Made by a program: the position numbers and the translations under genes. From positions 12,087,725 through 12,151,724 of the forward strand of contig NC_089285.1 of the NCBI RefSeq assembly GCF_963678975.1: 64,000 nucleotides of DNA, in the 5' to 3' direction. The stretch comes from Dysidea avara (Eukaryota). The notes under the pieces are model-generated. The model made no database searches. It was not told the DNA's origin and worked only from the letters and a program-made list of their open reading frames with translations. Position 1 is the first letter of the stretch, and every line of letters begins with the position of its first letter. Of this stretch, positions 1-64,000 are shown in pieces.

Positions 1-250
1 TCTAGCTGACCTCCCTACAGAGTGAATTGTTTGTAGCTGAATTCTGTACAGGTGATTTGTTTGTAGCTGAACTCTTTACAGAATGATTTCTTTGTAGCTG
101 AACTCTCTACAAGGTAACTTCTTCTAGCTGATCTTTCTACAGGGTGATTTGTTTGTAGCTGAATTTTCTACAGGGTGACTTGTTTGCAGCTGAACTCTCT
201 ACATGGTGGTTTCTTTGGAGCTGAAATCTCTACAACGTAAATTCTTCTGG
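1..250. repeat. Tandem satellite, about 31-bp unit (consensus CTACAGGGTGATTTGTTTGTAGCTGAACTCT) with a 5-unit (about 155 bp) higher-order periodicity
   Basis: Direct visual periodicity. The same array resumes at 1321-2640 in the same orientation. Confidence 0.9.
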
Positions 251-1320
251 GACATTGGAAACAGTGGAAATTGAAAACTGAAACTGAAGCCGAAAACTAA
301 AATTGGTCAAAACTTTATATTAATGGGTACCTCTTAACAAAGACCACCTCTGTAATAAGACCACCCGTATAATAAGACCGCCTCTAATAAGACCACCTCA
401 TTATAGTAGTTTTGTCAAGTAGGTCCAACAAAAGGGCTATAAGGTGTACTCATAATGTAATAAAGTATCAATCAATCTGACAGTACTTAAAAGTTAAAAT
501 GACAGCTGCAGGGTTGTACATAAGGATACACTATCTTACCATGCCAAGACCTATAGTCCATGGTCATGTCACAATGAAAATGGAGCAATTGCATGCATAA
601 TTTACTCTACTGATACTGGATTTGATAATGGATTTCTCATGAAATGTGCATGATTTAAGAGTTGCATAGTTAAATTAATGATCTTGGATTTTGTGTCTTG
701 GTAATAGTTAGACACTCGTGATAGATGTCTTCAAGGATTTAAAAACCTGAGGTGATGTCAATAATTACCTACGCCTCAGTAATTACTGATGTCACCTCAG
801 GTTTTTAAATTTTCGAAGATGCTTATTACGAGTACCTAACAATTATCAAGACACAAAGTCCAAGATCATTAATGTTGATTTTGTAACTACGCAACTCCTA
901 AATCCTGCACAATTCATGAGAAATCCTTTATCAAATCCAGCATCAACGGAGTAAATTATGCATGCAATTGCTCCATTTTCATTTGGGACATGACCATGGA
1001 CTTTATGGCTTGGCATGGTAAGATAGTATATCTTTGGCATGGTAAGATAGTATATCTTTTTGTACAACCCTGCAGCTGTCATTTTAACTTTTAAGTCCTG
1101 TCTGATTGATTGATACTTTATTACATTATGAGTACACCTTAGCCACTTGACATAACTACTATATAATAAGGTGGTCTTATTTTAGAGGTGGTATTATCAT
1201 ACAGGTGGTCTTATTATACAGGTAGTCTTTGTTAAGAGGTACCTGTTAATATGAAGTTTTGAACAATTTTAGTTTTTCAGTTTCAGTTTTCAATTTCCAC
1301 TGTTTCCAATGTCTCAATTC
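251..1320. mobile_element. Foldback-type element with a large inverted repeat: arms of about 480 bp (about 255-700 and 840-1320), centre near 770, inserted in the satellite
   Basis: The termini GACATTGGAAACAGTGGAAATTGAAAACTGAAACT (253-) and its reverse complement (-1318) are inverted. Internal blocks such as 490-700 are the reverse complement of 846-1082. The ORF at 846-1082 is an artefact of the inverted repeat. AATTCTTCT occurs on both flanks. Confidence 0.8.
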
Positions 1321-2640
1321 TTCTAGCTGATCTTTCTACAGGGTGATTTGTTTGTAGCTGAATTTTCTACAGGGTGACTTGTTTGCAGCTGAACTCTCTA
1401 CATGGTGGTTTCTTTGTAGCTGAAATCTCTACAAAGTGAATTCTTCTGGCTGATCTTTCTACAGGGTGATTTGTTTGTAGCTGAACTTTATACAAGGAAA
1501 CTTCTTCTAACTGATGTCTGTACAGGGTGAATTGTTTGTAGCTGAACTGTCTACAAGGTAACTTCTTCTAGCTGATCTCTCTACAGGGTAATTTGTTTGT
1601 AGCTGAATTCTGTACAGGTGATTTGTTTGCAGCTGAACTCTTTACAAAATGGTTTCTTTGTAGCTGAACTCTCTATAAGGTAACTTCTTCTAGCTGATCT
1701 TTCTACGGGGCGATTTGTTTGTAACTGAATTTTCTACAGGGTGATTTGTTTGCAGCTGAATTCTCTACATGGTGGTTTCTTTGTTGCTGAACTCTCTACA
1801 AGGTGAATTCTTCTAGCTGATCTCTCTACAGGGTGATTTGTTTGTAGCTGATCTCTCTACAAGGTGATTAGTTTGTAGCTGATCTCTCTGCAGGTTGATT
1901 TGTTTGTAGGTGAACTCTCTACAGGGTGATTTGTTTCTAGCTGATCTCTCTACAGGGTGATTTGTTTCTAGCTGAACTCTCTATAAGGTGATTTGTTTGT
2001 AGCTGATCTCTCTGCAGGTTGATTTGTTTGTAGCTGAACTCTCTACAAGGTGATTTACTTGTAGCTGAACTCCTTACATTGTGTCTAGTTTCTAGCTGAT
2101 GTCTCTACAGGGTGATTTATTTTGTAGTTGAACTCTCTACAGGGTGATTTGTTTCTAGTTTATCTCTCTACAGGTTGATTTGTGCGTAACTGATCTCTCT
2201 ACAAGCTGATTTGTTTGTAGCTGATCTCTCTGCAGGTTGATTTGTTTGTAGCTGATCTCTCTACAAGTTGATTGGTTTGTTGCTAATCGCTCTAAAGGTT
2301 GATTTGTTTGTAGCTGAACTCTCTGCAAAGTGTTTTGTTTGTAGCTGATCTCTCTACAGGGTAATTTGTTTGTAGCTGAACTCTCTCCACAGTGACTTGT
2401 GTATAGCTGAATTCTCTAGAGAGTGACTTAATTGTAGCTGAACTCTCTACAGGGTGCATGACTTGTTTATAGCTGAACTCTCTTCAGTGTGACTTGTAAT
2501 GTTCTGAATCTCTACAGTGATATATTTGTAGCTTAACTCTCCACAGGGTGACTTGCTTCTTGCTGAACTGTCTATAAGATTAACTGTTTGCAGCTGAACT
2601 CCCTACAGAATAACTTGTAATGTAATAGAATTCTATAATG
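1321..2640. repeat. Tandem satellite, same 31-bp family as 1-250, degenerating toward its 3' end
   Basis: About 40 head-to-tail units of ...TCTACAGGGTGATTTGTTTGTAGCTGA... Confidence 0.9.
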
Positions 2641-2805
2641 GAGTAAATAAATTAGCTGAATGCTCTATTAGGGTGACTGTTCTATTAGAGTATCTCGATC
2701 TCGCATTTGCTACACGGAGTTGACTTTCGAATAATAATTCAGTGGTTTGTAATCCGATTCTTCTATACTACTGCAAGGACTTTCTATGAAGATTATTCCA
2801 GCTAA

Positions 2806-3028
2806 GGTAAATGCGGGTATTTCCGGACAGCGTACAATTCCGGACACTTTGGTACCTTTATCAAGCTAGCCGAGGAACGAAACAACGGATTGCCTTGAAA
2901 TTTCTGCTGTGAATAGCTATTCTTATAGGGATTATAAAAATCGAAAAGTGTGTTCTAGTTGATTCATTCTTGGGTGCTATACACGAAGTGTCCGGAATTG
3001 TGCGCTGTCCGGAAATACCCGCATTTAC
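2806..3028. repeat. Near-perfect 44-bp inverted repeat (GGTAAATGCGGGTATTTCCGGACAGCGTACAATTCCGGACACTT and its reverse complement) separated by about 135 bp
   Basis: Read directly from the sequence with one mismatch. The flanking region 3045-3270 also has two about 35-bp direct repeats (..AAGCGGTTTRCCYWSTRGCGTGA..). Confidence 0.8.
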
Positions 3029-4794
3029 CTTATACACCGATTTTCAGCTCATTGCTCTAAGCGGTTTGCCTACTGGCGTGAAAACTAATACTTTTTTATT
3101 CATAAAAATCAATCGCGTAATTGTGACACAGGTTCGGTTTTGTGTCATATCTCCGTGGTCTTTATCTCGATTCCTTTCAAACCACCAAAAGGCACTCCTA
3201 CGATGTTTGCGCCATCTACATAGCAATTTTCAACTCATTCCATGAAGCGGTTTACCCTGTAGGCGTGACAACAAATCGATCTTGTTTTACGCAAATAATC
3301 GGTCATAACTCCTGAACCATTTATCGGATTTGCACCAAATTTGATGCTAGGATTCGCCTTTGGACTCCCTTTCTGCGTGCCAAATTTCAAGGCGATCGGA
3401 GTACGCGTTTGCGTTTTATAGCAATTTATGCAAGCGTGCGAAAACACGAAGAAGAAAACGAAGAAAAAAATTGAAACTTTGGCAGCTCGTATGAGTCGTA
3501 TCTCGGAAATGGCTGGAGCGATTTCCTTCACATTCGAAATGTAGACTCCTCTGGCTGGTAGGAAACCCTGTAGCAAATTTGGTTCCAATAGGATAAGGGA
3601 TCACCAAGATACAAAGGTGTGCAAATGACGTTTGCTTTCTTTCTGTAAATATACTCACGGTGTGGAGCGCCGGCTTCTTGGGCCGCACGACATACCGTGT
3701 GTCTTGATATTAGAATTATAATAACAATAATAATTATTATTATTACTAGGACCGCACTACATACAAAACCAAGTACATGTATCAACATGACAACCTAACA
3801 CCAGAGCAAGGCATAGACAGTGTGTATCTACCACACTGTTTACTGAAGAGAATAAAACACGTAACAATACATGACTGTTAGACTACTCTATTAAAGTATA
3901 TTGATCTGTGCAAATTTGAAAGCTGGACACACAGAGCTAAACAGGCAATTAAGTGTGTGTTCTTATTGACTGACTGCTCTATTAGAGTATCTCTACTATG
4001 CAATGCAACAAACTTACTTCCACCCTTCTTACAACTGTAATTTTAAAGATTCGTGCAATCAGCAGTACTGCTCTTTCTTTTAAGTCATGAAGGTCACACA
4101 TACCCTACATTATTAGAATATTTACAAAAACACATGGCAGCTTTGTAAGGTGGCATGCAATGATTAATTTTACAGTGAATGTACAACTGCAGATAGGCTG
4201 ATTTGATATTGAGTATATACATGGGTAGCGCGAAACTATGTGGCTATGAACTAAGCAAGGGGTCAGTCACATTCTGAAATTTTGTACAAGTCTTTTAAAA
4301 TTAATTAGAAATTAGAAATTTTGGTCTGAATTTTGAAAGTTTTGGCCTAAATCTTTTCATTAGCGCATGCCCCGCTATTGTCCTGTCCCACTTTTGGAAG
4401 AGCCCTGAGCTGCTGACAAGTTTTTCTTAAACTTTTCCTACTTATTGCAAACACTTGTAACGATGAAACACTCATTTTTAGGGATGTGGCGATTATGCTG
4501 GCATAATTTCAGGCAATATAGGTATAGTTATGCTAACCAGTTTGTGGTGTTTATCATAGTAAAGTTTTAACAATAGGAAAATCTGCAGATTGGCGATTGC
4601 ACAATTCCATTTAAGAAGATCAAGATACTCTAATAGAGCAGTCGCTGAATATTATTTACTCTAATAAAGCAGTCACATTGAAATGAAATACTCTAATACA
4701 GCAACCAGCTAAAGAATTCAAGACTACTTGAAGCTTAAACACATCAATGAATATGGTCTGATACAGCAATAAGAGCCAATTATGGTGGCATAAT

Positions 4795-5130
4795 TTTGGG
4801 AATAATGGGCAATTCAGGGGAGGATCCAGACTTTCAAAAGGGAGTTCTACTCTGGAATTGCAACTTCAGTCTACTGTAAGTCAAAGACCAAAGAACAAAA
4901 AAATGTCTAATCTGCTCACAATAGCTGCCCCTCACCATAGATTCCCTCAACAACTATATTTCCTTATTTGTATACTACATAATAACTTGCTACACTGCAT
5001 GCTCCTCTTAAAAATACTGCGACTGCTTTATTAGAGTATCTCCAGTGAGAGGCTCTTTCAAAAGGGGGGTTCCATGGAACCCTCCCCCCCCCCCCCCCTC
5101 CTGGATCCGCCCTGCAATTCTCAAAAGCAT
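4795..5130. repeat. Dispersed repeat family A (SINE/MITE-like). It ends with the 20-bp dispersed motif and a G-run/palindrome/C-run (GGGGGGTTCCATGGAACCCTCCCCCCC) followed by CCTGGATCCGCCCTG
   Basis: Homologous copies at 8096-8470 and 8625-9020, with partial or reversed copies at 28380-28560 and 29215-29285. Confidence 0.7.
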
Positions 5131-7168
5131 AATAGGTGACCTTGTGAGTGCTCAAAAGCATAATGCTCAATTTTTGGAACATGATAGCCTTATGTCTACT
5201 TAATTTCTCTACATAAAACTGTTACCCCAGCATTTTTATACATAATAGGCACCTGTAAAAATAATTATCTTATGACAGCTATTATAGCTACTTATAAAGG
5301 TTTCAGTTGCATTTCTAAAGGCCTAAATTTCTAAGTGAAATACATTGTTGGAGAGTGCTGTGAAAGATTTCTACTGTAGGTACATAATTATAGCTTGCTA
5401 TATTGATTGAACGTGCTCCAGCCCCTTTAAAAAGTTTGTATCTACCCACAGTAAAGAATTGTGTATCTTTAGGAAACATGTGCATATTTTTCTTTGCTAA
5501 ACCAAATTGTACTGGTCATTTTTGATTAAATTCTGAACCAAGAGTTAATAATAGTGGAGGGCCTGAACAATAAGCATAGAAACACCCAGAGTTGATTTAA
5601 CCCTTTGTAGTAATCAATCGTGCATGCATATAACTATGTATACCCTTCAGTGCTCGAAATAGTGTCAAAATATTGCACTGTCAAAAGGTCTGGACAAAGT
5701 CACCAATGACCTGTAATTAATTATGGTTGTCCAGTCACACTCAAAACGTACTTCAGCATGCAAATTCTAGGGGGTCTGGGGGCATTCCCACCAGGAAATT
5801 TTAAAAATTACAACTTCTGAGATCACATCTGGAAGCATTTTGAAAGGGTAACTTTAATCTGTGAATCACTTACATACTTTTTACCTTATACAGATATACA
5901 ATTAATTTTATTATTGATAGGAAACAAGAATTGATCAGTTTGTGTTATTGTACAATGACAATTTGTATCTTACATGTAGCTAATATCACAACAAAATCAA
6001 AATGTTACAATTATTGAATGTATTACTACACTGCTTTTAACTGATATTTACAGTAAGTGAAACAGTCATACCTATAGCTAAGTCAGTATTTCAAGCTCAC
6101 AAATAACTCCTGTTCCTAAGCTTAGTGATTTAGCAATTAATTGTATAAGCAATATTCATTTTTCTTTTAATCTTCAACTTTGCAGCCTCGCTATGGTTGG
6201 CTTGAGCCATTGCCCTTGCAATTGGTGCATATTTTATCAAGCTACTGGCTGCCTCCTTCCATATGCCATTGCTCACTTGTGCATATCAGTTGCTGAATGA
6301 TCCTTGAAGGTCAAAGCACGAATATTGGTTGTGCCTTCAATAAGGGCTGGCCTATAGCTAGTTTTGCATCAAGCAGAGCTTAACATTAAATTTAAAGCAA
6401 ACTTCACATTTTAGCATGGTCACATACTCCCGATCACCAGACACTGCTTCAAACCGCAACCATCGTGTTTACTATTTTCAGACACCCACTTCTCCACCAT
6501 TTCCTTTGCTACCACACGCTTATTAGTGCTTCTGCAACCATTGCTAGCAGTATCTTCACTGGCTCTCTTTTGTCTGGACAATTAGTCCAAATAAAATTAA
6601 ATAGAAACTTATTCAGTGCATTGTCCGGATAATTTCCGGTTGTCAAACATTATTTCAAGCACTAATTACCTTTCTCTATATAGGTTGCATGAAGGATGTA
6701 AAGAGCACTGATACAAATTTATATAGCTCTTTAAATTTTGATCTAGCTCTCCTTAGTCAAGAAGAAACAGAAACTGAATACCTATATACAGTGAGGCAGA
6801 ACACAAAAGCAAATGCAGGTTTAATTGATGATTCATGTGGTATTACATACATAGACAGTGCAGAATGGTAATGAAGGTTTCATCTTATGCAGAAAAAAAA
6901 CTATTAGAAAAATTAATTGTGGACAATTAACTGACAGGATAAATAATTAATGTGCTATGCTCTTTTCTAAAAGTACAATTTCTTGACTATGCATGGAACC
7001 AGTGGCATTGCAGACATGGAAGTAGCAGAGCAGGTAGTTGTAAAACCAGGAACAGAGAAATAGGAAATGGGAAACAAGAAGTGGGTGGAAATGGAATTCC
7101 TTCACTGCAGAACACTCTTCATTTGTAAATTGAAGGGGTAGCAGAGCACAGGTTTTCTCACAACTTAA

Positions 7169-8093
7169 GCAGCAGTGACTGCTGTATTAGAGTGTTTGCA
7201 ACTCAATTGCTAAAAAATCATAATATAACTGTACTAACAGAATGGCAATTGTATAATGTCTTGGTACAATTTCAAATCTATCAATTAGATAAAGTCCAGA
7301 GAAGTGCAGCCAATTTCATTACAAATTACTTTTCTCTATTCAGTAGTGTAACCAGCATGCTGGACCACCTAACCTGCATGGCCAACTTCAGAACAAAAGA
7401 AGAAAATGTCTTAAGCTACTTATGCTCTTTAAATTGATTCACAGTCTTGTTGAAGTCTCATCAATCACTCTAACTCCCTTAACCTCATGTACTTGCGGTC
7501 ACTCTTGTCATTATGCCATCAGTCCACCAATTAGAACTGAAACATATTTACATTCTTTCTTACCTTTAGCAGTAAAATTATGGAATAATCTACCTCAATC
7601 ACTAATGATGTTGATGATTTATACAAGAACTTGAACTCTACTTATACCCCTTGCACCCCTGTATGATTATCTGTGTTTGTAAACTCTTGAGGTTTTACAC
7701 ACAATAGTCAAATTTCTGATGGCGGATAATGCATATCACCCTAGGTGGTATCAGTGGCTTAAATTGAAGTGACAGCTCTATCACAGTATGATCAGAGTAT
7801 TATTACAAGTTTAACGTCATTATGAGCTTCTGAGAAATTAATATACATGTCAGCCTGAATTTAAGCCTTAATGTCATTTGAGTTTGTAGTAGCAGTGCAT
7901 TTGCTAGCTGACTATAATTATATTCTATTAGAGCAGTCACTTCAGCTTAAGCCACTACCACCAGGATGATCTACATTATCCACCATCAGAATTGACCCAA
8001 GACATTATACAATTGCCATTCTGTTAGTACAGTTAATATGCTTATGATTTTTTAGCAATTGAGTTGCAAAATACTCTAATACAACAGTCACTG
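7169..8093. mobile_element. Non-autonomous DNA transposon (MITE-like, about 925 bp) with about 90-bp terminal inverted repeats that begin AGCAGTGACTGYTGTATTAGAGT
   Basis: 7170-7265 is the reverse complement of 7975-8093. The TIR tip contains the dispersed 20-bp motif. Confidence 0.65.
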
Positions 8094-8095
8094 CT

Positions 8096-8470
8096 ACTTC
8101 AGCCCAGGGCCATCCAGAGAAATTAAGGGACCCAAGAATAAAGTGGGGCCCCAGAGGCAAGGAGGGTTCCACTCTGAATACACAACATCAGCCTAGCTAT
8201 AAATCAAAGACCAAAAAAAAAGAAACAAAGGTTGTTACATGCTGACAACGGCAATAACTGCCCTTACCAACTATGTATCCTTATTTAAAAGCTTGTTACA
8301 CTGCTCCTCTAATGTATACTGTGACTGCACTATTAGAGTATCAAGATCTTTTAAACAAGTATTCAAGGGGCCCTTCATCAATGGGGACCCCTTTTAGGCT
8401 GAGGCCTGGAGCAAAATGTCGCAGTTTCCCCCTCCCCCCCATGTGCGGCCCTGCCTCAGCCACCAAAGTC
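8096..8470. repeat. Repeat family A copy
   Basis: Aligns to 4795-5130 and 8625-9020 (…GGTTCCACTCTGAATMCACAACWTCAGCCTARCT…AAGACCAAAAA…). Confidence 0.7.
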
Positions 8471-8624
8471 GTGAGAAAATCTGTGCTCTGCTACCCCTTC
8501 AATTACAAATGAAAAGTTTTCTGTAGCAAAAGAATTCCATTTCCACCCATTTCTCCATCTCGTTTCCTATTTCTCTGTTCCTGGTTTTACCACTATCTGC
8601 AGCAGAGCACTCTCCCAATATACA

Positions 8625-9020
8625 GGGCCGCCCAGAGAAATTAGGGGGCCCAGGGCAAAGAGCTAAAGAGGGGCTCAGGGGCAAGGAAGGGTTCCACTCT
8701 GAATCACAACTTCAGCCTAACTGTAAGTCGAAGACCAAAAAGAAAAAAAAAGGTTATTACATGCTCACAATGACAATAGCTTCCCATCACCAATCATATC
8801 TCCTTTAATTATAACTTGCCACACTGCTCCTCTGAAGAATACTGTGACTGCTCTATTAGAGTATCTAGATCCTGACTGCTCTATAAGAGTGTATCGATCT
8901 TTTAAACAGGTATTCGGGGGGCCCTTGGTGGGGCCCCTTTCAGGCTGGGGCCCCTTTCAGGCTGGGGCCCCTTTCAGGCTGGGGCCCAGGGCAAAATCCC
9001 CCAGTTCCCCCCGTGGGTGG
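8625..9020. repeat. Repeat family A copy, with a 3x tandem GGGGCCCCTTTCAGGCT at 8936-8986
   Basis: Aligns to the other family A copies. Two tandem copies of the 20-bp motif lie at 8848-8900. Confidence 0.7.
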
Positions 9021-9307
9021 TCCTGCCAATATATAGTATAATATATGCAGCTCTTCCACTAGGTTGCCTGAATGAAAGTATTCGGTAGTAATTTATACAC
9101 TTGGAATGGTTATGATTATACAATACCATTAATATTATGATTCTTTATTATTACAGATAGCATGATATACAAACTGATTAAACAACTGTCAGTTTGTTGA
9201 GTATTTATTCTGGGAGTAATTAAAAAGATCCTTGTTTATAATTATGTGTGCATGTATATAGCTGGTTATAAATGGAATATGTTAACTGAACTTCCAGTGC
9301 TTACAAG

Positions 9308-9594
9308 TTGAGCTGGATCCTGAAAAACAGCTAAAAATTAATCAATTTTTTTTCTCAACAGCCAACTAGGTGACAGCAAAGATGTCTATGCACAGTTTGG
9401 CTTCATTACAAGTTCAGGAAAGGACTGTAATGTATACTGAACTATTATGGCTTCCCCGTAGAATGAAATTTTATAAATAATACTGAATCAGACTTTGAAA
9501 TATTTGTGTGTCAAGCAGTTCTACAAATTAGCCAAATTTCAAGATTGTGTATAATTGCATCCACGAGTTATACATTTTTGAGGATCCAGCTCAA
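9308..9594. mobile_element. MITE with 20-bp terminal inverted repeat TTGAGCTGGATCCTSAAAAA
   Basis: Left TIR at 9308-9328, right TIR (reverse complement) at 9574-9594. Confidence 0.6.
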
Positions 9595-9970
9595 TGTGTA
9601 TGTACTATAGGAAAAGAACTAGACTGACAAGCAACACTAAAAAATGCAGCCATGCAAACGATGGAATATGGTCACCCCATAACAAGGATCACTTTTAAAG
9701 TGAAGTGCATAAGGTAAGACAAGTGCATACTGTCAGTCAAATCTCAGCATGAACAGATCATGTGATGTAATGTGTAACCATCATATTTACATAATCAAAT
9801 TGTTTATATACAATACATACTGTACAATCTTATTGCTATTGTTTCTTTTTCTTTTTTCCTTTACCAGAGATGGGCAGATTGGGTAATTTGAAGTGAGTCC
9901 TGTAAATACGGATAATCTTATTACAACACTATAATTAGTCATGTGAACAATATGACAGTGTAATCGTAAG

Positions 9971-10222
9971 TACAGTAGGACCTCCATTATCCGAACACTT
10001 GTGTGCCAGCTGAATCACAAAAGTGTTCAGATAAGTGAATTTGTTTGGATAAATGAAGCCCATTGATTTATATACAGAGCTTTGTTGAACTACTCTAATA
10101 GAACATACACCTGTGACAAAATATTCTAATAGAACGTACACCAGTTGACAAAATACCCTAATAGAACAGTCACCGCTACTGTTCGGATAATCGAAGTTCG
10201 GATAATTGAGGTCCTACTGTAA
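9971..10222. mobile_element. MITE with TIR TACAGTAGGACCTCMATTATCCGAAC and three internal tandem copies of the dispersed motif (TAYTCTAATAGAAC..)
   Basis: TIRs at 9971-9996 and 10196-10222. Related to the MITE at 37056-37253 (TIR TACAGTRGAACCTCAGTT) and to a fragment at 57520. Confidence 0.75.
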
Positions 10223-11153
10223 TTGTAAATTTTGGATTGAGGCGTAGCCTGTACATCCGTGTAACAAACAAGAATGTTATCATACCATAGCCCCCAAAAT
10301 TAGCCAAATAGTGCACACTTTTTCATAAAAGCATGAAACTTTCCACATAAATAGTACTCCTCATGACATAAATTTTTTGATATAGTGCCATTGCAGATAT
10401 GAACTCGTGGCCACTTTTGCACAGAAATTTGAGCATTTCTGCCTCTGCCAATACTTGACATGGTAAAACATGGTACCAAAGTAAAGATATTGTTAAACAA
10501 AACACTTTGTTTTTATTTGGTTTTTATTTAAAATTAATAAGTAATTCCATTTTGAAGTTGTGATCGCTTTTATTAGCTACAGATTCTTTGAGTTTACCTG
10601 CCCTTGGGAAGTAAATTATCCATGGGGAGGTAAATTATCTCAAAATTCATGTGTAATATAAATGATAAATTACCTATTAAGTTTAAAAAAAACTAAGTTG
10701 TTTTGTGCAATAAGATCTATATTTTGGTACCATATTTTAACAAGTTAATTAACACCTCAGGAAAATAAAGACAGAAATGATCGAATTTCTGTGCAAAAAA
10801 TGGCCATAAATGTCACCAAAGGTCAAATCTGCGATGGCACTATATCAAAAACTTATATCATGAGGCGTACTACTTATGTGGAAGTTGCTTTTATGAAACT
10901 GCATGAATTTTTCGTTGTGGCACTATACTATACAGGGCATCGAAATGATAAACCAAAAGCCATAGTAGGTACTTTCCGCATTGCTAGTGTACCATAGCAA
11001 TGATTATGTGGTATGTCCACTACCTGTACTTCAATTTTAGCATTACACTTTACAAGTGTAAGATAGATTAGTGTAGGGATCATAAAATAAAAAGCAATAA
11101 ACAAGGGAAGTCATCTACATCAGTAGCTTTATATAGAGTTCAGCCATACACAG

Positions 11154-14100
11154 CAGCATTGAAACCGGGTCACTACTGCTGACCCGGACCCGGATAGCAA
11201 TCTGGGTCAGACCCGGATGTGACCTGGATTAATTAAAGCCAAGGCGTGCGATAAGAGCTATGTTTCGGGTAGTCTCGAGCAAGCGAGACGTACAAGACTA
11301 CATTTTTAGCGTTTGATTCGTGTTGAGTAAACAAGTAGTTATGTGATAATTAAGCCGGTAAGTTTATAAATTTAAAATCAATCAGTGGGTTTTGCATGGT
11401 TCCACATAGTGTGGCTTCGTGCATACCTAGTATTACAATTTCCCGATATATTAAAGTGGGTGTGGCTCACAAAAGTACTTATCCTATTGCAAGACTAGAC
11501 TATATACAACTCGAATAATAATCGATAAGTGAGCATGGCTCCACGTAAGCTTGCAGACAGCAACGAACACAGTTTCATGCTACAGACTGCACTTACTAAT
11601 AAATGGGCATGGTTGAGCATATGTTTGTAACGTGATTAGTGGGCGTGGCTCACGAAAGAGCTACGCGACTAATGTTTTATAAGTTTCCACGTCGTCAAAC
11701 GAACTGCTCACGTGATCCAATCCAGTGGACAATTTGTAAACAGGCGGATGACCTGGAAAATTTGACCCAATCCGGTTTCAACACTGATTTCCACATCGTC
11801 AAATTAATTCATTTGTGTTACACGTGTTCCAATCCAGGTCAGACCCGGATATTCAATAAAGCTGATCTTATTAGGCACCAGCCTATTATGCTTTTAATTT
11901 GGCCTATTATGCTATGCTGCAGTGCTCAAAATTTTTCCTCATAATTATGCTCACAATTTTTGCCACAGTTCCAATGTTTTGTTACTTTCTATGGATAATG
12001 ATAAACTTTGGCATATTAACAACTGGTTAAATGTAAAAAGTACTTGTGCATTAAGAATTTGGCTGCATTGTAAACTATAATAACAGTGATGTCAGATAAC
12101 TACTTAATGCCATATAAGTGACATCGACTGTTCTATTATTGTAAATCAACCTTTTTCTGTGGCATGCATTTTTGCTTACAGTATGACAATTATTCTGCCT
12201 ATTATGCTAACATTATGCCTGATCCTTTCAGGCACTTATTATGCTCAAAATTATGCCAGCATAATAGGCTGGTGCCTAGATCTTATGCATTACTTAGTTT
12301 CAACCCTGATTGTAGTTGTGTGAGGCAAGCAAGAACTTCAAATTGTACAATGACATGGACTGCAAGTACAATGAGTTTTTTCTGCATTTGATAAAGTTAA
12401 AACAATTGAGAAACAAGTTAATGTACAATGGCAGTAAATTAAAATTTATATAATTTAACAGTACAGTAATATTCTGTTCTACAGCTGCTTGTTTAGTATT
12501 ATATTATTTTTTCCTGACAGCCTCATAGTACACAACCGAAGACTCAACTGCATCATCCTTCAGTCTGTTTCTGTCCTTACATGCAATTCTTCCAGCGCCA
12601 CTAAAATGTCTTTCCGATTCCGCACTAGCTGCTGGTATAACTAAAAGCTGCCTAGCTAGACAAACAGGAAAACTATACCTTTGTTCACCCCACCACAACA
12701 ACGGATCAAATATGCTCCGAATGCATGAGCCTGTGTCAAATAGACACCAGTAATTGAGCCATAGCGACTAAGCTCTTCATTTACTTCTGCTGTGGACTTT
12801 TTCCTTGGTTCATCACCAGCAGCATTTCTAAATTCAGCCAATGGGTCATGCTTTAATCTCTTACTAGTGACTGCTTCTATTTCCTCCTCAAGTTCCTCAA
12901 CATCACTATCTTCAGGCTCTTTTGGTGGGTTAACATGCGCTTTTGCAATGGCCATGGCATTCTCTTTAATAATACCAGCTGCCTGTTCTGATAAACTGTG
13001 TCGCTCCTCTGCATCCCTTACAAATGAAAATCCTTAAAGAGAGGTAGGAGGTAGCAACATGTAAAATAGTTATATCCTCCCACAACTTAGTATCTAATGC
13101 TGATACTAAATTTCTCTTCAAAATACGTCCTGCTGCAGTGTCTGAAGCAGATAAATCATACCAAAAATTCCCCAGTTTATAAAATGAGGGCAAAACAAAC
13201 TGGAGGGTGGATACAAAAGAATATTCCAGAATGTCTTCAGCCTTTTCTAAAATTTGTAGCACTTCTTCAAGTAGCAATTTTTCTACTGCAGCTACCAGGT
13301 CTTCACGTCTTCACGTCTTTTATCCCTTAACACTGGCTTTAATGCCTCATAGCTTTTGAATATAGAGCGGAACTTATTAATCAAACTATGCCACGGTCTT
13401 GTTTTACCACCAGCTTTCAGTGTAGCTGGTAAGTTGTACTGGATTCCACCAGATTTTTTTACAAATTTTACTAGACTATTTGCACAGTCATCAAGCTCTT
13501 TTAGCTCTTGACTCTCTGCACATGATGCATCCCATGCAGTGTTTATCGATGTTGACGAACAGTGAAATGCACAATTAACATGGCACTTAGACTTTGTGGC
13601 AGCTACCATATTTGACCCTTTGTCTGTTGTGCATGGGGTATTTTCTGCATCAGGGCCTGCGTCGTCCAAAACCTGACCCAGTGCAACTTGAATGCGGTCT
13701 GCAGTCTTATTCTCAGAAAAACATTTACATGCATACATAGCATGCTTGAGGGACCATATTCTGTTGTTAGGAGCTGATTCCTCCACCAAAAAAAGGTAAC
13801 ATCGAGGTAGGAGCATGACACAACATTATCGGACCACAAATCTGTCACAACAGAAACCACACCTTACTCAACAGACTCTTAATGGTGTCCTGTATTTGGG
13901 GTAGCTTGTTAACAATATCTTTGCACACTGAGCCGTCCAACTATAAACTCAGAAGCCGGTTCACAACCATGAGATGCACCCAACTCCATAAAAGATTGAG
14001 AAAACCCTTTAATGCTTCTTGTTCTACAAACCTATAAGGCAAGTGTGCAGCAGCAACAAGAGTAGCAGTCTTCTCACGAATAGCCTTCCTTGTTCCCTCC

Positions 14101-15050
14101 CCAACTTTCTTTCCTGAGCACATAACAAAGCTATCCAATGTTTTAAAACAAGGCCTATTAGTTGCTTTGCTACTTGTGCTGGAGCTGCTACTGTTTTTGG
14201 AACTGCTGACAGCACTGCTAAAGCTACTGCTTAAGCTAGTGCTGCTACTAGTGCTATCACTCTCGCTGGTAGTGGTAGTACTATCACTTCAGCATGAAGC
14301 ACTAGCATGAGCAGGCAAGCATCACTTCATATTTTTCGTACCCAAAGACCTTTCCTCTCCACTCACCTTTGTTTTATAAAGGATACACACCTTACACACA
14401 CGGCAACATGCGACTCCAAACACCTCGTCATTACTTGAAGGATTTAACACTACTCTAAACTGCTCCCACGCTCTGCTTCCTTTCGAGTTCTTCTTCAGAA
14501 CGTAGTCACCATCAATCACCCGTCTAGGGAGTTAAGTCTTCATTGTCACCATCAAGCACAATTAAATCGTCACTTTCCATATTGCTGCAAAGCACGAGGC
14601 GTAACGTTATATTAGGAACATTACATTAACGTGCACGTGATCAAATCCAAAATCCAGCCAGATAATTTTATATCCAGGTCTGACCCAGTTGACCTGGACA
14701 AAACGTGACCCGGATGACCTGACCCGGCTGACTCGTACAATAATCGATTAGTGGGCATGGCTCTACATAAGCTTGCAGACAGCAACGGACACAGTTTTTT
14801 GTGCTACAGACTGCACTTACTAATAAATGGGCATGGCTGAGCATATGTTGTAATGTGATGTGGGCGTGGCTCACAAAAGAGCTGCACGACTAGCGTTAAT
14901 AAGTTTCCATGTCATCAAACTAACAATATCATTTCTCACGTGATCCAATCCGGGTTAGACCCAGATAATTTGTAAACCGGGTTGAACCCGGATGACCCAG
15001 AGAAAATGTGACCCGGTTGACCCAGATGACCCAACCCAGTTTCAACGCTG
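11154..15050 (-). mobile_element. hAT-superfamily DNA transposon, apparently complete at both termini (about 3.9 kb) but with a degenerate transposase
   Basis: 17-bp TIRs CAGCRTTGAAACYGGGT at 11154-11170 and (reverse complement) 15034-15050. Perfect 8-bp target-site duplication ATACACAG at 11146-11153 and 15051-15058. Subterminal GACCCGGATGAC-type repeats. About 330-bp internal direct repeats at 11500-11800 and 14730-15060. The - strand ORFs carry a BED-finger-like N-terminus (14322-14519) and the hAT C-terminal dimerisation signature ...SERHFSGAGRIACKDRNRL.. (12504-12701). Confidence 0.85.
12504..14519 (-). pseudogene. hAT transposase, fragmented across at least 6 ORFs in different frames (frameshifts or stops, or unrecognised introns)
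   Basis: ORF-track pieces 14322-14519, 13941-14215, 13292-13860, 12966-13277, 12656-12955 and 12504-12701. The last contains the hAT dimerisation motif. Confidence 0.7.
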
Positions 15051-15762
15051 ATACACAGCCTGCCAATAGTGTAGCCATTTAATCGTAAATTTCTTCATTT
15101 TTCCTTATACTTATATTTTTGTTTAACATGATTTATGATTGGTGAATCAATGCATACTGCATCAAAGGAAAGAATAGCACCAGCCAGACATGTTAACTGA
15201 GTGACTGAACACATGTCTGACTGAAAGCAAGGTGGCCATTCTTCCTATTATTACACCTATTATACAGCATTACAAGCAAAGAACAGTATGATATGAGAAG
15301 CCTCTCTGCAATCAATTCAGTTACTATGGAAATGGTGACTGAACACACTAAATAGTACTGAAAAGTGGCCATTCCACTTTGTTTTCAATTATTTTCCACC
15401 TGTTATACAGCATTACAAATAAGAAAAGCATGTTTGTAACCAATCCAGTCATTATGGACGTTACAGATGATTTTCGTTACAGTCAGTTGTACTGAAGCTA
15501 TAATAACATGTTACTGTGATGAATCAGCACCTATGTGGTGGTGGGGAAAGAAATGGGACACAAAGACAGACAAAAGTAAGTTCATGATGTATGCACTGTA
15601 ACTTCTGTGATTGGCAACCATAGACGGGTTGTGCTCAGTTGAAAGTATCAGTCAATATTCAGCTAGCAATTTTTTTATTTTTATTTTTATTTTTTTTTTA
15701 TGATAATCATTGCATTAGTATTATATAGAATAGTTATAACTATTACTTAACAAAAGATAAAG

Positions 15763-16336
15763 TCAGTCAAATGAGCTAATCCTACCCTCTGCACAAACAA
15801 GATCAATAGCTGCAGACTCTTTAAAGCTAAAGCGATGGTAGGAAGATCTAGAACCTCTCAAACAAGTGATGGCTGCACGAAGTAGTGAAAAACTCAGTTT
15901 ACATCTTAACCAGTGCAGGGTCATGCTGTAAGACTGTCCATTTTTTCTGACAGCAGAGTGGCTATTCTCTTGTACACTACTGTGGCCAGGGGTCCCATGC
16001 CTCCAGTACATGAAAACACTATGGGAGAGAATGTCCCATGCTCCACCTCACGGATCCTTTCTTCATATTTCCTCTTCTTCTCTAGCTCCGCACGCCTGTA
16101 ACACTGGTGTAAAGACACTGAAGAGTGTGTGGGAGCAAAAGGATTAAACACCTTTACATCAAAGTATGCCTTCTGACCGCGTTCCCAAAAACCATTGGCC
16201 ACAACATCAAGACGGGCCCCATCCTCAACAGAATTGTACAACTTTCAGTGGAGCAATTCACAGAAACTTGTTGGAAAGGTTTGGGGTTGCTCTGTAGGCA
16301 TTTTTGGACTTGAATATGCCTAACCAACCATGTCAA
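15763..16336 (-). pseudogene. Transposable-element-derived ORF fragments (...ARLDVVANGFWERGQKAYFDVKVFNPFAPT...EKKRKYEERIREVEHGTFSPIVFSCTGGMG...)
   Basis: From recollection only, this resembles a repeat-encoded protein family widespread in invertebrate genomes. It is split over three frames. Confidence 0.4.
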
Positions 16337-19300
16337 TCTTGTGTAAATGTGTTTTTGGCAGGAAAGCCCTAGCCTTCATGATCCATACTGTAAAGCGCTA
16401 ATAATAATAATAACAACACTAATATGGGTGCACTGGTACATTAATCAGCTTATAGGTTAAGATGTTATCTGCCAGTATTTACTATCGGATAAATAGCTAC
16501 TGATATAACTGGTATTGATTATGTGATGTATATAGTTTATCTTTTACCCATGTATATTCTCTCAACAGGCAGCTACATCAAGAAGATTCACTGGAGATTC
16601 CATAACAGCCTGGGCATACGCATGCATCAATCATGTTTCAATATAATAACAAACTTATGTTGACAAACTATACATTCACTATCTGTACTCATTACTAGCA
16701 TTGCTTAAACTTGAAATTCCAATCATAGTTAGGTAAGTGTACTAATAAAATGTCTGCCAGTCATCCTACCAATCAATAACTATAAAGCCATACAATGCTC
16801 ACGTGAGCTGCTAATCCTGTTTCCATGCCAGACAATTAGCCACCCCCTTGGCTGTCTCTGGGAATATTTATGGCGAGAAGAGGAGGAGGTAAACCCCAGC
16901 GATGCTACTGTTTATTAAGAACTGAATAACTCTGATGTACACCACCATTAATGTTAATGAAACAATTACTCATTGATTTAAATTTAACAGTGATGTGTAC
17001 AGTATATATGTCTTCGCAAATTTCATTGCTTTATAATGATTATGGATTATGCAGCATATTTGCTAGTGTTGCACTCCAAATCTGTGATTTCAAATACTAA
17101 CATTTCCTTGCATAAAGACAACAATCATGTAATTAAAGATAAAGGAAAGGCAAAAGACAGAAGCCAGACATTCATTGGAATCAAAAAAGGCACGTGCCAT
17201 GTATGAGTTTGTTGCTGCATGTGGCAAGAAATGTTGACTGTCGCTAAATTGTTTGGCCTCTAGCCTTGCAACTGTGATAAGGCAGGGAGACCAAAAATTA
17301 GGTTTGGGCGATTTTGAAAAATGGAGCCTTCTGTAATGGTTTCTTGCTTCTAATGCTGGAATAAAGATGATTTTTGCCGCATATGATCCTTCTATGATGA
17401 TTTTAATGGCAGCATTATGGTGAGTGATGGGGGCAACCATACTAAATAGTACTATAGTAATTTGTGATACCCTAGCCCATAAGGTTAACTGTGTCTCTAG
17501 ATCTTCTTGCCTTTACAAAAGTATAGCTATGGATATGCATATATTTCAAAATATATGTACAAAGACACGTGTAATGACCATACACTTAAACTGTATGAAT
17601 TTCATCTGCAGAGAATTTCTTGTCACAATATTAGCATTTCAACAAGTCTGTTTAGAAAATGGTATGCATAATATGCTTTGATCTTTGGAGGATAATGAGG
17701 TCTTTAAAATCCACTAAGAGACCTGCTAGCAGGTTCTTAAAATGGTTAGAAACCTGCTAGCAGGAAAGACCACAAATCTTACCTTTCAATCATTGATTTG
17801 TAATGCTCCCTCCAAGCATATTCAATGTGATAGCCTGCAGTGGGCAACCAGTCATCCAGGACAACATGTGGTTAACTACTCTATTCATTTTAAAGGCATG
17901 CCTAAAAGAATTCGATTATGGGGGTACAAATTTAACATTGTACTTACGTTTGTTACGATGAACGGAGAAGTCCAGAAATACCACAGAAAATTCTGTTTAG
18001 TGCCCATCTGTTTCTAGAGTGTTTTAAGACTGTTTTTGTCTTCTATTAAACCTCTACTACGTAGGACCTAAATGGGTAAGCTTCCTTGTAGAAATGTTAT
18101 TTTTGCACTACGTGTAATGTGGGTGTGGTCCATATTCGAAGTTCTTCATATTACTATGGTGCCACTATAGGCACAACTTGTGACAACCCATTCCCACCGT
18201 ATAAATCCACACAAGCTGCTTCTTCGACACGCGTGTTTTTTACACTGCTGTGACACCAAAGGCACTGGCTACCACTAACCCGGCTCAACATTATCAATCA
18301 CTGCCATTTCCCACTGCTGTACCAGATTCTAATTAGCAAAAGGAAGTGGTGCGAGCTTCAATTTTTTCAAGACTTCGACAAAAGCATGTTCAGTCTTCCA
18401 TAATTATTTTAACAAATGTTGTGTGACGATTTCAGTAACCTAATTCACAATGACTCCAACTATATGCCCATTTTAAAAGTATATAAAAAGTATACATTTT
18501 CTAAGAGACCACACCCTCGGATCTTCGTGGATTTTAAAAACTGAGCGAATCTAACCTATACATAGAATAGGTATTTTAGTTCTTTAAATAAAACAGTCAA
18601 TGGTTGATTATTAATATTTTTATTAGAGTATGTGACAGCTTTACTACATAATCTTAATAAATGTGAGGGGCTCTAGTCCTCATAGTTTCCATATGTCAAT
18701 ATAGGTAACAGATTTCAAAATATCATACACAGATATACAATTCAGCAAAAATGTTTGAATTGTGTTATAAGTGCATAGCTATGCACAATAAGCTGAAGGG
18801 AAGGGAAGGAGGGGGACAGATATACTGTAAATTGGTAAATTTTTGCTTTAGCTGCAAAATAAATTTGAAGTGTTATGTTTTCAGGGACAGCCCAAGCCAC
18901 AATACTTTACCAGTGAAATATTTTGTACAACAAATAATTAAACATATACAGTAGGTGACTTTAAAAAGTTTACATTTGGTTTTGTAAAGACCATTGTAAT
19001 GTAATAGTTTTACTATGACTTTTGTAATGGTAAAAACCAAACATATCGTAATTACTATCATGTTTACATATTTAAAACAAAACAAGTCTAGTTGCCAGTT
19101 GCATGCACAGCCACACACAGAGAGACAAGAACAAATTAAATGTGTAACTACCAGCTGGCAACAAGCTTGATAACAGCAGGGGCAGTGAAATTTGTAACTT
19201 AGTAGCTGTCATGTAGCAGTCAATTAACAAAACAATACCTGTATAACATACAACACAGCACAAGCAATCGTAAAAACCAATGGTAATTACTAATAGTATT

Positions 19301-20019
19301 ACCAATAGTATTACAATAGTTCTTTTTGAACCTAATGTAAACTTTTTAAAGTCCCCTACTGTAGTTATTCACCTGGATGCTGGATTAGAAGCTAGCACCA
19401 TACGCATTTGTTGCTATGTGTTTCATGAGCCCTCATGTGCGGTAGGAATAAGCATGCGAGGTATGATAAAAGTTGATCAAGGTGCGACGACAATGTTATA
19501 CAGGTACCTGTCGTGCGATGAATGCGTAATTGTAAGGGATGCCTGTGACGGTGTCGACCTCTCTATATTTGCAGCTACAGTGGCGTGCAAATTTATTCTG
19601 GTGGAAATTAGAACCCAGTAGGCCATTCTTTTTCTCCAACAGCATACTCATTTTTCAAGTGTTTGACCTGTGTAATACGACAAACAACCAAAAAAATATT
19701 TTGCAAGTAAAAAATACTCATGTGCAAAAATATTTCACGTAATTTATTTTCATTGGTCGAGGCAACCACGAAATATTCTCACTGTTAAAAAACATTTTCC
19801 GATCTACAGTATATCCATTTCAGCCTTAGCCATAGTGTACATACAGTACTTTACAACAGATCCACATGCAATATATACAGTATAGCCACAAGTGTTTGCA
19901 CAGGCATAACTCACTTGCATGTACTGCAAATCGGATTAAACTGACAAAATACTACAGTGAAAACAACACATATGTAGTACTAACCTCTAAAGACCTTACT
20001 GGGATTTTTTTTGGTTTAT

Positions 20020-20960
20020 ACACACATGCATACATACATACATACATACCGTATTGCCTTGAATTATGGCCCAGCCATTTATTTCTTTCAAGCAATTTTT
20101 ACCCCGGCTACTAAACAAGACCGGCAACTATACGGGACCAGCGTTTATATACCTGATCAGAGTTCATGAGTCAACTTCATACCTTGGTGTTGTACTCTCC
20201 AGGACTCTCCTTGATGTTTCCCTCAGCATATTTCACAGATTCAAACTTAAAAGGAACTCTATAAAACGTTCTTCGCTTCATTGTTTATACCACCACCCGG
20301 AATTGTTAAAAATAATGACTGCACTAGACATTTATTTGAGACCCAGCGCATATTCGAGACCCAGCGTTTATTTTTGTTATGACGCTGTATACCCCCAGTG
20401 ACTAAACAGGACCAGGCGTTATACAAGACTAGTCATAATTCAAGGCAATACGGTACATACATACATACATACATACATACATACATACATACATACATAC
20501 ATACATACATACATACATACATACATACATACCCAGTGTGTATTCGAGACCCGGCATTTATTTTATGATGCTGTATACCCCCAGTGACTAAACAGGACCA
20601 GGCGTTATACAAGACTAGTCATAATTCAAGGCAATACGGTACATACATACATACATACATACATACATACATACATACATACATACATACATACATACAT
20701 ACATACATACATACATACATACATACATACATACATACATACATACATACATACATACATACATACATACATACCCAGCGTGTATTCAAGACCCGGCATT
20801 TATTTTATGATGCTGTATACCCCCAGTGACTATACAGGACCAGGCGTTATACGAGACCGGTCATAATTCAAGGCAATACGGTGCATACATACATACATAC
20901 GTACGTACGTACGTACGTACATACATACATACATACATACATACATACGTACATACATAC
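20020..20960. repeat. Minisatellite: about 240-bp unit repeated 3x, each carrying a (TACA)n/(TACATACA)n tract of 75-130 bp, plus an inverted partial unit at 20024-20160
   Basis: The unit ...CCCAGTGACTAAACAGGACCAGGCGTTATACAAGACTAGTCATAATTCAAGGCAATACGG(TACA)n ACCCAGYGTGTATTCRAGACCCGGCATTTATTTTATGATGCTGTATACC repeats at 20397, 20580 and 20820. Confidence 0.85.
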
Positions 20961-21789
20961 ACTGTACCTATAGCTTGTTTTTCTGTGCAATGTCCCTGGT
21001 GGGACATCTTTCATACCAAATTTGAGCCATTTTTCGATACACTCCTTCAAAGTTCAACTAATTTTCTGTGTACAATATTTGTCTTCATCTTTCCGCATTA
21101 TTTTTCTTTTCCCACTACTTACAAAAATTTCTATACTTCACACAAACCTTATTGGATTCTGTTCAAATTTAGACGATACAAAAAGTATATTATATTTTCC
21201 AATTTGTGAACAGATTGTTAAACAGTGGCAAAAAGGTACGAACGATTGTCAAAAATTACAAGCGTGAGTTTTAGTCATGCCTGCAGGGTAAACTACTGAA
21301 AAAACAAGTGAAAACTCGGTATGCAGATAGGCTGACCATTGTAATGCAATCCTTTTATGTACTTAAAGTATTAGATATAAAGTAAAACCAAACATGTAAA
21401 ACAAACATGATAGAGATACTCTAATAGAACAGACACCAAGAAGTTAAAAAATGCAGGCAAAAAACTAGTTCCGGGTTTGAACCAGGGAACTCCATACCTA
21501 TAAGCCTAATCCTTTAACACTCTGCTACTGCTGTCAGTTGTTCATCTCACTTTTTTCTACTTTATAAATGGAAATTCTAGTGAGAATAGATCTATCCAGA
21601 TATGTGTTGTATTAGAAGTGCCCAGAAATAATATATAATCTATTAGGGTACTATAAAAGCAGTCCAATAGGCTATATTATACGTGACCAGCTGAGCAAAA
21701 ACCCATCTTGTTTACATTTTACTCGAATTTCATTATATGGCATTTTTGTTGTCTAGAGGGAAAAACCAATGGACTGTTAAAGTTTTAGC

Positions 21790-22300
21790 CATTTCTGGTA
21801 AGTGGTTTTGAGATAGAGAATAAGAAGAACAAAATAATTGATTTGTACAGTGCTTATACAGAAAAAAATTACAGGCATTCGTTTAATCAATCATAACTCT
21901 CGAGTGCAATGGGCTACAGAGACGGAACATGTGCCATTCTATTCACCATGAACTGGGGAATTCATCAAGGTATATTTTTTGACTTAAATACACCCATGCT
22001 ATCAAGCAAGAATGCTGAAAATGGCAACAATAAAGTTACATTTTACTGCAACGTAAACAAACACGTGTAATTCACGTTTGCTCCATGGTACAGAAACAAA
22101 ATTAGATTATTCGATTCAAGTCTTCCTTCACTGTTAACTGAAGCGATTAAAACATTGCGTAAAATTATTTATGTAGCACACGTTTTTATCCAATGTATTT
22201 CAATGGCATTTATCTCTAAAACAGAATTATGCAAACAAGTCGGGTTTTCACTCAACGGGTCACGTATATACCAAACATACATTAATAGTCACATTATCAA
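21790..22300. repeat. Interspersed repeat family R2, one of two copies
   Basis: Shares blocks with 36240-36850 (AATCAATCATAACTC...TTCACCATGAACYGG...AAGGTATA; ...TTTCRCTCARCGGGT...). Confidence 0.5.
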
Positions 22301-23825
22301 GATACTCTAATACAGCAGTCAGCCTAACGGCGATTTGTTGTCACGTCTATCAGCTAAACCACACTAGTTGAATTTTCTTGCACGTGTATCAGGTAACTAT
22401 CAAGGTGCAAGCCTTCAGTAATTTAATGGAAATACAAGATATCTAATCCAAAACAGCCAAGCTGGGTACGGCCTTCCAAAAATAGAGTAGTATGAAAAAG
22501 ATGTGATATCAATGGTGGCAGCCAAGAAATGGCTGTAATATCAGATGCAGAATACGTTAATACATATGTATTGCAAAATACAGCAATAGACACATTATAC
22601 ACTTACTGGAGAGACAAACTGAACATACATATCCAATGTCCACCATGTTATGATGACAGAAACACGCAGCACGATAATCAATGGTTGAAATGAGTGGCAT
22701 CACCATTTGACCACGACAAGCTGGATGAGGAAGGTACATCCACTACACAAGCAGACACAATAATTATTCATAACTCCAATCATGATCCAATCACATTATT
22801 CGCTGTGCATATATACATCACGGTGGTCAACTCATCTTATTAGTGAGGTCATGAAGTGTGCCTTAGCACTACCAGCTGTACTATTAACAAGGTGGCCACT
22901 AAGTGAGGATTTACTGTACAGCAAACAAGGAATTGTATAGTCTTTCACACGAAATCAAAAAACTTTTTTGTACATTGAAACAAGTACCAAAGGTACATAC
23001 AAGCACATACAGAGAATCATAAAAGGCACTTACTGTACACATATATCACAAGTATAAGGAAAATAGGAATTTTATAAGCTAGAAGGGACACGCAAAGGTC
23101 ACTATAGAGGGTTTACCATCACACCAGCATTAATAAATAAACTAGTGTCCATTTGGTTCTACTTTGGGTACTTAGAGATAATGAGTTACTCTCTAGAATT
23201 CCTATGGATATATTACATGAAAATAACAAGGAGAAAACATCTTGACCACCTGGTAGACTCCTGTAAGCATTCGAGCGTAAATCGGATGGCTGCAGGTTCG
23301 AGGCTACCTAGGTCCAGTCATGGATTTTAGGTCCAGTCATGGATTTTTTCTCCCTTCTCCAACTTTTCAAACACACCTAATGTAGCTAAAGTCTTTGAGC
23401 AGGCTGTAGGACCAGGTGTCCTACAGACCTTCAGCACTTGTGCTGTAAAGCATTAATAAAAAAATAAAATAAACGATACATGAGCAGAGTCAATGAGTGC
23501 CACATCTTCCCTACATTACTGTAGGAAAGATTTAGTGTTACTGGCGCTAAAGATTTGGTAATTGTGGCACTAAATATTTCCTACGTACAGTAAAGTAGAG
23601 AAAATTTAGTGACATTTTATCCTAGCCCCTAAGTGTTTTCGCTATTAGAAAATTTCTACAGACAGCATCAGAATGGTAGTGTAAGCCTATTTATTGCAGG
23701 ACAATATGCATGCTATTAGTAGCAGCTGGAGTAGCTTTAAGATGTTACACAGCCTTACATACGGGGAAAAGCATGCATGAAGCATATCTGCATTTGATCC
23801 ACTGATATATAGCACAAACACTTTT

Positions 23826-23888
23826 GGATAGAAGTGAATCAATACCTTTGGACAGAAGTGAATCAATACCTTTGGATGGAAGTGAAAA
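23826..23888. repeat. Tandem repeat of about 23 bp, 3x (GGAYAGAAGTGAATCAATACCTTTG)
   Basis: Directly visible. Confidence 0.8.
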
Positions 23889-26420
23889 AAATGGAACCCA
23901 ATGAAGGACATAACTACATGATGCATTGTATATCCTACGCTATGCTAAATGGCATGTGTCAGATCCAAACAACATCTAACTGTAAAAATATAAAAATCAA
24001 GGACCAAATTCAATTTCAAGACCATAGTGCAAACCACGACAAATATGAAAACATACAGTAATTTCACAGAAACTCTTGGGAAACTTTTTGTAATTTTAAA
24101 GATGTGTTCATTGTATCTCACACAAATATTCAACCGAACCAATACTGCTAGTGCACTATGAGGATAATAGATGTCTGCAAGCAAAGTGAAAAGTTTGTAA
24201 CAACTTCTGCTAGTTTAGCTTTTGTTTACTGGAAAAATCTGACAAGTGGAACATGCACATGTAGTGCTACAGCAATCAGAAGACCTACAAATGTGTAAGT
24301 CAAGTCTCCAATAGCCTATGAAATTCTTGCTAGACCTACAGACCTACATCAACATCTCATGTGAGAAACTGACATTTTTTTCGGAGGGAAAGAAACTGTT
24401 TAACAGATAATAAACTTGAACAGGAGGTTTTCTCATACAGGAATAAGTATACGTCTACGAAATTTACTGCCTTAGAATGGATTACAGTATCACAAGTTTC
24501 AATGACACAAGTCTACTACCACTAACTGGTTAATGCTATTAACATGATTGTATTTGGTCACCACCTTTGATTTCATACCCAGGTTAATAGACACTTGCAC
24601 ATTTTTCCACAGCTTTGTTGTTTTCATACGGATTATATTTTATACTCTATATGGCCCCAAAGCCAGCCTATTAGGGGTTTATTTTTACTCACATCTCTTC
24701 TTATCTATACAGACTCAATGATGACTATTGAAGACAGAAGTTACAAATGCAATGTTGTATTTGACTATCTGACAATATTATACTCTAATAGAACACACAT
24801 ACTTTTAGCTTAACACATAGAATGTTCTAGAACAATCCATTGGTAGGTCTTTGAAATTAGATTTTAGCCAGAACATTTTAAAGCAGAAATTAAGTGAGGT
24901 GATCAGCAGTGGCTCAGTGGTTAAGGATTTCGTAGTCCCTGGTTTGAACTCTGGCACAGTAAGTTCAAGCCACAAAACATTTACAGTCAGTCACATGTGC
25001 ACAGCTATATCCCAGACATATATTGCCAGAGATCACCCACACACCCTGCTGGTACAATGAAATACCTTACAACAAAGTTTAACTTTCTGGGTGTTTAACA
25101 TACTGCATGAAAACCTTCATTTTTAGCACACAGTCTAACACTTAACCTGGATGTGAACAAACAATTTTAGGATATAGATACATCCAAAAACCAGTCTGCA
25201 ACTAATTAAAACATGCACTGCTGAAATTTCACAATATCCATACCACAAGGTGCTGCAATAGTTGGTCTAGCTGCTCCACTGTGTAGTAGAGTCCTCCAGT
25301 AATGTCTGCTGCCTAATACGCAGGTGTACATGTGTAGCTAACAACTCTTGTATGGTTGAATCACTTCACCCACCTGTTGCATGTATCCTGACTGAACTCT
25401 CAGTGTGCAAGCATCAATTACAATTTTCTGTACATCAGAAATTACATACTGCATGATAACTCTCAGTATACACATTATATAAGAAACAATCAGTTCAAAT
25501 ATTAGAACACACTTCGCATAATAACAAAAAACAGTCACCTAAAGCATTGATCTATATCTGCAAAATAACTGATTGGTAATTTCATTTCTAACTAACCTCT
25601 GTAGTACATATATTAAAACCACAATAATATATACAGTTCATAAAATTTTTTGCAGCAAACAAGTTTTTTTTTTTATGCTTAGAAACTATTTGATAGTTAA
25701 CACATGCAATCTGTCAATATGTACTTTGAACAGCAGATGTCTGCAAGTGGAATGGCTATATATGTCTAGCTATGTGGTGCGTAGCTTGAATTGGAGTCAA
25801 CTAGCTACCATGTGACTGCTCTATTAGAGTATCTCTTTCCATTGTTAAAGTAAACATTATATCTCTACATTTTTGATACTTAAATTGTGTTATTCACTAC
25901 AGTCTTGCAGGCAGTAAGTCACACACACATGAAATTTGTAACCTTGAATTAATCAAATACTTGGCTATATCAGCTAACTATACAGGGGAGCATTATAGTA
26001 GCGGTGTAAATAAACTTCGCCACAATTATTCTATATGGAATTTTAACACAAAAAAGCTAACCAGTCAGTACATTATTTACAAGTGTACACATACTTCCTT
26101 CTGTGCTGCAAATATGGCACTTAACGTTGTCATGTATTGATTGGAGGAGTCAGGGCAGCACTTTACCACCTACACAAACACGTGTATATACAATATATAT
26201 TGTACAGAGTCCTACCAGAATTCTTGAGTTAATAGCTTCACCACTAGATTTCTCTCGGTGGTACCTGTGGATGCCTATATTGACCAATGGCTAAGGATAT
26301 GGTTACCTAATTTTGTATTTTCATACACAATTAGCTAGCACACCCACCAATACAATCGTACAGCTATTCATTGTACACTTGTACACAGTAGTATCAACAC
26401 AAGTATTATATTCCCAAATT

Positions 26421-26492
26421 TACACACGCACGCATGCACACACACGCATGCACGCATGCACACACACGCATGCACACACATGCACATGCACA
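26421..26492. repeat. Compound microsatellite (CACACGCATG / CACATG)n
   Basis: Directly visible. Confidence 0.85.
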
Positions 26493-29417
26493 GTACACAC
26501 TCTAAAAGGATACAACAAAGAGACTTGGCTAGAGCACCTGCCAACAAGGGTGAAGACGACACTTGGGTTGGTCTGAGTTCTAAAAAAAGAAAGATGGTAT
26601 TAATGAATAGATAATCCTGTGGTCTTGTAGTGTAGTTCAATCACATGTTCACTCCAACAGAACTCCACCTTGGATGGAGTTCAGAGACGCATTCGGTAAT
26701 TTGATTGGAATTGCAAACGATGACTATCAGTCTACTAACAAAAATTTAATACTTACCTACTAAGTCTGAAAACATTCTCTTAATCCTAGTTGGAAGTACC
26801 TCAGTGACGGATTGCTCATGGTCATTACCATCATCTTGTGCTTCATCCACTGAAGAGTATAGTATAACACTACAAAAAAGATACAGTAACAATTAATGGT
26901 ATCAACTGGGCCTACATTAGAGACAGAATATAGAATGGGCATTAAATCCCAGTAGTATCACTATATTGTAGCATTATGGTAGAACACAACAAAGTTAGCA
27001 AACCACAGGACAAACAGTTGAAACGGTAGAGTGCCTGCTTTTCATGAGGTTGTTGCAGTTAGGTCATGGACTCAAGTCTTGCTGGTAGCATATTTTTGAG
27101 CACACTTTTGTTTTAGTAGACCTTTGTGGTGCATACTTTTTTGAACTTGGCTATTTTGCTTACAGTAAGTTCATAGAATCCTAGTATTGCTTCACAGCAT
27201 ATGGAACATATACAGCACATTTGATAGGTACAGGGCAGACATGGGCAAGCCAATAGGATAACTGTTAATTCATGTCACCCACTTGCCTACATTTAAAATA
27301 AACTGTAGATGCCAGAAAGCGTGCACCTGTGAGTTGCTCAAACCATTGCTTGCTATGCAGCAACTCTACTATGAATAATATTGTTCTTAAATAATTCATG
27401 AACAGATTTTCTTTTTGCAATCAGAGACTGAAGCCATGCATGTTACATATGCCTGCATTGTAGGACGTACACTACTAACACCACATGGTTTTGCACCTGT
27501 GTTGATAATTTCCTTAGCTTACATGCAGTTAGTTAACCCTGCATGTTCACATCATTTCACTATACTTGCCTAAGGCTCATGTACTTTAAAAGTGACATCA
27601 CTATACATAAATAATTATTTTACATGGACTTTTAGTGATCCAGTAGTTTGACATAAAAATAATGTTCACTCTACCTGATTGTAGTAGTGGGATGACTGCT
27701 CTATTAAAGTACAACAATCTGTATAGGCACAGTAAGTAAAATTCTTCTGAGAGGAGATCCCCTACTCATACAACATTCAGAGATCTACAGACTGCTTTTG
27801 AGATTTATTAAATTTTGGGAAAGACCCAGTGCATCCAAGATTAGTTTGTCATGGCCTAACGTTCACGTACATACATAAATTGATTGTGATGGTTGGTAGT
27901 TACCTTTCCACTTGGTGACATAAACAGAACACCAGTTTGTTGTGATGACTCAGCAATAGATGGTTGTTACAGAATACTATAACATCATTGAGCACCTACC
28001 AGGACAGAGTACTCAACACAATATGTTAATTTGCACAAGTTATAGTGTATCTATCATTAGTAACCTCCAATATGGGCAGAACAAATTTGCCCAATTTCTA
28101 AACTGCAGTCATGAGTGCTTGTGTACAGGCCACCGCCTTGCACACAGGACATAAATCGCCCATCAACTGTGGCGGCAAGAGTAACTCTTGGTGGCGGGAA
28201 TTAAACAAATACCATGTGCCATAGTAGTGGAGCTTAGATCTTGCAAACCACCTAAGCCCCACAAAGCCTGTACTGGGGGAGTAGGGCTTATGATAGGTAC
28301 ATAAGCGCCTGCTACAAAAATACCGACACTTATAATCTCTGATAATTACACAATGGTCGTATTTAAGACACTTGCTAGACATTAAAGATGTGAGACCCCA
28401 CTCCTGGGAGAGAAAACAACCAGACCCAGGGGCGGATCTAGGATTTGTAAAAGGGGGGGGGGGGGGGGGGCTAACTCAAGGTTGGGTAGAGGTGTGCAAA
28501 GCATGCTGGAACTAGGGGGGTCTGAGGGCATGCCCCCCCAGGAAAATTTTGAAAAATAGATGCTAAAATACTGCAATTTGGAGACATTTCCACATAAAAT
28601 TCATAATATTTTCTGCCTGCAGATATTTTATATACTGCCTTTAGATTATAGGTATGGCTCTCTAAAGCATTTTGCTAATGGAAAAGTTTGGTAGGTACAG
28701 ACAACCAAGTACATGATGCACCCCTCTCACAATTGCACAATACTGAATAAGTGCATGTTAGAATTATTAAGAATGTTGAAAGTGGAAAATTTTGAAATTT
28801 GAACAATACAAGATTGAATCTGAGAGCATTTTCAATGGAAATTGTGTACCTGAATTAAGTATTTCCATACATATTAACTACACAAGCAGAATGAAGCCCT
28901 TTAAACAGACCAATGCACTTCATTGTATGTATAGGTGCTGGCAGATTTGGAAAAATTCCATAACAGAACCAACTACATGTTTCCAGTGAATGTTCTATTA
29001 GAGTAGTTAGTTGACTGCTCTATTAGAGTATCTCGATCTTGTACACCTCCAATGCTGATCTGGGTCCTTGTTACATAAACTTCAGCATAAATCCACTGAT
29101 AATACCTTGGAAAGATGTTTATAAGGTAATTTTATGAGTATTTGTATTATTAGTGATCATATAATTATGCTAAGACAAAATTTCATTATAATACTCAGCA
29201 TATTGATCAAGTAAAGCCTAAATATGAAGGGGGGGGCTTCAGCCCCCAAAGCCCCCCCCCCTGGATCCGCCCCTGAGACCATAGATAATAGACATCTACG
29301 GGCTCGTACGGGCCAGACAAATTCACATAATTAAATCTTAAGGCGCTTTTCAGTAAAATCAACCTAATTTTAGAACCCGCCTGTCGCATCCCACAAAGCA
29401 TTTAGTATATCACTTAC

Positions 29418-29567
29418 CTTCTGGAGTTCTTCAACGCCGAAATTCAAAGCATCTACCTCCACGATCACCACTAGTAAATTTCCGGACATTATTCGGAGAC
29501 CAGCGTGAGACGTTAAGCGCATGCGCACATCTGGGCTCCTCCTCTTTCCATATCGGAAGAACGCCAT
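29418..29567 (-). CDS. First coding exon of an unidentified gene, divergent from MVP: MAFFRYGKRRSPDVRMRLTSHAGLRIMSGNLLVVIVEVDALNFGVEELQK, followed by a GTAAGT donor
   Basis: ATG at 29567 on the - strand, 50 codons in frame, ending exactly at a consensus GTAAGT donor (29412-29417). It lies 173 bp from the MVP ATG on the opposite strand. Downstream exons were not identified. Confidence 0.45.
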
Positions 29568-29740
29568 TTCATCGTCCCTCAGATCTGTCCTGGGTTTTCG
29601 CCACGTATTCATTGTAGACACGCAGAAACAAGTGAGCCTTATGTAATAGAATCTACTACTTAGCAATAATTGCATGTTACGGGGAGTTCAAAGGTTTTGA
29701 GCAGTGAACTGGGTGACGATTTTTTTTTCTGGTTGTAGAG

Positions 29741-32700
29741 ATGAGCAGGAGGCCAGACGAATCCAAGAACCTGTACCGTATTCCACCGTATTATTACATC
29801 CATGTATTGGACCAGACTACCAATGTGACCCGAATTGAGATTGGTCCACGGACCTTCATCAGGCAAGATAATGAAAAGGTCATCGTTGGACCGGAAAAGA
29901 TGATCACGTGTCCTCCCCGGCACTACTGTGTTATAGAGAACCCGGTTGTCAGGGGTGATGACAAGAAACCAGTGATCGATAAGTCTGGGCAGATTAAGCT
30001 GCGTCATGCAGATCAGGAAATACGCTTGGCACAGGACCCATTCCCATTGTACCCAGGAGAGGTATTGAAGCAAGTGGTGACCCCGCTGAAGGTTGTGCAA
30101 GCCAACTCAGCACTGCGGCTTAGAGCTATTCTTGATTTTGAGTCGGACAGTGGAGAAAAGAGAGTTGCAGGAGATGAGTGGCTGTTTGAGGGACCAGGTA
30201 CGGTGTGTATGTGTGCATGATGCATATGACACAATGTGCAGATGGGCACACCAGTAAGGAGGTAAATAATCTGGTATTTAATGTAATGCAACTAAACTGC
30301 AATAAGTTCACAGCAACAAACCCTTTCTGAAACAATTTGGGACCCTCACATAGTTTCATATTACTTTTACTACCCTTTAAGGGATAATTGTATTCACTTG
30401 TACAAGGTTGTTTATTGGCTTTGGAGTAATTGATGCTAGCCAGTTCTGTTTGATGCACACCATTGTTACACAGGTACATACATCCCTTGTAAGGAGGTGG
30501 TGGTGGATGAAACAATTAGAGCCACAGTGATCAAGCCCAACCAGGCTATCAAGCTAAGAGCAAGGAAGGAAACATTGGTAAGAGGCATTACCATACTTAT
30601 AGTATATCTGTTATCTGCAAATCACCATGTGCCAAGTCCAAGGGTGTTTGGTTTAACATTGTGGTACTATAGTTTCATGTTCTTACCGTTTGTTGGTAGG
30701 ATCGTGATAACAACCCACGTGTTACTGGTGAAGAATGGCTGGTAAAGAAAGTCGGTGCCTACCTTCCTGGAGCTTATGAAGAGGTTGTGGATGTGGTGGA
30801 TGCCTATGTGTTGACTGACAAGGTTTGTGTTAACTTTGTTTGTAATTTCCTAAGCCGTTCAGTTCTGTTATAACTTTGCCTTTTATGATTTCAGGGTGAA
30901 TGTTATTTATGCTTTATTTATTGCCCACCATCTTTATGTTAGGTTGCCCTACACATGAGAGCCTACAGAACATTCAAGGATGTTAAGGATGTGACGCGCA
31001 AGAATGGAGAAGAGTGGCTGATTAAAATGGCAGATACTGAGGCACACATTCCTGATGTATATGAAGAGGTATGTGGATTGCACATGCATGCACTATTACA
31101 TTATTTTATAGGTTTTTAATGTGTAAATGTTTCCAGGGCATGATATTTGATACTTGCCATTTACCGACGATTATTTTATAGGTTGTAGGAGTGGTCAATG
31201 TCACTACACTCACCAACAGACAGTATTGTGTCATCCTGGATCCAGTAGGGAAAGATGGCAAACCACAACTTGGCCAGAAGAAACTTGTCAAGGGAGAAAA
31301 GTCATTCTTCTTACAGCCGGGTGAACGGCTGGAGAAAGGAATACAAAATGTGTATGTACTGGGTGAGGATGAAGGAATTATCTTGAAAGCAAATGAAGCA
31401 TTCAAAGATCCTGAAAGTGTAAGATACTATATCCTCATAATACAGAAATGTCAACTAGGTACAGTGTAATCTCTCTTTAGAAACTTACTAGCAAAACAAT
31501 GATAGGGACAAACTGGCTTTATACAACAAGTTTGCATCTGAAAAGGCATATTACAACACCTAAAATCTTAGTCTCAAAAAGTGTCCAATATAGAAGAGAG
31601 GTTCCATTGATATATTCTTATCCGAATGACTATGTTCATTTTCATAACATTACTACTACCAATAATGTCTGTCACGCTGTGGTACATGTTAATAATCACT
31701 ATAGGGTACTGACTATCGTCCAGGAGATCGATGGATGATTCGAGGTCCACTTGAGTACATTCCACCTGTTAAGGTTGAGGTGGTCACCAAACGCAAGGCC
31801 ATTCCACTTGATGCCAACGAGGGTATCTACGTCCGTGATGTGAAGAGTGGAAAGGTGCGGGCCATCTGTGGCTCTACATACATGTTGACTCAAGATGAAG
31901 AGCAATGGGCCAAGGAACTACCCCCAGGTGTAGAGGAGTTACTAGCAGAAGGGAAAGACCCTTTAGCTGACCGATCAGATCGATGTAAGTTGACATGTGT
32001 ATATAGTATGTGTAATGAGAATAATTTTTGTGCAGCACGGACATCTGCCAACATAAAGAGAGAAAAGACCAAAGTTGTTTCTTTCCGAGTACCACACAAT
32101 GCAGCTGTACAGATCTATGACTACAAGGAAAAAACTGCTCGAGTTGTGTTTGGTCCTGAATTAGTGATGCTGCGACCAGATGAACAGTTTACACAACTTA
32201 GCCTGTCTGGTGGCAAGCCCAAGAGGCCGAACGTAATCAAGTCACTGTGCTTGTTGTTGGGACCCGACTTCTGTACTGATATCATCACCATAGAAACTGC
32301 AGATCATGCTCGACTACAACTGCAGCTTTCTTATAATTGGTGAGCGTTATATAAAATTGTGCATAACAGTAGTGGCTCTAAACTATTAGTATTTTCATAT
32401 TTTGTTTAATTTTTTAGGCATTTTGAGGTTGTTGATCGCAGCGATGTAAAGGATGCTGCTAAACTGTTCTCCGTACCAGACTTTGTTGGAGATGCTTGTA
32501 AAGCTATTGCCTCACGTGTGAGAGGAGCAGTAGCTGGTGTACAGTTTGATGACTTTCACAAGGTGCATATTAGTGAAGATGTTGTAACACCAGCAATGCA
32601 CATTAGAATATGCACATACTGTGCTGTGTACGTACACACGGCAGACTTGCTGTATTACATACATCTTTGACCTGCTGTTGTTACACGATCACAACTACTC

Positions 32701-34397
32701 AGCAACCTTTAGAGTATTCCTCGTGGTCAGTCAATTCCTCCAGACTATTCACCTTGTAAGATGGTGTACTATGTCTCTTGAGTAAAGGTGTGAGTACCTG
32801 AACCTCACCTGGTATGTTATGCCTGGATAGTTTACCATTACTTCCTCAGTTCCACTTTGACTTAGTAAGCAATGTAAAAGTTGTAAGGTAACAGTAACTG
32901 CAGGTGCCACTGACCTGCCACACAAACCATGTTCTTTATGCAGTTTTATGTGTACATACAAACACTTTCTATATATTCATAGAATTATACATGTTTTATT
33001 TTCTCTTCAGAACTCAGCCAGGATTATTCGTACATCTGTGTTTGGCCTGGATGATAACCAGAAAGTCCGCAATCGTTTTGAGTTCCCAGCTAACAACCTG
33101 GTGATCACCAGTATTGATATCCAGTCAGTGGAGCCAGTTGATCAGAGGACCAGGGATGCTCTGCAGAAGTCAGTACAATTGGCCATTGAGATCACCACAA
33201 ACTCTCAGGAAGCATCTGCTAGGTGAGAGCAGTCATTTTGAATTTGACAGTATAAATGTACAGAAATGTTACACAGTTCAGTAATGTTGTTGGATTGTTT
33301 GTGTTACTGTACACCATATTAATTATAGGCATGAAGCAGAGAGGTTGGAACAAGAGGCAAAGGGACGTCTAGAAAGACAGAAGATTATGGATGAAGCTGA
33401 GGCAGAGAGAGCAAGAAAGGAACTTCTTGAACTACAAGCACATAGGTCAGTACATCAGTTATCAGTGTTTCTTCTGTTCTGTTGATCCAAGTTTGAGCAT
33501 ATTGTCCACTTCCCTTCTATAATCATGCTCTGCAAGCTTGTGTGTAGCCAGAAAAAAAATTAGAATCTCTAATAAGCACACTGCTCATCTTGTATTTGCA
33601 CCGTTTCCCTCCTTGAACTCTATACCACACTTCTGTCCTTGGTGCAAAATTGATGTTTTAGATTCACATTGACATTAGTATTATTGTATCCATAGTGCTG
33701 CAGTGGAGTCTACCGGTCAGGCTAAGGCTGAGGCCCAGTCTCGTGCTGAGGCAGCTAAAATTGAGGGTGAGGCTGCTGTGGAACAAGCCAAGTTGAAGGC
33801 TGAAGCTTCAAAGATTGAGGCTGTAAGTTAAGCAGTGCTACAAGTGTGTTTACATACAGAGTGTGTGTTGTATTTAATATACACTACCTATACTAGTATA
33901 TTTGCTGACTTATTCTTCTGTTTACATTAGCAATCAGAGTTGGAAAGATTGACTCGGGCAAGAGAAGCAGAGACCAAGTATGTGAGAGAACAAAACGAGT
34001 TGGAGATTACAAAGGCCCGGGAGATGGCCAGTATTGAAACTGAGAAGTTCAACAATATGGTACAAGCCATTGGTGCTGACACCATCAGTGCCATAGCAAC
34101 CTCAGGCCCAGAAATGCAGGCAAGTTGTCGGTTCATTGTTGCATATACATGATTGCTAAACTACACCTAGACCACCTAACTATAGTATTCATGTACAGAC
34201 AAAAGGTGTTTATTCACAATTTTATTCACATGATACAAGTCACTGTTTTCTTGCAGGTCAAACTGTTACAGTCACTGGGTCTTCGTTCAACTCTGATCAC
34301 AGATGGTAGTAAACCAGTCAACCTGTTCACCACAGCACAAGGCCTATTAGGAGCAATTGGTAGTGGACCAGCTAACTCAGAGGAGGATGATGATTAG
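29741..34397 (+). CDS. MVP: Major vault protein, 13 coding exons, about 855 aa
   Basis: Strong homology to MVP over the whole length ([26 protein letters not shown]..., [172 protein letters not shown]). Exons: 29741-30197, 30474-30577, 30700-30822, 30943-31068, 31182-31418, 31705-31984, 32036-32339, 32418-32562, 33005-33222, 33329-33445, 33696-33822, 33931-34119, 34257-34397 (stop TAG). Phases are consistent. All introns are GT-AG except intron 12, which has a GC donor (GCAAGT at 34120). Confidence 0.95.
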
Positions 34398-34686
34398 GCA
34401 TTACTTGGAACTGACAAATACAATTGTTTTTGAAAAAGATTCTAGTTTATTTTTGTTTGTTTAAAGTAACTTTTTGATATGTATGAGTGAAAATTTTAAA
34501 TACTATAATTTTTTCTTACAATGTGAGCAGAATCTGTAGGTGCAAGTTGTTAGCACTTCTAAGTGGCTCAGAATGAGACAAACCATAGAGGACAAGACCA
34601 GTTCACACGAATGCAGACAAGTTAAACAATTGTAATGCACAACTGTTTTAAAATATATTAAAACAACACTGCTTTTTAAATAAACA

Positions 34687-35721
34687 TTATAGCAAAGACA
34701 CATTCAGAGGATCCATTACATCACTTAATAGGCCAGTCCAGTCATACTCCCATGTATCATCCATACTAGTTGCTGCAGGTGAGTTTAATTTAAATGAATC
34801 AGCAGGTATATCCAACTGGTGTTCCTTAAATAGAGATGTAAACAAATCATCATGTGTATTGGTGGTATGATGTTGCAATGTATGAAGGTTTAGTTCTTCG
34901 GTGGGTTCCAATGTGACTGCTGGGCTCCCCACCATTTCTGTACACGCAACAGATGTTGTCTGTTCATTAGATAAGATGAGAGCCTCGAGTGTCTCCTCAC
35001 TACTGACTGGGGTAATACCCTCCTGTGTGTGTCCAAGGAGTAGTGACAGTAGGTCACACTAAAAAGTTACCACATTAAATGATATTTTACACAGTAAAAC
35101 TTGCAATTATTAACCTGAGGATTGTCAAAATGTTGATTAGTGTGGCTGACAAGGGGAATGATGTCTGGGGTTTCTTCTGCTGAGATACCTCACCAAATAC
35201 TGCAGACTTGATTGACACCACTCCTTGCTTGTGGCCAACTGGAATAACCTCTGAACTAGCCAGTATGGTGTTTGCCGATAACAGAGAATCTGTTCTTTGT
35301 TTTAATAACTGGTTCTCTCTTGACAGAGCCTCATTCTGTGAACACAACATACATTGTGACCTATTTCCTTACATACAATAGCCATACACAATTACACTAA
35401 AACAGGATAATTACCTTTTCCTGAAGTCTCTGTACTTGTAGCTCCAAGTCCGTGACGTACTGCCTTCTTTTGTCACGAGTATTCTGAGATGCGACTCTGT
35501 TTCTCATTTTTCTATTGATTAAAACAATCAACTAACTATTTTGTACTGTTTATGACATACCTCTTCAACTGCTTTTCCGCCCTTTCTTCGCTTGTCATGT
35601 CCGCCACTCTTTTTCTCTTTCGCGACTCATTTTGTGGCTGGCCATCATCCGACTTGTGAGGCTGTAGCGGCGATACCAAGGCGTATGGTACTAGTCGCTT
35701 TGGTACCACGCTATCCGACAT
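34687..35721 (-). CDS. XBP1: XBP1-like bZIP transcription factor, whose unspliced and IRE1-spliced reading frames are both recoverable
   Basis: Basic region and leucine zipper ...SRKRKRVADMTSEERAEKQLKR|KMRNRVASQNTRDKRRQYVTDLELQVQRLQEK|NEALSRENQLLKQ... match XBP1/HAC1. Exons (- strand): 35561-35721 (ATG at 35721), 35415-35511, about 35115-35334 (containing the unconventional intron), then 34687-35058. A short conventional intron of 32 nt (35059-35090) or 56 nt (35059-35114) is needed to join the final exon. The unspliced frame stops after a hydrophobic tail (..LSATLINILTILRLIIASFTV*). Removing the 23-nt intron opens a frame through to ...MVGSPAVTLEPTEEL...DDTWEYDWTGLLSDVMDPLNVSLL* (34687). Confidence 0.85.
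35179..35201 (-). other. XBP1: 23-nt unconventional (IRE1/RtcB-type) intron of XBP1, flanked by two 7-nt-loop hairpins that each carry CNG|CNGN
   Basis: - strand RNA: AUCAAGU[CUG|CAGU]AUUUGGUGAGGUAUCU[CAG|CAGA]AGAAACC. Loop 1 CUGCAGU has a 5-bp stem CAAGU/AUUUG. Loop 2 CAGCAGA has the stem GGUAUCU/AGAAACC. Cleavage after the G at position 3 of each loop removes 23 nt, giving a +1 frame change, the same intron length as fly and nematode Xbp1. Confidence 0.8.
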
Positions 35722-35797
35722 TAACGATATAGTTACGAATACAACACTACATAGTGACTTGGCGATATCACCAACTTCTATACATCCCTTTATGTGA

Positions 35798-35817
35798 GAT
35801 GGCGTGTTTTGATTGGT
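35798..35817 (-). promoter_or_regulatory. ERSE-like element (CCAAT-N9-CCATC) about 80 bp upstream of the XBP1 ATG
   Basis: The - strand reads ATTAACCAATCAAAACACGCCATC. The ERSE consensus is CCAAT-N9-CCACG, so there is one mismatch in the 3' half-site. A CACGTG motif also lies at about 35884. Confidence 0.35.
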
Positions 35818-35974
35818 TAATATTCTCAGTGATGCAACTTCACGACGGTTATTTCCGGACACTACTCATACATCATTGTAAACACGTGACATTTTACTTC
35901 CGTTTACTATAGTGATCTGTTCTTAAACAAATAATTATTCCCATTATTACATTCAAATGAATACAATGCATTAG

Positions 35975-37274
35975 CTAGTCAGTGAGACAATCAATTAGAT
36001 CTTGAAAGTCAGTCACAAACCAACTGGCATTATCCTTGACTTTTTGTCTGATGACAGTTCCTCCATAACCAATAAAAGCATCCTAAACAGAAAACAACAC
36101 ATTACAGAAAAGGTTTGTTATTACAATAAGAAGTGACAAAGTACCCACTGGGATCTCCTTGACAAACAAAGTAAGCAAACGTGACCCGCTGAGCCATTTT
36201 GCATATATATTCCTTGGATTCCACTTTATTGTTTCTCTGTTATCTATAGTAACAAACTAAGAAGTGGACAGGCAAAGTTTCAGCCTTTTGTGATGAATAG
36301 TTTCGATGAAAGACAGTTGGAACAAGAGTAAACTTGATCTGTACAGCAACAATACAGCAAATAGATTACAGGCACTTATTTGATCGATCATAACTCATGA
36401 CTGAAACAAGCTAATCAGTCTGTTCACCATGAACCGGCACATCGATAAAGGTATAGTGTTTTCCATGCACGTCTCTGGTTGGACAAAGAAGGCAGCCATT
36501 CCAACAATGAAATGACAATGATAAACTTTATTTCTACCGCATTGTAAATAAGTGCCCATAACTCACATACTGTAGGTTGTACGAACACGAAACAAAGGCT
36601 TTTTCTTACTCCCCATGAACAGGAGAATCTGGTGGTGTATAGGTTTTATAGATTTGGGCTTTGTTTCAGTACATAAAGAAGTGATTAAAATGTAGGTAAG
36701 CTTTTTTAGCATGCATATTTTTACCAAGTTTATTTCTAAACTTTTTAATAGCAAAATGGAATTTCGCAAAAACAGCCAGTTTTCGCTCAGCGGGTAGCAA
36801 ATAGTTGAGGCTTTACTGTACGACACACAATATAAACCTAGTCACCAGTTTCTTAATTCAGCAACTGTATTTAGACACTTACAGCAGGTGGACAGGCCTC
36901 CAAATCAGTTGCTCCATCACCGATCATCACCACACTATGACAAGAAAAGCAGCGTGAGCAGAGTGGGGATTCTAATAAAATAAGTCAGTCAACTGCTGTG
37001 TGCAGCCTGCCCTGGACCCTTGTGTGTGTACCTGACTTTGGACCACAAACCAAATATACAGTGGAACCTCAGTTGTCCAAACCCCTTGGGAATATAGTCT
37101 GAAAAGTCCATATCTCTGAAATTGTATATAAAATATCAGTATTACTCAACTACCCTAATAGAATAGTCACTACTCTAATAGAGTATTCATTTCATAGTTC
37201 AGTTAACCAAGAATCTGGATAAGTGGGATCCAGAAAACTGAGGTTCTACTGTACGCTCTCCTCCAGTGTGCATG

Positions 37275-37352
<78 letters not shown>

Positions 37353-40300
37353 ATGTGTGTGTAGCAGGAGTGCAAACCACTCCAACAAGCAACCGGTAAA
37401 AACTTACACAGTCCATGTATGTTGTCCAGTTCTATAGGGCCAAATCCCAATACTACGTAAAGGCAAAGCAATTAAAACATTAAACAATGTATACTCGGTC
37501 ACTGTATAAGTAGTGGACATATGCCATTGGAGCATATCATTGAAATCCCCTGCACTGAAAAGCAAACACCAAAATACAACTTTTAACAGCATTGTATGGC
37601 TTTGTATACAATTGGTTTGAAAAAATTAGTATGCAATTCCAAGAGCTGGTCAGTTATTCTATCATACACATGCTTGATGGCTTTTTAGACCCTCATGCTG
37701 TTATTGAACATGTCCTTCTGTCTAGCAACTAAACTGGACACTACTAAACCACAAGAACTACCCTACAGGTGTAGGTGTATGTGTAATTGACCACACAAAT
37801 AAGCATGGTAGCATTATATCAGTACTTACCATTTGTAACCTTTCTCTTTCTTTAGCTTTTCAACTACAGCAGGTTTACCACCTGATCTACTTGTTGGCTC
37901 TTGATCATCAAAATGACTATAGCAACCTGAGCAATAAACAGATAGTGTAAATGCAATTGGGTGGACCAACACACACTACACTACACACACACTACACACA
38001 CACACAAAGACTTGTGGCTGCCGTTGCACACCTACCCAATGAACTAGCACTGGGACACCTGTGCACTACTCAGGTGCTAGGAGTCAGATCCTCCTGGGGC
38101 AGGCTGTGCCATGTCTTACAGATGAAGGGGCGGGTACCCGAAGTCCTTCAACTGCTATATGAGACATGGACAGTCGGCATGTACTTGACCAGTTTACATG
38201 GGTGGTACAGCTGGATGGACTGCTTTCCCAGTTGGCACCAGGCCACCAGGTCCCCTCATACAAATATTATGAACTCTTGATATGAGTAAAGTTTCTTGCT
38301 CAAGGAAACAACAACATCAAAGTGGCATAACTTGGAATCGATCTTGAAACCTTTCGATTACCAGACCGACACTCTAGCCGCTTGGCTATTATAATACTGT
38401 CCAAAAAGTAACTAGTGCATGATCATGCTTAACCCTTAAACCCACAAAACTGGATTTAAAATGTGATGTAACAAGGATTAAAATGACACCTACAGTTTTA
38501 CCCTAAGCTAAACGGTGAGGCCAAAACTAGCCATTTAAGTAACTTTTCAATAAAGAAACGTGCAAACCTTTTACATAGCTTTATAATATTACATCCATAA
38601 CTAGATGGTGGTTGTTCCTATCACCAAAGTTCCATTCAATTTGCCATTAAATTTGCCCTCAGGCCATATATGACTCTCATGTGAGTAAACCCACAATCAA
38701 AATTAAACACATGGCTAGAATTTTGACACACGGAGATGCGACTTCATACCAAGTAGGCCGTTGTAGTTACAGTGTTTATTTAGCCTTCTCCAAGTAGCCC
38801 AGTGAACAGAATTTTGTTGTTGTTGTAGGCTATAAGAATTAAGTTACCCCACCTACTATCGCCATGTGTGCCTAAACATGCATTTCCCAAAAGTCAAGAG
38901 TTAAAAAAGAACACTCTTCAAATTGCACCATAGATGCTACAGGACAGCCACATTAAGTAGTGTGTACTGTTCTTCATGAGTAACAGACTGGACAATAGTT
39001 GAAACTGAGCTGAAATGGCCACATATACTATATATTATCTTCAGCAAGTGCACATGTGTACAGTTACTTTCTTTCACTAAGGAACATCTGAGTAGTATAA
39101 TAATCATGAAAACATGTTATAAAAGTTAACAACATATTAAAAGTAACTAGTACTATTTACCTCTAAAAAGTAAGTTACATGGGACTAAAAGTAACATACA
39201 ATAGTTCCTTTTTTGAAGTAACTACCCCAACCCTGCCAAGAGGCACAAGGGTGGTGTGTACCAAGTGATGCCACCAGATGGCATCCTGTGCTTGAGGTGG
39301 CATCCTGTGCTTGGCACACAGTAATTCAACCTCATAATTGTTGTCAGCATTAGACAGCTATTTTGCACACACACACAAGCACTACACATACACAAGCACT
39401 ACACACCTTTGCTATCAAAGATTATCCTGTTTGCATACAGGTTATCCCTAGGTATATTCAAGTAGTCCATCACTGGCTCAATAACACTCCTAAATCCCCC
39501 AGATACCAGGTAAACATGAGTGCCCTTCTTACGAAGAAGATCAATAAGTTTCCTAGCAAAACAAGATACACACATTTCCACTACCACCTCGATTGAGACA
39601 TTTATAGCACTTGCAGAAGAAACCATTTTTTTTTAAATTCTACACATAAACTTACTCCACATTTGGAGATAATATCTCTTGTGGAGAATGCAGCTTAGAA
39701 AAGTCTTTGAGCTACACAAGAGAGAGTAATTACTGTACATGTACATTGGAGATGACCACAAACTTGAAAGCTACATACTACACAGGTAACAAACGGGACT
39801 ACATAGCGTACACACCCACACCTATTCTAAAGCTGACGTACAGCATGAATATGGTAAAATTGCAAACATGCCAACAGCACAAACAACACTGGTAGTAACA
39901 AATCAAACATAAACAACAAGGAATCAAGAGTATGCAAGCAATAGTTCACAATGCGTGGACCTACACCACTGTGTCACTAATACCCTTGATCGAAAAGAAA
40001 TTAATACTTAAAACTTCTGACATGAGACTATCGCTATTATTTTTTTGCTATGTGGCTTAGTACACTGGGAAAACTGGACTACAGCCTCTCCACTTTTATC
40101 CAGAGGAATCCACTTTCAAAATCGAAGTACTCTAATAGAGCAGTCAAGTGAGAAGGAACTAGATATCCCAGTAGCTATATGATGGAAACTGTTGAATTTT
40201 AGGGTGAAAATGGAATATTTTTAGACCATATGTATGACATTTACAAGTGTAGGATATGGCTTTAATATATTGCTATAGTCTGCAGCTTTTAGATATGTAT

Positions 40301-41264
40301 ACTACCCCAGTAGTACAGTTCATTGCAGTTGATTTCATTTTTGTCAGTGTATTCATGTTGCTGTGTCCCAAAGTAATATATCACATTAAATGAATTTTGG
40401 CCACTTAAATATTAAGCGGCTGAGGGCTGCAACCCCAGACTCCAGCTGCTAGAAACTTAAGTGTTTAATACTTTCGGAAATTCTTCTTGAAAAATCCTGG
40501 CTACACTCTTCCTGCATAAATAAGGCCACTCCAATTGGTAATTATGTTTCTGGTCCACCGCCCGCATCCTTTTTTACAGAAAGTGAAATTTCAGAAATGC
40601 ATGGGGAATATGCCCGCATCAGATTTTCGACAAAGCTGGATTTCAGAAACAAATATTGGGCTGCTATTAACATGCTAAATCTAACTGCTTACGTCTTACT
40701 ATACGTCTTTTATCAGTGAAAACCTACAAGAAATGAGCATAGTGCTAAGTACGGATCGATATACTCTAATAAAACAGTCAGAAAATCGCAAAAATACTCT
40801 AATTGAGCAGTCACTTCAGTATTGCTTTGTTGCTGAATTCCGCCCGCCCGCATCTAAAATTAAACTTCAGATGACCAGAAACATAAAAACAAATTGGAGT
40901 GGCCTAAGGTTTCTCTCTTTCAAACAAAATGTTTATTCTATCAAAATTGTTATAAAATTCAATCTCAAATTATAAAAGGGGTTTGGTCTAGGCAAGACAA
41001 TGACAAGGTGATTACAAAAGACAGATATGATACCTGCTGCTCCGTAGGTTTAACAATGTTCAATCTAGTTTTGAGCGATTCCTGGAAACTCATACTTCCC
41101 CCCATAGCGCGCGTGGTCCACTGTTTAACCTCTTCGCCGACTCCACAGTACTCTGCTAGGCAGTTTAGTCCCTCAATGGTGACCAAAGTACTATCCACAT
41201 CGAAACACACTGCATCCGCTTGACACCAAATTTTCTTAGTGTCTTGCAGCTTTCTATCTGCCAT
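35975..41264 (-). CDS. PSPH: Phosphoserine phosphatase (HAD superfamily), 6 coding exons, about 229 aa
   Basis: MADRKLQDTKKIWCQADAVCFDVDSTLVTIEGLNCLAEYCGVGEEVKQWTTRAMGGSMSFQESLKTRLNIVKPTEQQVSYLSF | LHSPQEILSPNVE | KLIDLLRKKGTHVYLVSGGFRSVIEPVMDYLNIPRDNLYANRIIFDSKG | CYSHFDDQEPTSRSGGKPAVVEKLKKEKGYK | CVVMIGDGATDLEACPPA | DAFIGYGGTVIRQKVKDNASWFVTDFQDLIDCLTD*. This matches human PSPH block for block (DXDST, SGGF, GDGATD motifs). Exons (- strand): 41016-41264, 39656-39693 (38-nt micro-exon), 39407-39552, 37829-37925, 36883-36934, 35975-36082. All are GT-AG and phases are consistent. The stop lies only about 250 bp upstream of the XBP1 ATG on the same strand. Confidence 0.9.
37056..37253. mobile_element. 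MITE (TIR TACAGTRGAACCTCAGTT) with two internal copies of the dispersed 20-bp motif, inside a PSPH intron
   Basis: TIRs at 37056-37080 and 37226-37253. Same family as the MITE at 9971-10222. Confidence 0.7.
37277..37351. repeat. (GT)n microsatellite, about 37 repeats
   Basis: Directly visible. Confidence 0.95.
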
Positions 41265-41539
41265 GGCAATTTTCCAACACGTGCCGGAGGTCAACCTCGA
41301 GGTTAACAATGCACGCCTATGTAGTCTCCGGGCTCGCGCTAATGCGCAAATGCATTAGCGCGAGCCCGGTTGGGCACGAGACTAGAGTCTACAGAAAATT
41401 CCGAGAACACGTATATTCACGGGATATTGTTACGTCACGTAGACTAAATAGCTACGATGTTTTAAGGAATACTTAAGGATTAATTATAATTAACTAAGCG
41501 TGTTAAATCATTAGGATACTGTCATACGAGTAGTCCGCG
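41265..41539. promoter_or_regulatory. Bidirectional promoter region between PSPH (- strand ATG at 41264) and HBS1L (+ strand ATG at 41540)
   Basis: The two start codons are 275 bp apart in head-to-head orientation. The region contains a palindrome at 41328-41369. Confidence 0.6.
41328..41369. promoter_or_regulatory. Perfect 18-bp-arm palindrome CCGGGCTCGCGCTAATGC-gcaaat-GCATTAGCGCGAGCCCGG, with additional outer inverted arms TAGTCTC...GAGACTA (41322-41390)
   Basis: Read directly. The outer arms resemble the TIR tip (AGTCTCGCGG) of the MITE at 41824-42236, so this may be a mini-MITE or foldback rather than a regulatory element, or both. Confidence 0.5.
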
Positions 41540-44500
41540 ATGTCAAGACATCGAGACATACGGCGTTTGGACTATTCTGAAGGTACTGTATAGTGTATAT
41601 AGGTTAGGCTTTGCTTAATTATGAATAAAAGTACAACAGTATATTAGAAATATTCTAAATAGTGCACAGCCTTTGTGCAGTACATAATAAAAGCATACAA
41701 AATTACATTTTGTAGATTTCGGGGAAGATATCTATGGAAGATCATTAGAAGATGATTATGCTGTATCACCAACGTCAGGTAATCAAATAATTTTTTTGAC
41801 TAGTTCCTTTGCAGTCACTACATTAGTCTCGCGGCGCCCGACCCTAAAAAGAGGGTCTGGTGAAACTGTGTACAAAAAGTTTGGCGCTGCTGGAATGTTG
41901 GAAGCTCCAATCAGATCGCTCCATTTCAAATTGATTATGTAATGCGTACATTTCAAAAGATTCGCGGCTTACGGTTAATTACATCCGGTGACCCTGCCAC
42001 TTAAACTCATTGAGAAAACAGCCATACAATTCTGTTGGGTTCGTTTTAATGTTGAATAAATATGGTAGCGCTATTAGTTTGGTGATGCTGTAAGCGGATC
42101 TGGTTGAATGGATGTTGTGACGTAAACAGTGCACTTACGTAACAGGTAAAACGTCATCCAATAAACATTCCAGAGCTCAATCTTTTTGTGCACAGTTTCA
42201 CCAGACCCTCTTTTTAGGGTCAGGCGCCGCGAGACTCACTACATTGGATCCACACAAACAAAACACCTGACTGTAATGTAAAACCTCAATACCATTTACA
42301 TTGCATAAGCAAGGTGTGTGAACTTGACACCCATTGACGGAAGAGCACTGCTTAGACTGCATATGCTGCAAGAAGAGAGTTGGCCAATAAAGTAAACTGT
42401 TTGACTGGGAATTGATCAGTAAAGATATGTGACCCGTTCTGCGAAAAGGGGTCTTATAGCCTTTCCAAATTGTCAAGTTTGACTACTCATAACTCCATGT
42501 TTTCAACCTATCACCTTCATATTACACCCATCCATAGTCCTATGTTAGGGGTATAAGGGTACCAAATTTCAGGGAGATACCTCATTCACAAGTCAAGTTA
42601 CAGGTTGCCAAGTACATGCAATTGAAAAGGCTATAAGACCCCTTTTCACAGTCCGGGTCACATATATTTATTGGTACTTAGTCAAATAATCAATATGTGG
42701 TAATAAGTTTAATATGTGGTGATCAGATCATCAGGCATGCTACAAAAAGAAAAAAATATTGTAAGTTAAATACTTGAGAAGTGAAAATAATTTCTTGTTA
42801 AAACATAAAACAGTCACTTTTTTTTCCATTATCAAAATGTTGATCTCAGTTGCTAATGGATATACAGGGCCTATGTAGTGAATACCATTTGTTCTATACT
42901 CTTAGCACAGTTCATCTTCAATCGAGAGAATAGTCAGGGAGCATCATTAATGTCCTACATGTCATCGAAGGAGCCAGTACCCATCTCTCCGTTAAATGTG
43001 TCTACTAAAAGTGATACCCCCATCGTGAACCTGGATGTCAAGACAGTTGGTATCTCCAACATGAGTGATGGTTGGTATATGCGTTGTGTATATAATATTA
43101 TATGTTAAAATGAGATATGGCTAAAGACAGTGTATTTAACTATGCTACTGTAAAATAGTTTTCTTTGACGTATGTATAGTGCAGGTTCAATTTAAGAAGT
43201 TGTGTGTGATGGTAATTAATGTTTCACAGTGCAACGCACATACATACATACATACGCACTATGATTAACTGATTCCTGAGAAAACAGCTTAAGGTGTTTT
43301 TTTTTTCTCAAGAGAGGTCATTCAGCCAATTAATGATAACAAAGGATATCATTTGTGGCTTCAAGTTTCATTTCAACATTGAGAAAAGGTCACCAGCTGT
43401 GCATTTTATGGCTTCTCATGAAATTATTAAAATATGGTAAACACTTTGATTTGGTATGTTAGACATTTGAGTGATGAGATTTAAAAAAATGGTTTTAGCA
43501 AATCAAGCAGTACTAGAAATGAGGCGAATTCCAAAATCCTGTATAATTCTACCAAGAGTTAATAATATGGACCCTCCCATATTATTAACTCTTGATTCTA
43601 CTCTTGAGTTATTAAATGTTTTTGAGGGATTGGCTCAATGTTGGTATACTGTAGTGACAACTTATCTCCTTATACAGTTCAGCTTGACAGTGGGATACAG
43701 TACATCAGGAATGTTGTTGGTTACCAGTTCAGTGAAGAAGATATGGTAGATGCAATGAGGCATTGTAATATGGATGCTGAAGCTGCTTTAAACCAACTAC
43801 TGGAAAGAGGTTAGTTATAGTTACAGATGTTCATGCTACCTTCTAATTGTGGGGTACGGTACATTACATTACCAAGAGTTAAAACGGTGTGGTCTCAATG
43901 GTACGTACGCTGTGGAATAAACTACAGTGTGAGCTGTGAAGCAATCCAGTCATTTTGTGGCACGTTAACAACAGGGGTGGGTGGATTGGTGAATGCAATT
44001 CAGGATACTAAATGCCATCATATTGCAGTGACTGTTTTCATGTGTACTTGAACAATGAACACACTTCACAATAATTACTGTGATTCATGTAAATAACACA
44101 TATAATAGTAGTATAGTATATTTACAGTTTCTTTGTTGATCAAGAAGCATAGTAGTGTGTCATGTACGGCCCAAGAAGCCAATGTGCTACACTGTGGGCG
44201 TATTGACAGGAGGAGAGATAATGCAATTTCACACAGTTGTTCCTTTATCTGATTATATAGTAGAATTGCCCACCTGGTCTTGCAGTCTATATCCAAGTTA
44301 TCATTGTCTTAGTCAATCCCACAACCAAAATCCAGCATTTTTTTCTATTACTACTTTTCACTCACTTTGCAGAAGTTGCTATAAAACACAAGTGCATACC
44401 TGAAATTTGGCACCCTTAAATGGGCTCAAATTCAAATCCCAGCACTAAATTTTGTGTAAATCCATTGACAATCCACGAGGTTATGACCGATTGTCCGCGT

Positions 44501-47500
44501 AAAAACAGCAAACTTTTGTCACACCTACAGGGTAAACCACTTCACGGAATTAAGTTGAAAATCAGTTTGTGGATAGATTAACCATCGTAGGAGTGCTTTT
44601 TTGTGGTTTGGAAGTCAAGACAAAGGCCATGGACATATAATGCAAAACCAAACACATGTAACAATTTTGTGATCAAATTTCATGAACAAAACACACGTGC
44701 TAGGCAAGCCACTTAGAGGAGTGAGTTATGTAAATGGATTAATCATCATAGAAAGTGTTTTCAAACCACTGAGTTGTAATGCTAAACCCACCTACATGTA
44801 ACTAGTGCATGATCAAAATACTCTAATAGTACAGTCATCTTATTACTCCATGGATACATTACTCTTTTGGGTAATTACAGATGTGATATATGTATCAAAT
44901 AGCCAAGCTATAAAAAAGGGTGCAGCCTCTCAAAAAGGTCAGGGTGAAAAAGTTGCAAAACCAATGATGGTGACCAAGAAAGGTCTGCGATGGTGGGTTA
45001 ATGTCAAATTTTAATAACGAAAATTCAGGTGAATTTGGTGCCAAATCCTACTAATAGAGCAGTCACTTACTCTAATACAACAGTCAAGAACACTGATACA
45101 CTCTGATGCACTACTCTCAGCCTTCAAGTGTAATGATCAGTTTGAAATCATAAGTAGACTTGATTTTGAGCACTGCATACTCAAGAGCATAATAAACCTT
45201 TTCATGGTGATGTCGCACCAATTCTCTATATTTGGGGAACTCTTGGAGTACCCACTAACATCACTAAAGTTGTTAAAGTGCCTAATAAATTCTCATCTGC
45301 GTACTTGTTATTATGATTCAGTGTACACAATTCTCAGCTAGTACAGGGCCAGAGTCCAATAGCCTTAGTTAGCTCATGTTTTTTAGTTACCCAATGCATT
45401 GTGAATAAGATATTATAATATTTACATGGGTACTATTTCTTTTTACTGTGTGGATATTGCACAATTGTTTCCCTATCCATTCAGTTATTGTACACCCTGT
45501 GTGTAAAGCTATTTCAGCACGTCATCAAAATTATGTAGTTTATACTACAGCTGTAGTTGCCATTTGGTGCACCACGTGCTCCGAGAGTAGTATGGTCAAT
45601 AGTGCAGTGATTAGCTATAGGAGCCGTTCTTATTGTCTTGTTAGCTTGACTAGCGACATTTCCCTGTACTGAGTACTGACTCCCAGTGTTAACTGATCAA
45701 TACAGAAAGGGGGATTTCAAACTTCAGAAGAAATAATTACAGTAGCTGGATTTTTAGCAACTATAGCTATCTTCCCAGAGATGACATTAATCTCAATTCA
45801 TTAGAAGAAGGACACAATTACAGGATTGCATTTTGTGTTCGGAAAACTGGCTGATTATCAACCTGGACTGGCTGCTAAGTTTGCATATAGGCCATAGTAA
45901 AAGCACGGATTCAGGGCTACCAAATTGTACCACTTCCAAAAGTTTGTATGTGTAATGGTGAAGCTAAGAAAAGTTGCACCAACCTTGAGGAAAGCAATGC
46001 CAGATTGCTTTCAGAAATCATTTGGAAAGAAAATGGCTGTTATTTTAGATTGTTTCAAAGTTTTGTAGAATTTAGTGAACAGAGCAAAGACATGGTCAAA
46101 TTATATTAAGCACTACAACACTGCCAAAATACTTTTAGGGATTTCTCCTCAGGGTGTAGTGTCATTTGTCTCAGCGAGTTGGGGTGGTCGTGTCAGTGAC
46201 TAACATTTAACAAAACACTGTGGAAACCGTTGCCAGGGGAGTTGGCAGACCGAGGTTTAACATTGCCAACTCTGTACAGTAGGAGCCATGCAGACTGCAT
46301 TTCACGTACCTGCATTTACCAAGAAAACACTTTTCCCTGAGTGTACAGGGCCAGTAATGATGGAGAAATGTGGCACACCTGTCAAAGTTGTTTTTTTTCC
46401 AGAGTACAAAGCTCCTCGGATCGATTATAAAACTTCATGGGTGCGTTCCTGCTAGTATTCAAAGAAATTCCTCTTCGAAGAAAGTTCCAATTTCTTGAAA
46501 ATATATTTGTCCTCCACATAGTTGACATTTGAACAAACACAGCTACTTCCACAAAAGTAGGCCACACAAAACTAATCTTGGCTATTCTTGTTATATGATT
46601 ACAACTTTGTATGTGTGTAGCATGAACTATAGCTAGTTTACAACAATGGTGCATCATACTCATGATATAAAACCATAATATCTAACCCAGGCCAGTGACA
46701 ACACAGTTTCTAGCAATTTTAGCATCCTTCACCTAACCACTTACAAACTGGTTGTAGGTATGGCTTAAAGACCTTCCACACTTTAAGTTGCTCTGCTGTA
46801 ACAATACTTTTTTGTAGAACCAAGTAAGGTATTGTATGGGCTCCACAAGATGAAAACTGTCAGCTAACAAGCCTACATTGCTAACAAACAGGTTGACCCC
46901 ATCAATAATAGACCTGTATTGCTTCTTCATCGGGAAGGCTTTCAGCCTAGCTTGACATACATGACATTCTGCTGTCAATACAGAACACGCCGTGCACGTC
47001 TTGCTATAGTTTCTGTAATTTTGGTCACGTGCTGAAATACAGGATAGCTCAGACTAACTCTATAGTACGTACTAACATATTATAACATGTGACAATGTTA
47101 ACGATTGTTATCTGTTGCAGGCAGTAAACATGAGAAAGGACCAAAAAGAGGTAACAATACCACATCATTATTGTCATCATACTGAGCAGACCTGTGTACT
47201 ATTTGGCTAGAACACCTCTGCTCAGTATGTCAGTGTATGTACAGTGACATGAACTGTAGACTACAAATTGTTTATTGAAGTTAACAATGAGTATAAAATG
47301 AAGGGCAGTCTGTGTACATGTTTGACAAACAAAAAGTCTTATCCTCCTGTAAACTTATCAGGAATAAATTCATTTAATCATGTTTAAATACACATTAATT
47401 GTACAAACTGTAAGTCTGAATTTCTTGAATGATGTTGTGCAATTTTCCCTTTGTTGCAATGTTTCAAATACTGATCAAATGTTTATACAGCAATAATGAT

Positions 47501-50500
47501 CATTAGTGTGATTAATTTTTGATGTATTTTTGGTTTGCACCTGTACAGTTACATGTTTTGTTTGAGGACATCAATTGGTACATACTTGGACTAATTCACC
47601 TACAAAGCTATTCAGTGCCTTGTCTGAGATTGACCCTCATACATGTATGTCTTTCACCAATTCAATTTTTGTCACACAAAGTAATTTTTTATGACAATAC
47701 TTTCTTCAGATTTATATACTATTATCAAGCACACTGTTTGTCCTTTATATGAGAGTGTGTTGCTTTAACCAAGAGTAAATAATGGAGTATTCTTGTTTTA
47801 ACTATAACAATAATAGCAGGAGTAACTTAAGCAAGTGTGTGTACGTGTGCGTTTCTTCACTGTATGATGAAGGTGTTTTTTTTTCTCTATATTGCTATCC
47901 CTTGCTGTGCTGTGGAATTACATTTTGATAAGGTAAGACTCAGACATTTTATCTGATAGTAAACCTGTGCGTAACCTATTTAATGATCACCACAATGTAT
48001 CTACTGACAACTTTGACACATCTCATGTGTCATTATCACAACTGGCTAGCCTGCACTCACAACAACAAAGGTCATTTGAAGGCAGTAATGCTAAGACCAA
48101 CCAGCGGAGTTCAGTTTCCGATTTTTCACTCAATGACCTTGCCAATATGTATCTCCACAAGCCACCATCACAAGACATTGATGTGCTACATGGTGTACCA
48201 TCAGGTGGTGATGATGGTGAGAAGACCTTTACTTCAACTGCTTCATTGTCATTAGCTGATTTAGCCAGTGCACACATATCCACTGCAGTGAGAACAGATG
48301 GAGAGACAAGTTCAACTAACCTGTCACTGTCTGAATTAGCTAACCTACATGTGTCCAGTCACTCAATGTCTACCTCATTCCAGCAAAGTGAAGACATCCT
48401 TGCTACATTATCCGCTAGTTCTCCAGTGTTAGAGGCTAATCCAACTGCTTCAGCAGGTCTGGATTTTGGTGCTGGTTTTGCTACCCCTAAAACTGGATCC
48501 ATGTTGTCCCTCTCACAACTAGCCAGTTTGGGCACTAAATCTGTACCGCCCGTTGCTGTAAAGTCACATGCCACTCAGACAAATAGTGGTGGTCTTGCTG
48601 CTTTAGCCACTGCTCATTTCAGCTCCATGGTCAGTGGTCACACTGACAGCAGCAACCCAATTGATTTAAAGTCAGTACGCCCACCACCAGGATTTAAAGT
48701 ATTGGAAGAACCTGTGTTGAAGGCATCTGAAGATATTTCATTGTCTTCTGTTGTGAAGAAGCTAACAATACAAGAATCTAATGTTATGTGTGTTAGCTCA
48801 GCTAATGCATCACAGTTTGCTGGTATTTTGTGTATGCCAGAGAAGAGACGGTCAAAGAAACTAGACGTTCGGCACAGACACTTGAGAAAAAAATCATGGA
48901 AGAAAATATCCAACTTGCACATTCCCCGGTTTAGCTTTGCCACTCCTTCACCAGATGACTTTATACTGAATAGACAAAAACTGGTGTTTACCTCTGACCC
49001 TCAGTAGTAATATTAGTACAGATGGACATATCCCTTTACTGTTATATTATTGTATATTTTTATATGTATACGTGTGGGTGTTTCATGATTGTGTCATGAT
49101 AAACTTATCGACTCTGGTGTTATTGTGATTACAGTGTACATATTGTGTTTTACTACCACTTCTACTATGCCGTTGGCACAGCAGCTGTGTGCATGGAAAG
49201 TTTTGCAGTATGAAATGTCACAGTACATAAACAAATCATTGTCTTCATGATTGTTTTTGTACATCATTAGAGATGCTTATATTTTGCACTGTCATGTGTT
49301 GAAACAATGTCAGATAGATGAGGAGTTGGCAAAGTTAGTGGCAGAGTTCTGATCACACCCCTGACGACGATTCATTGCATAGGGCTTCTAGCTGCTTATT
49401 ATCAGAAAGTCACTACCTCGAGGGTTATAATCACTAAATGATACTCATTGTTGTAAGCTTGAAAATGGCAAACAGTCTTTATGCAGAATCTTAGCTATTA
49501 TAAATTTTTGCACAGACTTTATTTTTACTACTATCTACAAAATCTGTGACAATTACATACCATAAAACTTTCCATGTACACAGTATGTAAACCAAGGTAC
49601 CTAGCAGTGTATGGTTTTCTTATTAGCACTCACCCTTGACGACAGTGTACTCAGTCATAGGACGAAAGTGGTGGTGTCTGGTTCAAAGCCCACCCTGGGT
49701 TTCCACACTCCAACAGATGATCACAGCAGGTCCCCCAGAGCCCTAAGGTGCGTGGTGTGTCAGTTACCTGTTTAATAATAAGTTAATGTTCTGTTGGTCA
49801 AATATATGTGTCAGTGACATGTGCTTTGAGTAGTTCATGTTTGGTTTGTGTATGTTGTAGTCCATGTAGCAGTAATCACACACCAGTGAGCGGTGGTACA
49901 CCGGATTCTGGGGCACGAGAACTCACCCTTGATTCAGCAAGTAAGCGTAGTCTTCCTCCTCGCAACAAACACAAGGTACTGTAGCTGCTGTACTCATGTC
50001 ATTTGTGTTACTATTCAATCACTCAGCACATTGATGTTATTGCGGAATATAAAAAGAAGTTAGAAAATGATCGGCCCATTCTCAACCTTGTGATTGTTGG
50101 TTAGTGTATGTGTTGTGTTTGTATAGTATAGTGTGATGTGCATGTCTATCATTCCTTCAGGACACGTGGATGCAGGGAAGAGCACTTTAATGGGTCACCT
50201 ACTTTACAAACTAGGACATGTTTCTAAGAAGACGATGCATAAGTATGTTACTATGATGTTGATATGTATTTATGTGTGTGACTATGTCTATTACAAGATA
50301 TGAAAAAGAATCGACTAAAGTTGGTAAAGCATCATTTGCTTTTGCGTGGGTCTTGGATGAAACAGGGGAAGAAAGAAACAGGTTTGGACTGTGTACAAAA
50401 ATTAAGTCCCATACTGTCATGGATTTGACCATGTCTCCTTATGGATGCAATAAGCCCATTCATTTTATACACACAGCTTCTTTTGTAGACTCCAGCAGAA

Positions 50501-53500
50501 CATGATGTACAATAAAAAAAAAATACACCTCCACTTGAACTACTCTAATTGCAGTCATTTTCAAGTGTCTACTGTAATTCAGTACCATGATACAGTATTA
50601 ATGCAAACATTGTTATATAATTGAAGAGGTACAATGATTTTTGCAAATTCAAGCTGTAACTATGTCCCTGGATCACATGAGTGTTGCACTTCCTCTGCAT
50701 CCCAGAGGTAGGCGTTTTATTTCAAAACATTTCCCCACAAAACAAATTACACAGCACATGTCATATAGATGTATTACCAACTCTGATGCTAGCCTAACTC
50801 GTGTGTTGTTTTTCACTTTAGGGGTATCACAATGGATGTTGGTGTACACATGTTCACTACAGACACAAAGAATATAACTTTACTGGATGCTCCCGGCCAC
50901 AAGGACTTTATCCCTAACATGATCAGTGGAGCAGCTCAGGTAATAGCTTAATGCTGGGGTGTATTGTAAATTTAGTGTCGTGGTACATGTTGGTATTTTC
51001 ATATGGTTGACGAAATCCTGTGTAACAAAAACACTATCATATTTTACTATTAGTACATTCACCAGGAATAGGTTGATGTGGGTACAAATCAGGACCAGCA
51101 CCAGCACCACATCTGTTGGTTTCTGCCAAGATTCCTACTAGCATTGCGTGTTCTTTTAGAATATTTGTATTCCATTCCTAATGTTGTGATGATGTGTTGT
51201 TCTCACTACTTTAGGCAGATGTAGCAATTCTAGTGGTTGATGCCACTACTGGAGAGTTTGAAGCTGGCTTTGAGGCTGGTGGACAAACAAGGGAACATGC
51301 AATTCTAGTTCGATCATTAGGTGTACGGCAAATAATTGTTGCAGTAAATAAGATGGATATGGTAAGTATAGTGTGTGCAAGTAAAATATTTAAGCTAAGC
51401 AAACCTATAGCTACATTATTATAAGGCTAGTATTGTTGTTGTTGTACCCATGGAGGTGGTAAAGGAATATCACATGCTGTATTTCCTCGTATAAAAGCCG
51501 CATTCAATTAAATGCCTGTCTCGATTATAAGCCGGGGAGTTTCCAGCACCTTTGGAAAATAGACGCCTGGTTTCAAATAGAGGCCCGGGCTATTACTTGA
51601 GTCTACTGTTAATGGCTTTAATTGCTTCCTTTGTTGTTGCTACTGCTGCTTCTTCATACTTAAGTTTAGACCCTTCTGAGGGATGAAGGTATTACAAGTA
51701 ATCACGTGAGTAGTCCAGGTGAGTCTGCGTCATGCGAATGTGTACGATACAACAATTTTCCAATCATTTTAATCCTTGACTACACTTCTTTATATAGTCA
51801 ACACATGTATCTATGCTTACCAATCCCGTCGTACCACCACCCAAATTCGATTAAACACCCAGCATCGGTTGGACTAATCCAAAATAAACACCCTGCCGCA
51901 AAAAAGGCCCGGGCTTTTATATGAGGAAATACAGTAATATACTATGAGGAGAATTTATGATGGAAGTCGATCCAGTTTTCAGCATTCCCACTTTAATTCC
52001 CGTAATGGGAATCATGAATATTTTCCTAAAGTAACTCAGGTACATGATGGCCCCAGGTACATGATGGCCCCAGGTATATATTATAGTGCATTTAATGATG
52101 TGTACTAATTTGTTGTATGTAGGTTGATTATTCTGAAACAAGATTCAATGAAATTTTTCAGAAATTGAGGACATTTTTAAAACAAATAGGATTCAAGGTA
52201 TATATGAAGATTATAATCATGTAGTCTTTGTGATTAGCCGACATCCTTGGTGTTGTTGACCTACAGACCTTTAGTATACCACTGCAATTATTGTATCTAC
52301 AGCCATGTTATATTACAAAATCAATACCTATGATACCAAATCTTGGAGTAGAGTATTGCCACTTGGTATCACGATACCAGGTAGTATCGATAGTATTGCA
52401 CAACTGCAATTATAGTATGATTGCTAAATTTCAGTGTGTGCATGTGTGAGACAGCATAGCCAAGTAGTTAGAGAACTGGCATGAAGGTCCCAGGTTCAAT
52501 GCTTGGTTATTTCCAGTTGCTTTTGTTGTTGTTTTCTTGAGCAAGAACTTTACACACATTATTCCAGTTTACCCAAATTTCAATGAGAATCTGGTGACCT
52601 GGTGTCAACTGGGGAAGCAACCCACCCAGCTATAGCAGTACCTGGTTTTAACTGGGAAGCAAATACTAACTGTCCATGTCTCACATAATGGATGAAGGTT
52701 CACATTCACCTGTGAAACATGGTACAGTTGCTAGCCCTGGATTAGCCTGTGTGGACTCACAACACCTGAGTAGCATACAGGTGTCCCAAGGTTGGTCCAC
52801 TGGGTAAGCATGACCATACTTGCTTTAAGGCCTTTTGTGTGTGCATGCGTGCGCGTGTATGTGTAGTAGAGAAGTGGAACAGACATTCACTCGATCTATA
52901 ACTTCCACGTAAATATGCTGTGATGTCCACCACATATTGTTATAATATTGTCTATCCTATAGGATAGTGATGTAAGATATCTACCATGCAGTGGTTATAC
53001 TGGAGAAAATTTATTAGAAAATCCATCACATCCAGAACTTATCAAGTGGTGCAATGGTCCTCCTTTAATGAAACTAATAGGTAATGTATATAGCTGAGAA
53101 ATTAACATAGTAATTACTCTATCACTTGAGGTGCTCTAGCATGTAGCACAATGACATAATCACAACAATTATACAAAGCTTTCCATTGCTATAGTTTTGT
53201 GTATCAAAATTGCCATCAGGTGTAATCTGAAAGTATCGATCCCAGTCCCCTCTAGCTGCATGTATGTAAAATCTAAGATATAAATAGTTGTAATCTTTGC
53301 TGAATGGTCTTCAGTTCTAAGATCCTGTACAACAGCACATGTTGCATGTATTACTTGCTAAAGCCAATAAATCTCTAGGATTGTAAATGATCCAAATGAT
53401 AACTGCCATACTTCTGTATTGCTTTTTTATGAGTTTGAAGTCAGATTGTGATATTTAGCCAATGGCTTTTTACCTATGTGCACTGTATAATGTGTACAGC

Positions 53501-55181
53501 GTATGTATATTGTATGTTAATCAACATTATGAACAGTGTAATTTGCCTTTTATTTAGATACGTTTGATACTCCTACTAGACCGATAGAGAAGCCATTTAG
53601 ATGCTCCGTGGCGGACATATTTAAAGGTGAATTGACTATAACATGTATAGCTGCCAATATATTGGACTAATTGTAGAAGTATATAGGTAACTACTTACCA
53701 TTCAGTAAACGGCTGTTGGTATACAAGTTGCCATGTTCACTGTCTGTAAATCATGTATACCAATAACCATTAAATGTTTTGTGTAACCAGTGTGTGCACT
53801 GTGCGTAATCATAGACAGCAAGACACGTTGAAGTACTATCTCCCCACTGTGGGCTTGATATATGCACTAAAAACAGAAGGCACAAGTATAACCAATAGTC
53901 TGTTTCACTGCATGGGCACAATAAGTGTGAAGTCTCAAATCATCATATTGTACACGTACAGGTCAAGGAGCAGGTTTCAGTGTGTCAGGTAGAATAGAGT
54001 CGGGTAGTCTACAACAAGGAGACAATTTGTTAGTGTTACCAGCCAACGAGTACGCTACTGTCAGAGGTGGGTCACTGTTGGTGTGTAGACTAAAAGCTCT
54101 TCACTATATCACAGGTTTGATGATAAACGAGGATACGGTTCCATGGGCAGTGGCTGGAGACCACATTGTTATTACACTGCAGGGAATAGACATTACAAAG
54201 ATGAAGTATGTATGTATTACAATGTAATATGTGAGGTGTGTGTGTGTGTTGTACTGTAGTGTTGGGAGTGTGTTGAGTGAAGTGGAGAAGCCAGCTAGAG
54301 TGTGTACTATAATACAAGCACGTGTGCTTGTGTTTGATATTGAGTTTCCTATTACTCAAGGATACCCAGTAAGTGATGTCTACACACTACAGTATATTAC
54401 AACATACTTGTGCACGCATACATAGGGTAGTTACATGCACGATACACACAATAAAAGTTTCTTTCCACTTCCCAAGGTACTGTTCCATCACCAGTCAATA
54501 GTAGAGCCAGCCACTGTACACAAGTTAGTCAGCCAGTTACACAGGAGCACTGGAGAAGTGGTTAAGAAGAAACCAAGGTGACCATTAATGTCAGCTTCAC
54601 TCCGTAACTGGTGGTCACTTAGTCATAGTACTTTAAGGATGTAGTGGGTTACTTCTGAGGGAAAAGATCAGTGTGTTTACACTTGTGCTATGTTGTACTC
54701 AAGAATTTTCCTAAGTGTTTTCACCCGCTATTAGTTCCGTATGCACATTACTAATTTCATGCCCTCCCTGATATGCACAACTGGTAATTGTGACACCATG
54801 TTTTGTCAATGATGTGTTTCTTAGGGCTGTGAAATCTGTGTAAGTATAACTAGTAATAAAACCTGTTTTATCCAATGTGTTTGTGAGTCCCTTTCCCAAC
54901 CAAACTTGATATCTACAATGTGCAGTTTACATGTTCACTAATAATAAATTTGTGGTAGTGGCCATTCTTTGATATGTAACAGTATCCTTACCCCACTGTC
55001 TGCATTCAGAATTGTTTACCACAGGTGTATAGTGAAGAACTCTACAGCCTTGATACAACTGGAAGTGTCTAGGCCAATATGTGTGGAGACATATGAAGAC
55101 TGCAAGGGATTAGGACGATTTATGTTACGTTATAGTGGCAACACCATAGCAACTGGAATAATCACTAAGGTAAATCACTAA
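41540..55181 (+). CDS. HBS1L: HBS1-like protein (eRF3/eEF1A-family GTPase of no-go/non-stop decay), about 21 exons
   Basis: N-terminus [14 protein letters not shown]|[21 protein letters not shown]|AQFIFNREN...|[44 protein letters not shown] matches human HBS1L ([48 protein letters not shown]...UBA-like). GTPase and domains II/III: [131 protein letters not shown]...[38 protein letters not shown]...[15 protein letters not shown]. Exons: 41540-41582, 41716-41778, 42906-43070, 43678-43809, 47120-47149, (alternative 47944-49007), 49627-49747, 49861-49975, 50027-50099, 50161-50242, 50298-50381, 50822-50939, 51215-51361, 52123-52197, 52963-53080, 53558-53626, 53962-54066, 54115-54205, 54260-54368, 54477-54577, 55025-55181 (stop TAA; an alternative GTAAAT donor exists at 55170). 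Phases are consistent throughout. Confidence 0.9.
41824..42236. mobile_element. Mutator-like MITE in HBS1L intron 2: about 47-bp TIRs (AGTCTCGCGGCGCCYGACCCTAAAAAGAGGGTCTGGTGAAACTGTG) and a 9-bp target-site duplication CACTACATT
   Basis: Left TIR 41824-41870, right TIR (reverse complement) 42190-42236. CACTACATT directly precedes the left TIR (41815-41823) and follows the right TIR (42237-42245). Confidence 0.75.
45840..46400 (+). pseudogene. PIF/Harbinger (DDE_Tnp_4) transposase relic with frameshifts, in HBS1L intron 4
   Basis: + strand frames give ...[20 protein letters not shown].. (the GWPGSxHD-like motif) followed in another frame by ..[17 protein letters not shown] (LLGDSGYPL-like). 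The - strand ORFs at 46382-46978 may be a second, Myb-like ORF or noise. Confidence 0.5.
47944..49007 (+). CDS. HBS1L: Large alternative exon of HBS1L encoding a SKI7-like, serine-rich, low-complexity region that ends in a PSPDD motif and an in-frame stop
   Basis: The acceptor CAG|AC at 47943/47944 is in phase with exon 5 (47120-47149). A 354-codon open frame in 38% GC DNA ends ...[34 protein letters not shown] (TAG at 49005-49007) with no in-phase strong donor before the stop. It carries a 5x repeated peptide motif (SLSQLASLH / SLADLASAH / SLSELANLH / SLSQLASLG / LAALATAHF). The exon length is a multiple of 3 (phase 1-1), and exon 5 can also join directly to exon 7 (49627). Confidence 0.75.
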
Positions 55182-55365
55182 TTTTGTCAACGTTGTGTTG
55201 CATGACATACTTTTCAGATTGTCAGATGACCACAACTGAATTCCACTCAATGAAAATGCATTTAATAATTCATAGAACACACCAATAATTATTGTACAGC
55301 ATAAAAAACCAGCATGACTAACTGATATTTTTAACTCTCGTATGATATAAATACAACACACACAG

Positions 55366-60483
<5,118 letters not shown>

Positions 60484-60648
60484 CTGTGTATGACATAGAT
60501 ATTGTTACTTTTATGATTAAAGTACTTGGTAAAGGCAAAGCCTGTATGCCAGTAACGTATTAGCGTCCACAACTACCGATCACTATACACATAGCATCAT
60601 GAAATGTAATATGTCCAATACAGGATACATTAAAAATAAGAAATTTCT

Positions 60649-60891
60649 ACATATGTGACCGGATTTGCAGGCTCCCACACACATCCAGATTTACAACTTC
60701 AAAGAACCATAACTCAATGTAGGAATATGCTACCACTTTCAAATTTTGACCTGTTATTGCACAATACAATGAGAGAATTGTTTGAAAATTATAGGTCAAT
60801 AGCATGTTGACTAGACAGGTTACAAGCAGTTAAAGTTGAATAATTGGATGTGTGTGGAAGCGTGGCTGTTGTCAAATCCGGTCACATATGT
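60649..60891. mobile_element. MITE with about 40-bp TIRs (ACATATGTGACCGGATTTG...CCACACACATCC) in a GFPT 5' intron
   Basis: 60649-60686 is the reverse complement of 60846-60891. Confidence 0.6.
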
Positions 60892-63467
60892 GGTGAAAAT
60901 CGTTGTATGCTTCAGTCTACAGATACTTGATTCATGTACAGTATACACATGTATGCAAATCATCAACTACATTTTTGCACAATTTCTCCAGAGCAAAAAG
61001 GTAAGTTTCACGCATACAGTACAATCAAGACCTAGTTAACCATGAAAAGAATTCACAATTACACCTAGTTCATAAAGACTTATAGCTCATATTCTACAAA
61101 CAGAACTAGTACAACTACAGGTTGTGGTGAAACCATAAAACCAGAAACCTGATATGATATCAGGACAGTTAATACATTGCAATCCACAGCTGCATTCAGT
61201 TATGTACAGTAAGTGCCATCATAAATTTTAACACCATTCCTTTTAGGCTCAAACAAAACTGCTTAGGAGGTCTGTTAGCTTACCACACACATGCACGCAT
61301 ACACACACTCTTCACTACAAGTGACCAGCAACATTAGCATGTAACATATCCTGTAATGTGTTCTCATACTATTGCCAACCGATTAGCATAATGTCAATGT
61401 GTACACTGACATGCAAATCAATAATTTCTATACAAGTATACAAATTTTCAACTAGAGTAGGGACCATAGCACATCGATAAAAAGTAATGCATGACATTTA
61501 ATCACAGCAAAACAATCAGAAGTGCTATATCCCTACTGTGCTCAAGATACCATGCGCAGTAGGGATATAACACTTTTTATTGTTTTACTGTGATTTAATA
61601 CTACTCCAGCTTGTTTCAGTACTTTTATCAATGTGCTATGCTACTCTAGTTGAAAATTCCAAATTAATTTTTTTTGTGTGTGTGTACTTATTTGTTAACT
61701 TTTTTTTGTAAGTGACTGGTGAACCCACGCAAACAGAAAGTAATGGCACCACATGCCCCAGTTATCAATAATCATCTGAAAAGTGAAGCATCCATTACGC
61801 TTCGTTGTCAGTTACGTTCAACCGGTTACACAGCATTACGAATCAAGAACTATTCGAAAAGTACTTGCAGCCACTTCCGTTGCGAAGGGAAGCCATCACG
61901 TTCTACAGCCAAATCGACACTTTTCGCTGCCAGCAAAGATGAATGGGACACAAAGGAGGACACTGGTAAGTCCATGAAGAATGAATTGTATGTACTGCGG
62001 TATGCCAAAAGGTACCTGTCGGCCGAAGCAATGTCAAACAATGAAAAATCAAGCCCGTAGCCTTAGCCATTATCGAGTTACACTTGTCTGAAAGAATCAG
62101 TTAGTCAGTCACTCAGTCACTAGAAAATTCCGTTTAATAATTTTTTTTTATAAAAAAAATTCGTAGCAACTTGTTGAAAGTGTTTTGAGTCGATCTGAAG
62201 GCTTGTTTGGGTTTAGTTTTACCTAACCAATACTGCTTCATCGTAATCAGGAAAAAGAGAGACTGGTTTTGGATGATTTTTTTCATGGGCCACGCCCACT
62301 CCTGGTCCCTACAATACAGCACGATAGTACTGTATGATAGTAGGAGAGTAGACTAGATTCATGTACAGATCAAAGAACATGATTACTTATGGTGCACTTC
62401 ATCATTTGACATGACCAATGGATTGAAATTAAAGAATGTCCACTACAAAGCAACAGGTGTGGGCGACCTCCCTTGTTTCATTTCTATGACCTACTTGAAT
62501 TTAAAATTCGTAGTACTTGTTTTTGTAACATAATTGTGACTGGTATATTCGTACATACCACATCAAAGGACTATTATAAAGCACATCTGAATGTGTGTCC
62601 CAGCTATTAATTATTGAAAACAAAGTGGCCATTCTGCTTCATTTTCAGTTATGTTCCATGTAAGTACCTGTTACACAGCACAATAAATGAAATACAAGAA
62701 ATACCAATCCAGTCACCACCGAAAATACAGACGATTTCATTACAAATGTGATAGTCAGCACAAGGAAGCTACAGACGATACCGCAATCACAAAATCTGTC
62801 TAACACACTCCCAACAAGTTTCTATGGAGTTTTAATTTTTCCACTAACCCACTAATACATAGCTCGACTGTGGATAATGCTAGAGGCTTGATTTCTTCAC
62901 TGTTTTCCATCACTTCAGCCTGAGGCAAGCCTTTTTGTCTACCGCAGCAGCTACAATGGATGCATTATGGAGTCTGTGTCCCATTTCTCTCTCCACTATC
63001 ACGTAGGTGTTGATTTATGGGTATGTATAATAGCTTTGATATCTCCAATGATGTTTCTTGGTGTTGCAATTACATTTGTTGATGTCACAAAACAAAATGG
63101 CTACCCAAGTGTGGGGACTTTGTACGAGAAAGTATTAGGTGAGGCAATGTTTTGCTTTAATAAATCAAACAAGGACAAAGGTAAGGTGTATATAATATTA
63201 CTACATTGCAATACATTAGTGCATGCATTGAATAAATTGGTTTGCTTTCATCTGATTAGCCCATTTTGCATTGGCAAAATACGTCTACTGCCTCCTACAG
63301 GTGTATGTCCTAGTTCCATCTGTAAAAAAGCTATTAATCAGACACAACCAAACCCAAAAATGTCTTCATGCCTGAAAACTGGCCGTCTTAGTGTGAGACT
63401 TTGTCACAAAATGAATACTGTTGAAAGTGAAGCTGGTTTTGGGTTGGCAGGAACCTTCATCACCTCT

Positions 63468-63523
63468 ACTATACAGTATACTATACAGTATACTATATAG
63501 TATACTATACAGTATACTATTGA
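63468..63523. repeat. Tandem repeat (TATACTATACAG)n, about 4.5 copies
   Basis: Directly visible. Confidence 0.85.
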
Positions 63524-64000
63524 TAGAATAATGAAATGTATGCAACTGTAACTATAATCATGGGCATACAGCTACTTAGGATGTTAAAATCTCATTCCTC
63601 ACTGAACATTGTAAGATGATACTGTATATCTGTTAGCACTTCTCTAGAGTGCTTTGGGGGGTTTCATCTGCAACTGCTAGTTTAAACAACACTATCAAGT
63701 GAGCTACCATTGGTTTTGTAGACCAGGTAATAAAAACATCACTATGTAATTCACATATTAAACTGTGGTTATGAGCTAAAATAACAATGAAAACCATTCA
63801 AAGGTCCATAGTAACCAATGTAAACACACTAACAGAAGTTGGTTAGTAGTAAATAACTAGCAGCTAGGTGCATGTCCAGTGAATCACTTGAAGCTGCAAT
63901 CACCAAGGACAAATTTCACTTCAACATTACTGTACAGTTTACATATTACACATATCACCTCAAGGTCCCTGCTTTTTCATCACTAGCAGGTTGTGCCACA

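Follow-up and report, generated by a model that had tools for sequence, protein, structure and literature searches.

Transposons of the hAT superfamily carry short terminal inverted repeats (TIRs, about 10-25 bp) starting with YARNG, and families of hAT-derived MITEs, such as Mar in Drosophila, exist as well. The size of the superfamily can be judged from the 6,079 representative protein clusters that match at E <= 1e-3. Hermes of Musca domestica and the maize Ac/Ds system are the described elements with which the present locus is best compared. The target pattern of hAT/Hermes insertion is nTnnnnAn (PMC10368747). Ac/Ds transposition can use the termini of different or nested elements, according to two reports (PMC4270019, PMC3744419). 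The 64-kb stretch of DNA analysed here (the window) contains, at 11154-15050, a 3,897-bp segment which is very probably a single insertion of a class II, cut-and-paste hAT-superfamily transposon, Hermes/Ac-like, in a metazoan host, and decayed to a non-autonomous copy.

The same 8-bp target-site duplication (TSD), ATACACAG, could be read directly at both flanks (11146-11153 on the left, 15051-15058 on the right), as described in the initial annotation, and it agrees with the nTnnnnAn pattern. The TIRs reported there are also present, being 17 bp long and imperfect. At the transposase 3′ end, the outer TIR is CAGCATTGAAACCGGGT (11154-11170, plus strand), which aligns with the 3′ TIR of an intact related element, L008 (ending at L008 8139); at the 5′ end it is CAGCGTTGAAACTGGGT (15034-15050, minus strand), which aligns with the outer 5′ TIR of L008 at 4540. 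CAGCATTGAAACCGGGT and the reverse complement of 15034-15050 are identical at 15/17 positions. They start with CAGCA (3′ end) and CAGCG (5′ end), and those of the relatives with CAGCG, CAGGG or CAGAG. By our own arithmetic, a 17-bp inverted repeat with <=2 mismatches and identical flanking 8-mers, <=5 kb apart, is expected ~4e-4 times per 64-kb window; the TSD and TIRs are far beyond chance. The TIR consensus, with <=3 mismatches, is matched six times in the window versus 0.36 expected from shuffles, and four of these six matches lie inside the element.

The subterminal GACCCGG-type repeats were likewise found in both ends. Against an expectation of 0.6, the window has 11 copies of the strict GACCCGG motif, of which eight lie within the element. 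The relaxed GACCYRG motif occurs 20 times (5.1 per kb) inside the element versus 14 times (0.23 per kb) in the remaining 60 kb, which is an enrichment of about 22-fold, and 18 of the 20 are located in four end modules of 484 bp in total. The 3′-type (“L-type”) subterminal region alone (11154-11250, plus strand) has six in 97 bp by motif count. The same end type, in which the TIR is followed by GGGTCAC and then by iterated TGACCC, is also observed downstream of the transposase in the related loci L003, L004, L005 and L008. The GACCYRG motif is kept at the ends of L001, L003, L004, L005 and L008, and GGGTC/GACCC end repeats are common to relatives with just 55-68% protein identity. These subterminal repeats may well be transposase-binding sites.

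Several of the relatives are intact, with 702-717-aa transposases homologous to that of Hermes. L008, a locus from a public ENA assembly, contains an element of 3,600 bp whose 717-aa ORF (5001-7154) is uninterrupted and which has a perfect TSD of its own, GTAAAAAC. From end to end, this element and that of the window are colinear, with 92.2% identity over 3,430 nt, all internal TIR copies included. A single uninterrupted transposase ORF is also found in L001 (2209-4323; TSD ACCCAAAG) and in L003 (5001-7109; TSD GTGTGGTT). L005 has its own TSD, ATATGTAC, and the TSD of L004 is identical at 7/8 positions. These homologies, together with the colinear intact L008 and its own TSD, bear out the view of the window copy as a non-autonomous member of a hAT family.

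The Pfam Dimer_Tnp_hAT domain (PF05699) was detected on window positions 12504-12701 (E = 9e-12, 45 bits versus a cut-off of 21.4), and in the relatives' proteins P0001, P0002, P0003 and P0288 with E = 1e-15 to 1e-16. The protein stitched together from the window is 68% identical to an intact 704-aa protein (E = 6e-278). The intact relative P0001 matches the Hermes transposase (PDB chains) with E = 2e-40; the Hermes residues D180, D248 and E572 have their counterparts in a D, a D and an E of P0001, and the CxxH residue H268 is aligned too. The corresponding codons can still be read in the window, in different frames, as VTDLWSD, TTDKGSN and SAESERHFS. The transposase had been described as running from a BED finger to the dimerisation domain. 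The latter end stands, but neither zf-BED nor DUF659 gave a Pfam match: zf-BED found none in the window copy, P0002 or P0288 and stayed below the cut-off of 20.6 on the P0001 N-terminus (E = 0.004, 17.6 bits), and DUF659 found none in the window copy or in the relatives. The intact relatives do carry a CCHC pattern (CxxC...HxxxC) near the N-terminus, and a putative DNA-binding domain is assigned there by analogy. In the window copy, 12 nt encoding the conserved His-bearing LDH(L/M) stretch are deleted, and a stop follows. The 8-bp TSD, the short TIRs, the PF05699 domain, the Hermes-like core with D, D and E found by homology to the intact transposases, and the subterminal repeats iterated in each dissimilar end all agree with the assignment to hAT made in the initial annotation. 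Hermes is the sole PDB match, and the eight TSDs of the family have T at position 2 in 6/8, A at position 7 in 6/8 and central TA in 0/8. A placement in the Ac-type clade, with Ac, hobo and Hermes as opposed to Buster or Tip100, would be tentative, being based on these TSDs and the Hermes match.

The transposase gene of the window copy is a pseudogene (12504-14580, minus strand), as can be seen by comparison with the intact 717-aa ORF of L008, to which it is 94.8% identical at the nucleotide level. With P0001 as the query, tblastn covered residues 20-701 in three frames over the same interval. The coding signal is spread across all three minus-strand frames with nine frame changes. Relative to the L008 ORF, nine frameshifting indels, five in-frame deletions and four premature stops were counted, in line with the broken transposase noted earlier. 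The frameshifts are -11 near 14527, -1 near 14000, -2 near 13930, -13 near 13877, -1 near 13787, +8 at 13300-13315, -8 near 13042, -1 near 12722 and -1 near 12508, and the stops are at 14322 (CGA>TGA), 14289, 13864 and 13034. The +8 frameshift comes from a perfect 8-bp tandem duplication (TCTTCACG twice, read directly at 13300-13315), a window-private insertion with respect to L001, L002 and L008. The 3′ untranslated region (12309-12503, minus strand), which aligns with L002 7199-7467 and L008 7155-7438, has a 43-bp deletion in the window copy compared with the relatives. No uninterrupted transposase ORF was found in the window copy, the longest ORF being 174 aa.

A coding signal over three frames could also be read as an intact gene split by introns, with exon boundaries at the frame changes and an autonomous copy. 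Certain animal hAT transposases do have introns, such as BuT2 with five exons (PMC3942097). This is extremely improbable here: the close relatives L008, L001 and L003 each have one uninterrupted ORF that aligns colinearly with the DNA of the window, the frame changes come from indels of 1, 2, 8, 11 and 13 nt with nothing intervening, four conserved sense codons are now stops, and the 12 nt for the LDH(L/M) stretch are absent. Long-read or assembly errors in a truly intact and autonomous copy have a similarly minute probability. At least one 1-nt deletion does fall in a homopolymer, a run of A near 13787, but homopolymer errors cannot explain most lesions, namely the -11, -13, -8 and -2 changes, the +8 tandem duplication, the four substitution-type stops, the five in-frame deletions and the inserted 407-bp MITE.

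Decay is also evident from the substitution pattern. Private substitutions of the window copy amount to about 3.1%, with a flat distribution over codon positions (27:19:19), and its private indels to 15. The corresponding counts are 8:8:25 for L008 and 94:64:264 for the deep branch to L001; the family has thus evolved under selection and the window copy is not under selection. Domestication of hAT transposases is common among animals, and a hAT-derived host gene of the ZBED-like type, with no transposon, could be imagined on these general grounds. Its probability is practically nil, since the copy still has its TIRs, TSD and subterminal repeats, the ORF is destroyed and the private substitutions have no codon-position bias. 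As regards the age of the transposon insertion, the same divergence does not allow the copy to be called “recently inserted”, as it had been. At about 3.1% divergence, the 16 bp of the TSD are expected to stay intact about 60% of the time, so that a perfect TSD says little about age. As for the suggestion that the copy could seed a family consensus, L008 is the better choice: the window copy is 92% identical to it, has suffered several deletions and contains a foreign MITE of 407 bp.

The intact form of the subfamily is a 3.6-kb element whose ends are assembled from repeated modules. On the 5′ side, the outer TIR with units A and B is followed by an inner TIR with unit A′ and then by the ORF. 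On the 3′ side, the ORF is followed by a degenerate end fragment, another TIR with A and B, a spacer and the dissimilar 3′ end. Every module is present in the window copy, in unchanged order. The outer 5′ end module (14731-15050, plus strand) aligns with L008 4540-4843 and comprises a B unit (14731-14934), then an A unit with four GACCYRG motifs and the outer TIR. The 5′ leader and inner A′ module (14581-14730, minus strand), defined by direct repeat and motif count, have five GACCYRG. The inner TIR is reduced to the remnant ACCCGG^CTG (14722-14730, 8 bp deleted); its L008 counterpart, CAGCGTTGAAACCGG at 4844, is intact, and the L002 element starts exactly at this inner TIR. The right-end module (B and A; 14731-15050) recurs internally in direct orientation at 11509-11786 (plus strand), where it ends in the TIR-like CCGGTTTCAACACTG (11770-11786); by BLAST, this copy is 79.5% identical to 14731-15014 over 288 columns. 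The 330-bp internal direct repeats of the initial annotation do exist, with arms of 278 and 320 bp and not exactly 330. The degenerate third end fragment (11787-11871 plus 12279-12308, plus strand, within 11787-12308), with the TIR-like end ACTTAGTTTCAACCCTG at 12292-12308, is interrupted by a nested MITE; it is kept at 93-95% in L002 (7460-7546), and L008 also has it (7439-7498). The two internal TIR copies (12292-12308 and the remnant at 14722-14730) and the MITE had been overlooked.

A built-in complete short element of 633 bp (11154-11786, plus strand), made of the L-end, a spacer, a B unit, an A unit and a TIR-like end, can be delimited by its inverted-repeat pair. It is colinear throughout with the outer shell of L001 (1904-2133 plus 4878-5180; 76% identity, 480 nt) and also matches L008 7499-8139. 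This colinearity with a free short element, the presence of both TIR types and the internal TIR copies at 11786 and 12308 would suit a one-off composite. The short element would then lie beside a separately inserted, truncated transposase-bearing element (11787-15050), or abortive gap repair or alternative transposition would have united the two at this site, and the internal repeats would be a local accident. Such a composite is very unlikely. The 633-bp module has no TSD of its own, its flanks ATACACAG and ATTTCCAC being different, whereas the outer ends share the perfect 8-mer. L008, an independent insertion as judged from its TSD and intact ORF, has the same module order and junctions, including those of GTGGAAAT and of GTACGAGT, each with CAG.... 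The possibility that L008 and the window are one locus in two assemblies was excluded by their differing flanks and TSDs. Repeats within an element are more diverged (about 76-83% identity) than orthologous modules of the window and L008, which makes the duplication older than both insertions; the paralogous pair is also present in L008, which likewise places the duplication before the split of the two copies. Since L008 has the same internal repeats and TIR copies, the ~300-bp direct repeats and internal TIRs belong to the autonomous element itself and do not reflect a rearrangement at this locus.

The nested hAT-type MITE (407 bp, 11872-12278) is unrelated to its host element. It has perfect 21-bp TIRs, TAGGCACCAGCCTATTATGCT (21/21), an 8-bp TSD, GATCTTAT, at 11864-11871 and 12279-12286, and no long ORFs. 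Paralogous empty sites are seen in L002, which reads ...aaagctGAACTTATgcc..., and in L008, which is contiguous there. The short, non-coding sequence, TIRs, TSD and empty site are those of a MITE.

Within the superfamily framework, a ~717-aa transposase with an RNase-H-like DDE core and a C-terminal hAT dimerisation domain would recognise the 17-bp TIRs and contact the iterated GACCCGG/GGGTC repeats, probably through its N-terminal CCHC region. Excision would be followed by insertion with an 8-bp staggered cut, giving the duplicated ATACACAG. These steps combine established hAT knowledge with inference. The window copy is dead, with intact ends and a wrecked transposase gene; because both outer ends appear complete, it could perhaps be moved in trans. 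The element is intergenic and upstream of the major vault protein (MVP) gene, about 14.7 kb away. No second copy was found within the 64-kb window. Two related MVP loci (L006 and L007) are too diverged in their non-coding DNA, do not extend to the insertion site and gave no orthologous empty site. Metagenome scans for excision or presence/absence polymorphism at the locus were empty.

The modular ends may have arisen by earlier nesting of short elements followed by alternative end use of the Ac/Ds type, which might also account for the start of L002 at the inner TIR. Possibly, although this is rather doubtful, the transposase could choose among several 5′-type ends as the partner of the single 3′ end, and the product would accordingly be a 0.64-kb MITE, an element of 3.3 kb or the complete one of 3.6 kb. 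The start of L002 and the free short element represented by the L001 shell are consistent with such a choice, as is the capture by this shell of an intact transposase-bearing element, apparently co-mobilised. The autonomous element indeed contains the complete short element in its 3′ end (window 11154-11786, L008 7499-8139), and it has two further 5′-type TIR copies. If true, multiple-end choice would be a built-in route to MITE birth and to reciprocal capture between MITEs and autonomous partners. In terms of annotation, 11154-15050 is a fully delimited hAT insertion, to be masked as a repeat, and not a gene. Termini, target-site preference and subterminal motif are now given for an apparently uncurated animal hAT family, whose putatively active copies (L008, L001 and L003) lay unnoticed in public metagenome assemblies. 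The element is of a well-known kind, and only the modular ends with internal, functional-looking TIRs go beyond routine. They could provide a handy natural system for the choice of a hAT transposase among competing ends and for MITE origin.

The likeness to Hermes extends from the transposase homology and aligned catalytic residues to the 17-bp imperfect TIRs with two mismatched positions, the 8-bp TSD fitting the target pattern, and the two dissimilar ends of a few hundred bp dotted with short subterminal repeats, for ~3 kb overall (PMC10368747). In contrast, protein identity is just about 25-30% across the aligned core, the subterminal motif is GACCCGG/GGGTC instead of AAG(T/C), the N-terminus of the family is below the zf-BED threshold, whole end modules have extra internal copies, TIR included, and the window copy is dead. 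Like maize Ac/Ds, the family associates an autonomous element with non-autonomous derivatives keeping both ends, and has an 8-bp TSD and repeats comparable to the subterminal hexamer-type repeats required in cis. Unlike Ac/Ds, it has an animal host, no chromosomal rearrangements were observed here, and its alternative ends are suggested just by the structures of L001, L002 and L008. The nested 407-bp element and a 401-bp element in L004 (420-820) resemble hAT-derived MITEs such as Mar, both being short and non-coding with hAT-type TIRs and 8-bp TSDs. The 633-bp module also has MITE anatomy, but it differs from these in being integral to the autonomous element, intact L008 included, and not a separate insertion.

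Reading the sequence places the termini of the hAT element (11154-15050, 3,897 bp) exactly where the initial annotation had put them. The 8-bp target site duplication (TSD) ATACACAG can be read directly at both 11146-11153 and 15051-15058, and the terminal inverted repeats (TIRs) lie directly inside it: CAGCATTGAAACCGGGT at 11154-11170 and its partner CAGCGTTGAAACTGGGT, read on the other strand at 15050-15034, with 15 of 17 positions identical. We calculate that chance would produce about 4e-4 such structures per 64 kb, counting inverted repeats of 17 bp with up to two mismatches and identical 8-mer flanks that span at most 5 kb. Shuffled sequence would give 0.36 matches to the degenerate TIR consensus at no more than three mismatches; the window has six, four of them in the element. 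The subterminal GACCCGG repeats described initially are also present: 11 are found in the window where 0.6 would be expected, eight of them in the element, clustering in its end modules. The relaxed motif GACCYRG reaches 5.1 sites per kb in the element against 0.23 per kb elsewhere in the window, with 18 of its 20 sites in the element falling within four end modules of 484 bp in total. The predicted empty, pre-insertion site is GAGTTCAGCCATACACAGCCTGCCAATAG.

A BLAST search of the element against the window matched only its own internal repeats, with no further copy. A TIR-like match at 34029 was discarded as a second copy, since it lies in an exon of the major vault protein (MVP) gene. The GACCCGG motifs at 20548 and 20790 were likewise discarded as hAT traces, being part of an unrelated microsatellite-bearing repeat. 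This repeat (20340-20960) comprises about three tandem units of about 240 bp, each with a long (TACA)n microsatellite; it has no relation to the hAT element.

The coding signal of the element is confined to the minus strand. The annotated hAT dimerisation domain was recovered by Pfam in the last coding piece (12504-12701; Dimer_Tnp_hAT, E = 9e-12). Two other proposed domains were not confirmed: zf-BED was not significant, its best value (E = 0.004, sub-threshold) coming from the N-terminus of the related transposase P0001 alone, and DUF659 was never matched in Pfam searches of the window copy or its relatives. When the stitched conceptual protein of the window copy was searched against a large protein collection, it matched the intact relatives P0001 (704 aa, 68% identity, E = 6e-278) and P0002 (702 aa, 57% identity) as well as the fragment P0003 (84% identity). 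The motifs with the Hermes-aligned residues described below (VTDLWSD, TTDKGSN and SAESERHFS) remain readable in the window copy. Among 1.84 billion representative proteins, scanned without a profile, 6,079 clusters proved related at E ≤ 1e-3; the superfamily is thus large and ordinary.

Relatives were delimited by fetching contigs that encode related transposases, which provided five more elements of the same TIR family, each with its own 8-bp duplication. Intact ORFs are carried by the elements of locus L001 (1904-5180, 3,277 bp, perfect TSD ACCCAAAG), L003 (4860-7429, 2,570 bp, TSD GTGTGGTT) and L008 (4540-8139, 3,600 bp, TSD GTAAAAAC, 717 aa). Only ORF fragments are left in L004 (5560-7949, 2,390 bp, TSD matching at 7 of 8 positions; 485 aa, P0005) and L005 (4931-7369, 2,439 bp, TSD ATATGTAC; 391 aa, P0007). 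Public assemblies contain full-length relatives that are apparently active. In all five relatives, the end upstream of the ORF shows the TIR followed by GGGTC-rich repeats, and at the downstream end the TIR is followed by GGGTCAC and, further in, by iterated TGACCC; polarity is the same in the window element. Scans of JGI metagenome contigs, by protein profile for relatives and by exact match to a 28-nt sequence of the 3'-type end, returned nothing. Of note, L004 also contains, at 420-820, a 401-bp miniature element (MITE) with related-type TIRs (CAGCGTTGCAAC...) and a TSD matching at 7 of 8 positions (GTATACAT versus TTATACAT), whose subterminal motifs are similar to those of the L005 element.

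The most telling comparison is with the L008 element, which belongs to the ENA assembly that also provided a further copy, L002. With a nested MITE removed, L008 and the window element are colinear from TSD to TSD, with 92.2% identity over 3,430 aligned positions. The internal direct repeat noted initially is real: 11509-11786 is a copy, about 80% identical, of 14731-15050, TIR-like end included. Internal repeats and internal TIR copies are common to both elements. The degenerate TIR copy CAGGGTTGAAACTAAG at L008 7439 equals window 12308-12292, and the perfect copy CAGCGTTGAAACCGG at L008 7499 equals window 11786-11770. The inner 5' TIR of L008, at 4844, has a window counterpart that lacks 8 bp, which leaves ACCCGG^CTG at 14722-14730. 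Repeat copies inside one element are 76-83% identical, less than orthologous modules compared between the window and L008, so that the end-module duplication must be old. A one-off composite of a MITE and a truncated autonomous element was considered as the source of this architecture, as was a local rearrangement. Both were abandoned because L008, whose ORF is uninterrupted and whose TSD differs, has the same architecture; the modular arrangement is thus normal for the autonomous element.

Both TIR types are found in the left 633 bp of the window element (11154-11786), a stretch colinear with the outer shell of L001. The L001 element is a composite, in which an intact element encoding a 704-aa transposase (2134 to about 4877) sits reversed within a free short element, about 530 bp long, that forms the shell. 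The inner element is flanked by the TSD GACTATAA on one side and by a partial ...TATAA at the opposite end, and its 3' TIR is truncated; the uninterrupted target of this insertion is preserved in the window copy. Since the perfect TSD ACCCAAAG surrounds the whole unit, the composite was apparently moved by the ends of the short element. The L002 copy (1454-7546) starts exactly at the inner 5' TIR, next to an unrelated flank (ATTCTTAC), and is devoid of the outer TIR and the A and B modules. Taken together, the L001 shell, the 633-bp module and the L002 start suggest, short of proof, that this family may use alternative ends. The modular ends of the family, which include internal TIR copies and an incorporated short element, are a small oddity that merits a genome-wide census. 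In L002, 3.4 kb of inserted DNA (1944-5365), with inverted ends of the TTCTATACCATATGC type, also interrupts the coding region. A repeat family of about 600 bp is found at window 3112-3709 and 44152-44676 and at L002 7542-8140 (69-81% identity). Its L002 copy begins exactly where homology to the hAT element ends, and the L002 element is thus interrupted or truncated there.

The nested MITE, overlooked in the initial annotation, occupies 11872-12278 (407 bp) and belongs to a hAT-like family unrelated to its host element. Its 21-bp TIRs (TAGGCACCAGCCTATTATGCT) are perfect, and its 8-bp TSD, GATCTTAT, lies at 11864-11871 and 12279-12286. L002 and L008 lack the insertion at this target, a textbook case of a paralogous empty site. 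Window 4774-4806 matches this MITE in part.

The transposase is broken, as first proposed. Compared with the L008 ORF (94.8% nucleotide identity), the window copy shows nine frameshifting indels (-11, -1, -2, -13, -1, +8, -8, -1, -1), five in-frame deletions and four stops at conserved sense codons (14322, CGA>TGA; 14289; 13864; 13034). Introns could have accounted for the frame changes; they are excluded because the relatives encode the protein in one ORF that is colinear with the DNA of the window. Sequencing errors were rejected too, since the larger indels, the stops and the MITE are beyond their reach, and a domesticated gene was considered and rejected. Private substitutions by codon position number 27:19:19 in the window copy, 13:14:23 in L002, 8:8:25 in L008 and 94:64:264 for the deep branch leading to L001. 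These counts indicate that the family evolved under purifying selection, and that the window copy has drifted neutrally by about 3% since its split from L008 and L002. At this divergence, the 16 bp of the TSD would stay untouched about 60% of the time, so that a perfect TSD is no proof of the recent insertion initially claimed. Between 12504 and 14580, C>T and G>A changes make up half of the substitutions private to the window copy (25 of 50), and deletions account for 14 of its 15 private indels. This C>T/G>A share, the CGA>TGA stop and the deletions are consistent with a neutral decay biased toward CpG deamination and deletion. A perfect 8-bp tandem duplication within the pseudogene (TCTTCACG twice, 13300-13315) is private to the window copy; replication slippage could have produced it, or it could have been left as a footprint when an element with an 8-bp TSD excised.

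The multi-exon MVP gene (29741-34400, plus strand; Pfam Vault_3, Vault_4 and MVP_shoulder) lies about 14.7 kb from the element, which is upstream of it. In the collections searched, its closest sequences are metagenome-derived proteins (97-98% identity), named animals reaching at most 67%. The host is, on sequence grounds, a metazoan. Two other MVP-containing loci, L006 and L007, were compared in search of an orthologous empty site; their non-coding DNA is unalignable to the window or, close to the gene, only 76% identical, and flanks of 10 kb would be too short to reach the insertion site. A dinucleotide microsatellite at 37266-37362 has a matching repeat in L007. Some 0.9 kb downstream of the element, a 106-aa minus-strand ORF (15921-16241; ...FDVKVFNPFAPT...GGMGPLATVVYKRIA...) resembles part of some other mobile-element protein, with no Pfam match at E ≤ 0.01. 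Scanned against Rfam, the entire window gave no match.

The window copy is thus a decayed, non-autonomous, correctly delimited member of a Hermes/Ac-like hAT family, a kind of element thoroughly known already. P0001 matches the Hermes transposase PDB chains (E = 2e-40), and Hermes D180, D248 and E572, together with H268 of the CxxH motif, are aligned with identical residues. Among eight family TSDs, T at position 2 and A at position 7 are each found in six, in agreement with the Hermes/Ac target pattern nTnnnnAn (PMC10368747), whereas the central TA that characterizes Buster elements is found in none of the eight.

Follow-up and report, generated by a model that had tools for sequence, protein, structure and literature searches.

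The divergent genes PSPH and HBS1L of Dysidea avara, a demosponge with a genome of 575 Mb (PMC12909245), are separated by a short intergenic region that harbors a perfect 42-bp palindrome, and this palindrome is flanked on both sides by sequences resembling the ends of a local transposon family. The 63-bp unit that comprises the palindrome and its flanks (41322–41384 of the window, i.e., the whole 64-kb stretch of DNA analyzed) may be read, with a probability of roughly one half, as the decayed relic of a MITE in which a secondary perfect foldback has formed, and which would now be immobile and carried by the promoter as a lineage-specific passenger. The palindrome would thus be a new instance of known phenomena (i.e., a transposon relic and inverted-repeat formation) in a sponge promoter.

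PSPH is read on the minus strand from an ATG at 41264 and HBS1L on the plus strand from an ATG at 41540, leaving an ATG-to-ATG gap of 275 bp; translations and exon mapping agree on this divergent arrangement, which had been claimed earlier from the sequence alone. The N-terminus of PSPH (MADRKLQDTKKIWCQADAVCFDVDST...) opens exon 1 (41034..41264, minus strand), which has 77 codons and a GT donor at 41033-41032 and corresponds to exon 1 of XP_065891505.1, "phosphoserine phosphatase-like [Dysidea avara]". This protein sits in the 90% cluster of the window's PSPH ORF in the protein collection, and all six of its exons are placed on 41264..35978, the extent of the whole gene. Against Pfam, exon 1 gives a weak HAD hydrolase match. 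HBS1L begins with an exon of 14 residues (41540..41582, plus strand), spliced at 41582/41716 to a second exon of 21 residues (41716-41778, plus strand), with an N-terminus that matches HBS1L. The GTPase and C-terminal exons continue to 55178, the downstream exons matching the HBS1L GTPase; the query was the human HBS1L sequence, used for locating exons only. An identical copy of the window's PSPH ORF is found on the 5.77-Mb ENA contig ctg11867l, which equals the window over 6.3 kb.

The window is strongly depleted of CpG (CpG o/e of 0.37, GpC of 1.05), which is probably the signature of a methylated genome. The intergenic region (41265..41539, unstranded, 275 bp) is CpG-island-like, with 22 CpGs and an o/e of 1.60, and a peak of CpG is centered there. 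With an island of 1.6 inside a window of 0.37, it is credible that PSPH and HBS1L share this region as their promoter; the bidirectional promoter context that the sequence-only reading had described is backed both by this contrast and by the spacing of the two genes. Additional motifs in the region include an E-box CACGTG (41278-41283), a near-palindrome GTCAACCTCGAGGTTAAC (41290-41307), a CRE-like TTACGTCACGTA (41430-41441), and an AT-only palindrome TTAATTATAATTAA (41480-41493).

The palindrome itself occupies 41328-41369 and consists of a left arm (CCGGGCTCGCGCTAATGC, 41328..41345), a nonpalindromic 6-nt spacer GCAAAT (41346..41351), and a right arm (GCATTAGCGCGAGCCCGG, 41352..41369), none of which is assigned to a strand. 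The two 18-nt arms are 100% complementary (18/18) according to a repeat finder, in agreement with the structure first noticed in the sequence. The palindrome lies 63 nt from the ATG on the PSPH side and 170 nt from the other. Such a perfect palindrome is far beyond chance expectation: across 30 composition-preserving block shuffles, the longest arm of a short-spacer palindrome is 12 nt. Even with up to 3 mismatches allowed, a search of the 64-kb window with the arm finds nothing but the arm and its partner (none of 100 shuffles produced a match, 0.00 expected), and blastn-short with the palindrome returns no match longer than 11 nt in the rest of the window. As single-stranded DNA, the palindrome region folds with −28.7 kcal/mol (centroid −26.9; z = −6.3 relative to dinucleotide shuffles), while a 156-nt minus-strand RNA across it folds with −68.1 kcal/mol (z = −6.05).

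Two assignments based on this hairpin were considered and rejected. One is a miRNA or structured RNA: the Rfam scan of 38-45 kb yields nothing at the palindrome with E up to 1, and the 18-bp stem can be extended only across a 9-nt bulge. The other is a Helitron 3′ end, which features a GC-rich hairpin approximately 10-12 nt upstream of CTRR, with insertion between a host A and T. The hairpin is indeed followed by 12 nt and CTAG (41382-41385), but the next base is A and not T; moreover, the DNA to the left of the palindrome is PSPH exon 1, with no repeated body, which counts against a Helitron. The CTAG is explained by the MITE tip GAGACTA followed by a G.

The MITE family in question is represented in HBS1L intron 2 by a full Mutator-like copy (41824..42237, unstranded), which begins 455 bp from the palindrome, carries 59-nt TIRs that are 95% complementary, and served as the reference for the tip. 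The tip had previously been given as AGTCTC; that sequence does match the family, but the true tip is one base longer, TAGTCTC. With the tip read as AGTCTC, the TSD of this copy is CACTACATT. A peptide encoded by the MITE terminus matches 13 called ORFs, each on a different contig of the ENA assembly that contains ctg11867l, and four of these loci (80 kb, all from ERZ25068803) were taken for the analysis of MITE ends and TSDs. The full copies there end in TAGTCTC...GAGACTA and are bordered by perfect 9-bp TSDs (GGCCAGTGC, GTTTGACGG, and GTGCCTGGC). The 9-bp TSDs and long terminal repeats are consistent with a Mutator-like family; no MULE transposase was found in the copies examined. A DDE_3 ORF inside a 2.8-kb MITE copy is Tc1/IS630-like and probably nested, and the terminal sequence of the local family reads TAGTCTCGCGGCGCCCGACCC.... 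The occurrence of one untargeted copy per 64 kb suggests that the family exists in thousands of copies.

The terminal motif of this family is present at both flanks of the palindrome, inverted, inward-facing, and spanning 63 bp (41322-41384). On the left, TAGTCTC (41322..41328, plus strand) reproduces without a difference the 7-nt tip that all full copies have, and the palindrome starts with its last base. At the other end, on the right, GAGACTA (41378-41384) is separated from the palindrome by 8 nt (ttgggcac). The earlier description of outer arms TAGTCTC/GAGACTA is correct in that both exist, but the left one shares its final C with the palindrome, and the right one is 8 nt away. The right tip matches the family for 8 nt (CGAGACTA at 41377-41384, inward TAGTCTCG), and the likeness extends further inward over 41368..41384 (minus strand, inward TAGTCTCGTGCCCAACC): aligned as TAGTCTCG-TGCCCAACC to the family sequence TAGTCTCG[CGG]CGCCCGACC, it shows 8 nt of exact identity, a 3-nt gap, and then 7/9 matches, with both mismatches being CpG transitions. 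On the basis of this alignment, with its 3-nt deletion and two CpG transitions, the 8-9-nt "bulge" on the right side is a putative decayed MITE terminus.

The specificity of this resemblance was assessed by sliding the 21-nt MITE terminus along both strands of a 145-kb sample of the D. avara genome (~290,000 positions). Among non-MITE positions, 41384(−) ranks first and 41322(+) fourth. In Monte Carlo sampling, the frequency with which a random site has TAGTCTC no more than 18 nt away on one side is 8e-4. We conclude that the palindrome is apparently bracketed by MITE-end relics, an identity that consists of 7-8 nt of tip plus a short gapped alignment and has a post hoc significance of about 1e-3. 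The interior differs from the ends. The arms have no significant similarity to the MITE repeat, with shuffles scoring as well in 1401/2000 and 1140/2000 cases, and therefore the palindrome is not simply two abutting repeats. The long (~59-nt) TIR homology of the family also fails at the palindrome, where approximately 17 nt align, on the right side only and with the 3-nt gap. The 63-bp unit has no 9-bp TSD (ACGCCTATG versus GAGTCTACA, 4/9 matches), and a search for TSDs of 5-10 bp at several candidate unit boundaries returned just nonadjacent 5-mers. Elsewhere in the window, faint arm-like and tip-like matches occur at 4226-4374 and are not interpretable.

Some of these observations would also accommodate a purely de novo product of template switching or fold-back synthesis, with a coincidental likeness to MITE tips. 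TAGTCTC is a fairly frequent word (the 145 kb contain it 23 times, versus ~18 expected), a flanking inverted repeat of at least 6 nt accompanies 5% of random sites in the Monte Carlo sampling, and both the dissimilarity of the arms to the MITE repeat and the lack of a TSD agree with such an origin. Coincidence is nevertheless quite improbable, given that, of ~290,000 positions, no more than four non-MITE ones need be counted to include the two flanks, that both are correctly oriented, and that the right flank resumes its match past the gap with no differences other than CpG transitions.

Further copies of the palindrome were sought at several levels. With up to 4 mismatches, no second copy is present in the 64-kb window or in 80 kb of additional D. 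avara DNA (i.e., 145 kb of 575 Mb). The paired-arm pattern has 0 matches in the JGI metagenomes. A single arm has 30, on contigs mostly of high GC (0.44-0.71) and with at most 2 nt of extension; these contigs look bacterial, and the matches are due to chance. The peptides encoded by the palindrome, taken from the only open frames across it, were compared with 5.8 billion protein clusters, among them ORFs from the D. avara ENA assembly, and have three 5-residue words in common with none; the MITE terminus, with its 13 ORFs, served as the positive control. If the MITE copies number in the thousands, the sensitivity of this ORF trace is perhaps ~0.3% per copy, so that the null result is compatible with a family numbering as many as hundreds of copies. 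The copy searches bound the number weakly and exclude very high copy numbers only.

This weak bound leaves some room for the 63-bp unit being one member of a low- to moderate-copy subfamily of miniature foldback MITEs that was mobilized by the same transposase via the shared tip and inserted in the promoter. The inward-facing family tips on both sides fit such an element, as does a second "tips-only" MITE structure at 11270-11300. Mechanistically, the MULE transposase Muta1 binds specifically via a terminal motif of roughly 10 bp (PMC5499845), and MITE families come from internal deletion of larger elements (PMC3814204). A mobile subfamily is still unlikely, as every full copy examined has a 9-bp TSD whereas the unit has 4/9 matches, a 9-nt asymmetry separates its left end from its right, and no second copy appeared in the 145 kb, the JGI metagenomes, or the called ORFs, where the control was positive. 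The sequence-only reading had offered a MITE-derived foldback as its alternative to a regulatory element. The derivation is upheld by the inverted family tips with their first and fourth ranks, but mobility is not, in view of the missing 9-bp TSD and the lack of another copy in the searched data.

Perfect palindromes with short spacers are a recurrent feature of this genome. Four in the window exceed the shuffle maximum, with arm/spacer lengths of 18/6 (at 41328), 18/6 (at 43553), 14/15 (at 17722), and 13/18 (at 61526); the last one is the center (13+18+13) of a foldback MITE at 61443-61658. The additional 80 kb of D. avara DNA contains palindromes of 23/10 and 14/14 as well as satellite-borne ones. 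Their geometry varies, one is met every 20-25 kb or so, and other sponge assemblies also carry such palindromes. At this density, some are expected inside promoters by chance.

The palindrome at 43553-43594, located 2.2 kb from the first, is likewise 18+6+18 but has an unrelated, AT-rich sequence, and it is bordered on both sides by a 7-nt direct repeat, ATTCTAC. Its minus-strand arm and spacer resemble a sequence at 5539, and the Rfam scan gives a weak, subthreshold MIR781 match on it. The geometry shared by the two 18+6+18 palindromes is probably a coincidence, though an unexplained one at n = 2; a defined "18+6+18" class was rejected on account of the 23/10, 14/14, 14/15, and 13/18 geometries in the same genome. 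It is very unlikely that the two 42-bp hairpins mark a stereotyped process of sponge genomes, such as a tiny hairpin element or fixed-geometry repair, with one of them perhaps recruited, as a lineage-specific element, into a new bidirectional CpG-island promoter.

An assembly or sequencing artefact was also considered as the origin of the palindrome. The data come from one species-level source, and the window and ctg11867l, identical over 6.3 kb, perhaps derive from the same reads. Yet the assembly is built from long reads, the sequence around the palindrome is unique and flanked by genes whose coding exons are intact to the left and to the right, and similar palindromes of various geometry exist at other loci and in other sponge assemblies. 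It also bears no resemblance to sequencing adapters, judged by the SMRTbell sequence. An artefact is therefore extremely improbable.

On the preferred reading, i.e., that of a decayed MITE relic with a secondary foldback, the unit may have arisen in three steps. A MITE of the local family would have inserted into the PSPH/HBS1L intergenic region. The element would then have shrunk to its ends and decayed, with its TSD lost or mutated, such that the surviving MITE parts would be a left remnant of 7 nt and a decayed right remnant of ~17 nt. Lastly, one arm would have been generated from the other in a single event of inverted copying, through a template switch during replication or through fold-back repair synthesis, overwriting the left terminal repeat beyond its 7-nt tip. 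Such an overwrite on the left would account for the difference between the sides, which is exactly the 9 nt of MITE sequence kept on the right only. The assignment to inverted copying is made by exclusion and from the left/right asymmetry, and the order of events is one that we infer. Template switching is known to create perfect stems in one event (Monttinen & Loytynoja 2022, PMC8794818; Loytynoja & Goldman 2017, PMC5453318) and to lengthen inverted repeats located at promoters, as in yeast (PMC13100816). The hairpins of MULE excision form on flanking DNA and not within the element (PMC5499845), and the palindrome is therefore not a classical excision footprint.

The template-switch model predicts an ancestral allele in which more of the left MITE repeat (TAGTCTCGCGG...) takes the place of the left arm. 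Counting against the relic reading is the fact that the relic is decayed while the arms are perfect. An argument for a young age from the intact CpGs of the arms was dropped, as the region is a CpG island.

The evolutionary depth of the palindrome was examined in four assemblies of related sponges, at their PSPH loci and in as much as 10 kb of flanking DNA. PSPH exon-1 relatives in other sponge-holobiont assemblies have 76-86% protein identity, and the coding exon is the only part that aligns across the four loci, the upstream DNA being unalignable. Within 1.5 kb upstream of PSPH, three of the loci (L002-L004) contain no palindrome with arms of at least 8 nt, while the fourth (L005) has just two with 8-nt arms, unrelated to that of D. 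avara. N-terminal exons of HBS1L were not detected upstream of PSPH in the 1.3-10 kb available (generally 1.3-3 kb, and 10 kb in two species), and the head-to-head arrangement of PSPH and HBS1L appears to be lineage-specific. The palindrome is apparently not conserved, within the limits set by distant relatives, the closest of those compared having 86% protein identity and unalignable intergenic DNA. The sequence-only reading had proposed a shared regulatory element and had named uniqueness and conservation in related species as its marks; the palindrome is absent from all four sponge loci, and a regulatory element finds no support from conservation.

A feature that does recur is the E-box. 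In 3/5 lineages, the 100 nt that precede the PSPH ATG contain CACGTG, at offsets of −19 (window), about −25 (L002), and −96 (L036), against a background of 0.31 per kb, and it is a better candidate than the palindrome for a conserved promoter element.

These comparisons weigh on the proposal that the bidirectional promoter uses the palindrome as a functional cis-element, either a site for a dimeric factor or a cruciform/CpG element that keeps the island open and coordinates PSPH and HBS1L. Its position would suit such a role, as it is central in the 275-bp CpG island between the divergent ATGs, supplies 7/22 of the island CpGs, and has perfect arms; in yeast, the expansion of a promoter inverted repeat by template switching changed expression in one case that was tested (PMC13100816). 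Nonetheless, the o/e of the island is still 1.56 when the palindrome is removed, 18-nt arms far exceed the usual half-site, and the relatives have neither a comparable palindrome upstream of PSPH nor detected N-terminal HBS1L exons in the 1.3-10 kb available there. Considering also that CACGTG near the PSPH ATG is a simpler candidate and that palindromes occurring every ~20-25 kb will at times fall in promoters by chance, a cis-regulatory function is rather improbable. We infer that regulatory function is probably absent: the palindrome is most likely a passenger and not what makes the promoter bidirectional.

Even a passenger may have physical consequences. The palindrome could extrude as a cruciform, at about −27 to −29 kcal/mol per strand, or, if transcribed, could form a strong and inhibitory hairpin in a 5′ UTR. 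In light of the latter, the PSPH start is predicted within the 63 nt between the palindrome and its ATG, and the HBS1L start downstream of 41384.

If the relic reading is true, the unit amounts to routine transposon debris and a replication-error palindrome in a promoter. It would then illustrate how, in a sponge genome that is CpG-depleted and probably methylated, insertions of this kind are tolerated by CpG-island promoters, and how MITE ends can persist as tiny relics. Should the palindrome prove polymorphic and affect the expression of PSPH or HBS1L, it would offer a traceable birth of a promoter structure from a transposon and a template switch in an early-branching animal. Hairpins of 42 bp that were recurrent and stereotyped would matter more.

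Several known systems share features with this locus. CpG-island bidirectional promoters resemble it in their divergent ATGs, here 275 bp apart, and in their CpG content, here an o/e of 1.6 versus 0.37 around it. They describe the context, however, and not the palindrome, and the pairing of the two genes was not detected in related sponges. Foldback elements and long-hairpin MITEs are similar in that the unit is almost wholly self-complementary, and the window holds one such foldback MITE (61443-61658); in contrast to them, the unit, at 63 bp, is far shorter than is typical, and no family was detected. Relics and miniatures of MULE MITEs are matched by the inverted family tips, by the full copy 455 bp away, and by the existence of a multicopy family with 9-bp TSDs. 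Unlike them, the unit has no TSD, its homology is confined to one side and to at most ~17 nt, its interior has no relation to the family, and no other copies were found. Inverted repeats made by template switching are defined by an ancestral sequence that is without one of the arms, whereas the palindrome is assigned to them by exclusion and asymmetry. It nevertheless shares with them an unconserved position in a promoter, the state of a single copy as far as searched (145 kb), and its construction, namely, a perfect reverse-complement copy of the adjacent sequence across a short spacer.

The window as a whole is strongly depleted of CpG, with an observed/expected ratio of 0.37 and a GpC ratio of 1.05. 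Such depletion points to a heavily methylated germline in Dysidea avara. The PSPH/HBS1L intergenic region at 41265-41539 stands out as a sharp CpG island (o/e 1.6), and the young MITE at 41824-42237, a copy of the local Mutator-like family in HBS1L intron 2, still retains a CpG o/e of 1.0.

Within this intergenic region, a CACGTG E-box is found at 41278-41283. Three of five sponge lineages carry this hexamer within the 100 nt that precede the PSPH ATG (the other two at 1272-1277 of L002 and at about 9971 of L036, both PSPH loci from related sponge assemblies), whereas its background frequency is 0.31 per kb. It is a candidate conserved promoter element. The region additionally harbors a near-palindrome, GTCAACCTCGAGGTTAAC, at 41290-41307, a CRE-like sequence, TTACGTCACGTA, at 41430-41441, and, at 41480-41493, a perfect palindrome of 14 bp built of A and T only, TTAATTATAATTAA.

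A perfect palindrome also lies inside an HBS1L intron at 43553-43594, reading CAAGAGTTAATAATATGG accctc CCATATTATTAACTCTTG. It is identical in geometry (18+6+18) to the intergenic palindrome at 41328-41369, but its sequence is unrelated and AT-rich. The heptamer ATTCTAC borders it on either side as a direct repeat, possibly a target-site duplication or else the junction of a duplication, and the palindrome draws a weak, sub-threshold match to MIR781 in Rfam. The minus-strand arm and spacer of this palindrome, CAAGAGTTAATAATA(N3)GAGGG, recur in the window: seven matches with at most two mismatches are found, versus 0-3 in shuffled sequence, with sites at 5539-5562, 38279, 47770, 55340, and 60075. 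At the same tolerance, D. avara DNA from outside the window (80 kb) contains none. The copy at 5539 is a 24-bp segment set between direct repeats of CTGAAC; a longer repeat family could not be delimited.

Perfect palindromes are present in related sponge assemblies as well (L036 2085-2131 and L037 8620-8873). One of them has arms of 18 nt around an 11-nt spacer; in addition, three palindromes with zero spacer and arms of 14-15 nt are clustered in a 250-bp stretch.

Possible reduced and nested forms of the Mutator-like family also occur. At 11270-11300, the sequence TAGTCTCG agcaag CGAGAC gtacaa GACTA consists of both family tips with next to nothing in between. No target-site duplication is found at this structure, possibly another relic or footprint of the "tips-only" kind. 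Larger, probably composite structures occur in the additional D. avara loci. A 2.8-kb copy at 7324-10133 of L040 has perfect tips and a 9-bp duplication, GTGCCTGGC, and encloses a DDE_3 (Tc1/IS630-like) ORF that is probably a nested insertion. At 9261-11566 of L038, a 412-bp copy appears to be nested in an element of a diverged subfamily with the tips TAGTCTCGCGTGGCCAGAC.

Two long ORFs, at 29741-30220 and 31735-32343 (region 29741-32343), may, from their resemblance in sequence, be exons of a major vault protein gene. A 174-aa ORF on the minus strand at 13292-13816 has no Pfam match.

Several further inverted-repeat elements are found in the window. The foldback MITE at 61443-61658 (about 216 bp) is self-complementary over nearly its full length, with perfect 18-nt outer arms and a 13+18+13 palindrome at its center. 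At 17722-17764, a 12-bp palindrome, CCTGCTAGCAGG, is present in two copies 31 bp apart; together they make up a 14+15+14 repeat that is both inverted and direct. The PSPH/HBS1L promoter is itself flanked by two more MITE-like inverted-repeat elements, one at 42417-42673 in HBS1L intron 2, with 52-nt arms that are 88% complementary, and the other at 40523-40905 in PSPH intron 1, with 33-nt arms. Tourist/PIF elements are bounded by TAA, and the element at 40523-40905 apparently is likewise.

Follow-up and report, generated by a model that had tools for sequence, protein, structure and literature searches.

Intron 5 of the HBS1L gene of the demosponge Dysidea avara very probably contains an alternative last exon of the SKI7 type, through which one gene would give rise to two products. 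A reading of the sequence alone had proposed that this single locus encodes both an HBS1 GTPase and a SKI7-like adaptor isoform, and this proposal is supported by motifs, by profile homology and by a layout that matches that of the human gene. The SKI7 interpretation builds on published work (PMC5389692; PMC4942675; PMC11540850; PMC6143672; PMC3597508; PMC7491326).

The window, i.e., the whole stretch of 64,000 nucleotides that was analysed, contains the HBS1L locus as a 21-exon gene on the forward strand (CDS 41540-55229), and the spliced coding sequence is identical, residue for residue (100%), to P0022, the NCBI entry 'HBS1-like protein [Dysidea avara]'. Exons 1-5 (41540-41582, 41716-41778, 42906-43070, 43678-43809 and 47121-47150; forward strand), in a splice chain that reproduces P0022, encode an N-terminus of 144 residues common to both isoforms, with a UBA-like domain of the HBS1_N type and Pfam matches to GIP1_N, UBA_RAD5A and HBS1_N. 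Exon 5 ends in phase 1, with one base (G) left over; its end had initially been placed at 47149 and is at 47150. Exons 6-21 (49627-55229, forward strand) encode, for the long HBS1 isoform in which the SKI7-like exon is skipped, the linker and the domains of the translational GTPase (GTP_EFTU, D2 and D3). The short isoform would be devoid of these domains because the stop codon of the exon precedes all GTPase exons. A segment at 44881-44982 was considered as an extra cassette exon because it resembles the human linker; it was dropped, since the RefSeq-identical model does not contain it and exon 6 accounts better for the resemblance. A scan of the 40-56 kb region with Rfam gave no RNA family match.

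The SKI7-like exon itself (47944-49007, forward strand, with a possible start at 47938) measures 1064 nt, coding part and stop included. The start, length and TAG stop codon proposed by the sequence-only reading were borne out, with the AG at 47942-43 and the TAG at 49005-07. The exon encodes 354 residues plus a split Asp codon, and the predicted short isoform would comprise 498 or 500 residues depending on the acceptor. The corresponding open stretch (47937-49007, forward strand, 356 codons) is the longest on either strand of the window, the G+C content of which is 38%; with ~6.5% stop codons per random codon, the chance of such an open frame is ~e^-24. The G left over from exon 5 joins AC to form an Asp codon at the SKI7-like exon and CA to form an Ala codon at the exon starting at 49627, and both joins are therefore in phase 1. 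The phase compatibility claimed earlier is thus correct, while the neighbours of the exon are exons 5 and 6 in the RefSeq-type model, not exons 5 and 7. The frame closes with the tandem stops TAG TAA (49005-49010, forward strand), and the position of the stop is kept in 21/21 homologues, where it falls 6-10 residues past the Q.Q.F of the C-terminal motif.

In these 21 sponge homologues, the exon is open throughout, with 37-69% identity. It is under purifying selection, with dN/dS values of 0.25-0.54 (0.33 for the last 80 codons), dS being saturated between distant species, and the C-terminal motifs are its most constrained part. Coding conservation starts exactly at the phase-1 AG in 7/7 loci. 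Synteny is also kept, as loci L002, L003, L004, L005 and L008 have the exon upstream of the 'ALTLDDSVL' exon, at a distance of 250-1500 nt, and in L008 it is additionally found downstream of exon 4; in L009, the 6 kb flanking the SKI7 exon on each side yielded no HBS1L exon. A collection of 5.8 billion sequences held no protein joining the N-terminal exons to the SKI7 exon. Logan contigs of P0006 and P0012, considered as transcripts, were found to be genomic, with introns present. When metagenome contigs were scanned with the exon profile, 80 stretches matched, none of them real.

The relationship of the exon to SKI7 proteins emerges from profile comparisons. A sponge exon profile (A1), run against the 177,635 sequences of the Protein Data Bank, had human HBS1L3/SKI7 (9g8m_E; E=0.0035) as its top match, in an alignment that spans both SKI7 motifs, SxFAxxLC and PFxFxxPSPDD[IV]xxxQ. 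A comparison with Ski7 and HBS1LV3 had been named as a check of the original proposal, and the profile match, in which the PSPDD region is aligned, answers it favorably for HBS1LV3. An exhaustive profile search of 1.84 billion proteins retrieved two short isoforms annotated as HBS1L, from the fish Stegastes ('HBS1-like protein isoform X2'; E=3.5e-4) and from the chiton Liolophura (E=4.4e-8), the latter with an HBS1L N-terminus, the same repeats and the same C-terminus. Alignment with hhalign of A1 and a profile of non-sponge SKI7 isoforms (A5) gave a probability of 98.5% and an E-value of 1.6e-15, a comparison that is partly circular because the members of A5 were found with A1. A single-sequence search of the exon against the Protein Data Bank and a Pfam scan of the exon returned nothing relevant, and a word-indexed protein search with a mixed sponge and human C-terminal alignment (A2) yielded only five fragments and no annotated isoform.

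SKI7 proteins are defined by a SKI7-like motif and a Patch 4-like motif, whose metazoan consensus sequences are A+PShFAahL (human RxxxFxxxL) and IaPF[D/R]F[K/D][S/T]aSPDDIV+A (human PFDFxxxSPDDIVKxNQ), respectively (PMC6143672; PMC5389692). The sponge exon has a Patch 4-like motif and, before it, a candidate SKI7-like motif, both very close to the C-terminus and ordered as in SKI7 proteins. According to the profile alignments, the 11-residue candidate SKI7-like motif (48801-48833, forward strand) probably corresponds to the human RxxxFxxxL helix, which sits in the RRP43-MTR3 cleft (PMC5389692; PMC6143672; PMC11540850). Against human ARPSAFASTLC, it retains A, S, F, A, L and C and has Ala in place of Pro. 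At the position of human R559, all sponges have N, D or G, with Asn in D. avara; a human triple mutant of R559, F563 and L567 lost exosome binding. [quoted passage not shown] The Patch 4-like segment (19 residues) aligns to human 606-625, and F, F, SPDD and Q are invariant among the sponges and human, which agrees with the resemblance to the Ski7/HBS1LV3 patch noted at the outset. AlphaFold2 models the tail as disordered, with helices formed at the motifs, including one at P0001 residues 329-342 (pLDDT about 76). The exosome-binding role first attributed to this patch would apply to its PFDF half, which contacts CSL4 in human; the PDDIV..NQ helix contacts SKI2 (RecA1) instead, and the exosome is anchored mainly by the SxFAxxL helix further upstream (PMC11540850; PMC5389692).

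The tail also contains six copies of an LSLxxLA(S/N)xH motif (48030-56, 48126-52, 48249-75, 48324-50, 48507-33 and 48591-617; forward strand), which are candidate SKI3-binding helices. Its core, L[SNAT][DEQA]LA[SNT], has six matches vs 0.006 expected, a number reached in 0/20000 shuffles. An iterated motif had been reported as fivefold; the iteration of the core stands, at six copies, while the regular expression given for it matches three times. AlphaFold2 places short helices on four of the six copies. The human helix NLSL454SELI458AETI binds SKI3 (PMC11540850), and it aligns to the sponge motif in the A1 profile search, as a weak domain match. The exact 7-mer NLSLSEL is common to sponge and human (rough chance estimate about 0.6%), and the repeats, also present in fish, chiton and other SKI7 isoforms, are a common hallmark of animal SKI7 isoforms. 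When the Protein Data Bank was searched with a motif-only profile of 22 columns (A3), human SKI7 was not among the matches, and the SKI3-helix link therefore comes from the weak domain match, the shared NLSLSEL and the repeat in the SKI7 of other animals. A SKI3-binding role of the repeat is probable, given that one human copy is a SKI3-binding helix. No DNA tandem repeats were found in the exon, and the motif copies are thus old and diverged. In some sponge lineages, the LSLxxLA helices are expanded in tandem. Another segment of the tail, PPPGF (48681-48695, forward strand), belongs to a PPPG[FL] motif invariant in sponge SKI7 exons; it fits the ligand consensus of GYF domains, PPG-phi (PMC12171015; PMC10187677), and its function as such a ligand is speculative.

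The 3' splice-site region in intron 5 (47877-47943, forward strand) is composed of a pyrimidine tract followed by TTTGATAAG/GTAAG/ACTCAG, and it is conserved. Three AGs end at 47932, 47937 and 47943, the first out of frame and the second and third in frame. With the AG at 47936-37, 6 nt upstream, the exon would begin at 47938 and gain Asp-Ser; of the two in-frame AGs, locus L008 keeps only this one. The block is kept in 6/7 sponge loci; L009 has lost it and has a simple CAG as acceptor. In both sequence contexts, the acceptor is in phase 1. Described by the sequence-only reading as excellent, the acceptor at 47944 was found to be weak and atypical. With a PWM from the gene's 20 acceptors, it scores 2.1 bits, which places it 35th among the intron's 141 AGs; leave-one-out scores of the real acceptors run from -1.8 to 9.0 (mean about 4.8). 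The 13 bases before the AG at 47942-43 are purine-rich. A 5' splice-site-like GTAAGA adjoins the acceptor. The DNA pattern of the acceptor element gave a single chance match in metagenome contigs (L007), which is not HBS1L. Beyond the stop codon, the presumed 3' UTR with its cleavage site and then the remainder of intron 5 (49011-49626, forward strand) include a conserved T-rich block (..TATATTTTTATATG..) about 40-70 nt past the stop; between the stop and exon 6 there is no canonical poly(A) signal, AATAAA or ATTAAA.

From comparative evidence, we infer that the exon would be used as a terminal exon. Instead of or besides this, splicing from an internal donor (48204, 48216 or 48822) to exon 6 would make it, or its 5' part, a cassette exon and generate a longer, GTPase-containing HBS1/SKI7 hybrid. 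It had been stated that the exon has no good in-phase donor, yet the GTs at these positions score 6.2-6.5 bits, inside the range of the gene's real donors (2.6-9.0); in support of the statement, all three fall where the alignment of the 21 species is variable or gapped. In vertebrates, the 5' part of the SKI7 exon is fused to GTPase exons in some predicted long isoforms (Anolis X2, 812 aa, P0028), and the GTPase is kept in plant and fungal SKI7 (PMC6143672; PMC3597508). However, such isoforms would drop the conserved C-terminal motifs, and the stop position is conserved, which argues that a cassette exon is unlikely.

A nested gene or an internal promoter in intron 5, giving a product without the HBS1L N-terminus, would have a precedent in Candida albicans, which makes SKI7 from an alternative transcription start (PMC3597508), and would be in line with the weakness of the acceptor. 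This is very improbable, as no start codon is conserved (in the window, an in-frame ATG first occurs at exon residue 68, past two conserved motif copies), as coding conservation begins precisely at the acceptor AG, and as the fish and chiton relatives have the HBS1L N-terminus on the same protein. That inclusion or retention of the region only adds a premature stop and lowers HBS1 via NMD, the peptide being functionless, is hardly credible. The stop codon is upstream of 15 further exons, and the acceptor region is weak yet conserved, with the GTAAGA next to it, but a poison exon does not need a 350-codon open frame, and dN/dS below 1, invariant protein motifs and SKI7 homology across animals argue for a functional peptide.

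HBS1 is the partner of Pelota in the rescue of stalled ribosomes. With an alternative last exon in intron 5, skipping would join exon 5 to exon 6 for the synthesis of a 665-residue HBS1 GTPase, while use of the weak, conserved acceptor, together with cleavage and polyadenylation past the TAG, would yield a GTPase-less protein of ~498-500 residues. The latter would consist of the 144-residue common N-terminus and the 354-residue tail, mostly disordered and equipped with short linear motifs. By homology with human HBS1L3/SKI7, the SxFAxxLC and PFxFxxPS segments may dock on the exosome core, at the RRP43-MTR3 cleft and on CSL4, the terminal PDD..Q..F helix may touch SKI2, and several LSLxxLA helices may bind SKI3. 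In this way, the tail would connect the cytoplasmic exosome with the SKI2-SKI3-SKI8 helicase complex in the 3'-5' decay of mRNA. It has also been considered, as a rather unlikely combination, that the tail is a multivalent hub instead of a bridge with two ends, that PPPG[FL] is a GYF ligand and that a splice element sets the choice between HBS1 and SKI7. The 3-7 LSLxxLA helices per species could engage several SKI3 molecules or raise avidity; at collided ribosomes, PPPG[FL] could link a translational repressor of the GIGYF/4EHP type with SKI-exosome decay; and AAG/GTAAG/ACTCAG, a juxtaposed 3'/5' splice-site motif, could bind U1 or be a recursive or decoy site.

Human HBS1L isoform 3 (HBS1LV3/HBS1L3/SKI7; PDB 9g8m-9g8p, chain E) is, like the predicted sponge isoform, a product of the HBS1L gene. 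The shared N-terminus has 144 residues in both (PMC3597508 supplement; PMC11540850), and the alternative exon is immediately upstream of the ..VSGxKxTxGF.. linker exon. As predicted for the sponge, this exon is skipped for HBS1 and is the last exon for SKI7, which has no GTPase (PMC3597508; PMC11540850). Both tails are disordered, and in each the LSLxxL helices are followed by SxFAxxLC and, shortly ahead of the stop codon, by PFxFxxxSPDD[IV]..Q..F. They differ in length (354 residues in the sponge vs about 488 in human), and the sponge tail has six motif copies, misses the Arg of RxxxFxxxL, harbors the invariant PPPG[FL], and has Trp and basic residues at the place of human DLYKTFLYSRQ; outside the motifs, identity is undetectable. 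Similarly, predicted SKI7-type isoforms of Stegastes partitus (XP_008295229.1), Liolophura sinensis (XP_064604527.1) and invertebrates (Brunkard & Baker 2018) have the HBS1L N-terminus, to which the sponge tail is predicted to be joined, [LIV]SL[AS][DE]LA repeats, PSxF..LC and a C-terminal PFDFSTPSPDD, and that of Stegastes has PPPGF. Their copy numbers (3 to >15) and spacers vary widely, and they are annotated from transcript-supported gene models, whereas the sponge isoform is unannotated. Yeast Ski7 and fungal and plant SKI7/HBS1 share with the sponge protein the proposed bridging of Ski2-3-8 and the exosome and the Patch 4 / S3 motif, and in fungi and plants without duplication one gene gives both products, as proposed for the sponge. 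In contrast with the sponge short isoform, fungal and plant SKI7 keep a GTPase-like domain, and they are produced by alternative 3' splice sites or cassette exons rather than by an alternative last exon. Animals do not share the contacts between Ski7 and Ski3 seen in yeast (PMC11540850).

Alternative splicing between HBS1 and SKI7 is established and ancient, one gene feeding two mRNA-surveillance machines. The sponge SKI7 exon is a new, unannotated poriferan case of an arrangement known in humans, fungi and plants, and for this reason it was to be expected; it exposes an annotation gap, as NCBI has the long isoform alone for D. avara. As a SKI3-binding role of LSLxxLA is now probable, the sponge and invertebrate tails are useful natural variants for SKI3 docking. 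A metazoan survey covered cnidarians, echinoderms, cephalochordates, molluscs, brachiopods and priapulids, and it did not settle when the GTPase was lost from animal SKI7 (PMC6143672). The human-type layout in a sponge, with a shared N-terminus of 144 residues and, at the same insertion point, a last exon that lacks the GTPase, is evidence that this layout predates the sponge-bilaterian split, and it suggests that the common ancestor of sponges and bilaterians already had the animal SKI7 isoform devoid of a GTPase.

No open stretch in the window (G+C content, 38%), on either strand, is longer than the 356 codons at 47937-49007 (+), which are flanked by a TAA at 47934-47936 and a TAG-TAA at 49005-49010 (+). 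The best match for a rough spliced model was P0022, the NCBI 'HBS1-like protein [Dysidea avara]' of 665 aa, and an exact splice-chain search reproduced it residue for residue with 21 exons spanning 41540-55229. The window therefore holds the HBS1L gene of D. avara, a keratose demosponge, or of a source that cannot be told apart from it. Exon 5 occupies 47121-47150 (+) and is followed by a donor GT at 47151-47152; its end had been placed at 47149 in the sequence-only reading, which is where the last full codon ends. Exon 6 starts at 49627 (+), and phase 1 is the starting phase of each of exons 2-6. Exon 5 leaves over a G, which gives a codon either with 47944-47945 (GAC, Asp) or with 49627-49628 (GCA, Ala), so that both joins are in frame, as had been proposed. 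The exons common to the two isoforms encode 144 residues plus one base and have UBA-like and HBS1_N-type matches in Pfam; the predicted short isoform would be 498 aa long.

Upstream on the same strand, at about 29700-32350 (+), are exons of a gene for the major vault protein (Pfam Vault, Vault_2/3/4 and MVP_shoulder), and between this gene and HBS1L runs a long microsatellite of (TG)n/(CA)n units at about 37250-37400. A 102-nt open segment between an AG and a GT at 44881-44982, of phase 1-1, would fit as a cassette between exons 4 and 5; it was rejected as an exon, since the splice chain that yields P0022 lacks it, and it probably resembles the human linker only spuriously. Antisense to the SKI7 exon, 48023-48943 (-) holds three ORFs of 71-101 aa, which are probably by-products of sense-strand codon composition.

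The peptide encoded by the open stretch matched 21 homologous ORFs, none bearing a name in any source; one, on a 5.8 Mb ENA assembly contig, is identical, and the remainder are 37-69% identical. In all homologues the frame stays open for about 270-430 codons and reaches its stop 6-10 residues past a ..PSPDD[FY][IV]..Q.Q.F segment. Pairwise Nei-Gojobori dN/dS ratios between homologous exons are 0.25-0.54, with dS above 1.5 for distant species pairs, and in the closest pair the ratio is 0.33 for the C-terminal 80 codons versus 0.61 for the rest, a stronger constraint on the C-terminal part. The contigs of the other sponge loci are genomic, with introns present. An orthologous 'ALTLDDSVL..' exon lies 250-1500 nt downstream of the SKI7 exon in five of them, and at locus L008 the SKI7 exon also lies downstream of HBS1L exon 4.

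[quoted passage not shown] Searched as a single sequence, the exon peptide matched neither Protein Data Bank entries nor Pfam families. The 21-sequence profile, searched against 177,635 Protein Data Bank sequences, placed first 9g8m_E (E=0.0035), the human 'Isoform 2 of HBS1-like protein' (SKI7 construct 369-632), setting sponge ANASxFAxxLC opposite human A-R559-PSA-F563-AST-L567-C, and sponge FxFxTPSPDDYVxxKQ opposite PFDFKSASPDDIVKANQ (609-625). The SKI7-like character ascribed to the PSPDD ending is supported by the Patch 4-like alignment, and a segment upstream of it aligns with the SKI7-like motif. The sole defining detail in which the sponges depart from human SKI7 is the critical Arg of the anchor, where they have Asn, Asp or Gly. 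When 1.84 billion representatives were searched exhaustively with the sponge profile in HMMER, 13 proteins reached E<=1e-3, including XP_008295229.1 (from the fish Stegastes, titled 'HBS1-like protein isoform X2'), XP_064604527.1 (from the chiton Liolophura), whose N-terminal part is the HBS1L N-terminus, and several unnamed ORFs. These all have a C-terminal PF.FSTPSPDD..K.KQ..F with PSxF..LC upstream of it. An hhalign comparison of the sponge alignment (A1) with the non-sponge isoforms (A5) gave 98.5% probability over 68 columns and is partly circular, since A5 members had been picked by A1.

A PPPGF motif is encoded at 48681-48695, and 20 of 21 sponge SKI7 exons share an invariant PPPG[FL]. 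A fish SKI7 isoform contains it twice, and P0157 and the long Halichondria HBS1L have it too, but just 2 of 120 long HBS1L isoforms overall carry it. The motif agrees with the PPG-phi consensus of GYF-domain ligands (GIGYF1/2), which we take as a lead only; no paper tying HBS1L or SKI7 to GIGYF was found.

The exon had been said to carry a fivefold iterated motif, but the expression given for it has three matches; a core expression, L[SNAT][DEQA]LA[SNT], occurs six times, with 0.006 expected. Sponge homologues have 3-7 copies, and in the SKI7 isoforms of fish, chiton and others the count of [LIV]SL[AS][DE]LA ranges from 3 to more than 15. In one sponge lineage (P0016, P0020, P0021), LSLSELASMH with a 30-residue spacer forms 3-5 near-identical tandem copies, and ISLADLAK is present more than 15 times in P0154, an unnamed Logan ORF; the number of copies is therefore evolutionarily labile. 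The window's exon contains no DNA-level repeat, and its copies are therefore old. In human SKI7, helix 451-464 docks on SKI3 between TPRs 29 and 30, and L454D/I458D disrupts this interaction (PMC11540850). The weak first domain of the profile alignment sets the motif on human N451-LSL454SEL-I458-AETI (chain numbering offset 364, confirmed on both C-terminal motifs); a motif-only profile, too short for the purpose, did not recover this helix from the Protein Data Bank. The copies are candidate SKI3-binding helices. The chain is predicted by AlphaFold2 to be disordered (mean pLDDT 48), apart from short helices at four of the six copies, a longer basic one and one at the C-terminus, the last paralleling the human C-terminal helix that contacts SKI2.

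The exon start at 47944 named by the sequence-only reading has a matching AG at 47942-47943. The acceptor is less than the 'excellent' one described: a PWM trained on the 20 introns of D. avara HBS1L itself gives it 2.1 bits, rank 35 of 141 among intron AGs (real acceptors, -1.8 to 9.0), and it is immediately preceded by purine-rich TTTGATAAGGTAAGACTCAG. The acceptor block is nevertheless kept in six of seven sponge loci though the exon proteins are only about 40-70% identical. Of its three AGs, only the first (ending at 47932) is out of frame, the second (47937) and third (47943) being in frame. L008 retains the second without the third, and in L009 a 17-nt deletion takes out the GTAAG block, leaving a plain pyrimidine-rich CAG acceptor in phase 1. 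For these reasons the exon may start at 47938 or 47944. The segment 47924-47946 reads TTTGATAAG, GTAAG, ACTCAG and ACA in succession, with three AGs within 12 nt. An AAG/GTAAGA resembling a consensus 5' splice site is located directly at the alternative acceptor and is precisely deleted in the seventh sponge locus; as a lead only, AG/GTAAGA could be a U1-binding, decoy or recursive-type regulator of the HBS1/SKI7 choice.

In humans, skipping of exon 5 yields HBS1L and its inclusion as last exon yields SKI7 (PMC3597508 supplement; PMC5389692), with segment 1-144 common to both (PMC11540850). The shared N-terminal segment of the sponge gene has the same length, 144 residues, and the insertion point is by alignment the same as in humans, directly 5' of the ..VSGxKxTxGF.. 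exon (TKMTVSGKKQ.MGFE.P in turtle and lizard). The best reading of the sequence is that, as in humans, an alternative last exon would make HBS1L yield a SKI7 adaptor lacking the GTPase. An independent nested transcript is less likely: coding conservation starts precisely at the acceptor region and no conserved ATG was found in sponge SKI7 exons, which favours a transcript spliced from upstream exons over one begun at an internal promoter. A mere poison exon is also less likely.

Cassette use through internal donors is likewise the less likely reading. The claim that the exon has no good in-phase donor holds only in part, as in-phase GTs with donor-like scores occur at 48204, 48216 and 48822, but these coincide with variable or gapped residues of the homologue alignment. 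On the other hand, P0028, the Anolis carolinensis HBS1L isoform X2 (812 aa), joins the SKI7 exon's 5' part to GTPase exons, and because some predicted vertebrate long isoforms are built in this way, internal donors may serve in some animals. For the alternative last exon, no AATAAA or ATTAAA was found from the stop to exon 6. A T-rich block, TATTTTTATAT (49040-49075), is kept at orthologous positions shortly after the stop in L002-L009 and is a lead only; the TTTTTAT inside it resembles a cytoplasmic polyadenylation element and may be due to chance in an AT-rich genome.

Alternative splicing of SKI7/HBS1 is established in animals, fungi and plants (PMC3597508, PMC7491326, PMC6143672). The SKI7-type isoform is missing from the D. 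avara annotation, none of the papers searched joins Ski7, Hbs1 and sponge, and the D. avara exon adds a poriferan case. When animal SKI7 lost its GTPase has been asked (PMC6143672); on present evidence, this loss would predate the sponge-bilaterian divergence.
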